A stretch of 64,000 nt of DNA, taken from positions 319 to 64,318 of the forward strand of contig JAGNUG010000003.1 of assembly GCA_017987115.1 (NCBI GenBank). Direction: 5' to 3'. The notes beneath the pieces were generated by a model that was given only the letters and a program-made list of their open reading frames with translations, ran no database searches and was not told where the DNA came from. Positions 1 through 64,000 of this stretch are shown here, one piece after another. Each line of letters begins with the position of its first letter. The stretch's first letter is position 1. The position numbers and the translations under genes are program-made. The DNA comes from Flavobacteriales bacterium (GTDB taxonomy: Bacteria; Bacteroidota; Bacteroidia; Flavobacteriales_F; PHOS-HE28).

Positions 1-185
1 TAACGAATGGCATAATAGCTGGCTCTGTGATGGAGATCTACGATGCGCGCGGACAACTGATCATGACCCAACCGGCTTCAGATACCAGAACGGTGATCGA
101 CGTGAGCGACTTGCCTTCAGGAGTCTTTATGGTGCGCTGTGCTCAACGCGATGCGGTTCGTATAGGGCGGTTCATTAAACAATAG
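1..185 (+). CDS. 3' end of a secreted protein: T9SS type A C-terminal sorting domain (5' end lies outside the window)
   Basis: The frame ending at TAG 183-185 reads ...GSVMEIYDARGQLIMTQPASDTRTVIDVSDLPSGVFMVRCAQRDAVRIGRFIKQ*. This has the I-Y-D-x-x-G-[RQ]...L-x-x-G-[VIF]-[FY]...K pattern typical of Por_Secre_tail (TIGR04183) domains. It is absent from the ORF track because no start codon falls inside the window. Confidence 0.7.
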   Translation, partial: TNGIIAGSVMEIYDARGQLIMTQPASDTRTVIDVSDLPSGVFMVRCAQRDAVRIGRFIKQ

Positions 186-202
186 TTCGGTGTGAATGCA
201 AT

Positions 203-236
203 CAAGCGGGCTTGGTCCATGGATCTTGCCCGCTTG
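203..236 (+). terminator. hairpin downstream of the truncated T9SS cargo gene
   Basis: caagcgggc (203-211) pairs with gcccgcttg (228-236), giving a 9-bp GC-rich stem followed by ttcgtt. The loop is long (16 nt), so this is only a moderate call. Confidence 0.4.
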
Positions 237-317
237 TTCGTTCGCTTCGACCAAGAAATCTACCAAATTGGGGTAGGCCGTTCTAGGTTTACTCCTATCT
301 TCGCCGCCCCAATACCT

Positions 318-398
318 ACCCAGGTGGCGGAATGGTAGACGCGCTGGTCTCAAACACCAGTGATGCAAGTCGTGCGGGTTCGAGTCCCGCCCTGGGTA
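318..398 (+). tRNA. tRNA-Leu (anticodon CAA), class II with a long variable arm
   Basis: The cloverleaf was read by eye. The acceptor stem ACCCAGG pairs with CCTGGGT and is followed by discriminator A. The D arm is GGCGGAATGGTAGACGC. The anticodon stem CTGGT/ACCAG carries the loop CTCAAAC (U33, CAA, A37). The variable arm is about 15 nt. The T arm is GCGGG-TTCGAGT-CCCGC. CCA is not encoded, and the first pair is A1:U72 rather than G:C. Confidence 0.85.
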
Positions 399-474
399 CA
401 CTTACCGATCGGTCGATCTGGCACTGATACGACCCGAAGATCGAAAATTGCCGCTCGGCGTATCGATCCAACAC

Positions 475-924
475 ATGCAACAAGACATTCTGGTATACAG
501 CGATCCCAAAAAACAGGAACGCTATGACCGTGCCTATATGAAAATGGCTCTGGAATGGGCCAAATTGAGCCATTGTACACGCAAGCAAGTGGGTGCATTG
601 CTCGTGAAGGACGGGATGATCATCAGCGATGGATACAACGGCACCCCAACCGGTTTTCCCAATGATTGTGAAGATGCACAAGGTGCAACGCATTGGTACG
701 TTCTACATGCCGAAGCCAATGCGATCATGAAAGTGGCCAGAAGCACCAACAATGCTAAAGGAGCAACATTGTACCTCACCCACTCGCCGTGCAAGGATTG
801 TAGCAAATTGATCCTACAGGCCGGGATCGGAAGGCTGGTTTATATGGACGCCTACAAAGATCCAGCTGGGTTGAAGTTGCTCAGTGACGGAGGCTTGGCC
901 ATCACACAAATAACGCTCGGTTGA
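475..924 (+). CDS. deoxycytidylate (dCMP) deaminase, ComEB-like
   Basis: The zinc deaminase motifs HAEANAI and PCKDCSKLILQAGI are present, along with YNGTPTGFPN, which is typical of dCMP deaminases. I prefer the ATG at 475 over the TTG at 448 given in the ORF track. Confidence 0.85.
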   Translation: MQQDILVYSDPKKQERYDRAYMKMALEWAKLSHCTRKQVGALLVKDGMIISDGYNGTPTGFPNDCEDAQGATHWYVLHAEANAIMKVARSTNNAKGATLYLTHSPCKDCSKLILQAGIGRLVYMDAYKDPAGLKLLSDGGLAITQITLG

Positions 925-959
925 TCGCTTCACCTAATTTCGCCAAGACGCTTTGACCC

Positions 960-2576
960 ATGTCCGAACCCCGTAAGTCGTTCTCCGCATATTTCCCTGT
1001 GCTGCTCGCTGTTGCGTTAGTGGCCGGATTATTCATTGGGCGGAATATGGGAAGCAATGCCGGTAGCGGTTTGCAGGTCTTCAATAGAGAAGCATCGCCA
1101 TCTGACAAGGTGGGCCAAGTGATCGATCTCATTGATCGCCAGTATGTGGATACAGTGCAGAAGAATGAGTTGGTGGATGAAGTGCTACAGCACATGCTAC
1201 AGCGTCTTGACCCGCACAGTTACTACATCAGTGCGGCGGAACTGAGCGCTGCACAGGAACCGCTCGAGGGCAGCTTCGATGGTATAGGCGTGGAATTCGC
1301 TATACAACGCGATACGGTCGTTGTGATAAGCCCAGTGGAAGGTGGGCCGAGTGAGGCCCTTGGCATACGCGCCGGTGATCGCATCATCAAAGCAGATAGT
1401 GTGGTCCTCGCAGGTGTGGATGTTACGAACGACATGGTGATGAAGAACCTGCGTGGCCCAAGCGGCAGTGAGGTCACTGTACTTCTGCTCAGGAACGGCC
1501 GCTCCGAACCGTTCGAAGTGGTAATAGAACGTGGTAAGATCCCGATCCATAGTGTGGCAGCAACCTTAATGACCGACGATGGTACCGGATACATCAAGCT
1601 GGTCCGGTTCGCGAAGAACACACATGAAGAATTTCTGACAGCTGCAGAAGATCTTACCAAGCAAGGTATGAAACGGTTGGTCCTTGATCTGCGCGGTAAC
1701 GGCGGTGGTTTCCTCAATTCAGCTATCCTTCTGGCCGATGAGTTCCTACCTGACGGAAATACGATCGTATATACCCAAGGACGCACTTCGCCCCGGCGAG
1801 ACATTACGGCGACCCGGGATGGATCCTTTGAGAAATTGCCACTCGCAGTATTGATCGATGAAGGTTCTGCAAGTGCAAGCGAGATCATTGCCGGAGCGAT
1901 TCAGGACAATGATCGCGGTGCCATTGTTGGTCGCCGGTCGTTCGGAAAAGGATTGGTTCAGGAACACGTTGACCTCCCTGACCACAGTGCTGTGCGCTTA
2001 ACAACAGCGCGGTATTACACACCCAGCGGGCGATCGATCCAAAAACCTTATGGCAAAGGGATCCAGTACGAAGATGATTTTACATCACGCTTCGAACACG
2101 GTGAATTGATCTCGGCGGATAGTATCCACTTGGATTCATCTCGGGCTTTCACTACGCTTGGTGGACGAACGGTTTACGGAGGTGGTGGTGTTATGCCGGA
2201 TCTATTCGTAGCTGCGGACACATCAGAGACCTCGGCGTTCCTTAGTGAACTTTTCTTTAGCGGAACCCTGAACCAATTCGCATTTGATGTGGCCGATCGT
2301 GACCGTAAGAAGCTTTTGGCCTATGGGTCGTCAAAGGCATTCGATTCCCGCTTCAGTGTGGGCTCTTCTTTATTCGATGAGCTCGTAGAATTTGCGAAGA
2401 TGCAAGGAGTAGTGAGCAGCACGAATGATATTGCACGTTCGCGCCAAGCGATCGGTACCCGGCTTAAGGCCAGTATTGCCCGAAACGTGTGGGGCAATGC
2501 AGGATACTACGGTTCATTGTTGGATAGCGATCGGATCTTCCAAGAGGCCGATTCCATGTTGAGGAAAGGCAACTAG
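960..2576 (+). CDS. S41 family C-terminal processing (tail-specific) peptidase with a PDZ domain
   Basis: There is an N-terminal membrane anchor and a PDZ-like segment (GIRAGDRIIKAD). The S41 motifs DLRGNGGG and GSASASEIIAGAIQD...GKG are both present. Confidence 0.85.
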   Translation: MSEPRKSFSAYFPVLLAVALVAGLFIGRNMGSNAGSGLQVFNREASPSDKVGQVIDLIDRQYVDTVQKNELVDEVLQHMLQRLDPHSYYISAAELSAAQEPLEGSFDGIGVEFAIQRDTVVVISPVEGGPSEALGIRAGDRIIKADSVVLAGVDVTNDMVMKNLRGPSGSEVTVLLLRNGRSEPFEVVIERGKIPIHSVAATLMTDDGTGYIKLVRFAKNTHEEFLTAAEDLTKQGMKRLVLDLRGNGGGFLNSAILLADEFLPDGNTIVYTQGRTSPRRDITATRDGSFEKLPLAVLIDEGSASASEIIAGAIQDNDRGAIVGRRSFGKGLVQEHVDLPDHSAVRLTTARYYTPSGRSIQKPYGKGIQYEDDFTSRFEHGELISADSIHLDSSRAFTTLGGRTVYGGGGVMPDLFVAADTSETSAFLSELFFSGTLNQFAFDVADRDRKKLLAYGSSKAFDSRFSVGSSLFDELVEFAKMQGVVSSTNDIARSRQAIGTRLKASIARNVWGNAGYYGSLLDSDRIFQEADSMLRKGN

Positions 2577-2681
2577 TTCGATCTGAACTGACTCAATACT
2601 GGAACACTACAGGTCTTCGACCCCTGATAAACTTTGATAAGCTCCACCGATCCTTTTCAACAGAGTGAACTCACATCAACT

Positions 2682-2708
2682 AAAAAAGGGGCCTCGCGGC
2701 CCCTTTTT
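2682..2708. terminator. bidirectional rho-independent terminator between the convergent S41 peptidase and lipoprotein genes
   Basis: The sequence aaaaaa-ggggcc-tcgc-ggcccc-ttttt forms a perfect 6-bp GC stem flanked by an A-run and a T-run. Confidence 0.7.
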
Positions 2709-2728
2709 CAATTTTCTCAAAGAAAAGC

Positions 2729-3022
2729 TTAGTGCTTAACTTCTTCTTTCGTTGCTTCAACTGCTTCTTCAACTTTCTCGCCAGCTGCTTCAACTGCTTC
2801 ACCAGCTGCATCAACTGCTTCACCAGCTGCGTCAATTGCTCCTTCAGCTGCATTTCCAGCTGCGTCAACTGCATTGGTAGTAGCGTCTACTGCATCAGTA
2901 GCAGTACCTTCAACTGTTGCAGCAGCCTCGTCGGCTTTATTCTGCATTTCTTCTGCGCCGTTGCTTCCGCAAGCGACGAACAATGCTGCCATAGAGGCTA
3001 ACAATGCGAACTTCTTGATCAT
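2729..3022 (-). CDS. small acidic Ala-rich lipoprotein with heptad (21-bp) repeats
   Basis: From the ATG at 3022 the product reads MIKKFALLASMAALFVAC|GSNG..., a lipobox. It continues with ...AVDAAGNAAEGAIDAAGEAVDAAGEAVEAAGEKVEEAVEATKEEVKH. The unit tcaactgcttcaccagctgc recurs with a 21-bp period at 2790 and 2811. The other two overlapping ORFs at this locus are low-complexity shadows. Confidence 0.6.
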   Translation of the reverse strand: MIKKFALLASMAALFVACGSNGAEEMQNKADEAAATVEGTATDAVDATTNAVDAAGNAAEGAIDAAGEAVDAAGEAVEAAGEKVEEAVEATKEEVKH

Positions 3023-3052
3023 TTTTGTGTTTGGTTGGGGTGAAAAGTTGCG

Positions 3053-3081
3053 CAAATGTATGGAACTTTATGATCCCACAA
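3053..3081 (-). promoter_or_regulatory. candidate Bacteroidota-type promoter (-33 TTG, -7 TAcaTTTG) for the Ala-rich lipoprotein gene
   Basis: The minus strand reads aagTTGtgggatcataaagttccaTAcaTTTG, with 18 nt between the two elements. The -7 box ends about 30 nt upstream of the ATG at 3022. Confidence 0.4.
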
Positions 3082-3207
3082 CTTTTATCACTGGGTTTTA
3101 GACGAATATGGCCAAATCACCCATGGATCTGATGTCTGCATTGGAAAACCTACATCGAGCGCAACTGCGTCAATGCTATTCAACTTTTATACCCGGTCGT
3201 GTGAGAC

Positions 3208-3215
3208 TACCTTTG
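3208..3215 (+). promoter_or_regulatory. candidate -7 box (TAccTTTG) for sodA
   Basis: This matches TAnnTTTG and lies 49 nt upstream of the ATG at 3264. At the -33 position there is only a weak TTTT, with no clean TTG. Confidence 0.3.
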
Positions 3216-3263
3216 TACCAGACTCATTTAGGTCCCGAACGGACCATTAAAATATAGACCACA

Positions 3264-3872
3264 ATGGCATTTAAACTTCCTGAACTACCCTATGCTTTCG
3301 ATGCGCTGGAACCCCATATCGACGCACGCACCATGGAAATACACCATGGAAAGCACCATCAAGGTTATGTGAACAATCTGAACAAAGCCGTGGAGGGCAC
3401 TCCGTTGGAAGGCAAGAAAATAGAGGAGATCCTTGCCGGGTTGGACATGAACAATGGTGCAGTAAGGAACAATGGTGGAGGACATTACAACCATAGTCTA
3501 TTCTGGACTGTTATGGGTCCTAAGGCTGGTGGCAGTCCTACTGGTGATCTGGCAACCGCAATTGACAATGACTTCGGATCCTTCGATGCCTTCAAAGAAA
3601 AATTCGCAGCAGCCGGCGCTACCCGTTTCGGAAGCGGATGGGCTTGGCTTTGTGTTCATAAAGGTGGTAAACTGGAAGTATGCAGCACCCCGAACCAGGA
3701 TAACCCGCTTATGCCCAACGTAGGTTGTGGTGGAACTCCTGTGCTTGGGATGGATGTATGGGAACATGCATATTACCTGCACTATCAAAATCGTAGACCC
3801 GACTACATTACCGCCTTTTGGAACGTGGTGAACTGGGATGAGGTTTCCCGTAGATTCGCTGCCAGTAAGTGA
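3264..3872 (+). CDS. sodA: superoxide dismutase, Fe/Mn family (Mn-type signature)
   Basis: The product has [32 protein letters not shown] and [31 protein letters not shown] (Gly rather than Gln) together with the TPNQDNP Gln is the Mn-SOD pattern. Confidence 0.9.
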
Positions 3873-3893
3873 TCATTACATATCTCGTAGAAC

Positions 3894-3926
3894 GGGCGTT
3901 GTAGTGATCCTACAACGCCCTTTTTT
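3894..3926 (+). terminator. rho-independent terminator of sodA
   Basis: gggcgttgtag-tgatc-ctacaacgccc forms an 11-bp stem and is followed by tttttt. Confidence 0.8.
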
Positions 3927-3940
3927 GTTTGCCAGCTCCC

Positions 3941-4315
3941 ATGTTCCGTTACCTGCTGCTCATGCTCACCTTATCAGTAATTGGCAGATCTGCTTGTGCA
4001 AGTGGTCCGTACAGGGCAATGAACGCCGTGGAACTGAGCGTGATCGATAGTTTGATCGAGCAACACGCCTTAGGTTCCGAGGATGAACCGAAGAAAGAAA
4101 ATGCCCGATTGATCAGCAGTTCACTCGCTGTTCTATTGGGTCCTTTCGGCGCACATCGTCTCTACTTGGGAACTACGACCAAAGTAGCGATCATCTACGG
4201 AATAACTTTTGGAGGTTTCGGTATTCTGGCTGCGATCGACCTGTTCCACTTGCTTTTCACCAAAGACCTGAATGCCTATCGTAATAGCGATAAGGTGTTC
4301 ATGTGGGTGAAATAA
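3941..4315 (+). CDS. TM2 domain-containing membrane protein
   Basis: The product has a signal-like N-terminus (MFRYLLLMLTLSVIG) and LLGPFGAHRLYLGTTTKVAIIYGITFGGFGILAAIDLFHLLF, a two-helix TM2 signature. I use the ATG at 3941 instead of the TTG at 3929, which lies inside the sodA terminator T-run. Confidence 0.7.
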   Translation: MFRYLLLMLTLSVIGRSACASGPYRAMNAVELSVIDSLIEQHALGSEDEPKKENARLISSSLAVLLGPFGAHRLYLGTTTKVAIIYGITFGGFGILAAIDLFHLLFTKDLNAYRNSDKVFMWVK

Positions 4316-4352
4316 TGCGTAGGCAGTAAACAGTGGCAGTAGCCAAAAGCTA

Positions 4353-6194
4353 CTACTCTACCGTAACACTCTTGGCCAAATTCCTAGGTTGATCCACGTT
4401 GCGATCCAACATCACCGCAATGTGGTAGCTGATCAATTGCAAAGGAATAACGCTCAGCAATGGCACCAACGCATCGGGTGTTTCCGGTATCTCGATCACG
4501 TGATCAGCGATTCCCTTTACGACCGTGTCGCCTTCGGTAACGATCGCAATGACCTTGCCCTTGCGCGCTTTTACCTCTTGAATGTTACTTACTACTTTCT
4601 CGTAACTCGCTCCTTTCGTTGCGATCACGAAAACCGGCATGCTGTCATCAATAAGAGCTATCGGCCCATGTTTCATTTCGGCAGCAGGGTATCCTTCCGC
4701 ATGCACGTAGCTGATCTCTTTCAATTTCAACGCACCTTCCAACGCAACCGGGAAACTGGAACCACGACCGAGATAGAGTGCGTTCTTAGCATCCTTATAA
4801 ATATCTGCGATGTACTTGATGTGATCCTCAGTGTCCAACACTTTCTGCACCTTCTCCGGGATGGCGTCCATTTCGTTCATCAACCGATGGAAATGGCTGC
4901 TGCTGATAGTGCCTTTCTTATTGCCGATCATCATCGCCATAAGCGTTAACACCGTAACCTGCGAGGTGAACGCCTTTGTGCTGGCAACACCGATCTCTGG
5001 TCCTGCATGGGTATAGGATCCGGCGTGCGTGATCCGGGCTATGCTACTACCGACCACGTTACAAATACCAATTATGGTAGCACCACGGCTCTTGGCCAAT
5101 TCAATTGCTGCCAATGTATCGGCCGTTTCACCACTTTGGCTGATCGCGATCACGATGTCATTCTCATTAACGATCGGATTGCGATACCGGAACTCACTCG
5201 CGTATTCAACTTCTACGGGAATACGTGCAAGGTCCTCGAACAAATATTCGCCCACCATACCTGCGTGCCAACTGGTGCCACATCCAATGATCAGGATCCG
5301 CTTCGCGTTCACGAATTTGCTTTCATAATCCTTCACACCTCCCAACACGACCTCGCCTTTCGCTAGGTTCAACCGCCCACGCATGCTATCACGGATGCTA
5401 CGTGGTTGCTCATGGATCTCCTTCAACATGAAGTGATCATATCCGCCTTTTTCCAATGTCTCCAAGTGCATTTCCAGCTCTTGGATGAACGGCGTTTTCA
5501 CTTGGTTCTTCACGTTGCGGATCTTCAACCCCTTTTCGCGATCGATCACTGCGATCTCACCATCTTCCAAATAGACCACGTTCTTGGTATGCTCTATGAT
5601 CGGTGTTGCATCACTGGCCACAAAGTGTTCTCCATCACCAATGCCGATCACCAAGGGCGAACTCTTGCGAGCTGCCACCATAAGATCCGGTTGTTTCTTG
5701 TCCAACACTACGATTGCATAAGCGCCAACTACACTGGCAAGTGCCAAGCGCACTGCTTCGGGTAGATCACAATTCTCCGTGCGCTGGATATCATCGATCA
5801 AGTGCACAAGAACTTCCGTATCCGTATCACTAACGAATATGTGTCCACGGGTTTTCAGCTCTTCTTTGATGGACGCGTAGTTCTCTATGATCCCATTGTG
5901 GATCAACACTACATCCCCACTGGTACTCTGGTGCGGGTGTGCATTAATATCATTCGGCGGTCCGTGGGTGGCCCACCTCGTATGCCCAATACCAATGGTC
6001 CCCTTAGCACTTTTACCATTCATGTGCGATTCAAGATCGCTCACCTTACCCTGACACTTATGGACCGAAAGCACACCGCCATCGATCATTGCTACTCCTG
6101 CACTGTCATACCCGCGGTATTCCAATCGACGTAGACCACTGATCAAAATTGGATAGGCTTCCTTGTCACCCAGATATGCTACGATTCCACACAT
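4353..6194 (-). CDS. glmS: glutamine--fructose-6-phosphate aminotransferase (isomerizing)
   Basis: The N-terminus MCGIVAYLG is the Ntn amidotransferase Cys1 signature. There are two SIS domains, and the C-terminus reads ...NVDQPRNLAKSVTVE. The ORF-track start at 6263 is trimmed to the MCGIV ATG at 6194. Confidence 0.95.
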   Translation of the reverse strand: MCGIVAYLGDKEAYPILISGLRRLEYRGYDSAGVAMIDGGVLSVHKCQGKVSDLESHMNGKSAKGTIGIGHTRWATHGPPNDINAHPHQSTSGDVVLIHNGIIENYASIKEELKTRGHIFVSDTDTEVLVHLIDDIQRTENCDLPEAVRLALASVVGAYAIVVLDKKQPDLMVAARKSSPLVIGIGDGEHFVASDATPIIEHTKNVVYLEDGEIAVIDREKGLKIRNVKNQVKTPFIQELEMHLETLEKGGYDHFMLKEIHEQPRSIRDSMRGRLNLAKGEVVLGGVKDYESKFVNAKRILIIGCGTSWHAGMVGEYLFEDLARIPVEVEYASEFRYRNPIVNENDIVIAISQSGETADTLAAIELAKSRGATIIGICNVVGSSIARITHAGSYTHAGPEIGVASTKAFTSQVTVLTLMAMMIGNKKGTISSSHFHRLMNEMDAIPEKVQKVLDTEDHIKYIADIYKDAKNALYLGRGSSFPVALEGALKLKEISYVHAEGYPAAEMKHGPIALIDDSMPVFVIATKGASYEKVVSNIQEVKARKGKVIAIVTEGDTVVKGIADHVIEIPETPDALVPLLSVIPLQLISYHIAVMLDRNVDQPRNLAKSVTVE

Positions 6195-6201
6195 TATTCT
6201 T

Positions 6202-7566
6202 TCAGTATGTGGTAAATGTAAGATGCAATCGCATGCCGTTCTGCTCCTTCGCCGGGCCGGCAAGGATTACACGATTACCGGAAACACCATTACTTCCACT
6301 TACCATTTCGACTCCCGTATTGGGAGTTACTCCGGTGAGAACATCATTGATGTACCGAGTAATATTGAAGCGATAAACGCGATCGGTGGCATTGTACGTT
6401 CCATCGATCGCTATAATACCCCCCAATTGATCCGGTAAGAAGGCATCAGCCCCAAGGCTATCTTTCCTGAACAAGAACAATTGGTTCGGAGGTGGTTGGA
6501 GTCCGTTGTACGTACCTTCTACAGGTGCAACAAGTTCCGCTTTGCTAAGGATCCGCCCTTCACCTGAATAGTTCATCAAATAGGGGAACCGCAAGGCCGT
6601 CCGCAAGCCGCCTAGCGATTGTACAAATGTTTTGTACGCGGGTGCCGATGTATCGGCCAGCGCATTATTAAGTCCAGGATCGATGGTTCGTGAGTAGTCG
6701 TGTTCCGCAACTGTATAGCGCGCAGCATTGGAGTTGATGAGCAGATCAAGGGTGCGTTGAACATCGGGTTCGTTATTCGCATCCTTGTAATAAAGCACCA
6801 CCTTGGAGGCACCGTTGATCAAACTGAAATACAAAAGTCCTTGCCGAAATGGCAACTGTTGACCATTGTTCACGGTAATGTAGAGCCCTTTGAAAAACTC
6901 CTTGAACGAGTCGTTGTCGACCAATGCATCACCACCAAATTCCTGCAGGAATCGTCCAGCCAGGTCATTGCTCAAACGGATCCGCACTTGTGGCAACAGA
7001 CTATCACCAGCGATCTGCGCATAGTTGAACGGGTTCGGGGTCACAGTGCAACCATGTGAGGCGCATAGGTCCTCGGGAAGGAACTCCGGTATATCATCCG
7101 TATGGTAAGAAGAATCCAAACTTAGATCCGTAGTGATCTCATGAACTTCAAAGGTCTGTGCATCCAAATTGCCGTAAGCATAATTTATCCCATCAAATGC
7201 CAAGCTCAACACAATACTATCTGCCTGTAAACCAGTAACATCAACCCCTACTCCAACATTGTTCGTGCTAAGCCGCAGTTGCGTTACGATGCCCGTACGC
7301 ACGAATCCGAATTCCTGATCCAGGTAAGAACCCACCAGATTGCGCGTAAGGCCACTGGTGCGCACAGCTGTATCACGGAACGTGTAAGCGTGTATTGTGG
7401 CGGTATCCTCCAAAAGCCCTAATGCATCACTGGGCAATAAGTCCAGACCAAGGTCCTCATCCGGTTTACGGCAAGCGCCGATCAGGACCACTAGTCCAAA
7501 AAGCAACGCGATCCACTGTGTGGATCGCGTTCTTGAAATTGATGATAATGTTCTCAAAGTGATCAA
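6202..7566 (-). CDS. DUF4270-like lipoprotein
   Basis: The lipobox is LIGAC|RKPDEDLGLDLLP. Size and position (between the glgA-like gene and glmS) match the Bacteroidota DUF4270 family as I remember it. No catalytic motif was recognised. Confidence 0.55.
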   Translation of the reverse strand: MITLRTLSSISRTRSTQWIALLFGLVVLIGACRKPDEDLGLDLLPSDALGLLEDTATIHAYTFRDTAVRTSGLTRNLVGSYLDQEFGFVRTGIVTQLRLSTNNVGVGVDVTGLQADSIVLSLAFDGINYAYGNLDAQTFEVHEITTDLSLDSSYHTDDIPEFLPEDLCASHGCTVTPNPFNYAQIAGDSLLPQVRIRLSNDLAGRFLQEFGGDALVDNDSFKEFFKGLYITVNNGQQLPFRQGLLYFSLINGASKVVLYYKDANNEPDVQRTLDLLINSNAARYTVAEHDYSRTIDPGLNNALADTSAPAYKTFVQSLGGLRTALRFPYLMNYSGEGRILSKAELVAPVEGTYNGLQPPPNQLFLFRKDSLGADAFLPDQLGGIIAIDGTYNATDRVYRFNITRYINDVLTGVTPNTGVEMVSGSNGVSGNRVILAGPAKEQNGMRLHLTFTTY

Positions 7567-7585
7567 TTGATGCTTGGAGCCTTAT

Positions 7586-8410
7586 TTAAACCAGGGCTTC
7601 CTCCAACACCGTGCTGTAGAATTCCGAGTGCGCTGCAACGTGCTCCCCGTCCTTGATGAAATTTAGGACCGGCACGCCACTGCTCTTGATCGCGGTTTCC
7701 ATACCCTTGCTCAATTTGGCGGATCCTTTGACCACGGCATCGCACATGCCCAGAGAGAACTTGGTGAGGTCGTCCGTCGTCGTCTTCGCAAGCCCTTTTA
7801 GCAGACCCTTGTCAAATCCTTCCATTTCCAATTTCTTGGCCATGTTCTTATCCAACGCTTCTGTAGGCTGATCATAGATGCTCATGACCAATTTCGTGTT
7901 CTCAAAGTGTGGGTCATCGGCGAAATGATGGCGTACATACAACGGCACGAAACCGGTCATCCAACCATGCAGGTGGATGATATCCGGTACCCAACCCAGT
8001 TTACGAACGGTCTCCAACACACCTCTACCGAAGAACAACGCACGTTCGTCATTGTCCTTGTAGAATGTTCCATCCTTACTATGAGCTTCAGCCTTGCGCT
8101 TGAAATACTCATCGTTATCAATGAAATAGACCTGCATCCGTGCACTGGGCACACTCGCGACCTTGATCAACAAGGCATGGTCCGTATCGTTAATGATCAA
8201 ATTCATTCCGCTTAAGCGAATGACCTCATGCAATTGGTGGCGGCGTTCATTGATACAGCCCCATTTGGGCATGAACACCCTGATCTCATTTCCACTTTCC
8301 AAGATGCCTTGTGGCATATGGCGGGCTACCTTCGCCATATCCTCAGGACCATCCATGAAAGGTTGGATCGATTGGGCTATGGTGAGGACCTTTACGTTCT
8401 TTATACTCAT
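7586..8410 (-). CDS. glycogen/starch-synthase-like protein, GT5 N-terminal half only (274 aa)
   Basis: From the ATG at 8410 the product reads MSIKNVKVLTIAQSIQPF...IRVFMPKWG...YFIDNDEYF...PDIIHLHGWMTG, resembling the N-terminal Rossmann half of GlgA. There is no KTGGL motif and no C-terminal GT1 half. Confidence 0.7.
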   Translation of the reverse strand: MSIKNVKVLTIAQSIQPFMDGPEDMAKVARHMPQGILESGNEIRVFMPKWGCINERRHQLHEVIRLSGMNLIINDTDHALLIKVASVPSARMQVYFIDNDEYFKRKAEAHSKDGTFYKDNDERALFFGRGVLETVRKLGWVPDIIHLHGWMTGFVPLYVRHHFADDPHFENTKLVMSIYDQPTEALDKNMAKKLEMEGFDKGLLKGLAKTTTDDLTKFSLGMCDAVVKGSAKLSKGMETAIKSSGVPVLNFIKDGEHVAAHSEFYSTVLEEALV

Positions 8411-8520
8411 GTGTTCAGGGGGGGAATTCGGGGTACAAAAATATAGCTTTTTTCGCGGAACATCAACTTTGCCCGGTAGCTTAGCCCCCCATTCGTGCCT
8501 AATAACCTGACCATTAGCCC

Positions 8521-9393
8521 GTGCTGAACCCCCCATCATTGCTGGAAAAGATCACAATTCCAACGGAATGTGCCGCTTGGTCTGCTCGGACACGTCGCGA
8601 AGGTGCCTGTATCGGGTTCGTGCCTACGATGGGAGCCTTGCATGAAGGCCATTTGGACCTGGTGAACCGTGCTAAGGCTGTTTGTGATAAAGTGGTGTGC
8701 AGCATTTTCGTAAACCCTTTGCAATTCAGTAACTCGGAAGACCTGAACAACTATCCGCGCCAGCTCGAACGTGACAGCGAACTCCTGGAAAGCGTGGGTT
8801 GCGATATGCTATTTACACCCGAAAAGGAATCGATCTTCACGGACTTTACCCCAACGAAGTATGATCTGGAGGGCCTTGACGAACATTGGGAAGGACCTTC
8901 AAGACCAGGTCATTTCCAAGGAGTTGTGAATGTTGTTGAACGTTTGTTCTTCTATGTACGACCAGACCAAGCGTTCTTTGGAGAAAAAGATCGCCAGCAG
9001 CTTACCATACTGCGCGCAATGGCAAGGCAACAACGATGGCCAGTTACCATTACTGCATGTGCAACCGTACGTTCTGAGGATGGCCTAGCGCTCAGTTCCA
9101 GAAATCAGCGCCTTGATACAATACAACGACAACAAGCAACAGTGCTATACCGTGCATTGAAAGCCGTGGAGAAATTAGCCTTCCGCAGCTCCGTAGAAGA
9201 AACCAGAAAGGCCGCTCTTGCCGTCCTGGAAAGTGAACCTAAGGTCATACTGGACCACCTTGGACTTGCTGATGCGGAAACACTGTACCCGATAACCCAT
9301 TGGGATCCAACGCGTGAGGCAATCGCACTTATCGCTGCGCAAGTAGGACCGGTAAGGTTGATCGATAATATTACCCTACACCCATTGGTATGA
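8521..9393 (+). CDS. panC: pantoate--beta-alanine ligase
   Basis: GFVPTMGALHEGHLDLV is the HIGH-like motif, and FGEKDRQQ is also present. The GTG start at 8521 is uncertain; there is no in-frame ATG before the motif. Confidence 0.9.
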   Translation: MLNPPSLLEKITIPTECAAWSARTRREGACIGFVPTMGALHEGHLDLVNRAKAVCDKVVCSIFVNPLQFSNSEDLNNYPRQLERDSELLESVGCDMLFTPEKESIFTDFTPTKYDLEGLDEHWEGPSRPGHFQGVVNVVERLFFYVRPDQAFFGEKDRQQLTILRAMARQQRWPVTITACATVRSEDGLALSSRNQRLDTIQRQQATVLYRALKAVEKLAFRSSVEETRKAALAVLESEPKVILDHLGLADAETLYPITHWDPTREAIALIAAQVGPVRLIDNITLHPLV

Positions 9394-9424
9394 TCAACGG
9401 TGTAAATACCCGAATGCACTTGGA

Positions 9425-10468
9425 ATGAAGAGTGCTGTGATCAGTGTGCTGAAAGTACTGATCCCACTTGCTCTTGGCATTTGGTTGATCTACTATTTCT
9501 ACGATCAGCTCAACGAGCACCAACGCGAGGAACTCTTCACCGCATTCAAACAAGCAAACCTTTGGTGGTTCCTTTTGGCGGCACTCTTAAGTTGGTTCAG
9601 CCACTTGAGCAGAGCGTGGCGATGGCGCTATTTGATCGAGCACATGGGTTACAAGGTCGGTTTCTGGAATGCATACAATGCAACCATGTCCGGGTACTTC
9701 ATGAACCTCTTGATCCCACGAGCTGGAGAAGCCAGCAGGGCTGTAATGCTATACAGAGCAGAAGGTGTTCCTTTCGAAAAAGGTTTCGGAACCATACTCG
9801 CTGAGCGAACCGTTGATCTCATCATGGTCCTGACCATAGCAGGGATAACGCTCGCTTTGCAATGGGATAAGTTGGCGCTTTTCCAAGAAAAGATCGCCGC
9901 ATTCAGAGCCGAACAGAATATTACAGAGGATGCAGGACCAAATTACTGGTGGCTTGCTATTCTTGGCGTGGTCGTGATCGGTGGTATTGCCACCATCTAC
10001 CTAATGTATGCACGACCAGAATTGCGCGCTCGGCTTAAGGATGGAATGCGCGGATTCATTTCCGGACTACGTAGTGTTCTGGAAACGAAGCATCGGTGGG
10101 CATTCATTCTTCATACGATCTTGATCTGGAGCCTTTACGTTGCAATGTTCTGGGTCGGTTTCTTTGCACTTTCCTCAACAACTTCAGTGCCTGCCGCAGG
10201 TGTATTCGCAAGTTTCATAGCGGGCACGATCGGGATCATACTTGTACAAGGTGGTGTTGGTGTGTACCCTGCGTTCGTAGGTCTGATCGTAAGCATCTAC
10301 ATGCCAATGCCCGAAGGAGGAGGACTCATTCGACCAGATGCGCTTGCGATGGGCTGGTTGCTATGGCTCTCACAAACACTGTTAGTGATCGTTCTTGGCG
10401 GCATATCGTTATTTTTGATCTCTCCAAAGGGCAATGGGGAGGGAGTTAAGAGGTTAAAAGTAAATTGA
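9425..10468 (+). CDS. UPF0104 / lysylphosphatidylglycerol-synthase-TM-domain family membrane protein
   Basis: The product has about 8 predicted TM helices and the motif SRAWRWRYL...LIPRAGEASRAVML, typical of the TIGR00374 family. Confidence 0.65.
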   Translation: MKSAVISVLKVLIPLALGIWLIYYFYDQLNEHQREELFTAFKQANLWWFLLAALLSWFSHLSRAWRWRYLIEHMGYKVGFWNAYNATMSGYFMNLLIPRAGEASRAVMLYRAEGVPFEKGFGTILAERTVDLIMVLTIAGITLALQWDKLALFQEKIAAFRAEQNITEDAGPNYWWLAILGVVVIGGIATIYLMYARPELRARLKDGMRGFISGLRSVLETKHRWAFILHTILIWSLYVAMFWVGFFALSSTTSVPAAGVFASFIAGTIGIILVQGGVGVYPAFVGLIVSIYMPMPEGGGLIRPDALAMGWLLWLSQTLLVIVLGGISLFLISPKGNGEGVKRLKVN

Positions 10469-10535
10469 TCTCCATGTGCCGCTTTTGTAACATCGGCCCA
10501 GTGGACCGACGGATCTAGATCTGAAAATTGAACCA

Positions 10536-11030
10536 ATGGCCGAAGCAATCGCAACAGTGGATAAGCGTGTAGTGGACACTATACAGGTGCAACGCCTTGT
10601 GAACATCTGGCGCATGAAGGGTGATCGCATTGTGTTCACGAACGGGTGCTTCGATATTCTCCATCGCGGCCATGTGGAATACTTGCAGGAAGCTGGAGCA
10701 CTTGGAGATCGCTTGATCATTGGTGTAAATAGCGATGCTAGCGTAAAGCGCCAGAACAAAGGACCGGAACGCCCACTGAATGATCAGGACAGCAGGGCAA
10801 AGGTGCTTGCGGCCTTGCGTTTCATCGATGCCGTGGTCATATTCGATCAGGATACACCGCTTGAATTGATCAAGACCATTGGACCCGATGTGCTGGTGAA
10901 AGGCGGTGATTGGACCGAGGACAAGATCGTGGGTAGCGAACATGTGCGATCTCTCGGTGGCGAAGTGCGCAGCTTGAAGCTGGTAGATGGTTTTTCGACA
11001 ACTGGTCTAGTCGCTAAGATCCGTGGCTAA
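10536..11030 (+). CDS. cytidylyltransferase-like protein, RfaE domain II type (D-glycero-beta-D-manno-heptose-1-phosphate adenylyltransferase-like)
   Basis: The product has FTNGCFDILHRGHVEYL and is 164 aa, a stand-alone nucleotidyltransferase domain. It overlaps radA by 8 nt. Confidence 0.75.
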   Translation: MAEAIATVDKRVVDTIQVQRLVNIWRMKGDRIVFTNGCFDILHRGHVEYLQEAGALGDRLIIGVNSDASVKRQNKGPERPLNDQDSRAKVLAALRFIDAVVIFDQDTPLELIKTIGPDVLVKGGDWTEDKIVGSEHVRSLGGEVRSLKLVDGFSTTGLVAKIRG

Positions 11031-12417
11031 GATCAGATCGAATTTCGTATGCCAATCCTGTGGAAGTAAATACCCACAATGGCTTGGTCAATGCGGCAAT
11101 TGCAAAGAATGGAACACGCTCGTGGAAGAAGTCGTGGACCGAGCATCCGAAAAACGTGGCTTACCTCAAAGCATTAAAAGTCGAGCTCCAAAACCGGTAG
11201 CCATCAATGACATTCCCGCGCAAGATGGACCCCGGATCGCATTGAATGACCGCGAATTCTCCCGAGTACTTGGAGGTGGATTGGTTCCAGGGAGCATCAC
11301 GCTATTGGGTGGCGAACCAGGGATCGGGAAAAGCACCTTGCTCCTACAGACCGCATTGCGCAACCCGCATTTGCGAACGCTCTATGTCAGTGGTGAAGAA
11401 AGTGAGCATCAGGTGAAGATGCGCGCTGAACGTGTAGTAGGTGACAATGCCTCCAAGAACCGTGCACCGCAAAGTTCCTCGAATAATTGCTACGTCCTTA
11501 CAGAGACGAATACCCAGAACATTTTCAAACACATTGAAGCATTGCAACCCGGGTTGGTGGTTATTGATAGTGTGCAGACATTGCACACCGCTGTTCTCGA
11601 TGCCAGCCCAGGTAGTGTAGGTCAGGTCCGCGAATGCACCGCCGAGCTAATGCGATTCGCGAAGACGACCAGCATTCCGATGGTATTGATCGGTCACATT
11701 ACGAAAGATGGTTTTATTGCTGGACCCAAAGTCCTCGAACACATGGTGGATTGCGTGTTACAGTTCGAAGGTGATCGTGATCATGCGTATCGTTTATTGA
11801 GACCATTGAAAAACCGTTTCGGCAGCACCAACGAATTGGGGATCTACGAAATGCAAGGCAGTGGTCTAGCTGAAGTTGAAGATCCGAGCCAAGTGTTATT
11901 GGGTCGCCGAGAAGAACGGCCTAGTGGAGTGGTGGTGGCTGCAACATTGGAAGGAATGCGTCCGTTGCTTATCGAAGTGCAGGCACTGGTGAGTTCAGCC
12001 GTCTATGGCACGCCACAGCGCAGTTCCACTGGTTTCGATCTCCGTCGATTGAACATGTTGCTCGCGGTAATGGAAAAACGGTGTGGTTTCCGTTTGGGTC
12101 AGAAAGATGTGTTCTTGAATCTTGCCGGCGGGTTCCGCGTGGAAGAACCGGCTATCGATCTTGCTGTGGTGTGTGCAGTGCTCAGTAGCAACGCCGACAT
12201 TGCCGTACCCATGGACGTATGCTTTGCTGGCGAAGTTGGCCTGACCGGAGAAATACGCCCCGTTACCCGCACAGAGCAGCGTGTTGCCGAAGCAGCAAAA
12301 CTTGGTTTTGCCACCATTTTCGTTCCCAAAGGAACCAAAGGTATCGCACCGGTCAAGGGCATTAGGGTAATACAAGTAGGTCGGGTCGATGAGGTGTTCG
12401 GGCATTTGTTCGGGTGA
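11023..12417 (+). CDS. radA: DNA repair protein RadA/Sms
   Basis: The product has a zinc ribbon (CQSCGSKYPQWLGQCGNCKEWNT), a Walker A motif (GGEPGIGKST), KNRFG, and a Lon-like C-terminal domain. Confidence 0.95.
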   Translation: MAKIRSNFVCQSCGSKYPQWLGQCGNCKEWNTLVEEVVDRASEKRGLPQSIKSRAPKPVAINDIPAQDGPRIALNDREFSRVLGGGLVPGSITLLGGEPGIGKSTLLLQTALRNPHLRTLYVSGEESEHQVKMRAERVVGDNASKNRAPQSSSNNCYVLTETNTQNIFKHIEALQPGLVVIDSVQTLHTAVLDASPGSVGQVRECTAELMRFAKTTSIPMVLIGHITKDGFIAGPKVLEHMVDCVLQFEGDRDHAYRLLRPLKNRFGSTNELGIYEMQGSGLAEVEDPSQVLLGRREERPSGVVVAATLEGMRPLLIEVQALVSSAVYGTPQRSSTGFDLRRLNMLLAVMEKRCGFRLGQKDVFLNLAGGFRVEEPAIDLAVVCAVLSSNADIAVPMDVCFAGEVGLTGEIRPVTRTEQRVAEAAKLGFATIFVPKGTKGIAPVKGIRVIQVGRVDEVFGHLFG

Positions 12418-12498
12418 TACGAAAAGCTGAACGACAACATTTTCTCGTTCGGCACTTACCCTGGGATCAAATTCAATGATCCTCTTCGCGAAACAAGA

Positions 12499-12531
12499 AC
12501 GGGCCGTGAACGATCATCGATCACGGCCCGT
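12499..12531. terminator. hairpin between convergent radA and the giant adhesin gene
   Basis: acgggccgtga (12499-12509) pairs with tcacggcccgt (12521-12531), an 11-bp stem. There is no clear U-tract on either side. Confidence 0.45.
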
Positions 12532-12556
12532 CAAGGTCGATCCTTCCAACTAACCC

Positions 12557-15500
12557 TTACTCCGACTTCAGCTTACCTGAAGTAACACGATCTCCTGAGA
12601 TCAGGCGATAGAAATACATTCCGGTCTTCAGGTTGCTCGCATCCCAAGTGAGACGATATGAACCTTGTTGATCAACGGCTCCGGTAAAGACATTTGCGAC
12701 CAACACTCCATCAATTGTGTAGACATCCAACGTAGTGCGCTCATCCGCTTTCAGGCCCGTGATCGAGAACGTAGTAAGCCCGCGGAAAGGATTCGGATAC
12801 ACCAGAATTTCAATGTTCTCCGATACATCTTCTTTTTCAATGGTCTCCGCCAACACATCATCTGTCTCTTCAACCGCCATTGTACTACCGATCTCTATGC
12901 TTGTATTTGCACTTGCTGTACAACCATTCACATCCGTTACAATAACATTGTACATGCCGGATACATTGATGGCTGCGGTTTGTGTGATCTGGGCTGGCGT
13001 CGTGTTCCACAGGTAGCTGTATGGAGCTTGGCCACCTGTCACAGTAGCTGAAATAGTTCCGTTGCTAATATTCGGCGAACCAGTAACAGTTAGCGGAGCG
13101 GCAATGAATGCTTGGATCGCATTGGTAGATACGGTACAGGAACCGTTGGTGGTAAGGACCGAGTAACTACCGCTCTGTGTTGCGGCATACGTGGATTCCG
13201 TAGCACCATTGATCGTGGCGCCATTGCGCCTCCAAGTGTGGGTCAGACCAGGTGCCGTGTAGGTCGAGAACACAACTTCATCACCACTACAAACGTTTGT
13301 GCTGCCCTGTGCCATGATCCAAGTGTTAACACCAGAACCTGCGTTCACGAACACTACATTCGAATTTGCTACACAGGATGCATTATAGATCGAAACTTCA
13401 TAGCCACCTGAGGTAGTAGCGGTATAGGTATTGGAAGTGGCCCCGTTGATGGTGGCTCCATAGTTCCTCCACACATACGTATTGCCCGCAGCAGCAGGAA
13501 CGCTAAGCGTAACGCCACCGTTGGAACAAAGACCGGTCTGTTGTGAGGCAGTAATGTTCGTATTGATCTGGCCTCCAACATGCAATTGAACGCTGTTCGA
13601 TGTTGCCGAACAATTTCCGTTCGTTACTACGACCGTATAAATACCGGCCTGCGTTCCAGTGTAACTATTTGAAGTCGCGCCTTGGATCGTAGACCCATTC
13701 CGCTTCCAAACATAGGTGTAACCAGCAGCAGCATCAACCGCAAGCACCACGCTCCCGCCATAGCAGAATCCAACCGGACCTGTTGCAAACAAAGTTGCCG
13801 TAATGCTGTTCGTAACGGAAACAATGATAGCCGCTGAAGTCGCGGAACATGTACCTGCGTTCACTGCTACTGTATAGCTTCCAGCTTGCGTTGCCGTGTA
13901 GTTGCTCGCTGTAGCACCATTGATCAAAGCTCCATTCCTTCTCCAGACATAGCTGTAACCAGCACCTGTATTCGCGTATAGTACTACACTACCTCCAGTA
14001 CAGAATGAAGTTGAACTACCGGGTGCAATGGACGCTGTTCCTAACGTAGTGACCGATACGGAAACCGCACCGGACGTTCCAGAACACGAGCCGGACCCTA
14101 CAGTAACCGTGTAACTACCGGCTTGTGTCGCAGTGTAGCTATTATTGGTAGCACCGTTGATGGATGTTCCGTTGCGCTTCCACTGGTAGCTGCTGCCTGC
14201 GCTTGCATTCAACACTACATTACCTCCTGTACAGAACGTTGTAGGACCTGCAGCGGTAATGGAAGCCGATGATACGGATGAAACGGTTACAGTCAATGCA
14301 TTGGATGTGCCGGAGCAAGAACCAGATCCCACCGTAACGGTGTAACTACCGGCCTGTGAAGCGGTGTAGTTGCTGCTAGTAGCACCGTTGATGGATGTTC
14401 CGTTGCGCTTCCACTGGTAGCTGCTGCCTGCGCTTGCATTCAACACTACATTGCCTCCTGTACAGAACGTTGTAGGACCTGTAGCCGATATGGATGCTGA
14501 CCCCACTGTTGAGACCGATACCGCAACCGCACTGGATGTGCCGGAGCAAGAACCAGATCCTACGGTAACAGTGTAACTACCGGCTTGTGTCGCAGTGAAA
14601 TTGCTGCTTGTCGCACCATCGATGGATGCACCATTGCGCATCCACTGATAACTACTGCCGGCATTCGCATTCAATACTACGTTGCCTCCCGTGCAGAATG
14701 TTGTTGGACCCGCAGGCGTAATGGATGCCGAGCCAGTACCGGACATGCTGACCGGGGTCACTGCAGAGTTGGTAAAGCATGCGCCATGGATCACCATGAC
14801 CGTGTAATTACCTGATTGTGTTGCGGTATATGAATTATTTGTTGCACCGGTTATAGGTGTTCCGTTACGCTTCCAAACAAATTGGTATCCACTTCCAGTG
14901 TTCGCGGACATCGCCACGGTTTGACCGGCACAGACAGTTGTTGGGCCTGTTGCGGTGATGATCGCAGATGGCGGCGTATTGATAGTTACATTCAATGGAG
15001 CAGAAGTTGATGCACATGCACCGGTTCCGACCGTAACCCTATAACTACCCCCTTGTGTTGCCGTGTAGTTGCTGTTCGTTGCACCATTGATGGTTACGTT
15101 ATTGCGTTTCCACACATACGAACTACCCGATGGCGCACTGAGAACTACACTGCTACCCGTGCATAGATTAACGGGTCCCGAGGCACTTATGGTAGCGGCC
15201 GGTGCACTGGTTGAAATACTAACAGTAAGCGCATTGGAAGTAGCTGAACATGAACCATTGGTTACTATCACCTTATAGCTTCCTTGCTGCGTGGCCGTGT
15301 AACTACTGCTAGTTGCACCAGGTATATTCTGACCATTGAACTGCCACATATAGGTGCCACCACCTGTGGCGTTCAGTACTACGTTTCCGCCGGTGCAGAA
15401 CGATGTGGAACCAACTGGCGTAATGCTCGCCGTCCCGGATGTTGTCACTGATACAGTTACCGCTGATGAGTTCGTGTAACAAGCTCCGCTGATCACGCGA

Positions 15501-18500
15501 ACCGTGTATGCGCCAGCTTGCGTTGCAGTGTAGCTGACGCTGGTTGCTCCGCTGATAACACTTCCATTGCGATACCATAAATACTGGAAGCCAGTACCTG
15601 TTGTTGCATTCAACACGGCACTACCTCCGCTGCAGAATGTGGTTCCGTTCGGAGCGGTAATGTTCGCGCTTGGACCACTTGATGCACTTACGCTAACACC
15701 ACTGGATGTCGCTAAGCATGAACCATTGCTTACTGTTACCGTGTATGTTCCTGAAGTATTTGCCGTGTAACTGCTACTTGTTGCACCACTGATGTTATTG
15801 CCATCCTTCTTCCACTGGTAAGAAGAGCCGGTGGATGCGTTCAACACAACGCTACCTCCCGTGCAGAACGATGTGGAACCAACTGGCGTAATGCTCGCAG
15901 TTCCGGATGTTGTAACTGATACAGTTACCGCTGATGAGTTCGTGTAACAAGCTCCGCTGATCACGCGAACCGTGTATGCACCAGCTTGCGTTGCTGTGTA
16001 GCTGACGCTGGTTGCTCCGCTGATAACACTTCCATTGCGATACCATACATACTGGAAGCCAGTACCTGTTGTTGCATTCAACACGGCACTACCTCCGCTG
16101 CAGAATGTGGTTCCGTTCGGAGCGGTAATGTTCGCGCTTGGACCACTTGATGCACTTACGCTAACACCACTGGATGTCGCTAAGCATGAACCATTGCTTA
16201 CTGTTACCGTGTATGTTCCTGAAGTATTTGCCGTGTAACTGCTACTTGTTGCACCACTGATGTTATTGCCATCCTTCTTCCACTGGTAAGAAGAGCCGGT
16301 GGATGCGTTCAACACAACGCTACCTCCCGTGCAGAACGATGTGGAACCAACTGGCGTAATGCTCGCAGTTCCGGATGTTGTAACTGATACAGTTACCGCT
16401 GATGAGTTCGTGTAACAAGCTCCGCTGATCACGCGAACCGTGTATGCACCAGCTTGCGTTGCTGTGTAGCTGACGCTGGTTGCTCCGCTGATAACACTTC
16501 CATTGCGATACCATACATACTGGAAGCCAGTACCTGTTGTTGCATTCAACACGGCACTACCTCCGCTGCAGAATGTGGTTCCGTTCGGAGCGGTAATGTT
16601 CGCGCTTGGACCACTTGATGCACTTACGCTAACACCACTGGATGTCGCTGAGCATGAACCATTGCTTACTGTTACCGTGTATGTTCCTGAAGTATTTGCC
16701 GTGTAACTGCTACTTGTTGCACCACTGATGTTATTGCCATCCTTCTTCCATTGGTAAGAAGAGCCGGTGGATGCGTTCAACACAACACTACCTCCCGTGC
16801 AGAAAGTCGTACTTCCTACAGGTGTAACTGATGCCGCGGGTGTATTGTCGACACCAACGCATTGACAACTCGAATTCCACCGATCATCCGTCGTACACGC
16901 ATTTCCGTCATTGCACGTAGTACCTGGAACGGCTGTACCGCCGACTACTCCAGCACAGTCGGTCGTAGGGGGTGGAGCAACACCGGATGATACAGCGATC
17001 GTACCTAACGAAAGGTTCTCGTATGAACCACTTGGATCGATCTGCATTTTCATGGCGCGAACCATGTATTGCTTTCCATTCTGGAACGGAACACTGCTAT
17101 TCTGATAACTAGTTGAGGTAACCAGTGTATTCGTGACCTTGGAAATAGCTCCTGTGTTTGCATCGAATTGGTAGATGTAGTAACCAGCGACTTGTTCTGA
17201 AGATGCCGTCCAAGCAAACGCTGCCGTACCACTTGCGTTGGAAATGCTCAACGATGTCGGAGGGGCAACCATTTTCTGACGCAAGGATGGATCTCCCATC
17301 AAACCCAGGTGGGTGCGACCAATTGACCCTTGCCATCCATCAGTCAGTGGCACATACAGTCCCGTGTTGTTCATGGTCTCCAACGTGCTGTATCCGATAT
17401 TCTCTCCTAAACCCATGTGGTGGAAATACCAGCCCGGTATGGAAGAGTATGCATTGGTCAACCCTTCGCCTTTAGCTAGCGGAGCTCGAAGGAAATTGTT
17501 CTTGTTATCCCAATCACCGAAGTATGACCCGAACGACATATTGAATACACCACCCAAATTGCCAGCGGCATAGGACTGTGTAGTTCCGATATTATCGGCA
17601 CCATTGAAAGTAACGTCATTACCGATGTATTCCTGTAGACCACCTCCACTGGCATATGCCCATAGGTAGCTTTGGCCATTCACCAATGAATTGTAGGATG
17701 GTCCGTATTGGTATGGTGCACTGATCTCTTCGGATCCGACCATTGGCGCGATCGATCGCCAGCCACTGGCGGCCAACGGATTGCCTACCCATTGAAGGTT
17801 GTCGAACATCATAGCACGAGGGTTCGGCGTGTAGCCCTTTACCTTGAAGTTGTGTGCCTTATTCAAATAGTTCCTGGTCAACTCCACCTCGCTCGAATTG
17901 AAAGCGGGCATGTCATACAAGTCCACCCTACCTACCTGCAATTCCAGGGCAGAAGGAAAATCGCTTTGATCGAACTTTCCATCGCCCGGTACATTGAAGT
18001 TCTTTGGATTCTGCGATGCTTGTACGGATACGCTATTGTCCGTCCAGTTACCGTTCATTTCTCCGTAGTAACCATCGCACGGCCAGGCCCCTTGGTGGCT
18101 ACCATGCCCATCAGGTGCAATATTTCCGGAATAAGGAACAGCGATATGCCCAACGATATACACAGCCTTTACATTCGATGGATCACTTTGGTAATGACCA
18201 AGGATGATGTTCCGGACACCTGAAACCGTTGTGTTCGTAGTAACATTCGTGCGCAATACTGACCAACCATCCGCAGCAAGGTCTTTCTCCAAGGTCAGTA
18301 ACTCAGTGCTCAAAGGTGACACAAGGTTATTCGCTACCAGCAGGATCATCTTTCCCCGGTAGTCACGCATTGGCACATTGATCCCGGAGCATAGGTAACC
18401 AGTACCAGTAACACCATTTGCTACTCGAACAACTTTATACTCATATGCTGTGCCTACTGACACGCCATTGTCAATGTAGGAGTTCGTTGTTGGTGCAGGA

Positions 18501-18715
18501 CTTGCAATGGATGAACCCCAAGAAGTTGCACTCTTCAGTTTGCGATAAATGGTGATGGAGCTCGTACCGGACAGCCCCTTCCAACTGACCGTGATCCGCA
18601 CGGGCGAAGCACTTGCAACTGCTGACAATTGCACCGCTGCGGTTTCCGAAACGGATTGCGGAAATAATAGTGTGGAGCTGAAGAGGCCGAGCAGGATGAA
18701 GATGTACTTGGTCAT
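12557..18715 (-). CDS. giant (2052 aa) T9SS-secreted repeat adhesin: FN3, C25/gingipain-like domain, FN3, Cys-rich linker, 16 Ig-like modules, SprB-type repeat, type A CTD
   Basis: The signal peptide reads ...TLLFP|QSVSE. C25-like motifs are GKMILLVANN, VYIVGH..VPY, DGYYGEM, LQVGRV and GDPSL. There are 16 modules of the form FC[TS]GG.V.L.A....Y.W..NG..I.GAT...Y.A...G.Y.V.V....C. The SprB-like repeat reads GTISATVTGGQAPYSYLWN...GMYNVIVTDVNGC. The CTD reads VYPNPF...LDVYTIDGVLV...GMYFYRL...GKLKSE. Confidence 0.85.
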   Translation of the reverse strand: MTKYIFILLGLFSSTLLFPQSVSETAAVQLSAVASASPVRITVSWKGLSGTSSITIYRKLKSATSWGSSIASPAPTTNSYIDNGVSVGTAYEYKVVRVANGVTGTGYLCSGINVPMRDYRGKMILLVANNLVSPLSTELLTLEKDLAADGWSVLRTNVTTNTTVSGVRNIILGHYQSDPSNVKAVYIVGHIAVPYSGNIAPDGHGSHQGAWPCDGYYGEMNGNWTDNSVSVQASQNPKNFNVPGDGKFDQSDFPSALELQVGRVDLYDMPAFNSSEVELTRNYLNKAHNFKVKGYTPNPRAMMFDNLQWVGNPLAASGWRSIAPMVGSEEISAPYQYGPSYNSLVNGQSYLWAYASGGGLQEYIGNDVTFNGADNIGTTQSYAAGNLGGVFNMSFGSYFGDWDNKNNFLRAPLAKGEGLTNAYSSIPGWYFHHMGLGENIGYSTLETMNNTGLYVPLTDGWQGSIGRTHLGLMGDPSLRQKMVAPPTSLSISNASGTAAFAWTASSEQVAGYYIYQFDANTGAISKVTNTLVTSTSYQNSSVPFQNGKQYMVRAMKMQIDPSGSYENLSLGTIAVSSGVAPPPTTDCAGVVGGTAVPGTTCNDGNACTTDDRWNSSCQCVGVDNTPAASVTPVGSTTFCTGGSVVLNASTGSSYQWKKDGNNISGATSSSYTANTSGTYTVTVSNGSCSATSSGVSVSASSGPSANITAPNGTTFCSGGSAVLNATTGTGFQYVWYRNGSVISGATSVSYTATQAGAYTVRVISGACYTNSSAVTVSVTTSGTASITPVGSTSFCTGGSVVLNASTGSSYQWKKDGNNISGATSSSYTANTSGTYTVTVSNGSCLATSSGVSVSASSGPSANITAPNGTTFCSGGSAVLNATTGTGFQYVWYRNGSVISGATSVSYTATQAGAYTVRVISGACYTNSSAVTVSVTTSGTASITPVGSTSFCTGGSVVLNASTGSSYQWKKDGNNISGATSSSYTANTSGTYTVTVSNGSCLATSSGVSVSASSGPSANITAPNGTTFCSGGSAVLNATTGTGFQYLWYRNGSVISGATSVSYTATQAGAYTVRVISGACYTNSSAVTVSVTTSGTASITPVGSTSFCTGGNVVLNATGGGTYMWQFNGQNIPGATSSSYTATQQGSYKVIVTNGSCSATSNALTVSISTSAPAATISASGPVNLCTGSSVVLSAPSGSSYVWKRNNVTINGATNSNYTATQGGSYRVTVGTGACASTSAPLNVTINTPPSAIITATGPTTVCAGQTVAMSANTGSGYQFVWKRNGTPITGATNNSYTATQSGNYTVMVIHGACFTNSAVTPVSMSGTGSASITPAGPTTFCTGGNVVLNANAGSSYQWMRNGASIDGATSSNFTATQAGSYTVTVGSGSCSGTSSAVAVSVSTVGSASISATGPTTFCTGGNVVLNASAGSSYQWKRNGTSINGATSSNYTASQAGSYTVTVGSGSCSGTSNALTVTVSSVSSASITAAGPTTFCTGGNVVLNASAGSSYQWKRNGTSINGATNNSYTATQAGSYTVTVGSGSCSGTSGAVSVSVTTLGTASIAPGSSTSFCTGGSVVLYANTGAGYSYVWRRNGALINGATASNYTATQAGSYTVAVNAGTCSATSAAIIVSVTNSITATLFATGPVGFCYGGSVVLAVDAAAGYTYVWKRNGSTIQGATSNSYTGTQAGIYTVVVTNGNCSATSNSVQLHVGGQINTNITASQQTGLCSNGGVTLSVPAAAGNTYVWRNYGATINGATSNTYTATTSGGYEVSIYNASCVANSNVVFVNAGSGVNTWIMAQGSTNVCSGDEVVFSTYTAPGLTHTWRRNGATINGATESTYAATQSGSYSVLTTNGSCTVSTNAIQAFIAAPLTVTGSPNISNGTISATVTGGQAPYSYLWNTTPAQITQTAAINVSGMYNVIVTDVNGCTASANTSIEIGSTMAVEETDDVLAETIEKEDVSENIEILVYPNPFRGLTTFSITGLKADERTTLDVYTIDGVLVANVFTGAVDQQGSYRLTWDASNLKTGMYFYRLISGDRVTSGKLKSE
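13085..16831 (-). repeat. array of 16 consecutive 77-79-aa Ig-like modules (coding)
   Basis: I counted the modules from the translated protein. Each has two conserved Cys residues (FCxGG near the start and GxC near the end) and a Y-x-W-x-x-N-G core. Confidence 0.8.
15393..16796 (-). repeat. three tandem, near-identical copies of a 468-bp unit (156 codons, two Ig-like modules per unit)
   Basis: gtgcagaacgatgtggaacc starts at 15393, 15861 and 16329. By eye, copy 2 and copy 3 differ at 3 positions, and copy 1 and copy 2 at about 6. Shadow ORFs in the track recur at exactly +468 (15567/16035/16503 and 15852/16320). Confidence 0.9.
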
Positions 18716-18954
18716 TACTGTATAACGGAGGTGAAGTCCATCATGCGGCAGGAGAGAAAACGCAGAAAGGAAAAGTTAGAAAAAGAAATATCCAGCTGAG
18801 GATCGAAACGGGGCGATCAGAAAAACCCACAATCACATGCTTCAACGGAATGGCTTTGAACACACCAAGGTCGGTGGAGCGTTCATGCGATCCGATCGTT
18901 GAATTATTCATGCAGTTCGTGAGCAATTTGGGTTTCCGTTCGATCTTCGGTGCG

Positions 18955-18962
18955 CAAAACTA
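18955..18962 (-). promoter_or_regulatory. candidate -7 box (TAgtTTTG) far upstream of the giant adhesin gene
   Basis: The minus strand reads cgaaTAgtTTTGcgc. This would imply a leader of about 235 nt. There is no well-spaced -33 TTG. A weaker TAacTTTT box at 18772-18779 is an alternative. Confidence 0.25.
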
Positions 18963-19272
18963 TTCGTCCAAACAACGCACAGACCCTCTATAACCCTTAC
19001 CCAACGGGGCTTTTGGATCTACTCATCGGCCCACAGGACGATTCCATCCGGCCTTTGATCCTTCTTACCCGGCAGAAGGATCGATTCGTCGTTTTTTTCA
19101 CCTTTCAGTCGAGCGGTAGGTTCTGCCCGACGAATGGACTGGAAATCATGGAAGTGCCCCCCTGAAATTGGTCCGACAACAAAGGAGTCACCCTATTCGG
19201 GATCAGATACTTGGTGCGATGACCTACTCGGATCCTTATCCTTCGCATGAACGACATTTACTGTCGTTGACG

Positions 19273-20451
19273 TTATGAGGTTCGACCATTGATGCATTTC
19301 GCAACCCAATAGCCCATCGAAAACGCCATTTGCAAAAGAAACCCGCCAGTAGGTGCATCGACATCCAACATTTCCCCTACAACGGAGATATGCGGATGTT
19401 CAAGCAACCCAAGCTCAGCTGAAACCTCGCTCAATGCGATCCCGCCAATGCTGCTTATTGCTTCTTCAATGGGGCGCAATTTCTCTACCTCAAGCGTGCA
19501 GCATTTGATCACCTGCGCTAATACCTCAGCATTTTGGAATTGTTCTTTGCTCGTGATGGACTTGATCAAAGCGAACTGTGCTCGCGTCATGGACAATGCC
19601 GTCGGCCACTCTTTCGGTGAATGATCCTTGAGCTTGACGAATATTTGTTCGACGGTATTGTCCGGCTTAAGATCGATCATGATCTCTGCCTTACCAGTGT
19701 TGGTCAATTGATCCCGAACCAACGGAACGTTCGGGTAGATCGCGTTCCCTTCCAGACCATATTCGGTAATGGTCGCTTCTCCACGAATGAATTTATTCCC
19801 GACACCGATCGCGATGTTCTTCAGCGGTTTACCTGCATGAATGTTCATCACCGTAGGCCACGAAATTTCGACTCCGCAATTGCTTGAACGGAATGGAAAC
19901 GTGCGCACGCCTATCCGCTCAAATTCAGAGAGCCACTCACCCACGGATCCGGTCCGTGGCCAGGATGCACCACCCAAAGCGAATATGTAGTGATCCACAC
20001 TGAGTACCTCGATCCCAGCAGAAGTCTTGATCAATGGTCGGGTCTGAGCATCGAAACCGACGAACATACTGTTGGTGTGTATTCGAACACCTTTCGATAC
20101 GACCCGGTCCTTCATAGCCTTCAGGACTTGTGCAGGCTTGACCCCCTTCTCCGGAAACACTCGACCACTGCTCCCAACGAATGTTCTTACACCCATATCG
20201 CTCAACCACGCACGCAGTTCATCCGGTCCGAACGCCTTAAGTATTGGGCGCATGAACTCTTGATGCGTGTAGTGCGAAAGCAGGTCTTCTCCTTGAGCCG
20301 AATTCGCGATATTGAGACCACCATCACCTGCCACAAGAAATTTGCGACCTACGGTTCGACCGCGTTCATAGAGATCCACGGAATGGGATACGCCAAGCAC
20401 ATCAGCAGCGATCAATGCTGATGGACCACCACCGATGATCGCGATCTTCAT
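19273..20451 (-). CDS. FAD-dependent flavoprotein, HI0933/BaiN-like (TIGR03862-type)
   Basis: The N-terminal dinucleotide fold is MKIAIIGGGPSALIAADVL, and the C-terminus contains GEMLDVDAPTGGF, typical of the HI0933-like family. Confidence 0.75.
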   Translation of the reverse strand: MKIAIIGGGPSALIAADVLGVSHSVDLYERGRTVGRKFLVAGDGGLNIANSAQGEDLLSHYTHQEFMRPILKAFGPDELRAWLSDMGVRTFVGSSGRVFPEKGVKPAQVLKAMKDRVVSKGVRIHTNSMFVGFDAQTRPLIKTSAGIEVLSVDHYIFALGGASWPRTGSVGEWLSEFERIGVRTFPFRSSNCGVEISWPTVMNIHAGKPLKNIAIGVGNKFIRGEATITEYGLEGNAIYPNVPLVRDQLTNTGKAEIMIDLKPDNTVEQIFVKLKDHSPKEWPTALSMTRAQFALIKSITSKEQFQNAEVLAQVIKCCTLEVEKLRPIEEAISSIGGIALSEVSAELGLLEHPHISVVGEMLDVDAPTGGFLLQMAFSMGYWVAKCINGRTS

Positions 20452-20476
20452 GGCAGCTATCCAAGTGGAACCCGAT

Positions 20477-21457
20477 CTAGTCCTTTACAAGCTTGTACAG
20501 CTCTGTGAGGTCAGGGGCCAATATGACCTCTATCCTTCGATTCTTTGCTTTGTCCTCGGGGTCAACAGGGATGTATTCACCGCGGCCTGTTGCGGTCAGC
20601 CGTACCGGATCGATCCGGCTGTTCTCCTGCATAATGCGAACAACACTGGTAGCACGAATCACGCTCAGGTCCCAATTATCCTTGTAGGTGGAACCACTGC
20701 CGATCTTATCCGTATCGGTATGTCCTTCCACAAGGATGTTCAGTTCTTTTTCATTCTCGATCGCTTTGGCAAGTTTTGTAATTGCATCCTTGCCCTTCGC
20801 ATCGACCGTGGCTGAACCACTTGGGAAAAGCAACTTGTTATCCATGCTAACATAGATGCGCCCTCCGCGTTGTTCCACAGTAAGTCCTTTCCCTTCGAAC
20901 CCCGTAAGAGCCGCGCTAACGCGATCCTTCAAGCCTTTCATGGCTGCATCCTTGGCTTCGATCTCGGCTTGCAATTCTGAAAGCGCTGCTTGCTTTTCAT
21001 TAACACGTTTCGCCAGTGCATTCACCGAATCCTCCTTGTTCTGAAGGTTCAACCGCATTGCCTCAAGGTCGGTCAATAATTGACGGTTCTCGCTCCGATC
21101 ACCAGCCAATAGTTTATTGTACTTTTCCAAGAGTTCATTGTTCAGGCTATTGATCTTGTCGTATTGCCCTGTCATTTGTCGCAATGAATTACCGAGCACT
21201 GTTGTATCGCGCTGAAGTTCCGTGATGCGTTTGGCATCCTGCACGGATGTCGATCGCAACTCATCATAAGCAGCTTGTACTTCACGCGACTTCGCTGTTG
21301 CTCCGTCCGCCTCGGACTGAAGTGCTGCGGCCTTGGACTTTTGTTCCTCATACTTGCGAGCAGGTACACACGCAACTAAGAACAACCCAATGATAAAAAC
21401 TGTACTGAATGGTGTATGTGATCGGGAAATCATTGCTAACTTGCTATTGTGCGCCAA
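20477..21457 (-). CDS. OmpA-family lipoprotein with a long coiled coil
   Basis: The lipobox is FLVAC. A Q/E/L-rich coiled coil of about 150 aa follows. The OmpA_C motif reads ILVEGHTDTD...NWDLSVIRATSVVRIM...NRRIEVIL. The true start may be the internal Met (MISRSH...). Confidence 0.85.
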   Translation of the reverse strand: MAHNSKLAMISRSHTPFSTVFIIGLFLVACVPARKYEEQKSKAAALQSEADGATAKSREVQAAYDELRSTSVQDAKRITELQRDTTVLGNSLRQMTGQYDKINSLNNELLEKYNKLLAGDRSENRQLLTDLEAMRLNLQNKEDSVNALAKRVNEKQAALSELQAEIEAKDAAMKGLKDRVSAALTGFEGKGLTVEQRGGRIYVSMDNKLLFPSGSATVDAKGKDAITKLAKAIENEKELNILVEGHTDTDKIGSGSTYKDNWDLSVIRATSVVRIMQENSRIDPVRLTATGRGEYIPVDPEDKAKNRRIEVILAPDLTELYKLVKD

Positions 21458-21532
21458 AGGTGCGGCATTGTGCGTGAATTGATCCGGGATCCAGAAACAT
21501 TTTTTTGAACAAGCCGTTCTAACTAATACATC

Positions 21533-22261
21533 ATGAATAACATTGGATACAACGGACTTCCAAAGGATTGGGTATTAATACCCTCTCTTGATGCGGAATT
21601 GAAGCTGTACACGTTGCTGGCCTATTTGCAACGAGTGGAGAGGCGTTTCCACGAGAATAAGTTGTTTCCCTATGTCGGCGACCTGCGTTCACACATAGCT
21701 GATCTCGTCGATCTAAGAGAAAGCAAGAATGCATTAATGAAAACATTGAATGGGGAGCTGGTCGGCTTCGACTCCAGAACAGGCGCTCCTGTTCATGGCT
21801 CGCTTCCGGAACCAGACCTAATGAATGTGATCGATGAAGTGGTCGACTTCGCCATTCCTGGTATGGAACGTCTTAAGATAATTGGCGAGGAGAAACAAGG
21901 ATCATTCATTGAAAAAGTGCAATTGATAACCGTTGGTATCCAGCCATTATATGCCACCGAAGGTTGGTTGCTATTACGCGCTGGCAAACAGGCTAGAGCA
22001 TACAACTACTCCATTCCATTGGTCCAGAACACAAGATCAGATGCGGAACACACCAATATCCGGACAAACTATGTGACCAGCTATACAATGGGGATCGGGT
22101 TCGATTATCATCATGCTAAGGCGGACCTTGTCCACCGCTACACACAATTTCCGAATCCTGCCACTTTCGCAGTGGAAACGGAACTTCCGTTACCCTATAT
22201 GGAGACGCTGTTGCCATTGGCGAAGCGCTGCGTCATTGATCATCTTGGATCAGCGAAATAA
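21533..22261 (+). CDS. hypothetical cytoplasmic protein (242 aa)
   Basis: This is a long ORF with ordinary composition. It has no signal peptide and no motif I recognise. Confidence 0.55.
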   Translation: MNNIGYNGLPKDWVLIPSLDAELKLYTLLAYLQRVERRFHENKLFPYVGDLRSHIADLVDLRESKNALMKTLNGELVGFDSRTGAPVHGSLPEPDLMNVIDEVVDFAIPGMERLKIIGEEKQGSFIEKVQLITVGIQPLYATEGWLLLRAGKQARAYNYSIPLVQNTRSDAEHTNIRTNYVTSYTMGIGFDYHHAKADLVHRYTQFPNPATFAVETELPLPYMETLLPLAKRCVIDHLGSAK

Positions 22262-22279
22262 GAACTTGCAAGATGCGGG

Positions 22280-23986
22280 TCAATGGTTCGGCCGCTTTGT
22301 ATTATCCAGCCAAACAGTGGCCAGGTCGCGGTATTCCATTCCATTGATGGGTAGGTCCATGACCCAAGGCTGTAGAACGCGAATTGACATTTCATGATAA
22401 AGCGGAATTACCATGGCATCCTGCATCAACTGTTTTTCTGCGAGCGCCAGTGATAGCATCCGGTCCTTCGGATCATTGGTGCGCTGCGCAAGCATGTACA
22501 ATGAATCGAAACGCGCATTGACATAGCGTGTCGTATTCAGGCTTGCTGGCAACGTGCTGTCCAATGGAGCGTTCTTTCCATAGAACAGTGCCAAGAAATT
22601 CTCCGGGTCCGGATGATCAGCTACCCAGCCTTCGCGCCAGATAGCCGCATCTCCGCGTTCCACGCGCGCAAAATGCTGTTCAGATGGAAGTACTGAGGTA
22701 ATAACACGTGCTCCAAGGTTCATTTCCAACATGTTCTGCACTTCACTTGCAACTTGCACGTATCCGAAACCATTATTGTTCACTTGTAGATATACACTTG
22801 GAAGTCCCTTGCCTTCAGGGTAACCCGCCTCCACCAATAACGCACGCGCACCTTCAGGGTCGAATTCCTGCAACGGAATACTATCATACGGGTAAGTTGA
22901 AAACCCAGGAGGAACAACACCATGTACCGCAGGTTCTGCCAACCCTTGCAATATGCTATCCACGATCATTTGTCTATCAATGGCCATGGAGAACGCCTTC
23001 CGCACCCTGACGTCTCGGAACGGAGCCATGCGTTCATTGAAACCATAGAATTGCACACTAAGCCCTGGAACACTTTGCACTTGATATGCCTTATCGGAGG
23101 ACTTGGACAAAATATCCGTACGACCGACCGGTATCTCAAAAATAGTACTTAAGTGTCCCTTTTCGAACTCCTGCAGTTCTTTCTCCTTATCCTGTAAAAA
23201 GGTGTAACGAATCGCATCCAGGAAGGGTAATTGGTTACCTGAACCATCCGTGCGCCAATAGGATGGATTCCGCTCCATGATCAGGGCTTCTCCTAGGCGT
23301 AAGCTCTTCATCCGAAATGGCCCGGTGCCGACCGGATGCCATACCAGATCGTCCTTATAATGCTCGGTGATCTCCTTCGGCCAGATCCAACATCCTTGGT
23401 GTGCCAGCACTTGTAAAAAGCTCTGCCAAGGATTAACGAGTGTTATACGTACCGTATACTCGTCGATCAATTCGATACCCTCAACTCCGTGATCCGTTGA
23501 CCCTTTCGCGCTCGCCGCATAATGTGCGTTGGCACCGAGCACACGGTCCTGGAATAACCAGAACATTTCATTCTCCACGCTATAGGTACATACGGCCCTT
23601 AGACAATACTCCACATCACGAGCTGTCAACGATCGTCCATTTCCATCAGGAAATGCAGGATCATTGTGGAACACCACTCCCTCCCGTATTTTGAACGTAT
23701 AAATGGTACCACTTGGGTCAACCGTCCATGATTCTGCAAGACATGGGAGTATTGTAAGATCTTTCTGGTCGAATCGCACCAACCCTTCATAGATCTGTGA
23801 AGCGATACGGTGTGAGGAGGCTTGTGTTACGCTCAACGGAAATAATCCGGGCAACTCCTCTGTTTCATTGACATTGAAAACTCCACCATAATGCTTTCCA
23901 CTTATTCCGGTCCTTTCCTTGGATCGTGGCGATGAATTGCACCCTAGCACGAAAAATGAAATAAGTAAGGCAATGGATATCCGCAT
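22280..23986 (-). CDS. ABC transporter substrate-binding lipoprotein, family 5 (peptide/nickel type)
   Basis: The lipobox is FFVLGC. Length and motifs (GLVRFD..., YTFKIREGVVFHND, AFSMAIDRQ) match SBP_bac_5. No permease or ATPase genes lie adjacent. Confidence 0.8.
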   Translation of the reverse strand: MRISIALLISFFVLGCNSSPRSKERTGISGKHYGGVFNVNETEELPGLFPLSVTQASSHRIASQIYEGLVRFDQKDLTILPCLAESWTVDPSGTIYTFKIREGVVFHNDPAFPDGNGRSLTARDVEYCLRAVCTYSVENEMFWLFQDRVLGANAHYAASAKGSTDHGVEGIELIDEYTVRITLVNPWQSFLQVLAHQGCWIWPKEITEHYKDDLVWHPVGTGPFRMKSLRLGEALIMERNPSYWRTDGSGNQLPFLDAIRYTFLQDKEKELQEFEKGHLSTIFEIPVGRTDILSKSSDKAYQVQSVPGLSVQFYGFNERMAPFRDVRVRKAFSMAIDRQMIVDSILQGLAEPAVHGVVPPGFSTYPYDSIPLQEFDPEGARALLVEAGYPEGKGLPSVYLQVNNNGFGYVQVASEVQNMLEMNLGARVITSVLPSEQHFARVERGDAAIWREGWVADHPDPENFLALFYGKNAPLDSTLPASLNTTRYVNARFDSLYMLAQRTNDPKDRMLSLALAEKQLMQDAMVIPLYHEMSIRVLQPWVMDLPINGMEYRDLATVWLDNTKRPNH

Positions 23987-24249
23987 AGGGTGAGCTCGTG
24001 GAACGGTAGCGCCAAAGCTATTCGTGACGCCCTTTCCAAACCTGCTGGAACCGATAACGAATCAACAATGGATTGGTGAGAAGCGCCAACTCAACTCCGC
24101 ACTGATCTTAGGAAAGCGTTCTTTTCAAAGCATGCGATAGGCCATCCTCCCACTTTGGGATACTTTTCGGCACCTAATACCGTATGTCTATTGTGCAGTA
24201 TAGCCGCTTAATAGCGCGCAACCCGCCGAATGCTCGGTACCGGGGCAGG

Positions 24250-27200
24250 ATGTTTATACGCCTGCTCGTGGCAGGATCTTTCGTACATTATGGTGCCGGA
24301 ACCTTGGTGGCACAATCAACATCAAACCTTCGGGATCATTGGGTCATCGTAACGAATGATACGGTTCAGCTGGACACGCTCAGCGTTGTACCCGGTTCGC
24401 TGCATGTATACGCAAACGGGCTTCCATTAGGCTCGATGGACTATGATCTGGATCCATACAAGGCACTGTTGATCTGGAAGGTCAAACCTGCTGCGGATTC
24501 AATTTTTGTGCGCTATCGGGCAATGCCTTTGCTTTTCAGCGAAGTCCATCAACACAAAGACCCCGATCGACTAACGACCGAAAGTGATGACAAGGTGGAT
24601 CCGTTCAAATACGTGCCTCCAAAGCAACAGGGAGACCTTATGGGGCTTCAAGGCCTCGAACGTAGCGGGAGCATTTCCCGTGGGGTTCTTTTCGGGAATA
24701 ACCAGGACCTATCCGTGAACTCAACGTTGAACCTTGAACTTAGTGGTCGGATAACGGACCGGATCAATGTACTGGCTTCCATTACGGACAATAACATTCC
24801 CATACAGGCCGGTGGAAATACGTTGGAGTTACAGGACTTCGACCAAGTCTTCATCAAACTATTTGAAGAAACTGGGCCGGATGCGGGCTGGTCATTAATA
24901 GCTGGGGACTTTGTTCTGCAACGCCCCAAAAGTCATTTCTTGACGTACCTGAAGAAAACGAAGGGGTTGAGTTATGACCAAAAATTCCGAGTAGGAGAAA
25001 AGGTGAGGTCCAGCGCTGGAGCTAGCGTCGCGATAAGCAAGGGGAAATTCGCACGCAATATCATTCAAGGTATTGAAGGCGTGCAGGGTCCTTATCGGTT
25101 GCGCGGGAATGATGGTGAAACATTCATTGTAGTCCTTTCCGGTACGGAGCGGATCTACTTCAATGGCGAGCCCTTGGTCCGAGGTCAAGAGAATGATTAT
25201 GTGATCGATTACAACACTGCTGAGGTGACATTCACTGCACGACGATTGATAACCAAGGACCGCCGACTAACGATCGAGTTCCAATACTCCGACAAGAACT
25301 ACGCAAGGTCTCTTGTACGGGTTGAAAGTGTCACGGAATTCGAGAAAGGCTCGTTGCGCGCAAATCTTTATACAGAGCAGGACCACCGGAACCAATCCCT
25401 GCAACAATCCCTGAGCGACGAAGAAAAAGAAGCGCTCCGTCTGGCAGGAGATGACCCCTTGGCAGCAACAGTGACCGGTGTTGATAGTAGTGGGTTTGCC
25501 ACGGACCAGATCCTTTATCTACGCAAGGACTCTTTGGGTTACGACCCTGTGTACGTTTACAGTACGGATCCGGATAGTGCTTTCTTTCGGATCACGTTCA
25601 CGCAAGTGAATTCCGGCAATGGAGATTATGTGCAACAAGAGTTCACACCCAACGGCAGGGTGTTCCGCTGGGTGCCGCCCGATACCGTTTCCGGGAACAT
25701 CATTCGCAGAGGTGACCATGCCCCTGTCCGTGTGTTGATCGCGCCGCGCAGTCAGCAGCTTTATACGTTGGGGTATGATCACCGTTTTTCGGAACTCACA
25801 AAAGGATCAGTAGAACTGGCCTATAGTTCGTTGGACAAGAATACATTCAGTGACCTCGATCAGACAGATAATGGCGGTTACGGATTCATGGCAAACGGGG
25901 AACATGCCATTCGGCTCGGCAAGAAAGACTCGACATTGCAATTGGTCCTAGGCGTTGACATGGAATCGATCTCCAAGAACTTCAGGTTCGTAGAACGATA
26001 TCGCGCTGTTGAATTTGAACGCAATTGGAATGCGACCGGCCTCTTACTGGATAACGATCAGGTCATCGCAGGTTCAACGCTTGGCCTCAAGGGTAGAAAA
26101 TTCGGTCAGTTCGGTTATGGCTTGAATACGCTCCAGGTCACTGAGCGCTATAAAGGATGGAAACAGGATCTCAACAGCAATGTGCATCTAGGTCGAACTG
26201 ATATCATTGGCGCGGCAAGTTGGTTGCAAACAACGCTACCGAGAGAAACCGATTTTCTTCGACATATTGCATTGATCAGGCATCGGTTCAATAAGCTAAC
26301 GATCGGCTACAAGGATGAGCATGAACGAAACCTGTTCAAGGCCGCTGGTGTTGACTCCTTGATCGCGGGTAGTTATCGTTTCTATGAATGGGAGGCCTTC
26401 GTCCAAAGCCCCGATAGCGCTAGGAATAAATGGCGTTTTGCTGGTGGTCAACGTACTGACCAAGCCTTGCAACTAGGGTCGCTCGTGCGCAGCACGCTGG
26501 CCACATCTTATAGCGCCAGTTTGGACCTAGCTCGCGATCCGCGTAACCGGCTTGGCACATCTTTTACTTACAGAAAACTGGAGATCAGTGATAGCACACT
26601 TACCACTCAAAAACCTGAGAATACCTATTTGGCACGCATCGATTATGATGCTACCCTATTCAAAGGCTTCGCCGTGCTGGACATGTTCTACGAACTAGGT
26701 TCCGGGCTTGAGCAGCGACGCGAATACATTTATCTCGAAGTACCTGCCGGGCAAGGTCTCTACATCTGGAATGATTACAATGACGATGGGGTAAAGGACC
26801 TCAATGAATTCGAACTGGCATCCTTTGGGTATGAAGCCGATCATCTGCGCGTATTCGTACCTAGCAACACTTACATCCGAACATTCAGCAATCAATTCAG
26901 TACTTCGTTGGATCTGCGGCCTGCCGCCCGTTGGGCAGATGCCAAAGGCGCAAAGAAATTCATCGCGAAATTCTCCGACCTTGCTTCATTACGTGTAGAC
27001 CGGAAGACAGGAATAGATGATATTCTCGCTGCGTTGAACCCGATCGGCACAGCCGCCTCGGATACTTCGCTACGATCCTACATTGCCAGTAACAGGAACA
27101 CCTTCTATTATGATCGTACTAGCAGACATTGGAGTGTTGATCATACTTATCAGAATGATCGCAGCCGCTCATTGCTTCTGAACGGTTTCGAGTCACGATC

Positions 27201-27726
27201 ACGGGAATTCAATACGATTCGGATCCGCTGGAACACTACCCGTCAATGGACCAGTGACGTGGAGGGCGAACTGGGCCGGGTCGCAAATTCGTCCGACCTG
27301 CTTACCGGGCGGAATTTCTCCGTAGACCAACAAGGATTGAAGCCTCGTGTTACGTGGCAGCCGGGCACGACATTCCGCACAATTCTTTCTTTCAAATACA
27401 CCGAAAAGAAGAACCAACAGGAATTCGGAGAAGAGAAAGCAACATTGAACGACCTTGGATTGGAAATGCGTTACACTACTGCGGGAAAAGGAAGCATACA
27501 GGCCAATGCGAACCTGGTGGACATTACATACAATGGTGAAACGAATACTTCGTTGGCCAATGAGATGTTGAGCGGATTGAAGCCTGGCACCAATGTTACG
27601 TGGAGCCTTAGCATTCAACGGAATCTGAGCAATAACCTACAAGTGGATATCACCTACAACGGTCGCCGATCGGAAGGCGTACCTGTAATACATGTTGGTG
27701 GTGCTCAGGTCAGAGCGTTCTTCTGA
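24250..27726 (+). CDS. large (about 1158 aa) predicted outer-membrane beta-barrel protein of unknown function
   Basis: From the internal ATG the signal peptide reads [26 protein letters not shown]. The body has a long run of alternating-polarity strands. The C-terminus ...[13 protein letters not shown] ends in Phe, as in OMP beta-signals. No TonB box or plug motif was recognised. Confidence 0.55.
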   Translation: [1158 protein letters not shown]

Positions 27727-27770
27727 ACCGTCAGAACGCAAAACCCAAACAAGAATCAGAATGAGTCGGC

Positions 27771-28685
27771 CTACTTCAAATTGAAAGTAGCCTTGCTCAC
27801 TTGCGCCCCATTCTCGTAGATCTCAACAACGTATTGTCCTGTGCGCATTTCTTCAGAACCCGTCCAGAACACACAAACATCCACCGGTTTGTTCTGATAG
27901 TTCACTTCACGGCGCGCACTGAATTCGCCTTCAACGCCATTGAACTTGAAACGGTTGTTGCCTTCGCTAGCCGGGAGCACCTTGCCATCGGGACTTATCA
28001 CACGCATGTAGACCTCTTTATCACCGGGTTTGGTAATGCTATTCTCACCCAATGTGAAGCAGCATTTTACCATCTCGGCCTTGCTTGCGCGTTCCGTATC
28101 TACTTGCTTTCCATTGTTACGCATGAACAATGCACCTGCGGTGATGGATGTGGTGTGAAGAACACTGCCTTTGGCTACAACTCCTGCCAGCTCATCCTTC
28201 TCCTGCGCCAGCGCATCCCGTTGGCCTTGGGTCTCGCCAAGCTCCTGTTTCACATTGATATTCTCCGCAGTAAGCAACTGATTGGCCTGATTAAGCGAAT
28301 CGATCGTTGCCACATAGCCCTTCATGATCCGGCGCAAGGTCTCAGCTTCTTTCTTTGCTTTTGATAAGCTGTAATTGCCATTCTTCACCTGGGTCAACAA
28401 CTGTTCGATCTGCGCTTTTTGCGCTTCCATCTCAGTAGTTAGTTGGTTGTTGTCAGTCTTAAGGGTATCGTAAGAGGCAAGCATATTCTCCAATAGCATG
28501 CTTACATTCTCCTTCTCACTGGTTATCGCAGCCACTTGCTGCTCTCCCTGCTCCACGTCCTTGTTGCGCTGCATCAACATCCAGAGCATTACCACATTGC
28601 TCACAAGAAGCAATACCACCAATAACAACAGCCCGGTATTCGAGCGATTCTTCTTGGGTTCATTCAATTTCGATTGCTGTTCCAT
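27771..28685 (-). CDS. single-pass membrane protein with a coiled coil and a C-terminal beta-rich domain (hypothetical)
   Basis: The TM helix is GLLLLVVLLLVSNVVMLWMLM. It is followed by about 150 aa of heptad-rich sequence and then a beta-rich C-terminus. Confidence 0.55.
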   Translation of the reverse strand: MEQQSKLNEPKKNRSNTGLLLLVVLLLVSNVVMLWMLMQRNKDVEQGEQQVAAITSEKENVSMLLENMLASYDTLKTDNNQLTTEMEAQKAQIEQLLTQVKNGNYSLSKAKKEAETLRRIMKGYVATIDSLNQANQLLTAENINVKQELGETQGQRDALAQEKDELAGVVAKGSVLHTTSITAGALFMRNNGKQVDTERASKAEMVKCCFTLGENSITKPGDKEVYMRVISPDGKVLPASEGNNRFKFNGVEGEFSARREVNYQNKPVDVCVFWTGSEEMRTGQYVVEIYENGAQVSKATFNLK

Positions 28686-28748
28686 TTATCGATGTTGGGA
28701 AATAGAGCGCTAAATTACCGTCCGAACCAAGCAGATACACCCGGACCC

Positions 28749-29480
28749 ATGCGCATTATCAACAAACGAATAGTGAATGAACATGTTGCCACAGCCAAGG
28801 TCTGGGGTGCCGACCTTGCCGCTTTGTTCCTCCCTAGACATTGCGCAGGGTGCGATACCGGCCTTAATCGCAACGAGGAATGCCTTTGTATGATCTGCTT
28901 GGAAGACCTTCCCAGGACCCGCTACCACGAGGATCCTTCAAATCCCGTGGAACAGCTCTTTTGGGGTAAGGTCCCGATCCATGCGGCTTCTGCTTTTCTC
29001 CATTTCGCTCGAAGTGGTGTTACCCAGCGGATGTTACATAGGCTGAAATACAAGCAGGATCACGAAGTCGGAACCATGCTCGGAGGCCTTATGGCTCAAG
29101 ATCTAAAGACAAGCCCTCGTTTCGGATCCGTCGATGCATTCATGCCCGTTCCGCTTCACCCGAGAAAGGAACGTATAAGGGGATTCAATCAGAGCAAACT
29201 TTTGGTTGAAGGGATGAATAAAGTATGGCCAAAACCCATGCTTACGGACCAACTACTGCGGGTCGTACAAACCACTACACAGACGCGTCGAGGTCGCTTG
29301 GACCGGTGGATGAATGTAAAGGAGGCATTCCATATTCCCGATCCAGATGCTTTGCAGGGGCTTCATGTACTTCTAGTTGATGATGTTGTTACCACAGGAG
29401 CAACGATCGAAGGATGCGTTAAGGCGTTGGCTGCAGTTCCTGACATCAGAGTGAGCTTATTCACCGCAGCGTGTGCGTGA
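28749..29480 (+). CDS. comF: ComF family protein (phosphoribosyltransferase domain)
   Basis: The N-terminal zinc-finger-like region reads CAGCD...CMICLEDL, and the PRPP-binding loop is LLVDDVVTTGATI. I prefer the ATG at 28749 to the TTG at 28674, which overlaps the divergent gene. Confidence 0.8.
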   Translation: MRIINKRIVNEHVATAKVWGADLAALFLPRHCAGCDTGLNRNEECLCMICLEDLPRTRYHEDPSNPVEQLFWGKVPIHAASAFLHFARSGVTQRMLHRLKYKQDHEVGTMLGGLMAQDLKTSPRFGSVDAFMPVPLHPRKERIRGFNQSKLLVEGMNKVWPKPMLTDQLLRVVQTTTQTRRGRLDRWMNVKEAFHIPDPDALQGLHVLLVDDVVTTGATIEGCVKALAAVPDIRVSLFTAACA

Positions 29481-29562
29481 ACCGTTCAGCGTTCCCGCGC
29501 TTAGTAAAGACGATGTTACTTTTGCCCATTACGCGCCCCTGATCTAGCGCGACGTTTTTCCT

Positions 29563-30054
29563 ATGGAGAATATAACCATGCCGAAGACGCTGGATCGTGC
29601 GTTGATCTATGACGAGCTCGTTCCGCAAATTCAAGCGTTGATCAGCGGGGAGCGTGATTGCATTGCTGCCATGGCAAATGTGGCAGCTGCGATCCACCAA
29701 ACCTTCGGGTGGTTCTGGGTAGGCTTTTACCGTGTTCAAGGTTCTGAGCTCGTTCTTGGTCCTTTCCAGGGTCCGGTGGCGTGCATGCGGATCGGTCTTG
29801 GAAATGGTGTTTGTGGAACAGCATGGAAAGAAAAACGAACGGTAGTGGTACCCGATGTTGATCTGTTCCCGGGCCACATAGCTTGCAATGCATTGAGCCG
29901 ATCCGAGATCGTAGTGCCTGTATTCAACAATGAGGACGTTCTAGTCGCTGTATTGGATATCGATAGCGTAGACCCTGATACCTTCACGGAAACTGACCGC
30001 ATTGGACTTGAACGGATCTGCAAGGTGCTCCAGCAAGTAGTTCATGCAGTATAA
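29563..30054 (+). CDS. msrC: GAF-domain free methionine-(R)-sulfoxide reductase (YebR/MsrC-like)
   Basis: The product is 163 aa with GFYRV...LVLGPFQGPVACMRIGLGNGVCGTAW...PDVDLFPGHIACNALSRSEIVVPV, the fRMsr signature with conserved Cys residues. Confidence 0.8.
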   Translation: MENITMPKTLDRALIYDELVPQIQALISGERDCIAAMANVAAAIHQTFGWFWVGFYRVQGSELVLGPFQGPVACMRIGLGNGVCGTAWKEKRTVVVPDVDLFPGHIACNALSRSEIVVPVFNNEDVLVAVLDIDSVDPDTFTETDRIGLERICKVLQQVVHAV

Positions 30055-31651
30055 GTGGACCTTTCTGTTCCTGGTGCCATTCTTATTGGCAGCATGTGCG
30101 CAAGTCGGCACTATTACAGGTGGGGATAAGGACGAAGCAGCACCGGAACTGGTCGTGGCAGTACCGGCAAATGGTACTACGGGCTTCATTGGCAATTCGA
30201 TCGTTCTTGAATTCAATGAACGCATCCAACTGGATCGCGTTCGTGAGCGTTTATTGATCTCTCCGCCTTTGGATGTTGCTCCCGACGTGAAAATATCCGG
30301 TGCAAAACGGGTCACTATCCAATTGAATGCTGCGTTGAAGCCGAACACCACTTATTCGTTCCTTATCGGCGAAGCCATAAAGGACCTCACGGAAGGCAAC
30401 ATCGCAAAAGGACTATCTTATGTGATCTCAACTGGTGATCACTTGGATAGTCTGGAACTAGTAGGTCGTGTTACGAATGCCTACTCCGGAAAACCTGAAA
30501 AAGATGTGTTGGTGATGGTCCATGACCAAGCTGATACCTCCACCATTCGGACCGGCAGACCTGCGTACGCCACTCGAACACTTGAGGATGGAACCTATCA
30601 TTTGAACTATTTAAGAACCGGTGATTACCTGCTTTACGCATTGCACGACCAGAATGCGAATTACCGCTTCGACCTCCCCAATGAAGAGGTTGCATTCATG
30701 GATGGACCTGTAATACCAACATACAGGAGTAGTGCTGATACCATAATGCCTATTTATGATCTAAAGCTGTTCAGAGAAAAGAGTTCCGTTCAACAAGTGC
30801 GTGAATACAAAGTTGTACCCGATGGTGCATTTCAAATTGTATTCGCAAAGCCAGCAGAACAGGCATCATTGCGTGACCTGATCCGTATCGGTAGCAGTCT
30901 TCAATGGACGCCCGAGTGGAACGATACCCGTGATACCGTTCTGTTCTGGCCGAATGACACCACCGGTCTGAGCGAAGGAAGCTATGAATTACGTACGGAT
31001 GTGATCCTCGATACACTATCCTATCGAACATCAAAAAAAATACCCTTTTTCACTGGTTTGAATTCCGCATCCGGTGAGACCGCAGATAGCGCACTGATCA
31101 CGATCAGAGCAGCACGACCATTGACCAATATCGATCAGGAACGGATAAGCGTGATACGGGATAGCGTTCCGATCGGGTTCATGTTGACAAGGGATAGTGT
31201 AGATCAACGCAAATTCAAGATCAAAGCGCGCTTGGAAAAAGGAGCCATGGCAAATGTCACTTTACTACCAAAAGCTGTTACGGACATTTATGGCGGGCAT
31301 AACGACACCTTAGTTACCGGACTTGGTCGAGCAGCGGAAAAAAGCACTGGATCGATCGAATTGAAGGTGTCACTTGGATCTCCGTTACAATACATGTTGA
31401 TCGTTCAATTATTCTCAGGGCAGGATAAGCTCGTTCGAGAACAGATAAGTGACCTTTCCCAGCCCATTAAATGGGAACGGCTTTCTCCCGGTGGTCATAC
31501 GCTGCGGTTGATCGAGGATAGGAACGCCAATGGACATTGGGATACCGGTGACCTTGACCTACTTGAACAACCGGAACGAATTCTATACTACCCGGACCCG
31601 ATCAATGTGCGAGCGGCTTGGGATATCGGGTTGGATTGGTCGTTACCGTGA
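30044..31651 (+). CDS. Ig-like (Big_5/SbsA-Ig type) domain lipoprotein
   Basis: The lipobox is FLLAAC|AQVGTITGGDKDEAAPELV, the typical start of the Bacteroidota Ig-like-domain lipoprotein family. It overlaps msrC by 11 nt. Confidence 0.6.
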   Translation: MQYKWTFLFLVPFLLAACAQVGTITGGDKDEAAPELVVAVPANGTTGFIGNSIVLEFNERIQLDRVRERLLISPPLDVAPDVKISGAKRVTIQLNAALKPNTTYSFLIGEAIKDLTEGNIAKGLSYVISTGDHLDSLELVGRVTNAYSGKPEKDVLVMVHDQADTSTIRTGRPAYATRTLEDGTYHLNYLRTGDYLLYALHDQNANYRFDLPNEEVAFMDGPVIPTYRSSADTIMPIYDLKLFREKSSVQQVREYKVVPDGAFQIVFAKPAEQASLRDLIRIGSSLQWTPEWNDTRDTVLFWPNDTTGLSEGSYELRTDVILDTLSYRTSKKIPFFTGLNSASGETADSALITIRAARPLTNIDQERISVIRDSVPIGFMLTRDSVDQRKFKIKARLEKGAMANVTLLPKAVTDIYGGHNDTLVTGLGRAAEKSTGSIELKVSLGSPLQYMLIVQLFSGQDKLVREQISDLSQPIKWERLSPGGHTLRLIEDRNANGHWDTGDLDLLEQPERILYYPDPINVRAAWDIGLDWSLP

Positions 31652-31749
31652 GTTCATCGAACATTTCGAACCGTACAGCGACCGGAACTTTTGGTTCATA
31701 GGTGCCGTACAACGGCCAGTACCGCTCAATACCGCGGTAATGGCCAACG

Positions 31750-34700
31750 ATGTTAAAGACCATTACATGTTTGTTTGCTATCAGCCGTAAATGCACGCTG
31801 ATAGCTACTTTGCTGTTCGTCCTAGGCGGCACCACATTCGGACAATCCACGGATCTACCAACGCGTGGAAAGACCTTTTGGGCCGGCTTCATGCGCAACG
31901 CCAACTCCGGTGCGGCCAACCTTCGCGTTCATATCCTTAGTACCACGGCAACTTCCGGAACAGTAACCATGCCATTAACGGGGTGGAGTGCACCCTTTTC
32001 AGTAGCAGCCAATGGCGCTACTATCGTAAACGTTTCCTTGACCGCGGAGAACATCGGATCAGGGTCGATCGTTCCAAAAGGGGTATTGATCACTAGCGCT
32101 GATAGCGTCAACGTATTTATCAGCAGTTACCAGAATCAAACGCATGACCTGACGCAGTTACTACCCGAGACTTCTTTAGGTAGTGTGTACCGAGTAGATG
32201 CCTACAAAGGTTTTCCGAACTTGGGTAACCTCTATAAAAGCGAATTATTGATCGTAGGTACTGAAGATGGCACACAAGTGGATATAGTACCGGCCGTAAA
32301 TCTATTGGCAGGAGGAGCTGCGGGCGTTCCGTTCAGCATCACTCTGAATGCCGGGCAAACCTATCAATTACAAGCAGCAACCGACGGTCTCGACCTTACA
32401 GGTACGACCATTAAAGCTGCTGCGAACAGCACATGCAAACCATTCGCGGTCTTCGGTGGTTCGCAATGTGCTTTGGTGCCGAACACATGCCAAGCCTGCG
32501 ATATGGTCTTCGAACAGATGCGGCCTGTTGCCTCGTGGGGTACACGCTATTTTACCGTACCGGTGAACGGAGTGTCACAATTCACATACAGGATCTTGGC
32601 CGATCAGAATGCTACTTCAATAACCGTTGCAGGTGGCGCACCGATGATCCTGAATGCGGGGCAAGTGCACGAGGTGAACGGCACTGCGGTTCCGGTCTGT
32701 ATTCAAGCCAATAAACCCATTAGCGTGGCGCAATTGTTACAAGGGAACCAATGTGCAGGAACCGGAGACCCTTCAATGATCCTTATCGAACCTGCCGACA
32801 GACTGACCAAACGGGCATCGTTCCAAACCCTGTCATCAGGAACATTGAATCAACACAGCATAAGTGTTGTGATGCCAGCTTCCGGCCTAGGGCAATTGAC
32901 CTTGAACGGAGCATCGGTCAGTTCAGCTTTATTTACTCCGTTTCCCAATTGTACCGATCGGGTCTACGCCAAGATCCAAGTTTCGGCAGGAGTTCATCGC
33001 TTGGCTTCAACCACTGGGTTCCAATTGTACATGTTCGGACTCGGAAATGGTGAAAGCTATGGAGGATCCGTTAGGAATATCGCAGCGATACCGCTCCAAA
33101 CGGATTCGCTGATCTGCGGAACCGGGCCCGTAATACTCACATCCCCCGAAACCTTGGCCAATGCCCAATGGACCGCTGCCTCCGCACCATCCACGGTACT
33201 GGCCAACGGCAACACGTTTGCATTCACTCCAACGGGATCGGATTCATACACGGTCACCGGAGGGTCTGCGCTCACGGGTTGCCCTCGAAGCTTTACCTAC
33301 CACATTGGCGTACCCGTTACGGTGCTGCCGAATGCAACGGCAAATGGCGCAAATACAGCTTCCATCTGTCAATTCGCACCTGTTCAATTAGGACTATCCC
33401 CGGCACCCGACCCGGCTTGGTTCGATATTAACTGGTCACCAGGATCATCGCTGAATGACCCTACAATTGGCGCACCGATCGCGACACCATACAGTACCAC
33501 TTGGTATACGGTTGATATAGTCAGCCCTGTAGGTTGCGGGTCTTTCAAGGATAGTGTGCTCGTAACCGTTCAACCTGCTCAATTACGCGATCTTGACACC
33601 TTCGTGAACGACCCATCGATCTGTGTCGGCGAAACCGTTCAGCTATCCAGTAGTGCATTGAGGATCATCGCCACGGACCGGTTCAACTCCACTCCAGAGC
33701 CCTTATGGAACGCCATACAAGGAGGTTCAATCGCCATTGAATGCGGAGGCCTTACCGGTACCGCACTTTACTTTAATGGAGCAGGTCAACGCTTTGCAAA
33801 AACGAATGGATTCAATACCAGCGGCGGCGGTCGCGTTGAATTCTATTTGAAAGTGGGAACCGGCACAGCACCGTGTGAAGATGCCGACCCTGGTGAGGAT
33901 ATCATTTTCCAATACTCCACCAATAACGGAATAAGTTGGAACACACCACCGAACGGCACATTGCATCAGGACCTCTATCCTACGTTCCTACCTGTTTCCA
34001 TTGACCTGCCGTTGAGTGCACAAGGACCGAACGTGATCTTCAAGATCAGCCAGCCTGTTCACAGTGGTGCGGGCCAGGACAACTGGTCGATCGACGACCT
34101 GATCATATCACGCGTTGACAACTCTTGGCTAAACTATCTGTGGACCCCGGCCAATACCTCGCCATCCTCTTCCAATACCTTGGCAAGTCCATCAACATCA
34201 AGTTGGTATTATCTGCAGGTCACGGACCCTACCGGAGGATGTGTTCATCGCGATTCCGTGTATGTGAGCGTTTCACCTGCAATGAGCATGACGGTAACAC
34301 CGAACTCGACCTTATGCACACCAGCACCCGTTCAATTGAACGCCAATGCTGGGGCAGGAGCACAATATTCATGGAGCACCACGAATGGAACGCTGAGCGC
34401 AACCACTATTGCCAACCCGACCGCGAATTCCAATGCAACAGCAACCTACAACGTGCAGGCGACGAACGCGATCGGATGTACTATCAATGGTGCAGTTACC
34501 GTGACCGTGGCACCGGCATTGAGCCTCACACTTTCAACAGCAAACGATCCACTTTGCCAAGGACAGAGCACGCAGCTCACCGCAGTTGGCTCCGGTGCGC
34601 CAGGCCTTACTTATAGTTGGACCGGGGCAGGACTCAACAACCCGAACATTGCGAACCCGATCGCATCACCAACTCAGACCACAACTTACACCTGTACTCT

Positions 34701-37599
34701 TACACATACGGCAACTGGTTGCACACGTAGCAGTACGATCACCATTACCGTAAACACCGGTTATACGATCAACGCTGGTCCGGACCAAACTGTGTGTTCA
34801 ACTGTAGGACAACAGCTCAACGTGATCCACAATGTACCGAATGCGACATATGCGTGGACACCCGCCTTATCGTTCATCAATTCCAACGTCCAATCTCCGA
34901 TCATTCAAACGGACGGCACTCAGACATTTACCGTCGTGGTCACCGATCTGAACGGATGCACTGTGACCGACAACATTACACTTACACGCGCATTCGCCAA
35001 CTTGCCGGCAACTCAGAATGTAAGCGGTTGTAGCAACCTTACGAATACGCTGACAGCACCGGTTGCAGGGGTGAACTACGCGTGGGCTACACCTTCCGGC
35101 CCAGGACCCACCGGACCCGGTTTCCAAAGCATCAATGCGACCGCAAGTGGTGCACACTCCGTAACCATAACGGATGCACAGGGCTGCACAGGCACCACAA
35201 CGTTCAACGTGAACCTGTTCGCGGTTCCTTTCGTGGATCTTGGTCCTGATGTATCACTTTGCGGATCACAAGGTCATGTACTGAACGCAGGAAATGCTGG
35301 AAATACCTTTCTCTGGAACACTAATGCCACTTCGCAATCCATTAATACTACCAGCTCCGGTATGTATTCCGTTTCGGTAACGAACAGCAATGGCTGCACA
35401 GCATCGGACAATATCAATGTGCAGTTCAATTCAGCTCCCATTGATGTTCTACAGAATGTGACCGCTTGTGTTTCCACTCCACCAACACTGAACGCAGGAA
35501 ACGCCGGTGCCACTTACTTATGGAGCAACAACGCCACTTCCCAGAGCATAACACCGACCACTAGCGGAACATACACTGTACAAGTAACAACGCCACAGCA
35601 ATGCACTGCGGTATTCGACGCTGTAGTAACGCTTGCTCCATCATTGGATGTTCATCTGGGCAATGACACCACGATCTGCCAAGGTGCAAGTGTGCTTCTC
35701 GATGCAGGAACTCCAAGCGCAACGCATCTATGGAATACCGCTGCTACATCACAAACATTGAACGTGTCATCTAGTGGAACATATAGTGTTACGATCAGTA
35801 ACAGTGGCTGCTCTGCAACGGACGCTATAACGATCAATGTCGCTCCAATGCCTGTGGATGTTCTACAGGATGTAACCACATGCATTACCACCCCGCCTTC
35901 GCTGAACGCAGGCAATTCCGGATCTACATTCCTATGGAATACCAATGCTCAATCCCAATCGATCTCGCCGATCATAAGCGGAACCTACAGTGTGCTGATC
36001 ACATCCCCTCAACTATGCAGCGCTACCTATGATGCGATCGTTACGCTTACTCCGGAAATTAGTGTTGCGTTAGGTAACGACACGACGATCTGCCAAGGAA
36101 CATCGCTCATTCTTGATGCAGGCAACGCAGGTGATTCACATACATGGAACACCTCGGAAACAACACAGACACTTACCGTGACGAACAGCGGAACGTATAG
36201 TGTGGTTGTTAGCAATGGCGGATGCTCAGCGAGTGATGCAATACAACTGACCATTGCCCCGATGCCTGTCGATGCGCTGACCGACGTCGTTATTTGCGAA
36301 GATGAGGATGTGACTTTGGATGCAGGGAACAACGGTAGTACGTTCCAGTGGGCCAGTGGGCAGACAACGCAGTTAATTACACCCTTGATCAGTGGCCTGT
36401 ATTCCGTAACAGTTACTACGGCCGATAATTGCACCAGCACATTCGATTCGCAAGTGGTCATCTCTCCATTGATCAACATTGAACTTGGTAACGATACGGT
36501 CCTCTGTCAAGGAACATCAATGGTCCTGGACGCAACTTCTCCGGTAGCGACATATCTGTGGAGTACCGGTGCAAACTCACCTACACTCTCTGTTACACAA
36601 CAAGGAGTCTATTCCGTTACCGTACAGAATGCGGGTTGTGAAGCAACGGATATCATCACAGTGGATTATGTGGATGCTCCAACAGACCAACTGACTGACG
36701 TGACCGTGTGCATCGAGGAAAGCGTGATCCTGGATGCCGGTAACCCGGGAAGCACATACCTCTGGAGCACTGGCAGTTCAGATCAGACGATCAGTCCAAC
36801 GTCGAACGGCACCTATTCGGTGATCGTGACCAACCCGATCGGTTGTGTGCGCACATTCGATGTTGATGTCGTTCTAGTGCCGCTGCCGAACATTGAACTG
36901 GGAAATGATACGATCCTTTGCGATGGAGAGCTCATAGTTCTGGATGCAAAGAGTCTGGGATCCACGTACCAATGGAACACTGGGGAAACGACACGAACAT
37001 TGGATGTTACTACTCCTGGCACCTACTCCGTGATCGTTAACAACGGCTATTGTGCCGTAAGCGACTCCATCGCTGTAGGCTTTGATCCCTCTCCTGCAAG
37101 CATAGCCGCTCACCAATTCATCACATGCCTGGATGAAAAGCCCGGATACGTGATCATTGATGCAGGGAATGAAGGCGCGCATTTCAATTGGAGCACTGGT
37201 GAAGTAACCCAGGTCATCCATGCTGACACATATGGAACGTATCTCATCGAAGTGACCAACATGTACGATTGCTCCATGCGTGACTCCATTGAGGTGACAG
37301 AGTACTGCCCTTCCACGCTCTATATGCCAAATACGTTCACTCCGAACGGAGACGGCCTGAATGATATTTTCATTCCGGTCGGAAAGAATATCTCATCGAT
37401 ACACTTAATGATCTTCGATCGATGGGGAGGATTACTATTTGAAAGCAATGATCCAGATACAGGCTGGGATGGCACCTCCCAAGGTCAACTAGTAAAGAAC
37501 GACATCTACGCATGGAAACTGGAATACCGATTCATTGACAAGAATGGTGTTGAAAGTCTACTTCAAAAAGAGATCGGACACGTGCAGGTACTTCAATGA
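31750..37599 (+). CDS. giant (1949 aa) T9SS type B (CHU_C / gliding-motility C-terminal domain) adhesin
   Basis: The signal peptide reads ...GGTTFG|QSTDL. The N-terminal IgGFc-binding-N-like domain has GKTFWAGFMRN...GDPSMILIEP. More than 18 Cys-pair Ig-like modules follow. The C-terminus reads YMPNTFTPNGDGLNDIFIPVG...IFDRWGGLLFES...GWDGT...YAWKLEYRF, the type B sorting domain signature. Confidence 0.85.
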   Translation: MLKTITCLFAISRKCTLIATLLFVLGGTTFGQSTDLPTRGKTFWAGFMRNANSGAANLRVHILSTTATSGTVTMPLTGWSAPFSVAANGATIVNVSLTAENIGSGSIVPKGVLITSADSVNVFISSYQNQTHDLTQLLPETSLGSVYRVDAYKGFPNLGNLYKSELLIVGTEDGTQVDIVPAVNLLAGGAAGVPFSITLNAGQTYQLQAATDGLDLTGTTIKAAANSTCKPFAVFGGSQCALVPNTCQACDMVFEQMRPVASWGTRYFTVPVNGVSQFTYRILADQNATSITVAGGAPMILNAGQVHEVNGTAVPVCIQANKPISVAQLLQGNQCAGTGDPSMILIEPADRLTKRASFQTLSSGTLNQHSISVVMPASGLGQLTLNGASVSSALFTPFPNCTDRVYAKIQVSAGVHRLASTTGFQLYMFGLGNGESYGGSVRNIAAIPLQTDSLICGTGPVILTSPETLANAQWTAASAPSTVLANGNTFAFTPTGSDSYTVTGGSALTGCPRSFTYHIGVPVTVLPNATANGANTASICQFAPVQLGLSPAPDPAWFDINWSPGSSLNDPTIGAPIATPYSTTWYTVDIVSPVGCGSFKDSVLVTVQPAQLRDLDTFVNDPSICVGETVQLSSSALRIIATDRFNSTPEPLWNAIQGGSIAIECGGLTGTALYFNGAGQRFAKTNGFNTSGGGRVEFYLKVGTGTAPCEDADPGEDIIFQYSTNNGISWNTPPNGTLHQDLYPTFLPVSIDLPLSAQGPNVIFKISQPVHSGAGQDNWSIDDLIISRVDNSWLNYLWTPANTSPSSSNTLASPSTSSWYYLQVTDPTGGCVHRDSVYVSVSPAMSMTVTPNSTLCTPAPVQLNANAGAGAQYSWSTTNGTLSATTIANPTANSNATATYNVQATNAIGCTINGAVTVTVAPALSLTLSTANDPLCQGQSTQLTAVGSGAPGLTYSWTGAGLNNPNIANPIASPTQTTTYTCTLTHTATGCTRSSTITITVNTGYTINAGPDQTVCSTVGQQLNVIHNVPNATYAWTPALSFINSNVQSPIIQTDGTQTFTVVVTDLNGCTVTDNITLTRAFANLPATQNVSGCSNLTNTLTAPVAGVNYAWATPSGPGPTGPGFQSINATASGAHSVTITDAQGCTGTTTFNVNLFAVPFVDLGPDVSLCGSQGHVLNAGNAGNTFLWNTNATSQSINTTSSGMYSVSVTNSNGCTASDNINVQFNSAPIDVLQNVTACVSTPPTLNAGNAGATYLWSNNATSQSITPTTSGTYTVQVTTPQQCTAVFDAVVTLAPSLDVHLGNDTTICQGASVLLDAGTPSATHLWNTAATSQTLNVSSSGTYSVTISNSGCSATDAITINVAPMPVDVLQDVTTCITTPPSLNAGNSGSTFLWNTNAQSQSISPIISGTYSVLITSPQLCSATYDAIVTLTPEISVALGNDTTICQGTSLILDAGNAGDSHTWNTSETTQTLTVTNSGTYSVVVSNGGCSASDAIQLTIAPMPVDALTDVVICEDEDVTLDAGNNGSTFQWASGQTTQLITPLISGLYSVTVTTADNCTSTFDSQVVISPLINIELGNDTVLCQGTSMVLDATSPVATYLWSTGANSPTLSVTQQGVYSVTVQNAGCEATDIITVDYVDAPTDQLTDVTVCIEESVILDAGNPGSTYLWSTGSSDQTISPTSNGTYSVIVTNPIGCVRTFDVDVVLVPLPNIELGNDTILCDGELIVLDAKSLGSTYQWNTGETTRTLDVTTPGTYSVIVNNGYCAVSDSIAVGFDPSPASIAAHQFITCLDEKPGYVIIDAGNEGAHFNWSTGEVTQVIHADTYGTYLIEVTNMYDCSMRDSIEVTEYCPSTLYMPNTFTPNGDGLNDIFIPVGKNISSIHLMIFDRWGGLLFESNDPDTGWDGTSQGQLVKNDIYAWKLEYRFIDKNGVESLLQKEIGHVQVLQ
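35230..37308 (+). repeat. ten ~69-aa modules arranged as five alternating A/B pairs (coding, diverged at nucleotide level)
   Basis: The A type reads LGNDT.[IL]CQG.S..LDAG....H.WNT..T[ST]QTL.V..SGTYSV...N.GC.A.D.I. The B type reads P[VI]D.L.DVT.C......L.AGN.G[SA]T[FY]LW.....SQ.I.P..SG.Y[ST]V......C. These were read from the translation. Confidence 0.7.
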
Positions 37600-37619
37600 A
37601 CCTGTAGCAATATCCAGGT

Positions 37620-38399
37620 TCAAAGGTCCAACCGGAATATATCGGCATCCTGACCCGCTGGGAATTTACCCCGAAAGTCCTGCAATGCCGTTCGGTCCAG
37701 CAATGCCGTTGCAATACCTTCTTCGCTTGGCGTAACTCTACTAATCTGCTCTCCACGTGGGTCGATGGCGACCGAGTCTCCGCTGTAGTGATGTCCCTTC
37801 CCATCCATTCCGACCCGATTTACGCCAACAACATATGCTTGATTCTCAATGGCACGTGCGATCAACAATTGACTCCATGGATAACGACGGGCTTCGGGCC
37901 AATTCGCAACATAGAGCATAGCGTCAACATCACCACGGTTCCTGCTGAATACCGGAAATCGCAGATCATAGCAGACCTGTAATAGGATCCGCCAATTCCT
38001 CCACTCTACAACGACCCGTTCACTGCCCGCAGCAAAAAACTTCTGCTCATCTGCCATCCGGAACAAATGCCGCTTGTCGTAATGGTCGATCATTCCGTCC
38101 GGACGAACGAATAGTCCTCGGTTGTAGCGTTCACCATCGTCCTCAATGATAATGCTGCCATAGATGGCCGCATCGCATCGCTTGGCTTGACCTCGCATCC
38201 AGGCGATTGTCGCCCCGTCCATGGTCTCACTAAGATCATGGCTCCTCATGCTGAATCCGGTACTGAACATTTCCGGCAAGACGATCAGATCTGTACTTCC
38301 TTGGAGCGGGGCGAGTTTCTCCGAGAACATGGCACAATTCGCTTCCGCATCCTCCCAGTGCAACATGCTCTGGACCAATGTTACTCTTAGATCCTGCAT
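37620..38399 (-). CDS. carbon-nitrogen hydrolase (nitrilase superfamily), omega-amidase/YafV-like
   Basis: The Glu-Lys-Cys triad contexts are LPEMFSTGF, YDKRHLF and ILLQVCYDLRFP. The product is 259 aa. Confidence 0.8.
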   Translation of the reverse strand: MQDLRVTLVQSMLHWEDAEANCAMFSEKLAPLQGSTDLIVLPEMFSTGFSMRSHDLSETMDGATIAWMRGQAKRCDAAIYGSIIIEDDGERYNRGLFVRPDGMIDHYDKRHLFRMADEQKFFAAGSERVVVEWRNWRILLQVCYDLRFPVFSRNRGDVDAMLYVANWPEARRYPWSQLLIARAIENQAYVVGVNRVGMDGKGHHYSGDSVAIDPRGEQISRVTPSEEGIATALLDRTALQDFRGKFPAGQDADIFRLDL

Positions 38400-39535
38400 A
38401 ACCGTTCGATCGCTTTATCCAATGTACTATCCTCTTTTGCAAAACAGAAACGCATCAACCGTTGCCCTTCTGGCTTCGCAGCATAGAAAGGCGAAAGCGG
38501 AATGCCTGCTACGCCGTGCTCTTCTGCAAGTGTCACAGCGAAGTCCAGATCATGTGAATCGCTGATCCCGGAATGATCCGCTACTTGAAAATAGGAACCT
38601 TCACACGGCAATAAACGCCAACGCGACCCTTTCAGACCATTCATGAAACGGTCGCGTTTCTTCTGATACATCTCCGACACATTCTCATATACGGATGGGG
38701 CTTTCATGTATGAGGCCAACGCATGTTGCATGGGCGTATTCACACTGAATACATTGAACTGATGCACTTTCCGGAAACCCTTCATCAACGCTTCCGGTGC
38801 CAGAACATATCCTCCTTTCCAACCCGTAGCATGGAACACTTTCCCGAAACTGAATACAACGAATGCTCTTTCCCGCAATTCCGGATAACGGATCGCTGAT
38901 GCATGGCCGGCCGGATCGAAAACGATATGCTCATACACCTCATCACTAAGAAGAAGGATATTGGTGCCCTTCAGCACCGCCGCGATCATTAGCATATCCG
39001 CTTCTCGAAGGATCGTCCCTGCCGGGTTGTGCGGCGTATTGATGATCAATAAACGGGTTCGAGGAGTGATGGCCTTGGTCACATCAGCAATACTGAAACC
39101 CATCTCATTGCTCAACGCAACATGCACGGGGATACCGCCAAACAATTCCACGGCAGGTGCGTAACAGTCATACGCCGGATCGATGATGATGACCTCATCG
39201 CCAAAAGAAACAACCGCACCAATGGCGGTGAATATGGCTTGGGTAGCGCCTGCGGTTATGGTAACCTCCGTATCCGGATCATAGCTCGCACCATAGAGAT
39301 GATGCACTTTACTCACGATCGCTTCTCGCAATGCTGGCAGTCCTGCCATTGGAGCGTATTGATTGTGCCCCGCCTTCATTGCCGAAGCCACCAGTTCGGT
39401 CAATGCTGGATCGATCGGAAAATCCGGAAACCCTTGGCTTAAATTGATCGCACCGGTCTTTTGTGCCAACTGGCTCATGATCGTGAATATCGTGGTACCC
39501 ACCCTGGGTAACTTGTCAGGAACCGTGATCGCCAT
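38387..39535 (-). CDS. class I/II pyridoxal-phosphate aminotransferase, YbdL/methionine-aminotransferase-like
   Basis: From the ATG at 39535 the product reads MAITVPDKLPRVGTTIFTIMSQLA...INLSQGFPDF...NQYAPMAGL...NTPHNPAG...SFGKVFHATGWKGGY (Schiff-base Lys context). Its stop overlaps the amidase start by 13 nt. Confidence 0.85.
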   Translation of the reverse strand: MAITVPDKLPRVGTTIFTIMSQLAQKTGAINLSQGFPDFPIDPALTELVASAMKAGHNQYAPMAGLPALREAIVSKVHHLYGASYDPDTEVTITAGATQAIFTAIGAVVSFGDEVIIIDPAYDCYAPAVELFGGIPVHVALSNEMGFSIADVTKAITPRTRLLIINTPHNPAGTILREADMLMIAAVLKGTNILLLSDEVYEHIVFDPAGHASAIRYPELRERAFVVFSFGKVFHATGWKGGYVLAPEALMKGFRKVHQFNVFSVNTPMQHALASYMKAPSVYENVSEMYQKKRDRFMNGLKGSRWRLLPCEGSYFQVADHSGISDSHDLDFAVTLAEEHGVAGIPLSPFYAAKPEGQRLMRFCFAKEDSTLDKAIERLCRI

Positions 39536-39618
39536 CGGGTGGTGAAAGTAAGTTAAGCGCAAAGAAAAAGGCCTCGACAATGCAAGACCTTTCTTGGTAT
39601 CAGGAAAGCGATCAGCGC

Positions 39619-40062
39619 TTATTCTTTGAAGCCCATCAATATAGCAACGCAACCTACATGTACCATGGAGCTATTTCCTTTCTCAGGCACCCAGACCACA
39701 ACTTTCATTTGCGCCGTGTTCGTGGACTTAAGGTCGAAATAGCGTTTAGGTGAATCTGCAAGGCTCTCGAATACGATCTTGTTGAAAGCATCCACGATCT
39801 TCCAATTCACCTCCCCTAGAATCGGATGTGCACAGACCATGACCCGGTACTCTTGGCCGCTATAGAATGTAAGGTTTACTTCGGCCTCATCACCAGGACT
39901 CAATTGCGCTCCATTGAACGATTCATTGAACTTGTATGGAGCCAATTCAGGAAGGCACTTATTCTTCGCGAAACTCCGACATTGGGCCAATGCATCGCTA
40001 GCAGAGAACACGAAAGCTAAGGCAACAATGACTTGGGTAAGAATGGTTCGTACGTTGAGCAT
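39619..40062 (-). CDS. secreted hypothetical protein (147 aa)
   Basis: The signal peptide reads ...FSASDALA|QCRSF. There are four Cys residues and a beta-rich sequence. No family was recognised. Confidence 0.5.
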   Translation of the reverse strand: MLNVRTILTQVIVALAFVFSASDALAQCRSFAKNKCLPELAPYKFNESFNGAQLSPGDEAEVNLTFYSGQEYRVMVCAHPILGEVNWKIVDAFNKIVFESLADSPKRYFDLKSTNTAQMKVVVWVPEKGNSSMVHVGCVAILMGFKE

Positions 40063-40070
40063 TGCGGCGA

Positions 40071-40961
40071 TCAGTTGATGAAGTTGGTACGGATGGTCGC
40101 CGCTTTTTCACTTATGGCGAACAATTGTGCATCTGTCAATGTTGCTGGCTCACCACCGCTAACAACGACGGCTACACCGCGCTCCTCACTAACGGAGCTT
40201 TCTCCAGCGGTCTGCTTCACTTCCTCGAACAATACCTGAAGCGCAGCAAGATCCGCTCTCACGCCTTCCAAGGTTGCATCCTGAACATTATAACTATCCA
40301 CTAGCGCGATCAGGTCCTTCAATGAAAGTTTCTGTTCAGCAATACGTTGGCGTAGTTCAGGAGAATCATTCGTTTTGGCCACTTCCGTGGATATGTACAA
40401 ACCCTCGACCCAGCCACCTACGATCATCAACGCGCTTATGTTATGCCGATCATTCTCCTTCAAATAGGCATCAACATTCCAATAGGTCTCACTGATCACG
40501 TCAAGCAAGGCATCCCGATCATTCTGATGTTTTTGCATTACTTCCAACGTGCTGTCGTTAAAGGCGTTGCTCACGCCCAATCGATCAGCCAATTTCTTGG
40601 CGCAGGACGTATAGAACATGCTCTCCTGTGTGTGATTGAAAACACTGGTATAGCTCAGGTCCGCACCATATACCCCAAGGTTTAGTGCTTGTTTACTAGC
40701 TGCGGTGTACTTATCCACGTTCTTAACATCGTTCAGGATCGTGCTGTTGTACTTGGCGCCAGCTTTCTTCAGCAAACTTGCCGTTTCCATCGGTGAAGGG
40801 ATATTATAGAAGATGTTCTTGGTCTTCTTTACCCGATCAGCTTGGGCGGTACTATCAATGGCATTGTCCACTTTCAACGCCTCCTGCGGCGGTGGCTCAC
40901 TTCCACAAGCAGTGAAAAGTGTGGTAATAGCCAAGACCAATGACCATATATAGATCTTCAT
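40071..40961 (-). CDS. helical lipoprotein of unknown function (296 aa)
   Basis: The lipobox is TLFTAC|GSEPPP. The rest looks predominantly helical by composition. Its stop lies 8 nt upstream of the next gene. Confidence 0.5.
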   Translation of the reverse strand: MKIYIWSLVLAITTLFTACGSEPPPQEALKVDNAIDSTAQADRVKKTKNIFYNIPSPMETASLLKKAGAKYNSTILNDVKNVDKYTAASKQALNLGVYGADLSYTSVFNHTQESMFYTSCAKKLADRLGVSNAFNDSTLEVMQKHQNDRDALLDVISETYWNVDAYLKENDRHNISALMIVGGWVEGLYISTEVAKTNDSPELRQRIAEQKLSLKDLIALVDSYNVQDATLEGVRADLAALQVLFEEVKQTAGESSVSEERGVAVVVSGGEPATLTDAQLFAISEKAATIRTNFIN

Positions 40962-41019
40962 AGCAGTTTCTGGGTTAGAGAGATAGCGCGGTAAAGATGC
41001 CGGTTAATAGTGATGGGGA

Positions 41020-43857
41020 TCAATGAGCTTCCAACCAGTTTTTCCCCATCTGCATGTCAACAACAAGTGGAACGTCCAATGCCAACGCACCTTCCATGAG
41101 TTCTTTGACCATTGCCTTAACGGCATCCGCTTCAGAAAGTTCCACGTCGAAAACCAATTCATCATGCACTTGCAGGAGCATCTTGCTCTTTAACCGGTCC
41201 TTGGATAGACGTTCATGGATCCTGACCATGGCCAGTTTGATGATGTCAGCAGCGGTTCCCTGCATTGGGGCGTTGATCGCAACCCGTTCCGCAGCAGCTC
41301 GGACCGTATTATTCCCACTGGTGATATCCGGTAAATAACGACGACGACCAAGCATGGTTTTCACGTAACCATGCTCTCTACAGAACGCGATCTGTTCGTC
41401 CATATACGAACGGACCCCAGGGAACTGAGTAAAATAGTCATCGATGATCTGTTTGGCCTCCGCCCTAGGTATACTCAAGTTCTGGCTTAGTCCGAATGCT
41501 CCTTGACCATATGCAATGCCGAAATTCACAGCTTTCGCTCGGCTTCGTTGCTCGCGGGAAACAGCATCAATAGCCACATTGAAGACCTTAGCTGCCGTTG
41601 CTGCATGTATGTCCAGACCTTGTTTGAAGGCTTCTTGCATGTTGGCATCACCGCTCATGTGCGCGATCACCCGTAATTCGATCTGGCTATAATCCGCGCT
41701 AAGCAATTCGTATCCTTCGCCGCGTGGTACGAATGCTTTTCGGATCTCACGACCTTTCTCTGTCCGGATCGGTATATTCTGCAGATTAGGATCGTTGCTC
41801 GCCAACCGTCCTGTGGCCGCAACAGCTTGCAAATAGTTGGTGTGAACACGACCCGTGATCGGATCAGCGGCAGCCGGCAATGTGTCCACATAGGTACCCT
41901 TCAGCTTTCTCAGGCTCCGATAATCAAGGATCAACGGAATAATTGGATGTGCATGTGCCAAACCACTCAATACATCTTCGCTGGTCTGGTATTGACCAGT
42001 GCGCGTTTTCTTGATCTTTTCACCCCCGATCTTCAGTTGATCAAAGAGTACCTCTCCAAGTTGTTTCGGCGAGTCAAGATTGAAGACAATGCCCCCACAA
42101 GAAGTGCGAATATCTTCTTGTAAACGCTGCAGGTCCTCGGCGAGTTCCTCACTGAACGCCTTCAAAGCTGGGATATCCAACCGGATGCCTTCGCGTTCCA
42201 TGGCCGCAAGGACATTGACCAATGGCATCTCCAGGTCATTGAATAATCCATCAACCTGATCGACCTTCAGTTCGGCTGTGAACAATTCATGCAATTGCCA
42301 TGTGATATCCGCGTCCTCCGCACTGTAATCTTTTACGTCAATCACATCGGCATCGCGCATATTGCGTTGATTCTTGCCCTTGGGACCTATAAGCGTTTCA
42401 ATGGAAACAGGACGATATTGAAGGTATGTTTCACTGAGGTAATCCATCCCATGCCTGAGTTCCGGATGCAGCAGGTAGTGGGCGATCATGGTATCGAACA
42501 ACTGGCCCTTTACCTCGACACCGTAGTTGGCCATGACCACAACATCGTACTTGGCATTCTGGGCCACTTTTGAGATCGTTGGATCTTCCAGAATTGCCCT
42601 GAACCGATCCACGACTTTCTGCGCTTCCTTGCGATCTGCTGGAACCGCAACGTAATACCCTTCATGGGCTTTCCAACTGAAAGCCAATCCTACCAATTCC
42701 GCTTTCAATTGATCCGTACTCGTTGTCTCTGTATCAAAACAGAATTTCTTCAATTTACCAAGTTGCCCCACTAGGGCATCCAGATCCTTTTCTGGATCCA
42801 CCAAGAAGTAATTATGTGCAACGCTCTCGATCGTTGCCATTTCCGTTAGAACTACATTGCCATCTTCATCCGTAGTGCTTCCGAACAGGTCCACTTGACC
42901 TGGATCAGTTTGTTTTTTCCTTGCGACCGGCGATGCGGACCTGCTGTCATCCGGAGTATCCGCCGCGTCACTTTCACCCAACACCGTTTTGGTTAAGTTC
43001 CTGAATTCCAACTCACTGAATACGGCGAGGATTTTCTCTTTATTGGGTGGATCCAAATTCAAACTGGTAGGATCGAGATCCACGGGAGCATCGATCAAGA
43101 TCGTGGCAAGTTGCTTGCTCATGCGTCCTTGTTCAGCGAATTCCCGGATATTCTGCTGTTGCTTCCCTTTAAGCTGGTCAACTCCGTCCAACACCCCTTC
43201 CAGGCTGCCGAACCGTTTTACAAGCTTCATAGCCGTCTTTTCACCAATACCAGGTATTCCAGGAATGTTATCCACTGCGTCACCCATCAATCCAAGGATA
43301 TCAATTACCTGTTCGGTACGCTCCAGCCCCCAACGATCACAGACCTCCTTTACGCCTAAAACCTCAGGAGGGGCTCCTTGCCGTCCTGGTTTGTACATTT
43401 TGACCTGTTCTGTCACTAGCTGGCCAAAATCCTTATCCGGTGTAACCATGTACGTCGTAAACCCCTCTTTTTCAGCCTTTTTTGCCAGTGTACCGATTAC
43501 ATCATCCGCCTCATAACCATCGCTTTCCAGAATTGGGATATTGAATGCTTCTATGATCCGCCTTATGTAGGGTATGTTGCTTCGAATATCATCGGGCATT
43601 TCTTCCCGATTGGCTTTGTATTCTACCATTGTCGTATGCCGTTCCGTTGGCGCTGCGGTATCGAATACGACGGCAATATGGGTCGGCTTCTCGCGCTTAA
43701 TAAGGTCAAGCAATGTCAAAGTGAATCCGAAAGCCGCGCTGGTATTCAGTTTGGCACTATTGATCCTTGGATTTTTGATAAAACTGAAATAAGCCCTATA
43801 GATCAGGGCGAACGCGTCCAATAAAAAGAGGCGTTTGTCGTTGGTCGTCGATACCAT
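41020..43857 (-). CDS. polA: DNA polymerase I
   Basis: The 5' nuclease region has LFLLDAFALIYRAYF and GIPGIGEKTA. The Pol A motifs are DYSQIELRV, RRRAKAVNFGIAYG and QVHDELVF. The start is trimmed to the ATG at 43857. Confidence 0.95.
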   Translation of the reverse strand: MVSTTNDKRLFLLDAFALIYRAYFSFIKNPRINSAKLNTSAAFGFTLTLLDLIKREKPTHIAVVFDTAAPTERHTTMVEYKANREEMPDDIRSNIPYIRRIIEAFNIPILESDGYEADDVIGTLAKKAEKEGFTTYMVTPDKDFGQLVTEQVKMYKPGRQGAPPEVLGVKEVCDRWGLERTEQVIDILGLMGDAVDNIPGIPGIGEKTAMKLVKRFGSLEGVLDGVDQLKGKQQQNIREFAEQGRMSKQLATILIDAPVDLDPTSLNLDPPNKEKILAVFSELEFRNLTKTVLGESDAADTPDDSRSASPVARKKQTDPGQVDLFGSTTDEDGNVVLTEMATIESVAHNYFLVDPEKDLDALVGQLGKLKKFCFDTETTSTDQLKAELVGLAFSWKAHEGYYVAVPADRKEAQKVVDRFRAILEDPTISKVAQNAKYDVVVMANYGVEVKGQLFDTMIAHYLLHPELRHGMDYLSETYLQYRPVSIETLIGPKGKNQRNMRDADVIDVKDYSAEDADITWQLHELFTAELKVDQVDGLFNDLEMPLVNVLAAMEREGIRLDIPALKAFSEELAEDLQRLQEDIRTSCGGIVFNLDSPKQLGEVLFDQLKIGGEKIKKTRTGQYQTSEDVLSGLAHAHPIIPLILDYRSLRKLKGTYVDTLPAAADPITGRVHTNYLQAVAATGRLASNDPNLQNIPIRTEKGREIRKAFVPRGEGYELLSADYSQIELRVIAHMSGDANMQEAFKQGLDIHAATAAKVFNVAIDAVSREQRSRAKAVNFGIAYGQGAFGLSQNLSIPRAEAKQIIDDYFTQFPGVRSYMDEQIAFCREHGYVKTMLGRRRYLPDITSGNNTVRAAAERVAINAPMQGTAADIIKLAMVRIHERLSKDRLKSKMLLQVHDELVFDVELSEADAVKAMVKELMEGALALDVPLVVDMQMGKNWLEAH

Positions 43858-44044
43858 GGGACTAAGGTAATTGCTAGGTTCCGTTTGCGCCTTACACGGC
43901 AGCAACCCTACTGAAACCGATACTTTTCAGCGGTTCGCAATGAGCTCTTGCTCCGCATAGGACCATGCTTGGCAGCTGTCAGTTCCTAAAACTTGTCGAA
44001 TTCCTCTTGTGCAGATTTTGTAAATAACTTATCTTGCGTCGATT

Positions 44045-45823
44045 ATGGCTGATCTCCCATCCTCATTCAGGCGGTGTGCGTCTTTTTCGGACGCACTCAG
44101 CGGCCTTAGGGTGTATACTTTTGGTTTGCTGCTAGCGCTATTCGGGACTGCCACTGTTGCGCACGCGGAACACTTTTCGGGAGCTTCCATTACTTATGAA
44201 TGTGTCGGTGGAAACATTTATAATATCTATTTGGACCTGTATCTGGATTGTTCCGGTGCCGGTATCACAAATCAACAACTTCATTTCAGTAGTGATTGCG
44301 GCTTGAATTTCACTGTTGGAACCACGGCATTTCCGCTTACTCAGTTGATCAATGAAGAAGCTTCTCCTTTGTGTGCTTCAGAGGTTGGAAGTAGTACATG
44401 TAATGGTGGGTCTTTGCCAGGTTATAGGCATTATCGGTATTCGACTACACTATACTTGTCACCTTGCGATAAGTGGACCATGGAATGGTATATCTGTTGC
44501 CGATCCGTAATGGTGAATCTACTTAATACTCCGGGCACCTATGCACAAGCAACGTTGAATAACGCTTTTGGACTATGTGATATTTCGCCACGTTTTGTTG
44601 ATGCTGGCGTACCTCACTTTTGCGTACTTAACCCAGTTTCGTATAGCCCAGGTGCAACGGATCCGGATGGTAGTACAATGTCATTTGCTTTGATCGCTGC
44701 ACGATACGGTTCACCTGCGCCTGTTCAAGTAAGTTACAACGCAGGTTATGGCGGCACGAACCCGTTTCCTGGTATAACGATCAACCCTACTACGGGTCAG
44801 ATCAACTTTTTTCCAACGATATCCGGAAATTATGTTGTCGTTGTGCAGGTCACAACGTATACGCCTGGCGGGATACTGATCGGTACCGTAATGCGCGATC
44901 TAATGTTCGTGGTCCTACCCTGTGATGGCGATGCCCCCGAGAGTGCCGGTATAAGCAATGTTCCACTGGGTCTTTTGGTCGGTCCGAACAGTGTTGCGGC
45001 CTGCCAAGGTGTCTCTTGGTGTGTGGATATCGTATTCACGGATAATAATCCGGCTCAAACGATCTCAGTTACTTCGAACGCCGTGAATTTATTGCCAGGA
45101 GCTACGTTCAATGTTGTTGGTACGAATCCGGCGATCGGAACGCTTTGTTGGACCAATAATTCGACCGGATTACCCGTGAATGTCTTCATTCAAGCAGATG
45201 ATGGGGCTTGCCCGATCCCGAACGTAACTTCCCGATCCTTGTTTTTGAATGAATGTGCAGTCCTACCTGTGGAACTGGTAGGGTTTGATGCAAAACCGGA
45301 TCGGTATGTTGTGAAGACGAATTGGACGACGGCAACAGAGAGCGATAACAGCCACTTCGTTATTGAACGTAGTATGGACGGGGTTGAATTCATTAAGATC
45401 GGCTCAGTGGCAGGTGCGGGGTCGACGCAACAAGTGCATCATTATGAATTCTTGGATACTGACCCTGTGATAGGTGTTAGTTATTACCGCTTGTTACAGG
45501 TGGATATGGACGGTACAGAAATGTCCAGTGAAGTGATCCCTGTTATCTACCTAAAAGCTCCAAATGTTTCTGTTGTGCCGAATGACGGCGGTGGTTGGAC
45601 CGTAAGCGGCTTATCGGATGCATCCGACTGGTCATTGGTTGATATGATCGGGAGATCCATCATCAATGGACGATTCAACGGTGATCATACCGCGATCATT
45701 CCTGGACCTGATGTTCCTCCATCAGTGCTGGTGCTCGTGATCCACTCCGGGGCAGATCAACAGCAGCTAAAGATCCATTCCTTCGGGAATTTGAACGGTA
45801 CGGAGCAATCCACGACATTCTAA
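44045..45823 (+). CDS. secreted multi-domain surface protein (592 aa), possible T9SS cargo with a degenerate CTD
   Basis: The signal peptide reads ...TATVAHA|EHFSG. The N-terminal Cys-rich domain has ITYECVGGNIYNIYLDLYLDC. A cadherin-like segment has GATDPDGSTMSF...INPTTGQINF. An FN3-like segment reads LPVELVGFDA...HFVIERSMDG...YYRLLQVDMDG. The tail reads VVPNDGG...LVDMIGRSI.... Confidence 0.6.
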   Translation: MADLPSSFRRCASFSDALSGLRVYTFGLLLALFGTATVAHAEHFSGASITYECVGGNIYNIYLDLYLDCSGAGITNQQLHFSSDCGLNFTVGTTAFPLTQLINEEASPLCASEVGSSTCNGGSLPGYRHYRYSTTLYLSPCDKWTMEWYICCRSVMVNLLNTPGTYAQATLNNAFGLCDISPRFVDAGVPHFCVLNPVSYSPGATDPDGSTMSFALIAARYGSPAPVQVSYNAGYGGTNPFPGITINPTTGQINFFPTISGNYVVVVQVTTYTPGGILIGTVMRDLMFVVLPCDGDAPESAGISNVPLGLLVGPNSVAACQGVSWCVDIVFTDNNPAQTISVTSNAVNLLPGATFNVVGTNPAIGTLCWTNNSTGLPVNVFIQADDGACPIPNVTSRSLFLNECAVLPVELVGFDAKPDRYVVKTNWTTATESDNSHFVIERSMDGVEFIKIGSVAGAGSTQQVHHYEFLDTDPVIGVSYYRLLQVDMDGTEMSSEVIPVIYLKAPNVSVVPNDGGGWTVSGLSDASDWSLVDMIGRSIINGRFNGDHTAIIPGPDVPPSVLVLVIHSGADQQQLKIHSFGNLNGTEQSTTF

Positions 45824-45835
45824 AGTGGACCTTGA

Positions 45836-47641
45836 TCACTGATCGGCCTTTTGCCATCTGATCTCTACTCTTCGATTTATTGCTCGGCCTATCTCCGTGG
45901 CATTCTGTCCGATCGGTCGATCGCTTCCAACTGCATCTACTTGAATGTTCATGTAGGGAATACCGGCTTGTATCAGAAGGTCTTTAATCGTGTTCGCTCT
46001 GCGCAGCCCCAAGGCCTTATTCTCAGACCCGGTTCCAGTATTATCCGTATGACCCTCAACCAAGATCGTTAAAGTTGGATCCAAGTCCAACGCATTCCGA
46101 AGATCAACAAGCACCTCCGGATCCAATGTATCCGGTATATGACTGGACGTTTCGAATCGTATCGGCACCATCTCGTGATCTTCTTGGAAGGAAGTGCTAT
46201 CGACCAATATGAACTCTTCTGAAATACTTCCGCAGGTCATTGAACAGCTAGTGTCAGTACCTATGCGAACCAACGAAATATCATCTACGAAGTAATAGGC
46301 ATAAGGCCCACCATTGGGATCCGTTGTGAAAATAGTCGTTGCTGAATCGAAACTGAAATTGCCTATGAGAAGATCCGTAGCGCAATTCCTGGGTCGAACC
46401 TCTCCGCATAGCGTGATCCATTGCGATGGGTTATCCATGATCAGGCCAATTGGTGAGGACCATTGCGACGAATAATCGAACGGTTCGCGCTGCATTGTTC
46501 GCTTGAAGTTCTCAACTAAAGCAATACCGATCCGATCAACAGCAAAACCATATGACGAGTTTCGAAGAATGCGCATGCGATAGTGGTAGATGCCGCAAGG
46601 TTCGATCGGCCCGCTCAGTGAGGTTTGAATGAATTCACGATGATCCTTATCCGCGCCGGAGTACAAATAGACCCCAGCCATGCCATCTATGAGATCAGGA
46701 GTTCCTCCGCTAGCATTCTGCCAGTGTGAATGCGGTATATCCAATGTATGATCGAATGATGGATCCGGTACTAGCTCTGGCCCATGCTCGTTCAAGCGTT
46801 GAGCGGGACAGGCCTGTTCTTGTGTGAGTATGTCAACGGAAGAATTCGAATTCAAGGGCGCAACGGAAACCTCATCCAGCAAACAATATGCTTGCTGGGA
46901 GATCGTCCGAAGGAACTGAACACGGCCAGGGTCTGAGTCGTACATCTCCATATACTTGCTTTCAACATTGGTCAGAACGGTCTTCTCCGAATTCTGGACC
47001 ATGGCCTTTCTACTGCTATATCCATAGCGCTGAAAATTTCCCACTAGCAAAAAACGCTCTCCGCCTTTCGCGTTATACGTGCCTTCAACCTTCATCCACA
47101 CTGCTGTGTCAGAGAGGAAAAGGTCAAGGGGATTCTCTAGATCCGGTTTCCCGATGAGATCATGAAGCACACCTTTGCGTGATCGATCGGTTGTTGTGAA
47201 ACAAGCTCCAATGCGATCCGTAACATAGCCGCTCCGATCAGCCGCATTTACCCAGAAGGATACCGCATACCTATGCCCATTCTCTAACGGTTCCTTAAGC
47301 TCCAGTTGGACAAACTGCCGATCGGTCCGGTCACCGTTTCGTGACGTGAGCACCAAGCCCATGTACGCTTCACCATCCTTTGCTCTTTGATGCCCAGCCC
47401 AATTCTGCGGAACGCCTACAACCTGTGAGCAACTATTGAAATATGTTGGAGATGAAGATACCGATCGCACATTCGAAATTCTTTTAAGCTTTTCAGGCGC
47501 AACCGACCTCGGGCATTTCGAATACTCCTCAAAACTGCCGTTGAGCACTAATTCCTGCCCGTGCGTTTCCGACACAGAACCAAGAACCATTGTGATCAAC
47601 AGAAATATAGATGGAACGAGATAACGATGATCCCAGATCAT
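45836..47641 (-). CDS. OmpA-family protein (601 aa) with a large N-terminal beta-rich domain
   Basis: The signal peptide reads ...SETHG|QELVLNGSFEEY. The C-terminal OmpA_C motif is ILVEGHTDNTG...NKALGLRRANTIKDLL...NRRVEIRW. Confidence 0.8.
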   Translation of the reverse strand: MIWDHRYLVPSIFLLITMVLGSVSETHGQELVLNGSFEEYSKCPRSVAPEKLKRISNVRSVSSSPTYFNSCSQVVGVPQNWAGHQRAKDGEAYMGLVLTSRNGDRTDRQFVQLELKEPLENGHRYAVSFWVNAADRSGYVTDRIGACFTTTDRSRKGVLHDLIGKPDLENPLDLFLSDTAVWMKVEGTYNAKGGERFLLVGNFQRYGYSSRKAMVQNSEKTVLTNVESKYMEMYDSDPGRVQFLRTISQQAYCLLDEVSVAPLNSNSSVDILTQEQACPAQRLNEHGPELVPDPSFDHTLDIPHSHWQNASGGTPDLIDGMAGVYLYSGADKDHREFIQTSLSGPIEPCGIYHYRMRILRNSSYGFAVDRIGIALVENFKRTMQREPFDYSSQWSSPIGLIMDNPSQWITLCGEVRPRNCATDLLIGNFSFDSATTIFTTDPNGGPYAYYFVDDISLVRIGTDTSCSMTCGSISEEFILVDSTSFQEDHEMVPIRFETSSHIPDTLDPEVLVDLRNALDLDPTLTILVEGHTDNTGTGSENKALGLRRANTIKDLLIQAGIPYMNIQVDAVGSDRPIGQNATEIGRAINRRVEIRWQKADQ

Positions 47642-47695
47642 GGTAAACGCAGATGCGCACTTTTATGGATCGGTAAGGCGATCATTCTATTGAAT

Positions 47696-47727
47696 GAAAA
47701 GAGCCCCCGTTCAATAACGGAGGCTCT
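47696..47727 (-). terminator. terminator-like hairpin after the thioredoxin-like T9SS cargo gene
   Basis: The minus strand reads agagcctccg-ttattgaa-cgggggctct (10-bp stem with one mismatch), followed by tttcattc. Confidence 0.45.
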
Positions 47728-47749
47728 TCCTTTTACAATATTCCGGGGA

Positions 47750-49825
47750 TCACTTCACTACCTGAAATGCTTTCGCAGCACCCAGTCCTTCAGCCGTGCG
47801 CAATGCATAACGGTAAAGACCAGCGCCCAGACCGGCAACGTCAAGAGTTACTTGTGTAGTACCGTTCGCAATGTTCTTCTGCATCACACTGCGACCTGTT
47901 ACATCATACACTTCCAACGTTGCGTTGGTACGAAGGTCCGAGAACGGAATAGTGATCTGGTCGTTCGCAGGAACCGGGTAAGCTTGACCCAAGGTAGATG
48001 CAAGCAATGCATCGAACTCCTCCACACTCACAACTCCATAGAACCAATCGTGGCTCAAGGAAACCATGCTGTGGGCTACATCTGCGTTTGACATTTGCTC
48101 TGGGCCAACACCGAAATAGACCACTTTGTAGTTACCGGTCTCGCAACGCAAGCCTCCGATCAAATTGGTATTCGTATTGTAGTGAATGATACCTACAGCT
48201 GGCGCGATAGGAGTGATCTGATCAGGATACGTGTTGGTGCCGAATACTGCTGCAATGCTGCTGTTCGGAACGTCTCCAAAAACGAAATCGCCATCGATGA
48301 AGTTCACTAGATTCTGAGCTGTACTTCCATCGGCCACATAGGTCGCATGCATGTAATCCGAATAGAACGCCTGCGTTGCTGCTGTACCATATGCACCGGT
48401 CACACCGCTTTGGTCCCATCCAATATCCTGACCTGCTATCATTACGTCGCTTCCGGCATCCATAAGGGCAGATAGCGCAACAACCTCATCATCCGTAAGT
48501 GATGGGAATGTCCAACTAACGTTGACGTAATAGTTATTCACTCCAGCAAGCGCGCCCTCGCTCGCAAAATTCAAGAACTTGTCCTTTGTAACTGCCGCGT
48601 AGGCAGTATTACCAGCTTGCGCTAGGCCATCCGTATAGAGCGGCTCCCATTGCTCTGCCCCGTTGTGCGTTACCACAAGATCGGTAACACCACTGATAAC
48701 ATTCATAACCCTTTCCAACACTGGTGCTGCCGGATTGGATGAAGATGCAACGGACAACAGATAGGAGGCGACACCGGGTGTAGCATCCGGCATGATGGAG
48801 ACATCCATATTCAGGTCATCTCCAGCCGACACTTGTGCAGTAGCAGGGCTCGTCACAGCTGCGCCGTTCACCTGCAATTCGCTGCTCCAACCCGCAGGTG
48901 CACCCATGCTCGTAAGCGTTACAATGTAGTCCTCTGTGGAACCCAATAAGTTCGTGAATACCGTATTGACTGCTGCTGGTGTTCCATTAGGTACGCCAAC
49001 ATAGACCGGGGCGCTATCCGCAAATTCACCAATTACGAGTGTTGTTCCACCATCAGCTGCAATATCACTTCCTTGATAAACTTCGCTGTGGTCTTCGCTA
49101 ACAAATGCAACCACTCTACAATTCGCGATGTTCCATGCAGCTGGAACGGTCATTGTATAGCTGCGCGTGATCGTACTACCCATTGTAGGGTTCACCACCA
49201 TATCTCCCCATGTATCCGTAACGTATCCTCTCAGGACATGAACATGATCATAATTCGCATGATTACCGGACGGACCATAATCAGTTTGAGGGCCATCCAA
49301 ATGATCTTCTTTTACAAGAACACTGATGTAATCGTCGCCAGGAGGGCTGTCTGCGGTGTAATAGAGCTCCACGTTAACGGTCAGCTCGTTCGTGCCTGCA
49401 TCATAACTGCTTTCAACACCCAAGTTCACAGGGCTTGGCAATGCTAACATTTCGGCAACTGCGCCTTCCCATGCACCTCGCCCAAGGTCATCTTCACCGT
49501 CAAAAACGTGACGATTGATAACTCCAGCTGGATATCCGCCGATCGTGAAATACGCGTCGATCGCTGTTCCTTCCGGTGTGCGGAAATCCGGTTCACCCGC
49601 ACCAGGAACTGCAAAACTACCTGCATGGATACCAACAACGGCGATCTTTGTTCCGTGCATGGCCTCCAGTGAAGCCATGATCGTATGGCCTTCCGGGCAA
49701 TAGCCACAGTGGATACCGGTGAAATCTTCCAACAAAGCCGACCGGTTCTGCGGGGTTTGCGTAACCAACGACTGCCCGATAAGGACCGTTGGTAACAATG
49801 CTAAGAGGGTAGTTATCTTTTTCAT
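47750..49825 (-). CDS. T9SS type A cargo with an N-terminal thioredoxin-like / Omp28-related CxxC domain (692 aa)
   Basis: From the ATG at 49825 the product reads MKKITTLLALLPTVLIG|QSLVT. It has LLEDFTGIHCGYCPEGH, the EEFTG.WC..CP pattern I associate with Omp28-related proteins. The CTD reads AYPVPAND...LEVYDVTGRSV...LGAGLYRYAL...FQVVK. Confidence 0.65.
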   Translation of the reverse strand: MKKITTLLALLPTVLIGQSLVTQTPQNRSALLEDFTGIHCGYCPEGHTIMASLEAMHGTKIAVVGIHAGSFAVPGAGEPDFRTPEGTAIDAYFTIGGYPAGVINRHVFDGEDDLGRGAWEGAVAEMLALPSPVNLGVESSYDAGTNELTVNVELYYTADSPPGDDYISVLVKEDHLDGPQTDYGPSGNHANYDHVHVLRGYVTDTWGDMVVNPTMGSTITRSYTMTVPAAWNIANCRVVAFVSEDHSEVYQGSDIAADGGTTLVIGEFADSAPVYVGVPNGTPAAVNTVFTNLLGSTEDYIVTLTSMGAPAGWSSELQVNGAAVTSPATAQVSAGDDLNMDVSIMPDATPGVASYLLSVASSSNPAAPVLERVMNVISGVTDLVVTHNGAEQWEPLYTDGLAQAGNTAYAAVTKDKFLNFASEGALAGVNNYYVNVSWTFPSLTDDEVVALSALMDAGSDVMIAGQDIGWDQSGVTGAYGTAATQAFYSDYMHATYVADGSTAQNLVNFIDGDFVFGDVPNSSIAAVFGTNTYPDQITPIAPAVGIIHYNTNTNLIGGLRCETGNYKVVYFGVGPEQMSNADVAHSMVSLSHDWFYGVVSVEEFDALLASTLGQAYPVPANDQITIPFSDLRTNATLEVYDVTGRSVMQKNIANGTTQVTLDVAGLGAGLYRYALRTAEGLGAAKAFQVVK

Positions 49826-50024
49826 GGAGGTTCGGTTAAAAAGGACCGTGAAGGTATTGAACCATTCAACCTGTAAGTACACCGGTTAACAGCTTTCTTG
49901 GAGTGCTAACCAATGTTTACAACCATTCCATACACAAACACTTCTCGTAATGGGCACAACTGCCTGAATATCAGTTATACATTCATAAAACATTGAATAC
50001 CCGTGATCCATTTGGTCGATGATG

Positions 50025-51053
50025 TCAACGCTCTTTCCATAGCACCTCCATTACGGTCTGGCCTACGGCCTTCAATGTTGTGGGATCGATCACATCCATA
50101 TTGTCCCCGTGTGTATGCCAATGTGGAGCGAAGGCCTGTGTTTCTGGATCGTGTTGGATGATGTCGATCGTTGGGATCCGAAGTACTTTATTGATCGGAA
50201 TGTGATCATCTATACCAACGAAATACTTCGTTTCGCGGATGAATCGGTCTCCGTAGCCCAAGGCTGCTGCAGTCTTCCATACTTTATGCACTACCTGACC
50301 CGAGTATTGCATACTTAACGCTTCTTGATAGAACACTGCATCGCGGCCGCCCACCATGTCCAACAGGATCCCGAAACGTGCATTATATCCCGATACATGT
50401 GGATTCTTGACGAAATACTGCGAACCTAAACACCACGTATCCATACTGCTCTCGTCCATGGCCATTGCACCATTGGGTTGACCATGGTCTTCTGCATCCG
50501 TAAATAGAATATCCACACCAAGAAGATCATTGGATACAGCCAAATGACGAGCGATCTCCAATAGAACACCCACTCCACTGCCTGCATCATTCGCTCCATC
50601 GATCGGTTCGTTCTTGCGTTCGGTATCCCGGTCCGCAAAAGGTCTGGTATCCCAATGTGCTAGTAATAGGATCCGATCCTTCTTTTCAGGTCGCCAGGTA
50701 CCAATGATATTGCGCAAAGGGATCTTCGCGCCCGAATAAATGGTGACCATACCCGTCTGTTCCGTAACCAATGCACCGTAACTCTTCAGCTTGGAAACCA
50801 TCCAATCACCACATGCCGTGTGCGGCGCCGTGCCCGGTACGCGCGGTCCGAAATCGACCTGCTTCTTCACAAACGCGAAAGCACTGTCCGGGTCGAACAA
50901 CGGTGTAGGAGGTACAGAAGCAACCTGTTCTTTGACCAGTGGAACCGTCGCTTCCGGCTCATCGGGTGTGCAAGAACTGAAGATCATGATCAATGCAAGA
51001 CCGGAACCTAATGCAATTCGGCGAATCCAACCTAGTCCACAAATCCGATTCAT
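50025..51053 (-). CDS. M28-family metalloprotein lipoprotein, probable glutaminyl-peptide cyclotransferase (type II QC-like)
   Basis: From the ATG at 51053 the lipobox reads MIFSSC|TPDE. Metal-site motifs are LLAHWDTRP, GANDAGSGVGVLLEIARHL, FTDAEDHG and HWHTHGDN. Size (342 aa) and lipoprotein nature fit the Bacteroidota QC family. The sequence alone does not separate it cleanly from M28 aminopeptidases. Confidence 0.65.
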   Translation of the reverse strand: MNRICGLGWIRRIALGSGLALIMIFSSCTPDEPEATVPLVKEQVASVPPTPLFDPDSAFAFVKKQVDFGPRVPGTAPHTACGDWMVSKLKSYGALVTEQTGMVTIYSGAKIPLRNIIGTWRPEKKDRILLLAHWDTRPFADRDTERKNEPIDGANDAGSGVGVLLEIARHLAVSNDLLGVDILFTDAEDHGQPNGAMAMDESSMDTWCLGSQYFVKNPHVSGYNARFGILLDMVGGRDAVFYQEALSMQYSGQVVHKVWKTAAALGYGDRFIRETKYFVGIDDHIPINKVLRIPTIDIIQHDPETQAFAPHWHTHGDNMDVIDPTTLKAVGQTVMEVLWKER

Positions 51054-52558
51054 GCACGCTCCCATACTGTTCCTTCTTTGGTGTCTTTCAATAAAATACC
51101 GAGGGAGATCAACTGATCCCGGATACGATCGCTTGTAGTAAAATCCTTATTGGCTTTTGCAGTAGCGCGCATCCGAATGAACTCTTGTACAAGCCCATCC
51201 AAGGTTGCATCATCATTATTCGTTTCTCCCTCGCTTCGCAGACCAAGGACGTCGAACACCATGGTATTGAAAAGCTGTTTCAGACGATCAAGTGCATCCG
51301 AACTCAACGCCTGTTTCCCATCGTTCACGCTATTGATCAATCGAACACCCTCGAACAGTGCAGCGACCATCACCGGCGTATTAAGGTCATCATGCATAGC
51401 TGCATGACAGCTCGTTTCCAATGCAGCAACTTCACCATCTCCCGCACCGTTCACACCGTTCAACTTTTTCAACGTTGTCATCGCGGCCATTAAACGAGCC
51501 AGTCCCTTTTCGGCTGCTTGCAATGCTGCATTGCTGAAATCCAACGTACCAGCGTAGTGACTTTGTAGCATGAAGAAACGCACGGTCATTGGACTGTAGC
51601 CTTGCTCCAATAGCTTATGGTTACCGGTTACCAATTCTTCCGGAGTAAAGCCATTGCCTTCGCTTTTGGCCATTTTACGGCCATTCACGGTAAGCATATT
51701 CGTATGCATCCAATATCGGACCGGTACTTGGCCATCCGCTGCAATGCTTTGTGCGATCTCGCATTCATGGTGCGGGAACTTCAGGTCCATTCCGCCACCA
51801 TGAATATCGAACGTAAGGCCCAGGTATTTCGTGCTCATGGCACTGCATTCCAAATGCCAACCAGGAAAGCCTTCACTCCATGGACTTGGCCATTTCATAA
51901 GATGAGTAGCATCGGCCTTTTTCCAGATGGCAAAATCCAATGGACTGCGTTTCTCGTCCTGTCCTTCTGTTTCTCGCGTGTTCGCGATAAGGTCCTCTGT
52001 CTTTCGTCCACTTAACTCGCCATAGGCGTTGGTCTTGCTGTACTTCTCTACATCGAAATACACACTACCATTCGCTTCATAGGCATTTCCGCTCGCCAGG
52101 ATGCGTTTCACCATTTCGATCTGTTCGATCAGATGCCCTGTCGCGGTGGGCTCAATACTTGGCCTAAGAATATTGAACAGTTGCATTACATCGTGGAAGC
52201 CATTGGTGTATTTCTGCACGATCTCCATGGGCTCCAATTGCTCCAACCGCGCTCGCTTCGCGATCTTATCCTCACCATGGTCGACATCATCGACCAAGTG
52301 GCCAACATCCGTAATGTTTCGGACGTATCGAACAGAATAACCCATGTAAGTGAGCCAACGGAAGAGTATATCAAACGCTAGGAACGTACGCACGTTCCCA
52401 AGGTGTGCATCGCTATACACGGTTGGTCCGCAGACGTACAGACCAACATGCTTTGGACGTATGGGAACGAACTCCTCTTTCTTTCGAGTGAGTGTATTGG
52501 TAAGGTACAAGGGGCCTTTGCGAAGGTCGGTCATCGGGCTGCGAAGGTATTGACTCAT
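51050..52558 (-). CDS. cysS: cysteine--tRNA ligase
   Basis: The HIGH region is YVCGPTVYSDAHLGNVRT, and the KMSKS region is KMAKSEGN. The true start may be the internal Met (MTDLRKG..., near 52534). Confidence 0.95.
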   Translation of the reverse strand: MSQYLRSPMTDLRKGPLYLTNTLTRKKEEFVPIRPKHVGLYVCGPTVYSDAHLGNVRTFLAFDILFRWLTYMGYSVRYVRNITDVGHLVDDVDHGEDKIAKRARLEQLEPMEIVQKYTNGFHDVMQLFNILRPSIEPTATGHLIEQIEMVKRILASGNAYEANGSVYFDVEKYSKTNAYGELSGRKTEDLIANTRETEGQDEKRSPLDFAIWKKADATHLMKWPSPWSEGFPGWHLECSAMSTKYLGLTFDIHGGGMDLKFPHHECEIAQSIAADGQVPVRYWMHTNMLTVNGRKMAKSEGNGFTPEELVTGNHKLLEQGYSPMTVRFFMLQSHYAGTLDFSNAALQAAEKGLARLMAAMTTLKKLNGVNGAGDGEVAALETSCHAAMHDDLNTPVMVAALFEGVRLINSVNDGKQALSSDALDRLKQLFNTMVFDVLGLRSEGETNNDDATLDGLVQEFIRMRATAKANKDFTTSDRIRDQLISLGILLKDTKEGTVWERA

Positions 52559-52721
52559 CCAATCCCAAAAAGACCTTTGATCACTTCATCTTCTTCAGGT
52601 ACCTGTAAAGTTCACTTTCCGTTGATAGGATAACACTGCTTTGGCCATCAATGGACTTCTCCAGAACGTTCAAGCTCTTCAGGAAACCATACAACTCGCT
52701 GGAAGGTGCGGTTCTAATCGA

Positions 52722-52755
52722 AAGAAGCCCGCTCAGCATGTTGAGCGGGCTTCTT
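52722..52755 (-). terminator. terminator hairpin after the MORN-variant repeat gene
   Basis: aagaagcccgctca (52722-52735) pairs with tgagcgggcttctt (52742-52755), a 14-bp stem. On the minus strand it is followed by tcgatt. Confidence 0.55.
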
Positions 52756-52783
52756 CGATCGCGATCAAAAACCGTTGATCAAG

Positions 52784-53689
52784 CTACTGAATATCGTCAT
52801 CGGTGATCATTGCATCACCAGCATATCGTCCACCTTTGAACACTTCGATACGGGTCAGGATCCCATTGTGGTCATATGTATACCGTTTGCCATCCGACAG
52901 TCTACCCTTCCGGAATTCTCCTTGTTGAGAGATCTTAAGCTGTCTGTTGTAGAGTGTATTGTATCCGTTTTCATTGAAGCGCACTGCGTTTGGTTTTTCT
53001 TCCGCTGTAACAGCAGGTGCCATTGGTGCTGTTGCATCCACCTTCACTTCCTCAGCTTTAGGCGCTGGTTTGATGTATTTGCTATTGGCTTCATTGATCA
53101 CACCGTTATTGAACTGGGCGATCTGCTGAACTTCACCATTCTCCGAATAGCGCTTCAGGAATCCATCTTCACGGCCTTCTTTTACATTCACGTGTACCGC
53201 CAGCTTACCGTTGTCATGATAATATTTCTGCTCTCCGTCACGAACTCCATGATCATTGAACACGAAATCCTGGGCCAATTTCCCATTGGGATGATACCGT
53301 AGAAATTTACCCGTGTTCCGATCCAGGTCCCAAGCTCCTTGTTCCTCTACTTTCCCATTCGGATAATAGGTCTTGTAATCGCCACGCGGCCTTCCCATCT
53401 GGTAGGTGATCTCGCTCATGGGTTTTCCATTCGGCCAATATCGACGCCATACACCAATCCGTTTGCTATTCGCGTATGTACCTTCTTCCACCAATGCACC
53501 ATCTGCATATCCGGGTTTTTCGGTCGCTGGCGCAATGAACCGCCAATGCCCCTGTTTGCGGCCCATTTCATCTACACGGTTCAGGGTGTCCATCGACGAG
53601 CCAGCGTTGGCCTGAGCACAAGCCGAGTGTCCGAAGCTCAACTGGACAATGCATATGGCAGTTAGTACGGAAAATAGATATCGGTTCAT
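52784..53689 (-). CDS. secreted MORN-variant (YwqK-family) repeat protein
   Basis: From the ATG at 53689 the signal peptide reads ...SFGHSACA|QANAG. It has repeated Y[YH]xNGK[LPV]xxxxxY units: YWPNGKPMSEITY, YYPNGKVEEQGAW, YHPNGKLAQDFVF, YYHDNGKLAVHVN and YSENGEVQQIAQF. Confidence 0.7.
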   Translation of the reverse strand: MNRYLFSVLTAICIVQLSFGHSACAQANAGSSMDTLNRVDEMGRKQGHWRFIAPATEKPGYADGALVEEGTYANSKRIGVWRRYWPNGKPMSEITYQMGRPRGDYKTYYPNGKVEEQGAWDLDRNTGKFLRYHPNGKLAQDFVFNDHGVRDGEQKYYHDNGKLAVHVNVKEGREDGFLKRYSENGEVQQIAQFNNGVINEANSKYIKPAPKAEEVKVDATAPMAPAVTAEEKPNAVRFNENGYNTLYNRQLKISQQGEFRKGRLSDGKRYTYDHNGILTRIEVFKGGRYAGDAMITDDDIQ

Positions 53690-53806
53690 CTGTGCTTCTT
53701 GTTCGCATTGCGAAACGAGATCCATGCGAAAAGGTTACAAGACCCGGATCAATGGACCCCCAACTTGAAGCATTTGTGAGCCCGACCTAGAGCAACGGTA
53801 GGGCAC

Positions 53807-54757
53807 CTATTCCGCGAGCTGCCGCCTCAAATTCAGCATCATATCATCCACCATCGACCTTAGATCGAATTGTGGTTCCCAACCCCAATCGGCCTTTGCT
53901 GCACTGTCGTCTATGCTTCGTGGCCAGCTATCCGCAATGGCTTGGCGACTATCCGGGGCGTAACTTATCTCGAATTCAGGAATGTGACGTTTCACCTCCA
54001 ATGCGATCTCTTTAGGATCGAAGCTCACACCCGCCAAATTATAACTCGTTCGTTCCTTGACCTTTTCCGATGGAGCCTCCATGATGTCGATCGTAGCGCG
54101 GATGGCATCCGGCATGTACATCATCGGCAACGCGGTATCCGGACCTAAGAAACTTGTGTATTTACCCGTTCTGATCGCTTCGTGGAAAATGTGTACCGCA
54201 TAATCCGTGGTACCGCCTCCAGGTGCGCTTTTCCAACCGATGAGTCCGGGATACCGGATGCTTCGGACATCAACGCCATAGCGCTTGTGGTAATACGCAC
54301 ACCATTGTTCCCCGCTTTGCTTGCTAATTCCATAAACAGTGCTGGGTTCCGCGATGGTGTGCTGCGGTGTTCCATCCTTTGGCGTAGTAGGACCAAAAAC
54401 CGCAATGCTACTGGGCCAATACACTTTCTTCAACTTGCCTTCACGTGCCAATTCGAGAATGATGAACAGGCTCTCCATATTCAACTGCCAAGCAAACGCT
54501 GGGTCCTTTTCGGCGGTTGCGCTCAGGAGTGCTGCCAAGAGATAGACCTCGGTGATCCCATATTTATCAATAACACGCTCGATCCCTCGACGGTCCATGG
54601 CATTGACCATGGCAAACGGTCCCGTTTGTGTGACCTGCGGCTCTTTGATATCCGAAGCTACGACGTTCTCATCTCCGAAGCGGGCGCGCAGCCCCTCAAC
54701 CAGTTCAGTACCAATTTGGCCACTTGAGCCGATGACAAGAATTCGTTTTGTAGACAT
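53807..54757 (-). CDS. NAD-dependent epimerase/dehydratase-fold enzyme, likely GalE-like L-threonine 3-dehydrogenase
   Basis: The product has ILVIGSSGQIGTELV, a YGISK catalytic Tyr-x3-Lys, and IRYPGLI. At about 316 aa it resembles the short-chain TDH family. No kbl partner gene is present in the window. Confidence 0.65.
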   Translation of the reverse strand: MSTKRILVIGSSGQIGTELVEGLRARFGDENVVASDIKEPQVTQTGPFAMVNAMDRRGIERVIDKYGITEVYLLAALLSATAEKDPAFAWQLNMESLFIILELAREGKLKKVYWPSSIAVFGPTTPKDGTPQHTIAEPSTVYGISKQSGEQWCAYYHKRYGVDVRSIRYPGLIGWKSAPGGGTTDYAVHIFHEAIRTGKYTSFLGPDTALPMMYMPDAIRATIDIMEAPSEKVKERTSYNLAGVSFDPKEIALEVKRHIPEFEISYAPDSRQAIADSWPRSIDDSAAKADWGWEPQFDLRSMVDDMMLNLRRQLAE

Positions 54758-54828
54758 ATTTCGCACAATATGGTGACGAAAGTAGCCATCTGAACCAACA
54801 ATTCACCTCAATGGCCACAGGGCTTTAT

Positions 54829-54836
54829 TATCTTTG
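54829..54836 (+). promoter_or_regulatory. candidate -7 box (TAtcTTTG) for trhO, overlapping the ORF-track TTG start
   Basis: This is an exact TAnnTTTG match in the 76-nt divergent intergenic region between the TDH-like gene and trhO. Confidence 0.3.
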
Positions 54837-55949
54837 CATAACTTGAAAAAGCTTCAAAATACCCTATCAGCGGAAAAGTTGAAACACCTTTTGGAATCAG
54901 AAGGAACGCCGCGTACTACCCTTTCATTTTACCGGTATGTTCATCTAACGGAACCGCAAGACCTGAGGAATGCTTTGTATCCAGAGTGGGAAGAATTAGC
55001 TGTATTGGGCAGGATCTATTTGGCGAATGAAGGAGTTAACGCGCAGCTCAGCCTTCCCACAGCAAATTTGAAGGCTTTTCGTAATGCGATCGATGAACGT
55101 AGCGAGTTCAAGGATGTTCCTTTCAAGATCGCGGTCGAGGACGATGGTTTCAGCTTTCTGAAGCTTACGATCAAAGTGCGACCGAAACTGGTGGCCGACG
55201 GTCTGGCCGATGATGCTTTTGACACCACCAATGTTGGTGAACACCTCGACGCAAAGGCCTTCAACCAAAAGATGGAGGCCGGCGCTACCGTGGTGGATAT
55301 GCGCAACAACTACGAGGCAATGATCGGACATTTCGAAGGTGCGCTGCTACCCAAAAGCGATACCTTTCGTGGAGCATTGGAGGAAATGCTGGATGTGCTG
55401 AAGAACAAGAAGGAAGAACCGCTCCTTATGTATTGCACTGGAGGTATCCGTTGCGAAAAAGCCAGCGCTTGGTTCCGTCACCACGGATATACCAATGTTG
55501 GACAATTGCATGGTGGTATAATCGATTATGCGCGGCAAGTGAAAGCTGAAAAGCTGCCGAATAAATACAGAGGCCAGAATTTCGTGTTCGACGGCCGCCT
55601 AGCGGAACGGATCTCTGAAGACGTGGTCAGCAATTGTATGCAATGCGGTGTACCGAACGACCGGATCACCAATTGCCAAATGGCAACGTGCAATCTTTTG
55701 TTGGTGCAATGTGAAAGCTGTGCATCTGAATACGCGAATTGCTGCTCGCCGAGCTGTAGAGAAATACACTTGCTTCCGGAAGACATACAGCGCGAGTGGC
55801 GGAAGGGACGCCCAAGTGAAAGTGCAAAGAGCAAGGCAATTACTGACCCTGAAGCACTAAGGGACCGCATCACCTGCGAAAAGGATCTCTTGAACAAGAA
55901 TGGAACCCTTCATCCTGAACTGAGAACTATCAGCGCCTTGATCAAGTAA
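54834..55949 (+). CDS. trhO: rhodanese-domain tRNA uridine(34) hydroxylase (YceA/TrhO, UPF0176)
   Basis: The N-terminus LSAEKLKHLLESEGTPRTTLSFYRYVHL...GRIYLANEGVNAQ parallels E. coli YceA. The rhodanese active-site loop is CTGGIRCEKA. There is a Cys-rich C-terminal extension. The start codon is uncertain (TTG, no nearby ATG). Confidence 0.8.
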   Translation: MHNLKKLQNTLSAEKLKHLLESEGTPRTTLSFYRYVHLTEPQDLRNALYPEWEELAVLGRIYLANEGVNAQLSLPTANLKAFRNAIDERSEFKDVPFKIAVEDDGFSFLKLTIKVRPKLVADGLADDAFDTTNVGEHLDAKAFNQKMEAGATVVDMRNNYEAMIGHFEGALLPKSDTFRGALEEMLDVLKNKKEEPLLMYCTGGIRCEKASAWFRHHGYTNVGQLHGGIIDYARQVKAEKLPNKYRGQNFVFDGRLAERISEDVVSNCMQCGVPNDRITNCQMATCNLLLVQCESCASEYANCCSPSCREIHLLPEDIQREWRKGRPSESAKSKAITDPEALRDRITCEKDLLNKNGTLHPELRTISALIK

Positions 55950-55986
55950 AGGAACGACCTTAGCGGCCACAACGCCATCCAACGAA

Positions 55987-57144
55987 ATGCCCATCTACCA
56001 CACTCTCGGCAAGATCCCACATAAGCGGCACACCGTTTTCAAGAACGGAAAAGACCGCTATTTCTACGAGCAACTTTTTGGAACGATCGGATTCGATGGA
56101 ATGAGTTCTCTGCTCTACCATACGCACCGTCCCACGCAGGTCAAAGCATTGAAAATTCCGAAAGATGTTACTCCGAAGATCGCGTTGGAGAAGAACATGC
56201 GGTCGCTGCGGTTGCACGGTTTCAAGACGACTCCGGCTAAAGACCATTTGGATGCCCGCAAAGCGATATTGGTGAACAGCGATTGTGCTATCGTGCTCGC
56301 TGCGCCTCAAGCGAAAAAAGTAGACTATTTCTACAAGAATGCAGATTGTGACGAGATGATCTTTGTCCACAAGGGCACAGGCACGCTACGAACACTTTTG
56401 GGTAACTTGGATTTCAAATACGGCGACTACTTGATGGTCCCACGAGGGATGATCTATACCATGGAATTCAACGACAGCGACAACCGCTTGTTCATTGTTG
56501 AAAGCCACCGGCCGATGTACACACCGAAACGGTATCGCAACCATTTCGGACAGTTATTGGAGCACAGTCCTTTCTGCGAACGTGATATCCGCAGACCAAA
56601 AAAACTGGAGACACATGATGAGAAAGGCAACTTCATCATTAAAGTGAAGAAACAAGGACTTTTGCACGAGTTCACTTATGCTACACATCCGTTCGATGTT
56701 GTGGGTTGGGATGGGTACAACTACCCCTACGCCTTCAGCATACACGACTTTGAACCGATCACCGGTCGCGTACACCAACCACCACCTGTGCACCAAACGT
56801 TCGAGACCGATGCTTTCGTGGTATGCAGTTTCTGCCCGCGTTTGTATGATTACCATCCGCAAGCTGTTCCAGCACCATACAACCACAGCAACATCGATAG
56901 TGATGAAGTGCTGTACTATGTTGATGGCGATTTCATGAGCCGCAACGATGTTGGTCCAGGTCATATCAGCTTGCACCCGGCCGGTATTCCGCACGGACCA
57001 CACCCCGGAGCTATGGAACGCAGCATCGGCAAAAAAGTAACCGACGAACTTGCCGTTATGGTGGATACCTTTAAGCCTCTCATGGTGACTGAAGAAGCCA
57101 TGAAGATCGACGATGGAAAGTATTGGAAATCATGGTTAGAGTGA
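55987..57144 (+). CDS. hmgA: homogentisate 1,2-dioxygenase
   Basis: The N-terminus MPIYHTLGKIPHKRHT..., the 385-aa Bacteroidota-type length, the motifs HPFDVVGWDGY and SLHPAGIPHGPHP, and adjacency to hppD all support the call. Confidence 0.85.
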   Translation: MPIYHTLGKIPHKRHTVFKNGKDRYFYEQLFGTIGFDGMSSLLYHTHRPTQVKALKIPKDVTPKIALEKNMRSLRLHGFKTTPAKDHLDARKAILVNSDCAIVLAAPQAKKVDYFYKNADCDEMIFVHKGTGTLRTLLGNLDFKYGDYLMVPRGMIYTMEFNDSDNRLFIVESHRPMYTPKRYRNHFGQLLEHSPFCERDIRRPKKLETHDEKGNFIIKVKKQGLLHEFTYATHPFDVVGWDGYNYPYAFSIHDFEPITGRVHQPPPVHQTFETDAFVVCSFCPRLYDYHPQAVPAPYNHSNIDSDEVLYYVDGDFMSRNDVGPGHISLHPAGIPHGPHPGAMERSIGKKVTDELAVMVDTFKPLMVTEEAMKIDDGKYWKSWLE

Positions 57145-57177
57145 TTGACTAAGCTTCAACCATAAATACAGACGAAA

Positions 57178-58317
57178 ATGAGCATCGAAAGTGCAACACC
57201 AGACCTTAAAAAAATAGTCGACGGAGCAGCCGACTTCCTCCCTCTGCTCGGCACCGACTACATCGAACTATATGTAGGTAACGCCAAGCAAAGCGCGCAC
57301 TATTACAAAACCGCTTTTGGGTTCCAAAGCATGGCATATGCTGGATTGGAGACCGGCGTAAAAGACCGTACCAGCTACGTGCTGGAGCAGGACAAGATCC
57401 GCTTGGTGCTTACCACGCCACTCACACAGGACAACCCGATCAACGAGCATTTGCGCGTGCACGGCGATGGCGTGAAAGTGATCGCGTTGTGGGTGGATGA
57501 TGCGCGAAAAGCATTCGCGGAAACGACCAAGCGTGGTGCTGTGCCATTCATGGAACCCACTGTTGAAAAAGACGCCGATGGTGAGGTCGTGAAAAGCGGG
57601 ATCAAGCTCTACGGCGATGTATTACACATTTTCATTGAGCGCAAGAATTACCGCGGTACATTTCTTCCCGGGTTCAAAGCATGGAAGAGTGACTACAACC
57701 CTACATCCACTGGCATCAAATACGTTGACCACATGGTGGCGAACGTTGGCTGGAACCAGATGAACAAGTGGGTGAAGTTCTACGAAGAAGTGATGGGCTT
57801 CGCGAACGTGCTCAGCTTTGATGACAAGGACATCAGCACCGAGTACAGCGCGCTAATGAGCAAGGTGATGAGCAATGGCAATGGCCGCATCAAATTCCCG
57901 ATCAATGAACCAGCTAAAGGCAAAAAGAAAAGTCAGGTCGAAGAGTATCTGGATTTCTACAATGGCGAAGGCGTCCAGCACATCGCGGTTGCTACGGATG
58001 ATATCGTAAAGACGGTCCGTGACCTGATAAGCCGTGGCGTGGAATTCCTGAAAGTGCCTTCCTCCTACTATGAAGGCCTATTGGATCGCGTTGGACCGAT
58101 CGATGAAGACCTTGAACCCTTAGCTGAACTGGGCATCCTTATTGATCGCGATGATGAAGGTTACCTCTTGCAACTCTTCACCAAACCAGTAGAGGATCGC
58201 CCAACGATGTTCTTCGAGATCATTCAGCGCAAGGGCGCGAAGAGCTTTGGCAAAGGGAACTTTAAAGCGCTATTCGAGGCTATTGAGCGGGAGCAGGAGA
58301 GCCGAGGGACGTTGTGA
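57178..58317 (+). CDS. hppD: 4-hydroxyphenylpyruvate dioxygenase
   Basis: The product has two VOC-fold halves, with GVQHIAVATDDI, GYLLQLFTKP, FFEIIQRKGAKSFGKGNFKALFEAIEREQ. Confidence 0.95.
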   Translation: MSIESATPDLKKIVDGAADFLPLLGTDYIELYVGNAKQSAHYYKTAFGFQSMAYAGLETGVKDRTSYVLEQDKIRLVLTTPLTQDNPINEHLRVHGDGVKVIALWVDDARKAFAETTKRGAVPFMEPTVEKDADGEVVKSGIKLYGDVLHIFIERKNYRGTFLPGFKAWKSDYNPTSTGIKYVDHMVANVGWNQMNKWVKFYEEVMGFANVLSFDDKDISTEYSALMSKVMSNGNGRIKFPINEPAKGKKKSQVEEYLDFYNGEGVQHIAVATDDIVKTVRDLISRGVEFLKVPSSYYEGLLDRVGPIDEDLEPLAELGILIDRDDEGYLLQLFTKPVEDRPTMFFEIIQRKGAKSFGKGNFKALFEAIEREQESRGTL

Positions 58318-58326
58318 AGTTGTAAG

Positions 58327-59862
58327 CTACAATTTGACAACACGCACAAACTGAAGATATTGGGATGTACGGACCGACACGTTGTATTGCCCAACTGCTA
58401 TTCCATCCATCTCAATCCTAATACTTTGACCTCCGTCAGCGAGAGGCGCTTGGTTTAGTATTGTTCTAATGACACGTCCTTGCATGTCCTGAATTTGTAC
58501 CGTCACGAGTTCTGGTCTGGAGAGCGAACACTCCAAGAACACTGATCCATAAGTTGGGTTAGGATAAACGGAGAGTTCCGTGCTATGCGCTACTTCTTCT
58601 TCTTCGACAGAAATAAATAAACCGGATAGGAATCTAGCCACTGTCGGATGTCCACTTATATTTCCGGCAATAAGAACCTTACCATCAGTTTGCAGAATGA
58701 CCGCTCGGGAATGATCATTATGTGGTTCGGTATAATCATGGACGACAGATCCATTCTGGCCAAAGCTGGGATCTAGCTGCCCATTTGGAAACAGCCTGAT
58801 CAATGCCACAGAATAGACCCCTACCCCTGTTTGGGTATTTCCTGTGATCAAGAACTTACCGTCAGGCTGAAGCACAAGATCAGTTGCATTGTCATCCAAA
58901 GCAGATATTGAGATGGTGCTCAAGCCGTCAACTCCAAACGTATTGTCCAACCATCCGTCTGCATGAAACCGAGCTATGAACATATTATAATTCGGATAGT
59001 AATCCGTTGATCCCACGATTACGATCTTCCCGTCGTTCTGTATTGCAACCGAGCTAGCCATGTCATCGCCAAGACTTAGATCCAAAGTGGCATACCCCGA
59101 TGCGCCAAAGGCCTGGTCCAAATTTCCATTTGGAAGAACTCGAGCCAAAACAACATTGTATTGACCGGATCCGCCAAAACCTGTTACAACGATTTCACCA
59201 TCATCTTGTAAGGCCATACTCGTAAGAACATTAAACCCGGAAAATGATTGAAAGGTCATTAAGCCATCCGCATGAAAAGTGCTGTCCGGTGTTCCGTCCG
59301 GCAGATAGCGAAACACTGCCATTTTCCATTCTTGATCGCCTGCCAATAAAATCGCTCCATCATCTTGTATCAGCATTTTGCGCACACTACTGTTGGGGTA
59401 TTGAACTCCGTACGTTACTCCGCCACTTGCATAAGTACTGTCCAATGAGCCGTCAACATTAAATCGAGCCATAGCAATGATCGGAAACGACCCATGGGTT
59501 ACCATTCCAGCCACCATGATCTTGCTATCCGGAAGAATCGCGATCGAAGTGCATTCATCAAAATAAGAATCCAGGTCAGCAGTTGCCTGACCGGAATCTC
59601 CGAATGATGGGTCCAGGCTCCCATCGGGCATAAATCGCAACATGAATACGTCATACCCCAAAGGTGTGAACCAACGACCGGCTATGATAATTCGCCCATC
59701 GTTCTGCACTGCCATTGCCCGGATGGTAGCAAAGTTCGTATCCAAGTCAACGCTCGCTATGCCACCTGCACCGAAGGTGGGATCGAGCATTCCCGGTTGT
59801 GCCAGAACTGAATACGAGAACAGACAAGCTAGTAACAGAGGGAAATAGCAATTACTTAGCAT
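58327..59862 (-). CDS. delta-60-repeat beta-propeller protein with a T9SS type A CTD
   Basis: The signal peptide reads ...YSVLA|QPGML. It has repeated LDP[ST]FG..G......D........QNDG[KR]I[IV][IV]AG units. The CTD reads VYPNPTYGSVFLE...IQDMQGRVI...VGQYNVSV...VRVVKL. Confidence 0.75.
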   Translation of the reverse strand: MLSNCYFPLLLACLFSYSVLAQPGMLDPTFGAGGIASVDLDTNFATIRAMAVQNDGRIIIAGRWFTPLGYDVFMLRFMPDGSLDPSFGDSGQATADLDSYFDECTSIAILPDSKIMVAGMVTHGSFPIIAMARFNVDGSLDSTYASGGVTYGVQYPNSSVRKMLIQDDGAILLAGDQEWKMAVFRYLPDGTPDSTFHADGLMTFQSFSGFNVLTSMALQDDGEIVVTGFGGSGQYNVVLARVLPNGNLDQAFGASGYATLDLSLGDDMASSVAIQNDGKIVIVGSTDYYPNYNMFIARFHADGWLDNTFGVDGLSTISISALDDNATDLVLQPDGKFLITGNTQTGVGVYSVALIRLFPNGQLDPSFGQNGSVVHDYTEPHNDHSRAVILQTDGKVLIAGNISGHPTVARFLSGLFISVEEEEVAHSTELSVYPNPTYGSVFLECSLSRPELVTVQIQDMQGRVIRTILNQAPLADGGQSIRIEMDGIAVGQYNVSVRTSQYLQFVRVVKL

Positions 59863-60007
59863 GTCCTTTTAAAATATCTTATCCAAACGTAATTCACCTA
59901 GAGTCTAAGAATACTGCGATGTAAGGTAAAGGTATCCATGGTTCGAGCAACGGGTGAATGGAAGGCCTTTGGGCAGAAATTGAACATCAGTAAGTTCCAC
60001 AGGCAAC

Positions 60008-60775
60008 TCACTCCACCAAAATCTTCCTCACCCACCGCTTCTTATCGCTCAGCACAGCAACGGTGTAGATCCCGGTTGGCCATTGGTTCAACTTAATGGG
60101 CGTGCCGTTCCATGCGCGTTCCATGCAAAGCTGGCCGAGGCCATCGAAGACATTGATCTGAAGGTTTTCGTTCGTGTTCAATGCGATCGTCGTGCCATCC
60201 AGCTCTTGCCGAACGGTGATCGGGTCTGCTTGACCGTGATCTTCGACTCCGGTGGTCAGGCATCCGTTAACGAATTGCCCGAACTCTGATTCAGTCATGC
60301 TCTCGGAAACTCCCTCGGTCATTAACGGACCTGAGACAAGACCGTTGCTGTAGTTCAGCCAATAGATACCACAGATGGATAATTGATAATCCTCCGGTTG
60401 CTCCAATTGTGTTCCGCATCCCCAGTTCCCGGAGAGGTCTGTTTGTTGGACACCCCATACCACTGTGTCGCCAATTGCAAGTCCATCGACATACCAGCGA
60501 CATAGTAAACCACAATCACCCCAAACACGGATCACTTGATCATCTTCCAGCTCACCGGAATATGAACGGACCACTTTCATGTCCGCGCCGTATCCGACAT
60601 CGGCCAACTTAACCACCAACACTACAGCGTCCGGGACCCACCATTCCGGCTGTTCGTAAGGCGGATACAGGGTTTCACAAAAGGTCTGCGGACCGAAACA
60701 CGAACAAGCAAATGTGCTTGCATGGAACAACAGGCCAACCACAAAGGCCAAGGAGAATTTTGCTACGGTGTGCAT
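60008..60775 (-). CDS. small T9SS type A cargo protein with a TIMP/NTR-like N-terminal CxC motif (hypothetical)
   Basis: From the ATG at 60775 the product reads MHTVAKFSLAFVVGLLFHASTFA|CSCFGPQTFCE...DAVVLVVK...WGDCGLLC.... The C-terminus reads INVFDGLGQL...WPTGIYTVAVLSDKKRWVRKILVE (CTD-like). The ORF-track start at 60874 would overlap the divergent gene. Confidence 0.55.
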   Translation of the reverse strand: MHTVAKFSLAFVVGLLFHASTFACSCFGPQTFCETLYPPYEQPEWWVPDAVVLVVKLADVGYGADMKVVRSYSGELEDDQVIRVWGDCGLLCRWYVDGLAIGDTVVWGVQQTDLSGNWGCGTQLEQPEDYQLSICGIYWLNYSNGLVSGPLMTEGVSESMTESEFGQFVNGCLTTGVEDHGQADPITVRQELDGTTIALNTNENLQINVFDGLGQLCMERAWNGTPIKLNQWPTGIYTVAVLSDKKRWVRKILVE

Positions 60776-60864
60776 ATCATCAAGACATGTTGAACGGCAA
60801 TTCCGTTGCCCTAGAGGACTGATCTCCAGCAAATCATGTGAGACAATGTTACCTTTGCCGTTCA

Positions 60865-61281
60865 ATGCGATCAACTCTTACAATTTGGTTCCGTATCGGC
60901 TTGGGCATCCTGCTTATCGGCTTCCTATCTGCTACTTCCTGCAACCGGGATGATGATGGGCCAGTAGTGAACCCAACGATCAATTTCGTTATGGATTCCG
61001 GGTATACCTACCAGAACGACACCTTGCCATTGTCCGATACGTTGAAGGTCGGCGTGATCATTCAAGAAGGGAATGAAAATCTACGGACCTTTCTGGTCCG
61101 CTCCGTTTATGATCAGCAACAACCTGTAATTACCGACAGTCTTCCGGTCGGTTCTGACACTTTTGAGTTTGAAAAGCAGATCATTCTCCGTGATGTTGCG
61201 GGTACCGAGCGATGGAGCTTTGGAGTGGAGGAGAATGATGGTGACCGGATCTGGCGTCAACTTGTATTCGTTGTGCAGTAA
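60865..61281 (+). CDS. small lipoprotein (hypothetical, 138 aa)
   Basis: From the ATG at 60865 the product reads MRSTLTIWFRIGLGILLIGFLSATSC|NRDDDG, a lipobox. The body is beta-rich. Confidence 0.5.
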   Translation: MRSTLTIWFRIGLGILLIGFLSATSCNRDDDGPVVNPTINFVMDSGYTYQNDTLPLSDTLKVGVIIQEGNENLRTFLVRSVYDQQQPVITDSLPVGSDTFEFEKQIILRDVAGTERWSFGVEENDGDRIWRQLVFVVQ

Positions 61282-61352
61282 TTGCCCTTGGTTCACTGGC
61301 TTCCGGTAAATTCGCGCCCCAAGGCAAATAAGTGCCTTTTTCGAGCACCCGT

Positions 61353-63104
61353 ATGTACCGCACACACACTTGTGGCGAACTCCGCCCTTCCGACTCCTCA
61401 AAGACCGTGACCCTTGCTGGATGGGTCCAACGTACCCGCGAAATGGGTGGGCTCACCTTTGTTGACCTGCGCGATCGCTTTGGCATCACACAGCTCAGCT
61501 TCAATACAGAACGGAACAAGAACCTGCGGGATCAAGCCAATTCCTTGGGCCGCGAATTCGTGGTGCAAGCAACCGGCGTTGTTACGGAACGTGAGAGCAA
61601 GAACAAGAACATTCCTACCGGAGAGATCGAGCTCGTCGTAACTGAATTGAAGGTCCTGAACAAAGCCAAGACTCCGCCGTTCACCATTGAAGAAGAGACC
61701 GATGGTGGAGAAGAGTTGCGCATGAAATACCGCTACCTCGACCTGCGCCGCAACAGTGTGCGCAAGAACATGGAGCTACGCCATCGCATGGCGATCGAAG
61801 TACGCAATTACTTAAGCAACCAGCAATTCTTGGAGGTTGAAACACCTGTTTTGATCAAAAGCACGCCAGAAGGTGCGCGCGACTACGTTGTACCAAGCCG
61901 GATGAATCCGGGCGAATTCTATGCGCTGCCGCAGAGTCCACAGACCTTCAAACAGTTGCTGATGGTCGGGGGGATGGATCGCTATTTCCAGATCGTGAAA
62001 TGCTTCCGTGATGAGGACCTGCGTGCAGACCGACAACCGGAGTTCACGCAGATCGATTGTGAAATGGCTTTTGTTGAACGTGAGGATATCCTGCAAACGT
62101 TCGAAGGACTTGCCAAGCATTTGTTCAACGCCATCCTTGGTAAGGAAATGAACGAGCCATTCCAGCGTATGAACTATGATGATGCTATGCGCGATTATGG
62201 CAGCGATAAACCGGACCTGCGATTCGGAATGCGATTCCATGAAATGAATGACCTTGCAAAAGGAAAGGAATTCAAAGTGTTCGACGATGCTGAACTTGTT
62301 GTGGGAATCAACGCGGAAGGCTGCGCTGGTTGGAGCCGAAAGCAGACGGATGCGTTGATCGACTTTGTAAAACGGCCACAGATCGGTGCTACAGGGATCA
62401 TCTTTCTACGCTGGAATGCGGAAGGACTGAAGAGCACCGTGGACAAATTCTATGGACCTGATGACCTGGAACGCTGGGCAGATCACTTCAACATGAAAGA
62501 GGGCGACCTGCTCTGCATCATGGCAGGACCGATTGACAAGACCCGCAAGCAACTGAACGAATTGCGCTTGCACATTGCTGAAACTCTAGGCTTGCGCGAC
62601 CCAAGAATTTTTAAACCTTTGTGGGTCGTTGATTTCCCGTTGTTGGAGAAAGATGAAGAAAGCGGCCGTTGGCATGCCATGCACCATCCATTCACCGCAC
62701 CAATTCCAGCGCACGCACATCTTTTGGAAAGCGATCCCGGAGCTGTGAACGCCAATGCGTATGACCTGGTCATCAACGGCACGGAGATCGGCGGCGGTAG
62801 CATTCGCATACATGATCGCCCCATGCAAGAGGCTATGTTCCGTGTGCTCGGATTCACTGACGAAGAGGCGCGCTACAAATTCGGATTCCTGCTCGATGCA
62901 TTCGAGTTCGGTGCTCCACCACACGGCGGTGCGGCATTCGGTTTCGATCGCTGGGTGAGCTTGTTCGGTGGCCGAAGCGATATCCGTGAATTCATCGCTT
63001 TTCCTAAGAACAATGCAGCGCGTGATGTAATGATCGATGCACCAAGCTTGATCGATGATGTGCAATTGAAGGAACTGGGCATTTCAATAAACAAGCGGTC
63101 ATGA
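61353..63104 (+). CDS. aspS: aspartate--tRNA ligase
   Basis: The N-terminus [11 protein letters not shown] parallels E. coli MRTEYCGQLR. The class II motifs are [18 protein letters not shown] and GGGSIRIH...[12 protein letters not shown]. Confidence 0.95.
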
Positions 63105-63577
63105 ACAGAACAGATCAAGACTTCATCCGCGAGGCCATTGCAGCTGCACGCGCTGGCATGCAACGTGGTGATGGAGGGCCGTTCGGCTGCGTAATTGTAA
63201 AGGACGGCGAAGTGATTGGCCGTGGCAATAACAAAGTCACCAGCACGAATGACCCCACGGCCCATGCCGAGGTCGTCGCGATCCGTGAAGCATGTAAAGC
63301 GCTTGGTGATTTTCAACTCACCGGATGCGTTCTCTATACCAGTTGTGAGCCTTGCCCCATGTGCCTTGGTGCGATCTATTGGGCCCGTCCGGATAGGATC
63401 GTATATGCATGTACACGCGAAGATGCTGCAGATGCCGGTTTCGATGACCAACTTATATACGACGAACTTCCCCTACCCTACACCGAGCGCAAGATCCCTA
63501 CGGAACATGCCTTCCGCGAGGAAGCACAAGTGGTTTTCAATGAGTGGAAAGCCAAGGAGGATAAGGTTGCTTATTGA
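63101..63577 (+). CDS. guaD: guanine deaminase (CDA-fold, B. subtilis GuaD type)
   Basis: [42 protein letters not shown]...[20 protein letters not shown]...AGFDD closely matches the B. subtilis GuaD sequence as I remember it. There is an ATGA overlap with aspS. Confidence 0.8.
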
Positions 63578-63620
63578 ACGGTTAACCATTTCTGTTTCTA
63601 TGAACTGACCAGCTCAGGCG

Positions 63621-64000
63621 CATGTCTGACATCTTCCAATACGCTGCGGTGGCCATTGTCCTGTTGGTACTTGGTGCTAGTGTTATCATTTCGCTCTACA
63701 TCTTGGCCAAGGACTTTTTTTCGCTGATCGCGATCACCGGACATTCATTGACCCCACTACCAAAAGTTGATAAGATCGAGCTGGAACGGATCAGTCCATT
63801 TTACGCCGCACTTCCTCCTTATCGCAAGAAAGCATTCTCCAAACAGGTGAAGGAATTCATCTTCGACAAGGATTGGGAAGGACGCGGTATTGAGTTGACA
63901 CGAGAAATGAAACTGCACATTGCTTCTGTCGCAGTGCAGATCGGGTTCGGACTTGGCAGATTGCTGTTCATCCATTTTGAAAGGGTCGTAGTGTATTCGG
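63621..64000 (+). CDS. 5' part of a membrane-anchored protein, possibly an M90/MtfA-like zinc peptidase (3' end lies outside the window)
   Basis: My own translation from the ATG at 63621 gives MSDIFQYAAVAIVLLVLGASVIISLYILAKDFF...ISPFYAALPPYRKKAFSKQVKEFIFDKDWEGRGIELTREMKLHIASVAVQIGFGL.... It stays open to the window edge. The YY..L....K..F...V..F...K.F pattern resembles MtfA-family N-terminal regions. The HExxH region would lie beyond the window. Confidence 0.45.

What the first reader, a model, noticed from the sequence alone, without database searches (positions are those of the whole stretch)
60008..60775. T9SS cargo protein whose predicted mature N-terminus looks like the TIMP/NTR Cys-x-Cys metalloprotease-inhibitor wedge
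With the ATG at 60775, the precursor is MHTVAKFSLAFVVGLLFHASTFA|CSCFGPQTFCETLYPPYEQPEWWVPDAVVLVVKLADV.... The predicted cleavage leaves Cys as residue 1, in the pattern C1-S-C3-x6-F-C10. This is followed by a hydrophobic strand (DAVVLVVK) and further Cys residues at mature positions 65 and 69 (WGDCGLLC), 97, 112 and 149.

Eukaryotic TIMPs (MEROPS I35, NTR/OB fold) start C1-x-C3-x(8-9)-F-C13-x-[AS]-D-x-V-[IV]-R-A-K. They use the free alpha-amino and carbonyl groups of Cys1 to chelate the catalytic zinc of metzincins. Their C1, C3 and C13 are disulfide-bonded to Cys residues near positions 70, 100 and 125. The order and approximate spacing are the same here. The last 70 aa or so form a T9SS type A sorting domain, so the protein should end up on the cell surface or in the medium.

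This is also one of only two predicted SPase I substrates in the window that do not begin with Gln. That fits a mechanism needing an unblocked Cys1 amine rather than a pyroglutamate. My hypothesis is a T9SS-delivered metalloprotease inhibitor, directed at self or competitor proteases. I know of no characterised example in Bacteroidota.
Basis: partly seen in the sequence, partly recalled or inferred. Interest (0 to 1): 0.7.

Follow-up and report, generated by a model that had tools for sequence, protein, structure and literature searches.

The report
Secreted bacterial protein with TIMP-like N-terminus
A small surface-secreted protein of an uncultured Flavobacteriales bacterium belongs to a large unnamed bacterial family whose mature end starts Cys-x-Cys on a TIMP-like barrel fold, so it may be a bacterial counterpart of animal metalloprotease inhibitors, but no activity has been tested.

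Summary
ORF 60008..60775(-) encodes a 255-aa precursor: a signal peptide, a mature N-terminus CSCFGPQTFCETL, a 150-aa Cys-rich domain and a T9SS type A sorting domain (TIGR04183 above its cut-off).

- The Cys-x-Cys directly after the signal peptide is invariant in 39 aligned orthologues. It is near-universal in a family of 586 clusters (50% identity) that no Pfam or NCBIfam model covers.
- The cleavage context follows the signal peptidase I rule, not the lipobox.
- Two independent AlphaFold models are OB barrels. Their best PDB matches repeatedly include NTR/TIMP-fold proteins (agrin NtA, TIMP-1, TIMP-2, C3 C345C, AceES-2), but only at fold-level scores.
- Cys co-variation fits a 1-4, 2-5, 3-6 disulfide order like TIMP.
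- Profile-profile similarity to TIMPs is below threshold (probability 20%), yet far above shuffled controls.

Against the idea, there is no PF00965 or PF01759 match and no adjacent protease gene. Some relatives carry internal or CxC-less copies, or probably extra N-terminal residues.

Inhibition of a metallopeptidase is the best single mechanistic guess (about 0.4) and is untested. I rate this a new variant of a known kind, of moderate to high interest.

The parts
60008..60775 (-). Whole coding sequence (255 aa plus stop): signal peptide, NTR/TIMP-like OB domain, linker, T9SS CTD
   Evidence: ORF list and sequence. There are 67 homologues of the same length and layout.
60707..60775 (-). Signal peptide, residues 1-23, with predicted signal peptidase I cleavage after T-F-A
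   Evidence: The sequence shows it directly. Family-wide statistics for positions -3, -2 and -1 fit the AxA rule and not the lipobox.
60668..60706 (-). Mature N-terminal segment C1-S-C3-F-G-P-Q-T-F-C10-E-T-L (precursor residues 24-36), the proposed wedge
   Evidence: Mean identity to the window protein is 92% across 39 homologues, against about 50% for the rest of the domain. C1 and C3 are invariant in diverse relatives.
60251..60706 (-). Disulfide-rich OB-fold domain (mature residues 1 to about 152), NTR/TIMP-like at fold level
   Evidence: AlphaFold2 model with pLDDT 88.3 and pTM 0.84. Foldseek hits include agrin NtA, TIMP-1, TIMP-2, C3b and AceES-2. Exhaustive HMM search finds 586 clusters.
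60497..60523 (-). Motif W62-G-D-C65-G-L-L-C69-R70 after strand 3, the most conserved internal motif of the family
   Evidence: W62, G63, G66, C69 and R70 are invariant in 31 diverse members. The segment is 86% conserved among orthologues.
60011..60190 (-). T9SS type A C-terminal sorting domain (residues 196-255)
   Evidence: TIGR04183 scores 25.6 bits, above its cut-off of 23. PF18962 E-value is 5.5e-5. There is a weak match to the solved CTD 8glk_D. 94 of 125 family representatives carry this CTD.

Best explanation
The gene encodes a T9SS cargo protein. Sec export and signal peptidase I cleavage leave Cys1 as the free N-terminus. That end belongs to a 150-residue OB barrel stapled by disulfides in an NTR/TIMP-like way. 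The N-terminal C1-x-C3 is tied to C69 and C112, C10 is tied to C149, and there is an optional C65-C97 bridge.

The T9SS then moves the folded protein across the outer membrane. It is either attached by its C-terminus or released, and in both cases the N-terminal end is free.

The most likely function is tight binding of a protein partner through the rigid ridge formed by the N-terminal segment and the WGDxGxLCR loop. Specifically, I propose inhibition of a zinc metallopeptidase in the manner of TIMPs, with the Cys1 alpha-amine and carbonyl on the catalytic zinc and residue 2 at the S1' pocket.

Shown: gene, start codon, sorting domain, family, conservation pattern, and OB fold with its best matches in the NTR/TIMP fold class.

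Inferred: the cleavage site, the disulfide pairing and surface display.

Hypothesised: the protease target and inhibition.
For: - CxC at the mature N-terminus is invariant in orthologues. It sits right after the signal peptide in 175 family sequences, with A at -1 in 83% and S or T at +2 in 86%.
- The cleavage context is of the signal peptidase I type. Only 8 of 175 sequences fit the strict lipobox.
- The N-terminal 13 residues are 92% conserved, against about 50% for the rest of the domain. Vertebrate TIMPs likewise conserve their N-terminal C-x-C...F-C segment.
- In every multidomain relative with a CxC domain, that domain comes first and the accessory modules (CTD, dockerin-like) follow it.
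- The window model (pLDDT 88) has agrin NtA as its best PDB hit (E 1e-3), followed by TIMP-1, TIMP-2, C3b/C4b and AceES-2 among generic OB folds.
- An independent model of a gammaproteobacterial relative again returns NtA, AceES-2, C3b C345C and TIMP-1.
- Cys65 and Cys97 co-occur with phi 0.99, and C10 and C149 are lost together. That leaves C1 and C3 to pair with C69 and C112.
- hhalign of the family against TIMP N-domains scores 25.3. Sixty column shuffles give 12.4 +/- 1.8, and an unrelated beta domain gives 12.6.
- The TIMP mechanism requires a free alpha-amine (PMC9890683), and this protein departs from the Bacteroidetes Gln/pyroglutamate rule (PMC5837995).
Against: - No Pfam TIMP or NTR hit appears in any member, even at E <= 10.
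- hhalign probability is only 0.3-20%. Its local alignment pairs C112, not C69, with TIMP C72, so the Cys equivalences are unresolved.
- Foldseek E-values are marginal (1e-3 to 0.1), with TM-scores of 0.40-0.55.
- No metallopeptidase gene is adjacent. The conserved neighbour is aspS, and paralogues sit among other T9SS cargo genes.
- Internal second copies (P0190, P0198) and CxC-less or Cys-free copies (P0134, P0199, P0207) exist.
- Residue 2 is E, R, N or Q in gammaproteobacterial relatives, and some probably keep QPPxx before the CxC.
- The family's invariant W62, R70 and E102 have no TIMP counterpart.
Confidence: 0.4

Rival explanations
1. The domain is an NTR-like binding or adhesion module with no protease inhibition. 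On this view it is a disulfide-stabilised OB scaffold displayed on the cell surface. It would bind another ligand (protein, glycan or cell-surface component), as agrin NtA or the C345C domains do. The CxC would serve only to staple the N-terminus to the barrel.
For: - The best structural match is agrin NtA, a laminin-binding domain, not a TIMP. AceES-2 and C345C are also non-inhibitory NTR folds.
- No protease partner is found in any gene neighbourhood.
- Paralogues lie in clusters of adhesin-like T9SS cargo genes with LRR, SprB and IgGFc-binding domains.
- Tandem and CxC-less copies exist.
- The invariant W, R and E residues suggest a family-specific site.
Against: - A purely structural role does not explain why the CxC domain is always the first module.
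- It does not explain why Cys is always the first mature residue.
- It does not explain why the 13 N-terminal residues are the most conserved part of an otherwise fast-evolving protein.
Confidence: 0.3
2. The protein is a metal-binding or redox protein. The four invariant cysteines (C1, C3, C69, C112), possibly with the N-terminal amine, would form a metal site or a redox-active CxC centre rather than two structural disulfides.
For: - Exactly four Cys are invariant across phyla, and the gammaproteobacterial subfamily has only these four.
- CxC motifs can be redox-active (my own knowledge).
- The invariant acidic and basic residues D64, R70 and E102 lie near the motif in sequence.
Against: - The protein is exported to the oxidising periplasm and beyond, where paired Cys normally form disulfides.
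- The fold class it matches uses the same positions for disulfides.
- One domain copy (P0199, domain 1) has no Cys at all.
- No match to any known metal-binding family was found.
Confidence: 0.1
3. The protein is a lipoprotein. Cys1 would be the lipidated residue of a signal peptidase II substrate, so the N-terminus would be blocked and membrane-anchored.
For: - Cys follows a hydrophobic signal peptide with A, G or S at -1.
- The permissive lipoprotein pattern would accept T-F-A-C (inference).
Against: - Only 8 of 175 family members fit [LVI][ASTVI][GAS]C. Position -2 is N, Q, H, R, K, E, W or Y in about 46%.
- The window's own probable lipoproteins have different boxes (VLGC, LAAC, FTAC, FSSC).
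- T9SS cargo are soluble periplasmic intermediates (established knowledge).
- The four-Cys subfamily would be left with an odd Cys count.
Confidence: 0.04

Closest known systems
Tissue inhibitors of metalloproteinases (TIMP-1 to -4; MEROPS I35, PF00965), N-terminal domain
   Same: - The signal peptide is followed directly by Cys1-[Ser/Thr]-Cys3.
- An F-C pair lies about 10 residues further on, followed by a hydrophobic first strand.
- The fold is an OB barrel, and the cysteines fall in the same order (1, 3, about 10-13, about 70, about 100-112, about 125-149).
- The N-terminal segment is the most conserved part.
- TIMP-1 and TIMP-2 appear among the Foldseek hits.
   Different: - No significant sequence similarity; the deep-profile comparison is sub-threshold.
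- The domain is about 150 residues rather than 125, with an inserted loop that carries an extra disulfide.
- There is no TIMP C-terminal subdomain; a T9SS CTD takes its place.
- The family has its own invariant WGDxGxLCR motif and Glu102.
- It is bacterial.
NTR module / TIMP-like OB superfamily (agrin NtA, complement C3/C4/C5 C345C, netrin C-terminal domain, hookworm AceES-2; PF01759)
   Same: These give the closest structural matches in both models, including the top hit for the window protein (1jb3, E 1e-3, TM 0.45/0.55). They are extracellular modules with an OB core stabilised by disulfides.
   Different: - NTR modules are usually internal or C-terminal and mostly do not inhibit proteases.
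- No PF01759 match was found.
- In this family the domain sits at the extreme mature N-terminus.
Listeria monocytogenes Tim (LMRG_00714), TIMP-like partner of the metzincin Mtz
   Same: It is a bacterial protein predicted to have a TIMP-like fold without sequence similarity. Its authors found no earlier record of a bacterial TIMP-like protein (PMC8235301).
   Different: - Tim is a lipoprotein with lipobox LTAC.
- Its TIMP-like part starts about 50 residues in and is released by Mtz cleavage.
- It is encoded next to its metzincin.
- The present protein has a signal peptidase I-type site, an N-terminal CxC, a T9SS CTD and no adjacent protease.
Potempins of Tannerella forsythia (PotA and others)
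   Same: They are Bacteroidota proteins that inhibit secreted metallopeptidases at the cell surface. PotA also has an OB-type barrel (PMC9890683).
   Different: - Potempins are outer-membrane lipoproteins of 98-132 residues.
- They are encoded immediately upstream of their target peptidases.
- They do not use an N-terminal alpha-amine.
- No potempin structure appeared among the 50 Foldseek hits listed for either model.
Serralysin inhibitors (Pseudomonas APRin, MEROPS I38)
   Same: This is a bacterial periplasmic inhibitor that interacts with its metzincin in a TIMP-like fashion (PMC8235301, discussion). It blocks the metzincin by inserting its N-terminal residues into the active site (my own knowledge).
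   Different: It is an eight-stranded barrel without the CxC staple, is encoded in the protease operon, and showed no similarity in any search run here.

Membership tests
TIMP (MEROPS I35, PF00965) | Sequence match to the TIMP profile at or above the Pfam gathering score | tested here: not met
   No PF00965 hit for the window protein or for 30 homologues even at E <= 10. The PDB sequence and profile searches found no TIMP.
TIMP (MEROPS I35, PF00965) | Mature N-terminus is Cys1-x-Cys3 directly after the signal peptide | tested here: met
   The sequence reads A|CSC. The feature is invariant in 39 homologues and present in 175 family sequences with signal peptidase I-type context. The cleavage site is predicted, not measured.
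TIMP (MEROPS I35, PF00965) | Residue 2 is Ser or Thr (it enters the S1' pocket) | tested here: met
   Ser2 in the window protein. In 175 Bacteroidota-type sequences it is S in 75% and T in 11%. It is variable (E, R, N, Q) in gammaproteobacterial relatives.
TIMP (MEROPS I35, PF00965) | Three disulfides C1-C70, C3-C99 and C13-C124 on a five-stranded OB barrel | tested here: inconclusive
   The models are OB barrels. Cys order and co-variation are compatible with the TIMP pattern.
TIMP (MEROPS I35, PF00965) | C-terminal subdomain with six further Cys | tested here: not met
   The sequence after the OB domain is a linker plus a T9SS CTD.
TIMP (MEROPS I35, PF00965) | Tight-binding inhibition of metzincins through the N-terminal alpha-amine | not testable with these tools
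   This needs recombinant protein with a native N-terminus and enzyme assays.
NTR module (PF01759) / TIMP-like OB superfamily | Sequence match to PF01759 | tested here: not met
   No hit.
NTR module (PF01759) / TIMP-like OB superfamily | Fold similarity to solved NTR/TIMP-like domains | tested here: met
   The window model gives 1jb3 agrin NtA at rank 1 (E 9.7e-4), then TIMP-1, TIMP-2, C3b/C4b and AceES-2. The independent gammaproteobacterial model gives NtA, AceES-2, C3b C345C and TIMP-1 within the top 20. Scores are at fold level only.
NTR module (PF01759) / TIMP-like OB superfamily | Detectable profile-profile homology | tested here: inconclusive
   hhalign gives probability 19.7%, P 1.2e-3 and score 25.3, against shuffled 12.4 +/- 1.8 (maximum 17.5) and an unrelated domain at 12.6.
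T9SS type A cargo | C-terminal sorting domain matching TIGR04183 at its cut-off, plus an N-terminal Sec signal peptide, in a Bacteroidota organism | tested here: met
   TIGR04183 scores 25.6 bits, above its cut-off of 23. The signal peptide is visible in the sequence. The named close homologues come from Flavobacteriales/Bacteroidota MAGs. 94 of 125 family representatives have the CTD.
Bacterial lipoprotein (signal peptidase II substrate) | Lipobox [LVI][ASTVI][GAS]C | tested here: not met
   The window protein has T-F-A-C. Only 8 of 175 family members fit the strict lipobox, and polar, charged or aromatic residues are common at -2.

The most novel reading that the evidence does not exclude
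This family is a true prokaryotic homologue of the NTR/TIMP module, spread over Bacteroidota, Gammaproteobacteria and Acidobacteria. Its T9SS-displayed members would be N-terminal-wedge inhibitors of zinc metallopeptidases. That would be the first TIMP-type inhibitor system in bacteria and a candidate evolutionary source of, or convergent twin to, animal TIMPs.
Probability: 0.25. Interest if true: 0.8.

Novelty: new variant of a known kind. Interest (0 to 1): 0.62.

Why it matters
TIMPs and NTR modules are treated as animal extracellular-matrix inventions. The only bacterial TIMP-like report I found is a fold prediction for a Listeria lipoprotein (PMC8235301).

This is a large unnamed bacterial family: 586 clusters at 50% identity, with members in at least three phyla. 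It shows the hallmark that makes TIMPs work, a free Cys1-x-Cys3 N-terminus stapled to an OB barrel, and most members are exported by the T9SS.

If it inhibits metallopeptidases, it would add a new class of bacterial protease regulator. It could act in self-protection or in competition at the cell surface. It would also offer compact inhibitor scaffolds and bear on the origin of the NTR/TIMP fold.

If it does not inhibit, it still defines a new conserved secreted domain. The strict requirement for an N-terminal cysteine would then need another explanation.

Tried and rejected
- Pfam and NCBIfam scans of the window protein, 30 orthologues, 125 family representatives and distant members matched only the CTD.
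- PDB sequence and profile searches found nothing in the N-domain.
- hhalign with shallow alignments gave probability 0.3%. Deeper profiles raised it only to 20%.
- The viral structure library returned only generic OB folds.
- I looked for a protease partner in three places: window neighbours, long contigs carrying orthologues, and 39 genome loci plus paralogue loci. I found conserved synteny with aspS and clusters of other T9SS cargo genes, but no adjacent metallopeptidase. An M90 peptidase lies 2-4 kb away in two loci. It is separated by aspS and other genes, and I treat it as coincidental.
- Contexts of distant members on short contigs were uninformative.
- I tried to read the disulfide pairing from the CxC-less domain variants, but their Cys patterns were too varied.
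- Model coordinates are not exposed by the tools. Cys1 exposure and S-S distances could therefore not be measured.
Full report
1. THE OBSERVATION

The minus-strand ORF ending at 60008 is real. The mechanical ORF list starts it at a TTG (60874). All 67 homologues found in the protein database are 245-262 aa and begin about 20 residues before the Cys-x-Cys, so ATG 60775 is the supported start.

The precursor is MHTVAKFSLAFVVGLLFHASTFA|CSCFGPQTFCETL... The only correction is that the spacing is C3-x5-F9-C10, not x6.

Residues 196-254 match the T9SS type A sorting domain. TIGR04183 scores 25.6 bits against a cut-off of 23. PF18962 scores 23.8 bits, just under its cut-off. There is a weak match to a solved CTD, 8glk_D.

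Seven other predicted signal peptidase I substrates in the window start with Gln (12557-, 24184+, 31750+, 45836-, 47750-, 52784-, 58327-). Only this protein and 44045..45823 do not. The Bacteroidetes Q-rule is documented in PMC5837995 and PMC10653852.

2. THE FAMILY

*Orthologues.* Where a source names the organism, close homologues are from uncultured Flavobacteriales or Bacteroidetes MAGs; the rest come from unlabelled metagenome contigs. In 39 aligned sequences that are only 38-79% identical overall, C24, C26, C33, C135 and C172 are invariant. A23, S25, F27, G28, P29, T31, F32 and C92 are nearly so.

Conservation relative to the window protein varies by segment:
- mature N-terminal 13 residues: 92%
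- IRVWGDCGLLCRWYV segment: 86%
- rest of the domain: about 50%
- sorting domain: 29%

*Wider family.* An exhaustive HMM search of 1.84 billion representative proteins with the mature domain found 586 clusters at E <= 1e-3 and 210 at E <= 1e-10. No Pfam (2025) or NCBIfam (June 2026) model covers the domain in any member tested. 94 of 125 representatives carry a recognisable type A CTD.

*Other architectures*:
- a dockerin-like C-terminus (P0127, P0135, P0154, P0163, P0189)
- tandem copies (P0190, P0198, and P0134 with three)
- short forms with no CTD (P0183, P0191, P0195)
- lipoprotein-like proteins with two CxC-less copies (P0199, P0207)

*Outside Bacteroidota.* Relatives occur in Gammaproteobacteria (Litorivivens, Luminiphilus, Spongiibacteraceae, Bermanella) and in an Acidobacteria MAG. 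They have the same signal peptide followed by C-x-C-[LIV]-W-[QE]-G-x-F, and the gammaproteobacterial ones have only four cysteines.

Across 31 diverse members the invariant residues are C1, C3, W62, G63, G66, C69, R70, E102 and C112.

3. HOW THE N-TERMINUS IS PROCESSED

In 175 full-length family sequences (representatives plus close homologues) the CxC starts at residue 13-36. The residues around it are as follows:
- Position -1: A 83%, S 8%, G 3%.
- Position -3: A, S, V, T, L or G.
- Position -2: L, F, Y, N, Q, S, W, H, R or K.

136 of 175 have a small residue (A/V/S/T/G/C) at -3 with A, G or S at -1, and only 8 of 175 fit the strict lipobox [LVI][ASTVI][GAS]C. The window's own probable lipoproteins have different boxes (VLGC, LAAC, FTAC, FSSC). 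The gammaproteobacterial subfamily has exactly four Cys in 55 of 56 sequences. That leaves an odd number if Cys1 were lipidated.

I therefore take Cys1 as the free mature N-terminus. This is a prediction, not a measurement.

There are exceptions. A gammaproteobacterial subgroup (P0229-P0233, P0237) more plausibly cleaves at A|QPPxxC.C. Two others (P0235, P0269) cleave at A|EC.C. These would carry extra residues before the CxC.

4. FOLD

*Window protein.* AlphaFold2 on the mature domain with 30 homologues gave pLDDT 88.3 and pTM 0.84. The order of elements is: a short helix around C10, three long strands, the Cys-containing connector, further strands, and a C-terminal helix ending at C149.

Foldseek against the PDB ranked as follows:
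- agrin NtA first (1jb3, E 9.7e-4, TM 0.45/0.55); the entry's own title calls it structurally related to N-TIMP-1
- then generic OB proteins (exosome Csl4, S1 domains)
- interleaved with these, TIMP-1 (6n9d_B, rmsd 3.8 A over 121 columns), TIMP-2 (2e2d_C, 1br9), C3b/C4b and hookworm AceES-2

The viral library gave only generic OB folds.

*Gammaproteobacterial relative.* An independent model built from its own 19-sequence alignment (pLDDT 76) again returned NtA, AceES-2, C3b C345C and TIMP-1 within the top 20, all at weak E-values.

The domain is therefore an OB barrel, and the nearest solved class is the NTR/TIMP-like one. The scores do not prove homology.

5. DISULFIDES

Across 150 complete domains, the columns of C65 and C97 co-occur almost perfectly: 59 have both, 1 has one only, 90 have neither (phi 0.99). 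This marks an optional bridge. Members lacking C10 usually also lack C149.

By elimination, the invariant C1 and C3 pair with the invariant C69 and C112. The order 1-4, 2-5, 3-6 is that of TIMP-1 (C1-C70, C3-C99, C13-C124; established knowledge).

I could not confirm this in three dimensions because model coordinates are not exposed. CxC-less variants gave mixed patterns. One copy has no cysteine at all, so the barrel itself does not need the staples.

6. SEQUENCE-LEVEL LINK TO TIMPs

HMMER finds none. hhalign of 30 orthologues against five vertebrate N-TIMPs gave probability 0.3%. My typed TIMP-2 sequence was checked against PDB 1br9.

With 163 family sequences against 101 TIMP N-domains, the probability rose to 19.7% (P 1.2e-3, score 25.3). 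With relaxed settings the alignment places C1, C3, F-C and the first strand opposite their TIMP counterparts.

Controls:
- sixty column-shuffled TIMP profiles scored 12.4 +/- 1.8, maximum 17.5
- the reversed profile scored 14.3
- the unrelated T9SS CTD scored 12.6

The gammaproteobacterial subfamily alone aligned its first strand (residues 15-28) with TIMP-2 residues 14-27 (score 23.8).

This is suggestive, co-linear and above the controls, but it remains below any accepted threshold. The local alignment also pairs C112 rather than C69 with TIMP C72.

7. GENOMIC CONTEXT

In about 30 of 39 genome loci the gene is the divergent neighbour of aspS (74-87% identical), often with HPPD and homogentisate dioxygenase on the other side. 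It is therefore a vertically inherited, fast-evolving gene in one Flavobacteriales lineage.

The window neighbours are as follows:
- a DUF5122 beta-propeller T9SS cargo gene (58327..59862)
- a small lipoprotein-like ORF (60838..61281)
- an M28 aminopeptidase about 9 kb away; no metzincin or thermolysin-like gene is present

Paralogues elsewhere lie among other T9SS cargo genes (LRR, SprB, IgGFc-binding-like). Gammaproteobacterial members sit beside a PBP1B-like gene, with hemB also nearby in L042. No neighbourhood names a target.

8. WHAT IT MOST LIKELY DOES

Three features argue that the free N-terminus is functional and not merely structural:
- Cys is always residue 1.
- The CxC domain is always the first module, with every accessory module C-terminal to it.
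- The N-terminal 13 residues are the most conserved part of a fast-evolving surface protein.

The only well-understood mechanism that uses a disulfide-stapled Cys1 on this fold is that of TIMPs. There the alpha-amine and carbonyl of Cys1 bind the catalytic zinc and residue 2 sits at S1' (mechanism as summarised in PMC9890683). Ser or Thr at position 2 in 86% of the Bacteroidota-type members fits this.

I therefore put metallopeptidase inhibition first, at about 0.4. A non-inhibitory NTR-like binding module is at 0.3, a metal or redox site at 0.1 and a lipoprotein at about 0.04.

The structural description (T9SS cargo, Cys1 N-terminus, NTR/TIMP-like OB domain, new family) I hold at about 0.8.

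9. COMPARISON WITH KNOWN SYSTEMS AND NOVELTY

The protein is not a member of PF00965 or PF01759 by sequence, and it lacks the TIMP C-terminal subdomain. It resembles TIMPs in N-terminal pattern, fold class and Cys order.

The Listeria Tim protein is the only bacterial TIMP-like report I found. It is a lipoprotein encoded beside its metzincin, and its N-terminal roughly 50 residues are removed by that metzincin (PMC8235301).

Tannerella potempins are characterised Bacteroidota metallopeptidase inhibitors. They are lipoproteins, are linked in operons to their targets and work by a different mechanism (PMC9890683).

I found no description of this family in the libraries or the literature searched. 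I rate it a new variant of a known kind, with interest 0.62.

Noticed in passing
window 60838..61281 (+): A small ORF (147 aa, or 138 aa from the internal ATG) with a lipoprotein-like signal LIGFLSATSC|NRDDDG. It is divergently transcribed about 60-90 bp from the finding. It is conserved at the same place in roughly 10 of 39 related loci and has no Pfam match. The acidic run after the Cys resembles a Bacteroidota surface-lipoprotein export signal (my own knowledge).
   Followed up: partly
window 12557, 24184, 31750, 45836, 47750, 52784, 58327 (N-termini); exception at 44045..45823: Nearly all predicted signal peptidase I substrates in the window expose Gln at +1, as the Bacteroidetes Q-rule predicts. 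The 592-aa protein at 44045..45823 (VAHA|EHF, no Pfam match) is the only other exception besides the finding.
   Followed up: partly
L044 5869..6549, L042 2686..3360, L043 5713..6759; proteins P0214-P0269: Gammaproteobacterial and acidobacterial relatives have the same signal peptide plus CxC N-terminus. The gammaproteobacterial ones have only four Cys and a long helical C-terminal tail, and they lack a T9SS domain. They sit beside a PBP1B-like gene, with hemB nearby in L042, and several Luminiphilus/Litorivivens entries are misnamed 'delta-aminolevulinic acid dehydratase'.
   Followed up: partly
L041 1..662 and 3064..3771: On a low-coverage MAG contig, a family member lies in a run of T9SS cargo genes with near-identical CTD endings. 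The ORF at 321..662 carries a Kazal-like stretch (PVCGCDNITYSNDCYATNYGGVTSYTYGPC) fused to a CTD, with repeat-like copies upstream in another frame. Pfam did not confirm Kazal.
   Followed up: partly
proteins P0134, P0190, P0198, P0199, P0207, P0127, P0135, P0154, P0163, P0189: These are architectural variants of the domain: tandem copies, internal copies that keep a CxxCxC cluster, lipoprotein-like proteins whose copies lack the CxC (one copy has no Cys at all), and forms with a middle domain plus a dockerin-like C-terminus.
   Followed up: partly
window 58327..59862 (-), 47750..49882 (-), 12557..18715 (-), 31750..37599 (+): The window is rich in T9SS cargo genes: a DUF5122 beta-propeller immediately downstream of the finding, an Omp28-domain protein, a 2052-aa Ig/PKD protein (type A CTDs), and a 1949-aa IgGFc-binding/Reelin-like protein with a CHU_C (type B) CTD.
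   Followed up: no
L001 3536..4330, L003 5319..6014: A Peptidase_M90 (MtfA-like) gene lies 2-4 kb from the orthologue in two long contigs, beyond aspS. In the window this position would fall past base 64000. It is probably simple synteny and not a functional link.
   Followed up: no
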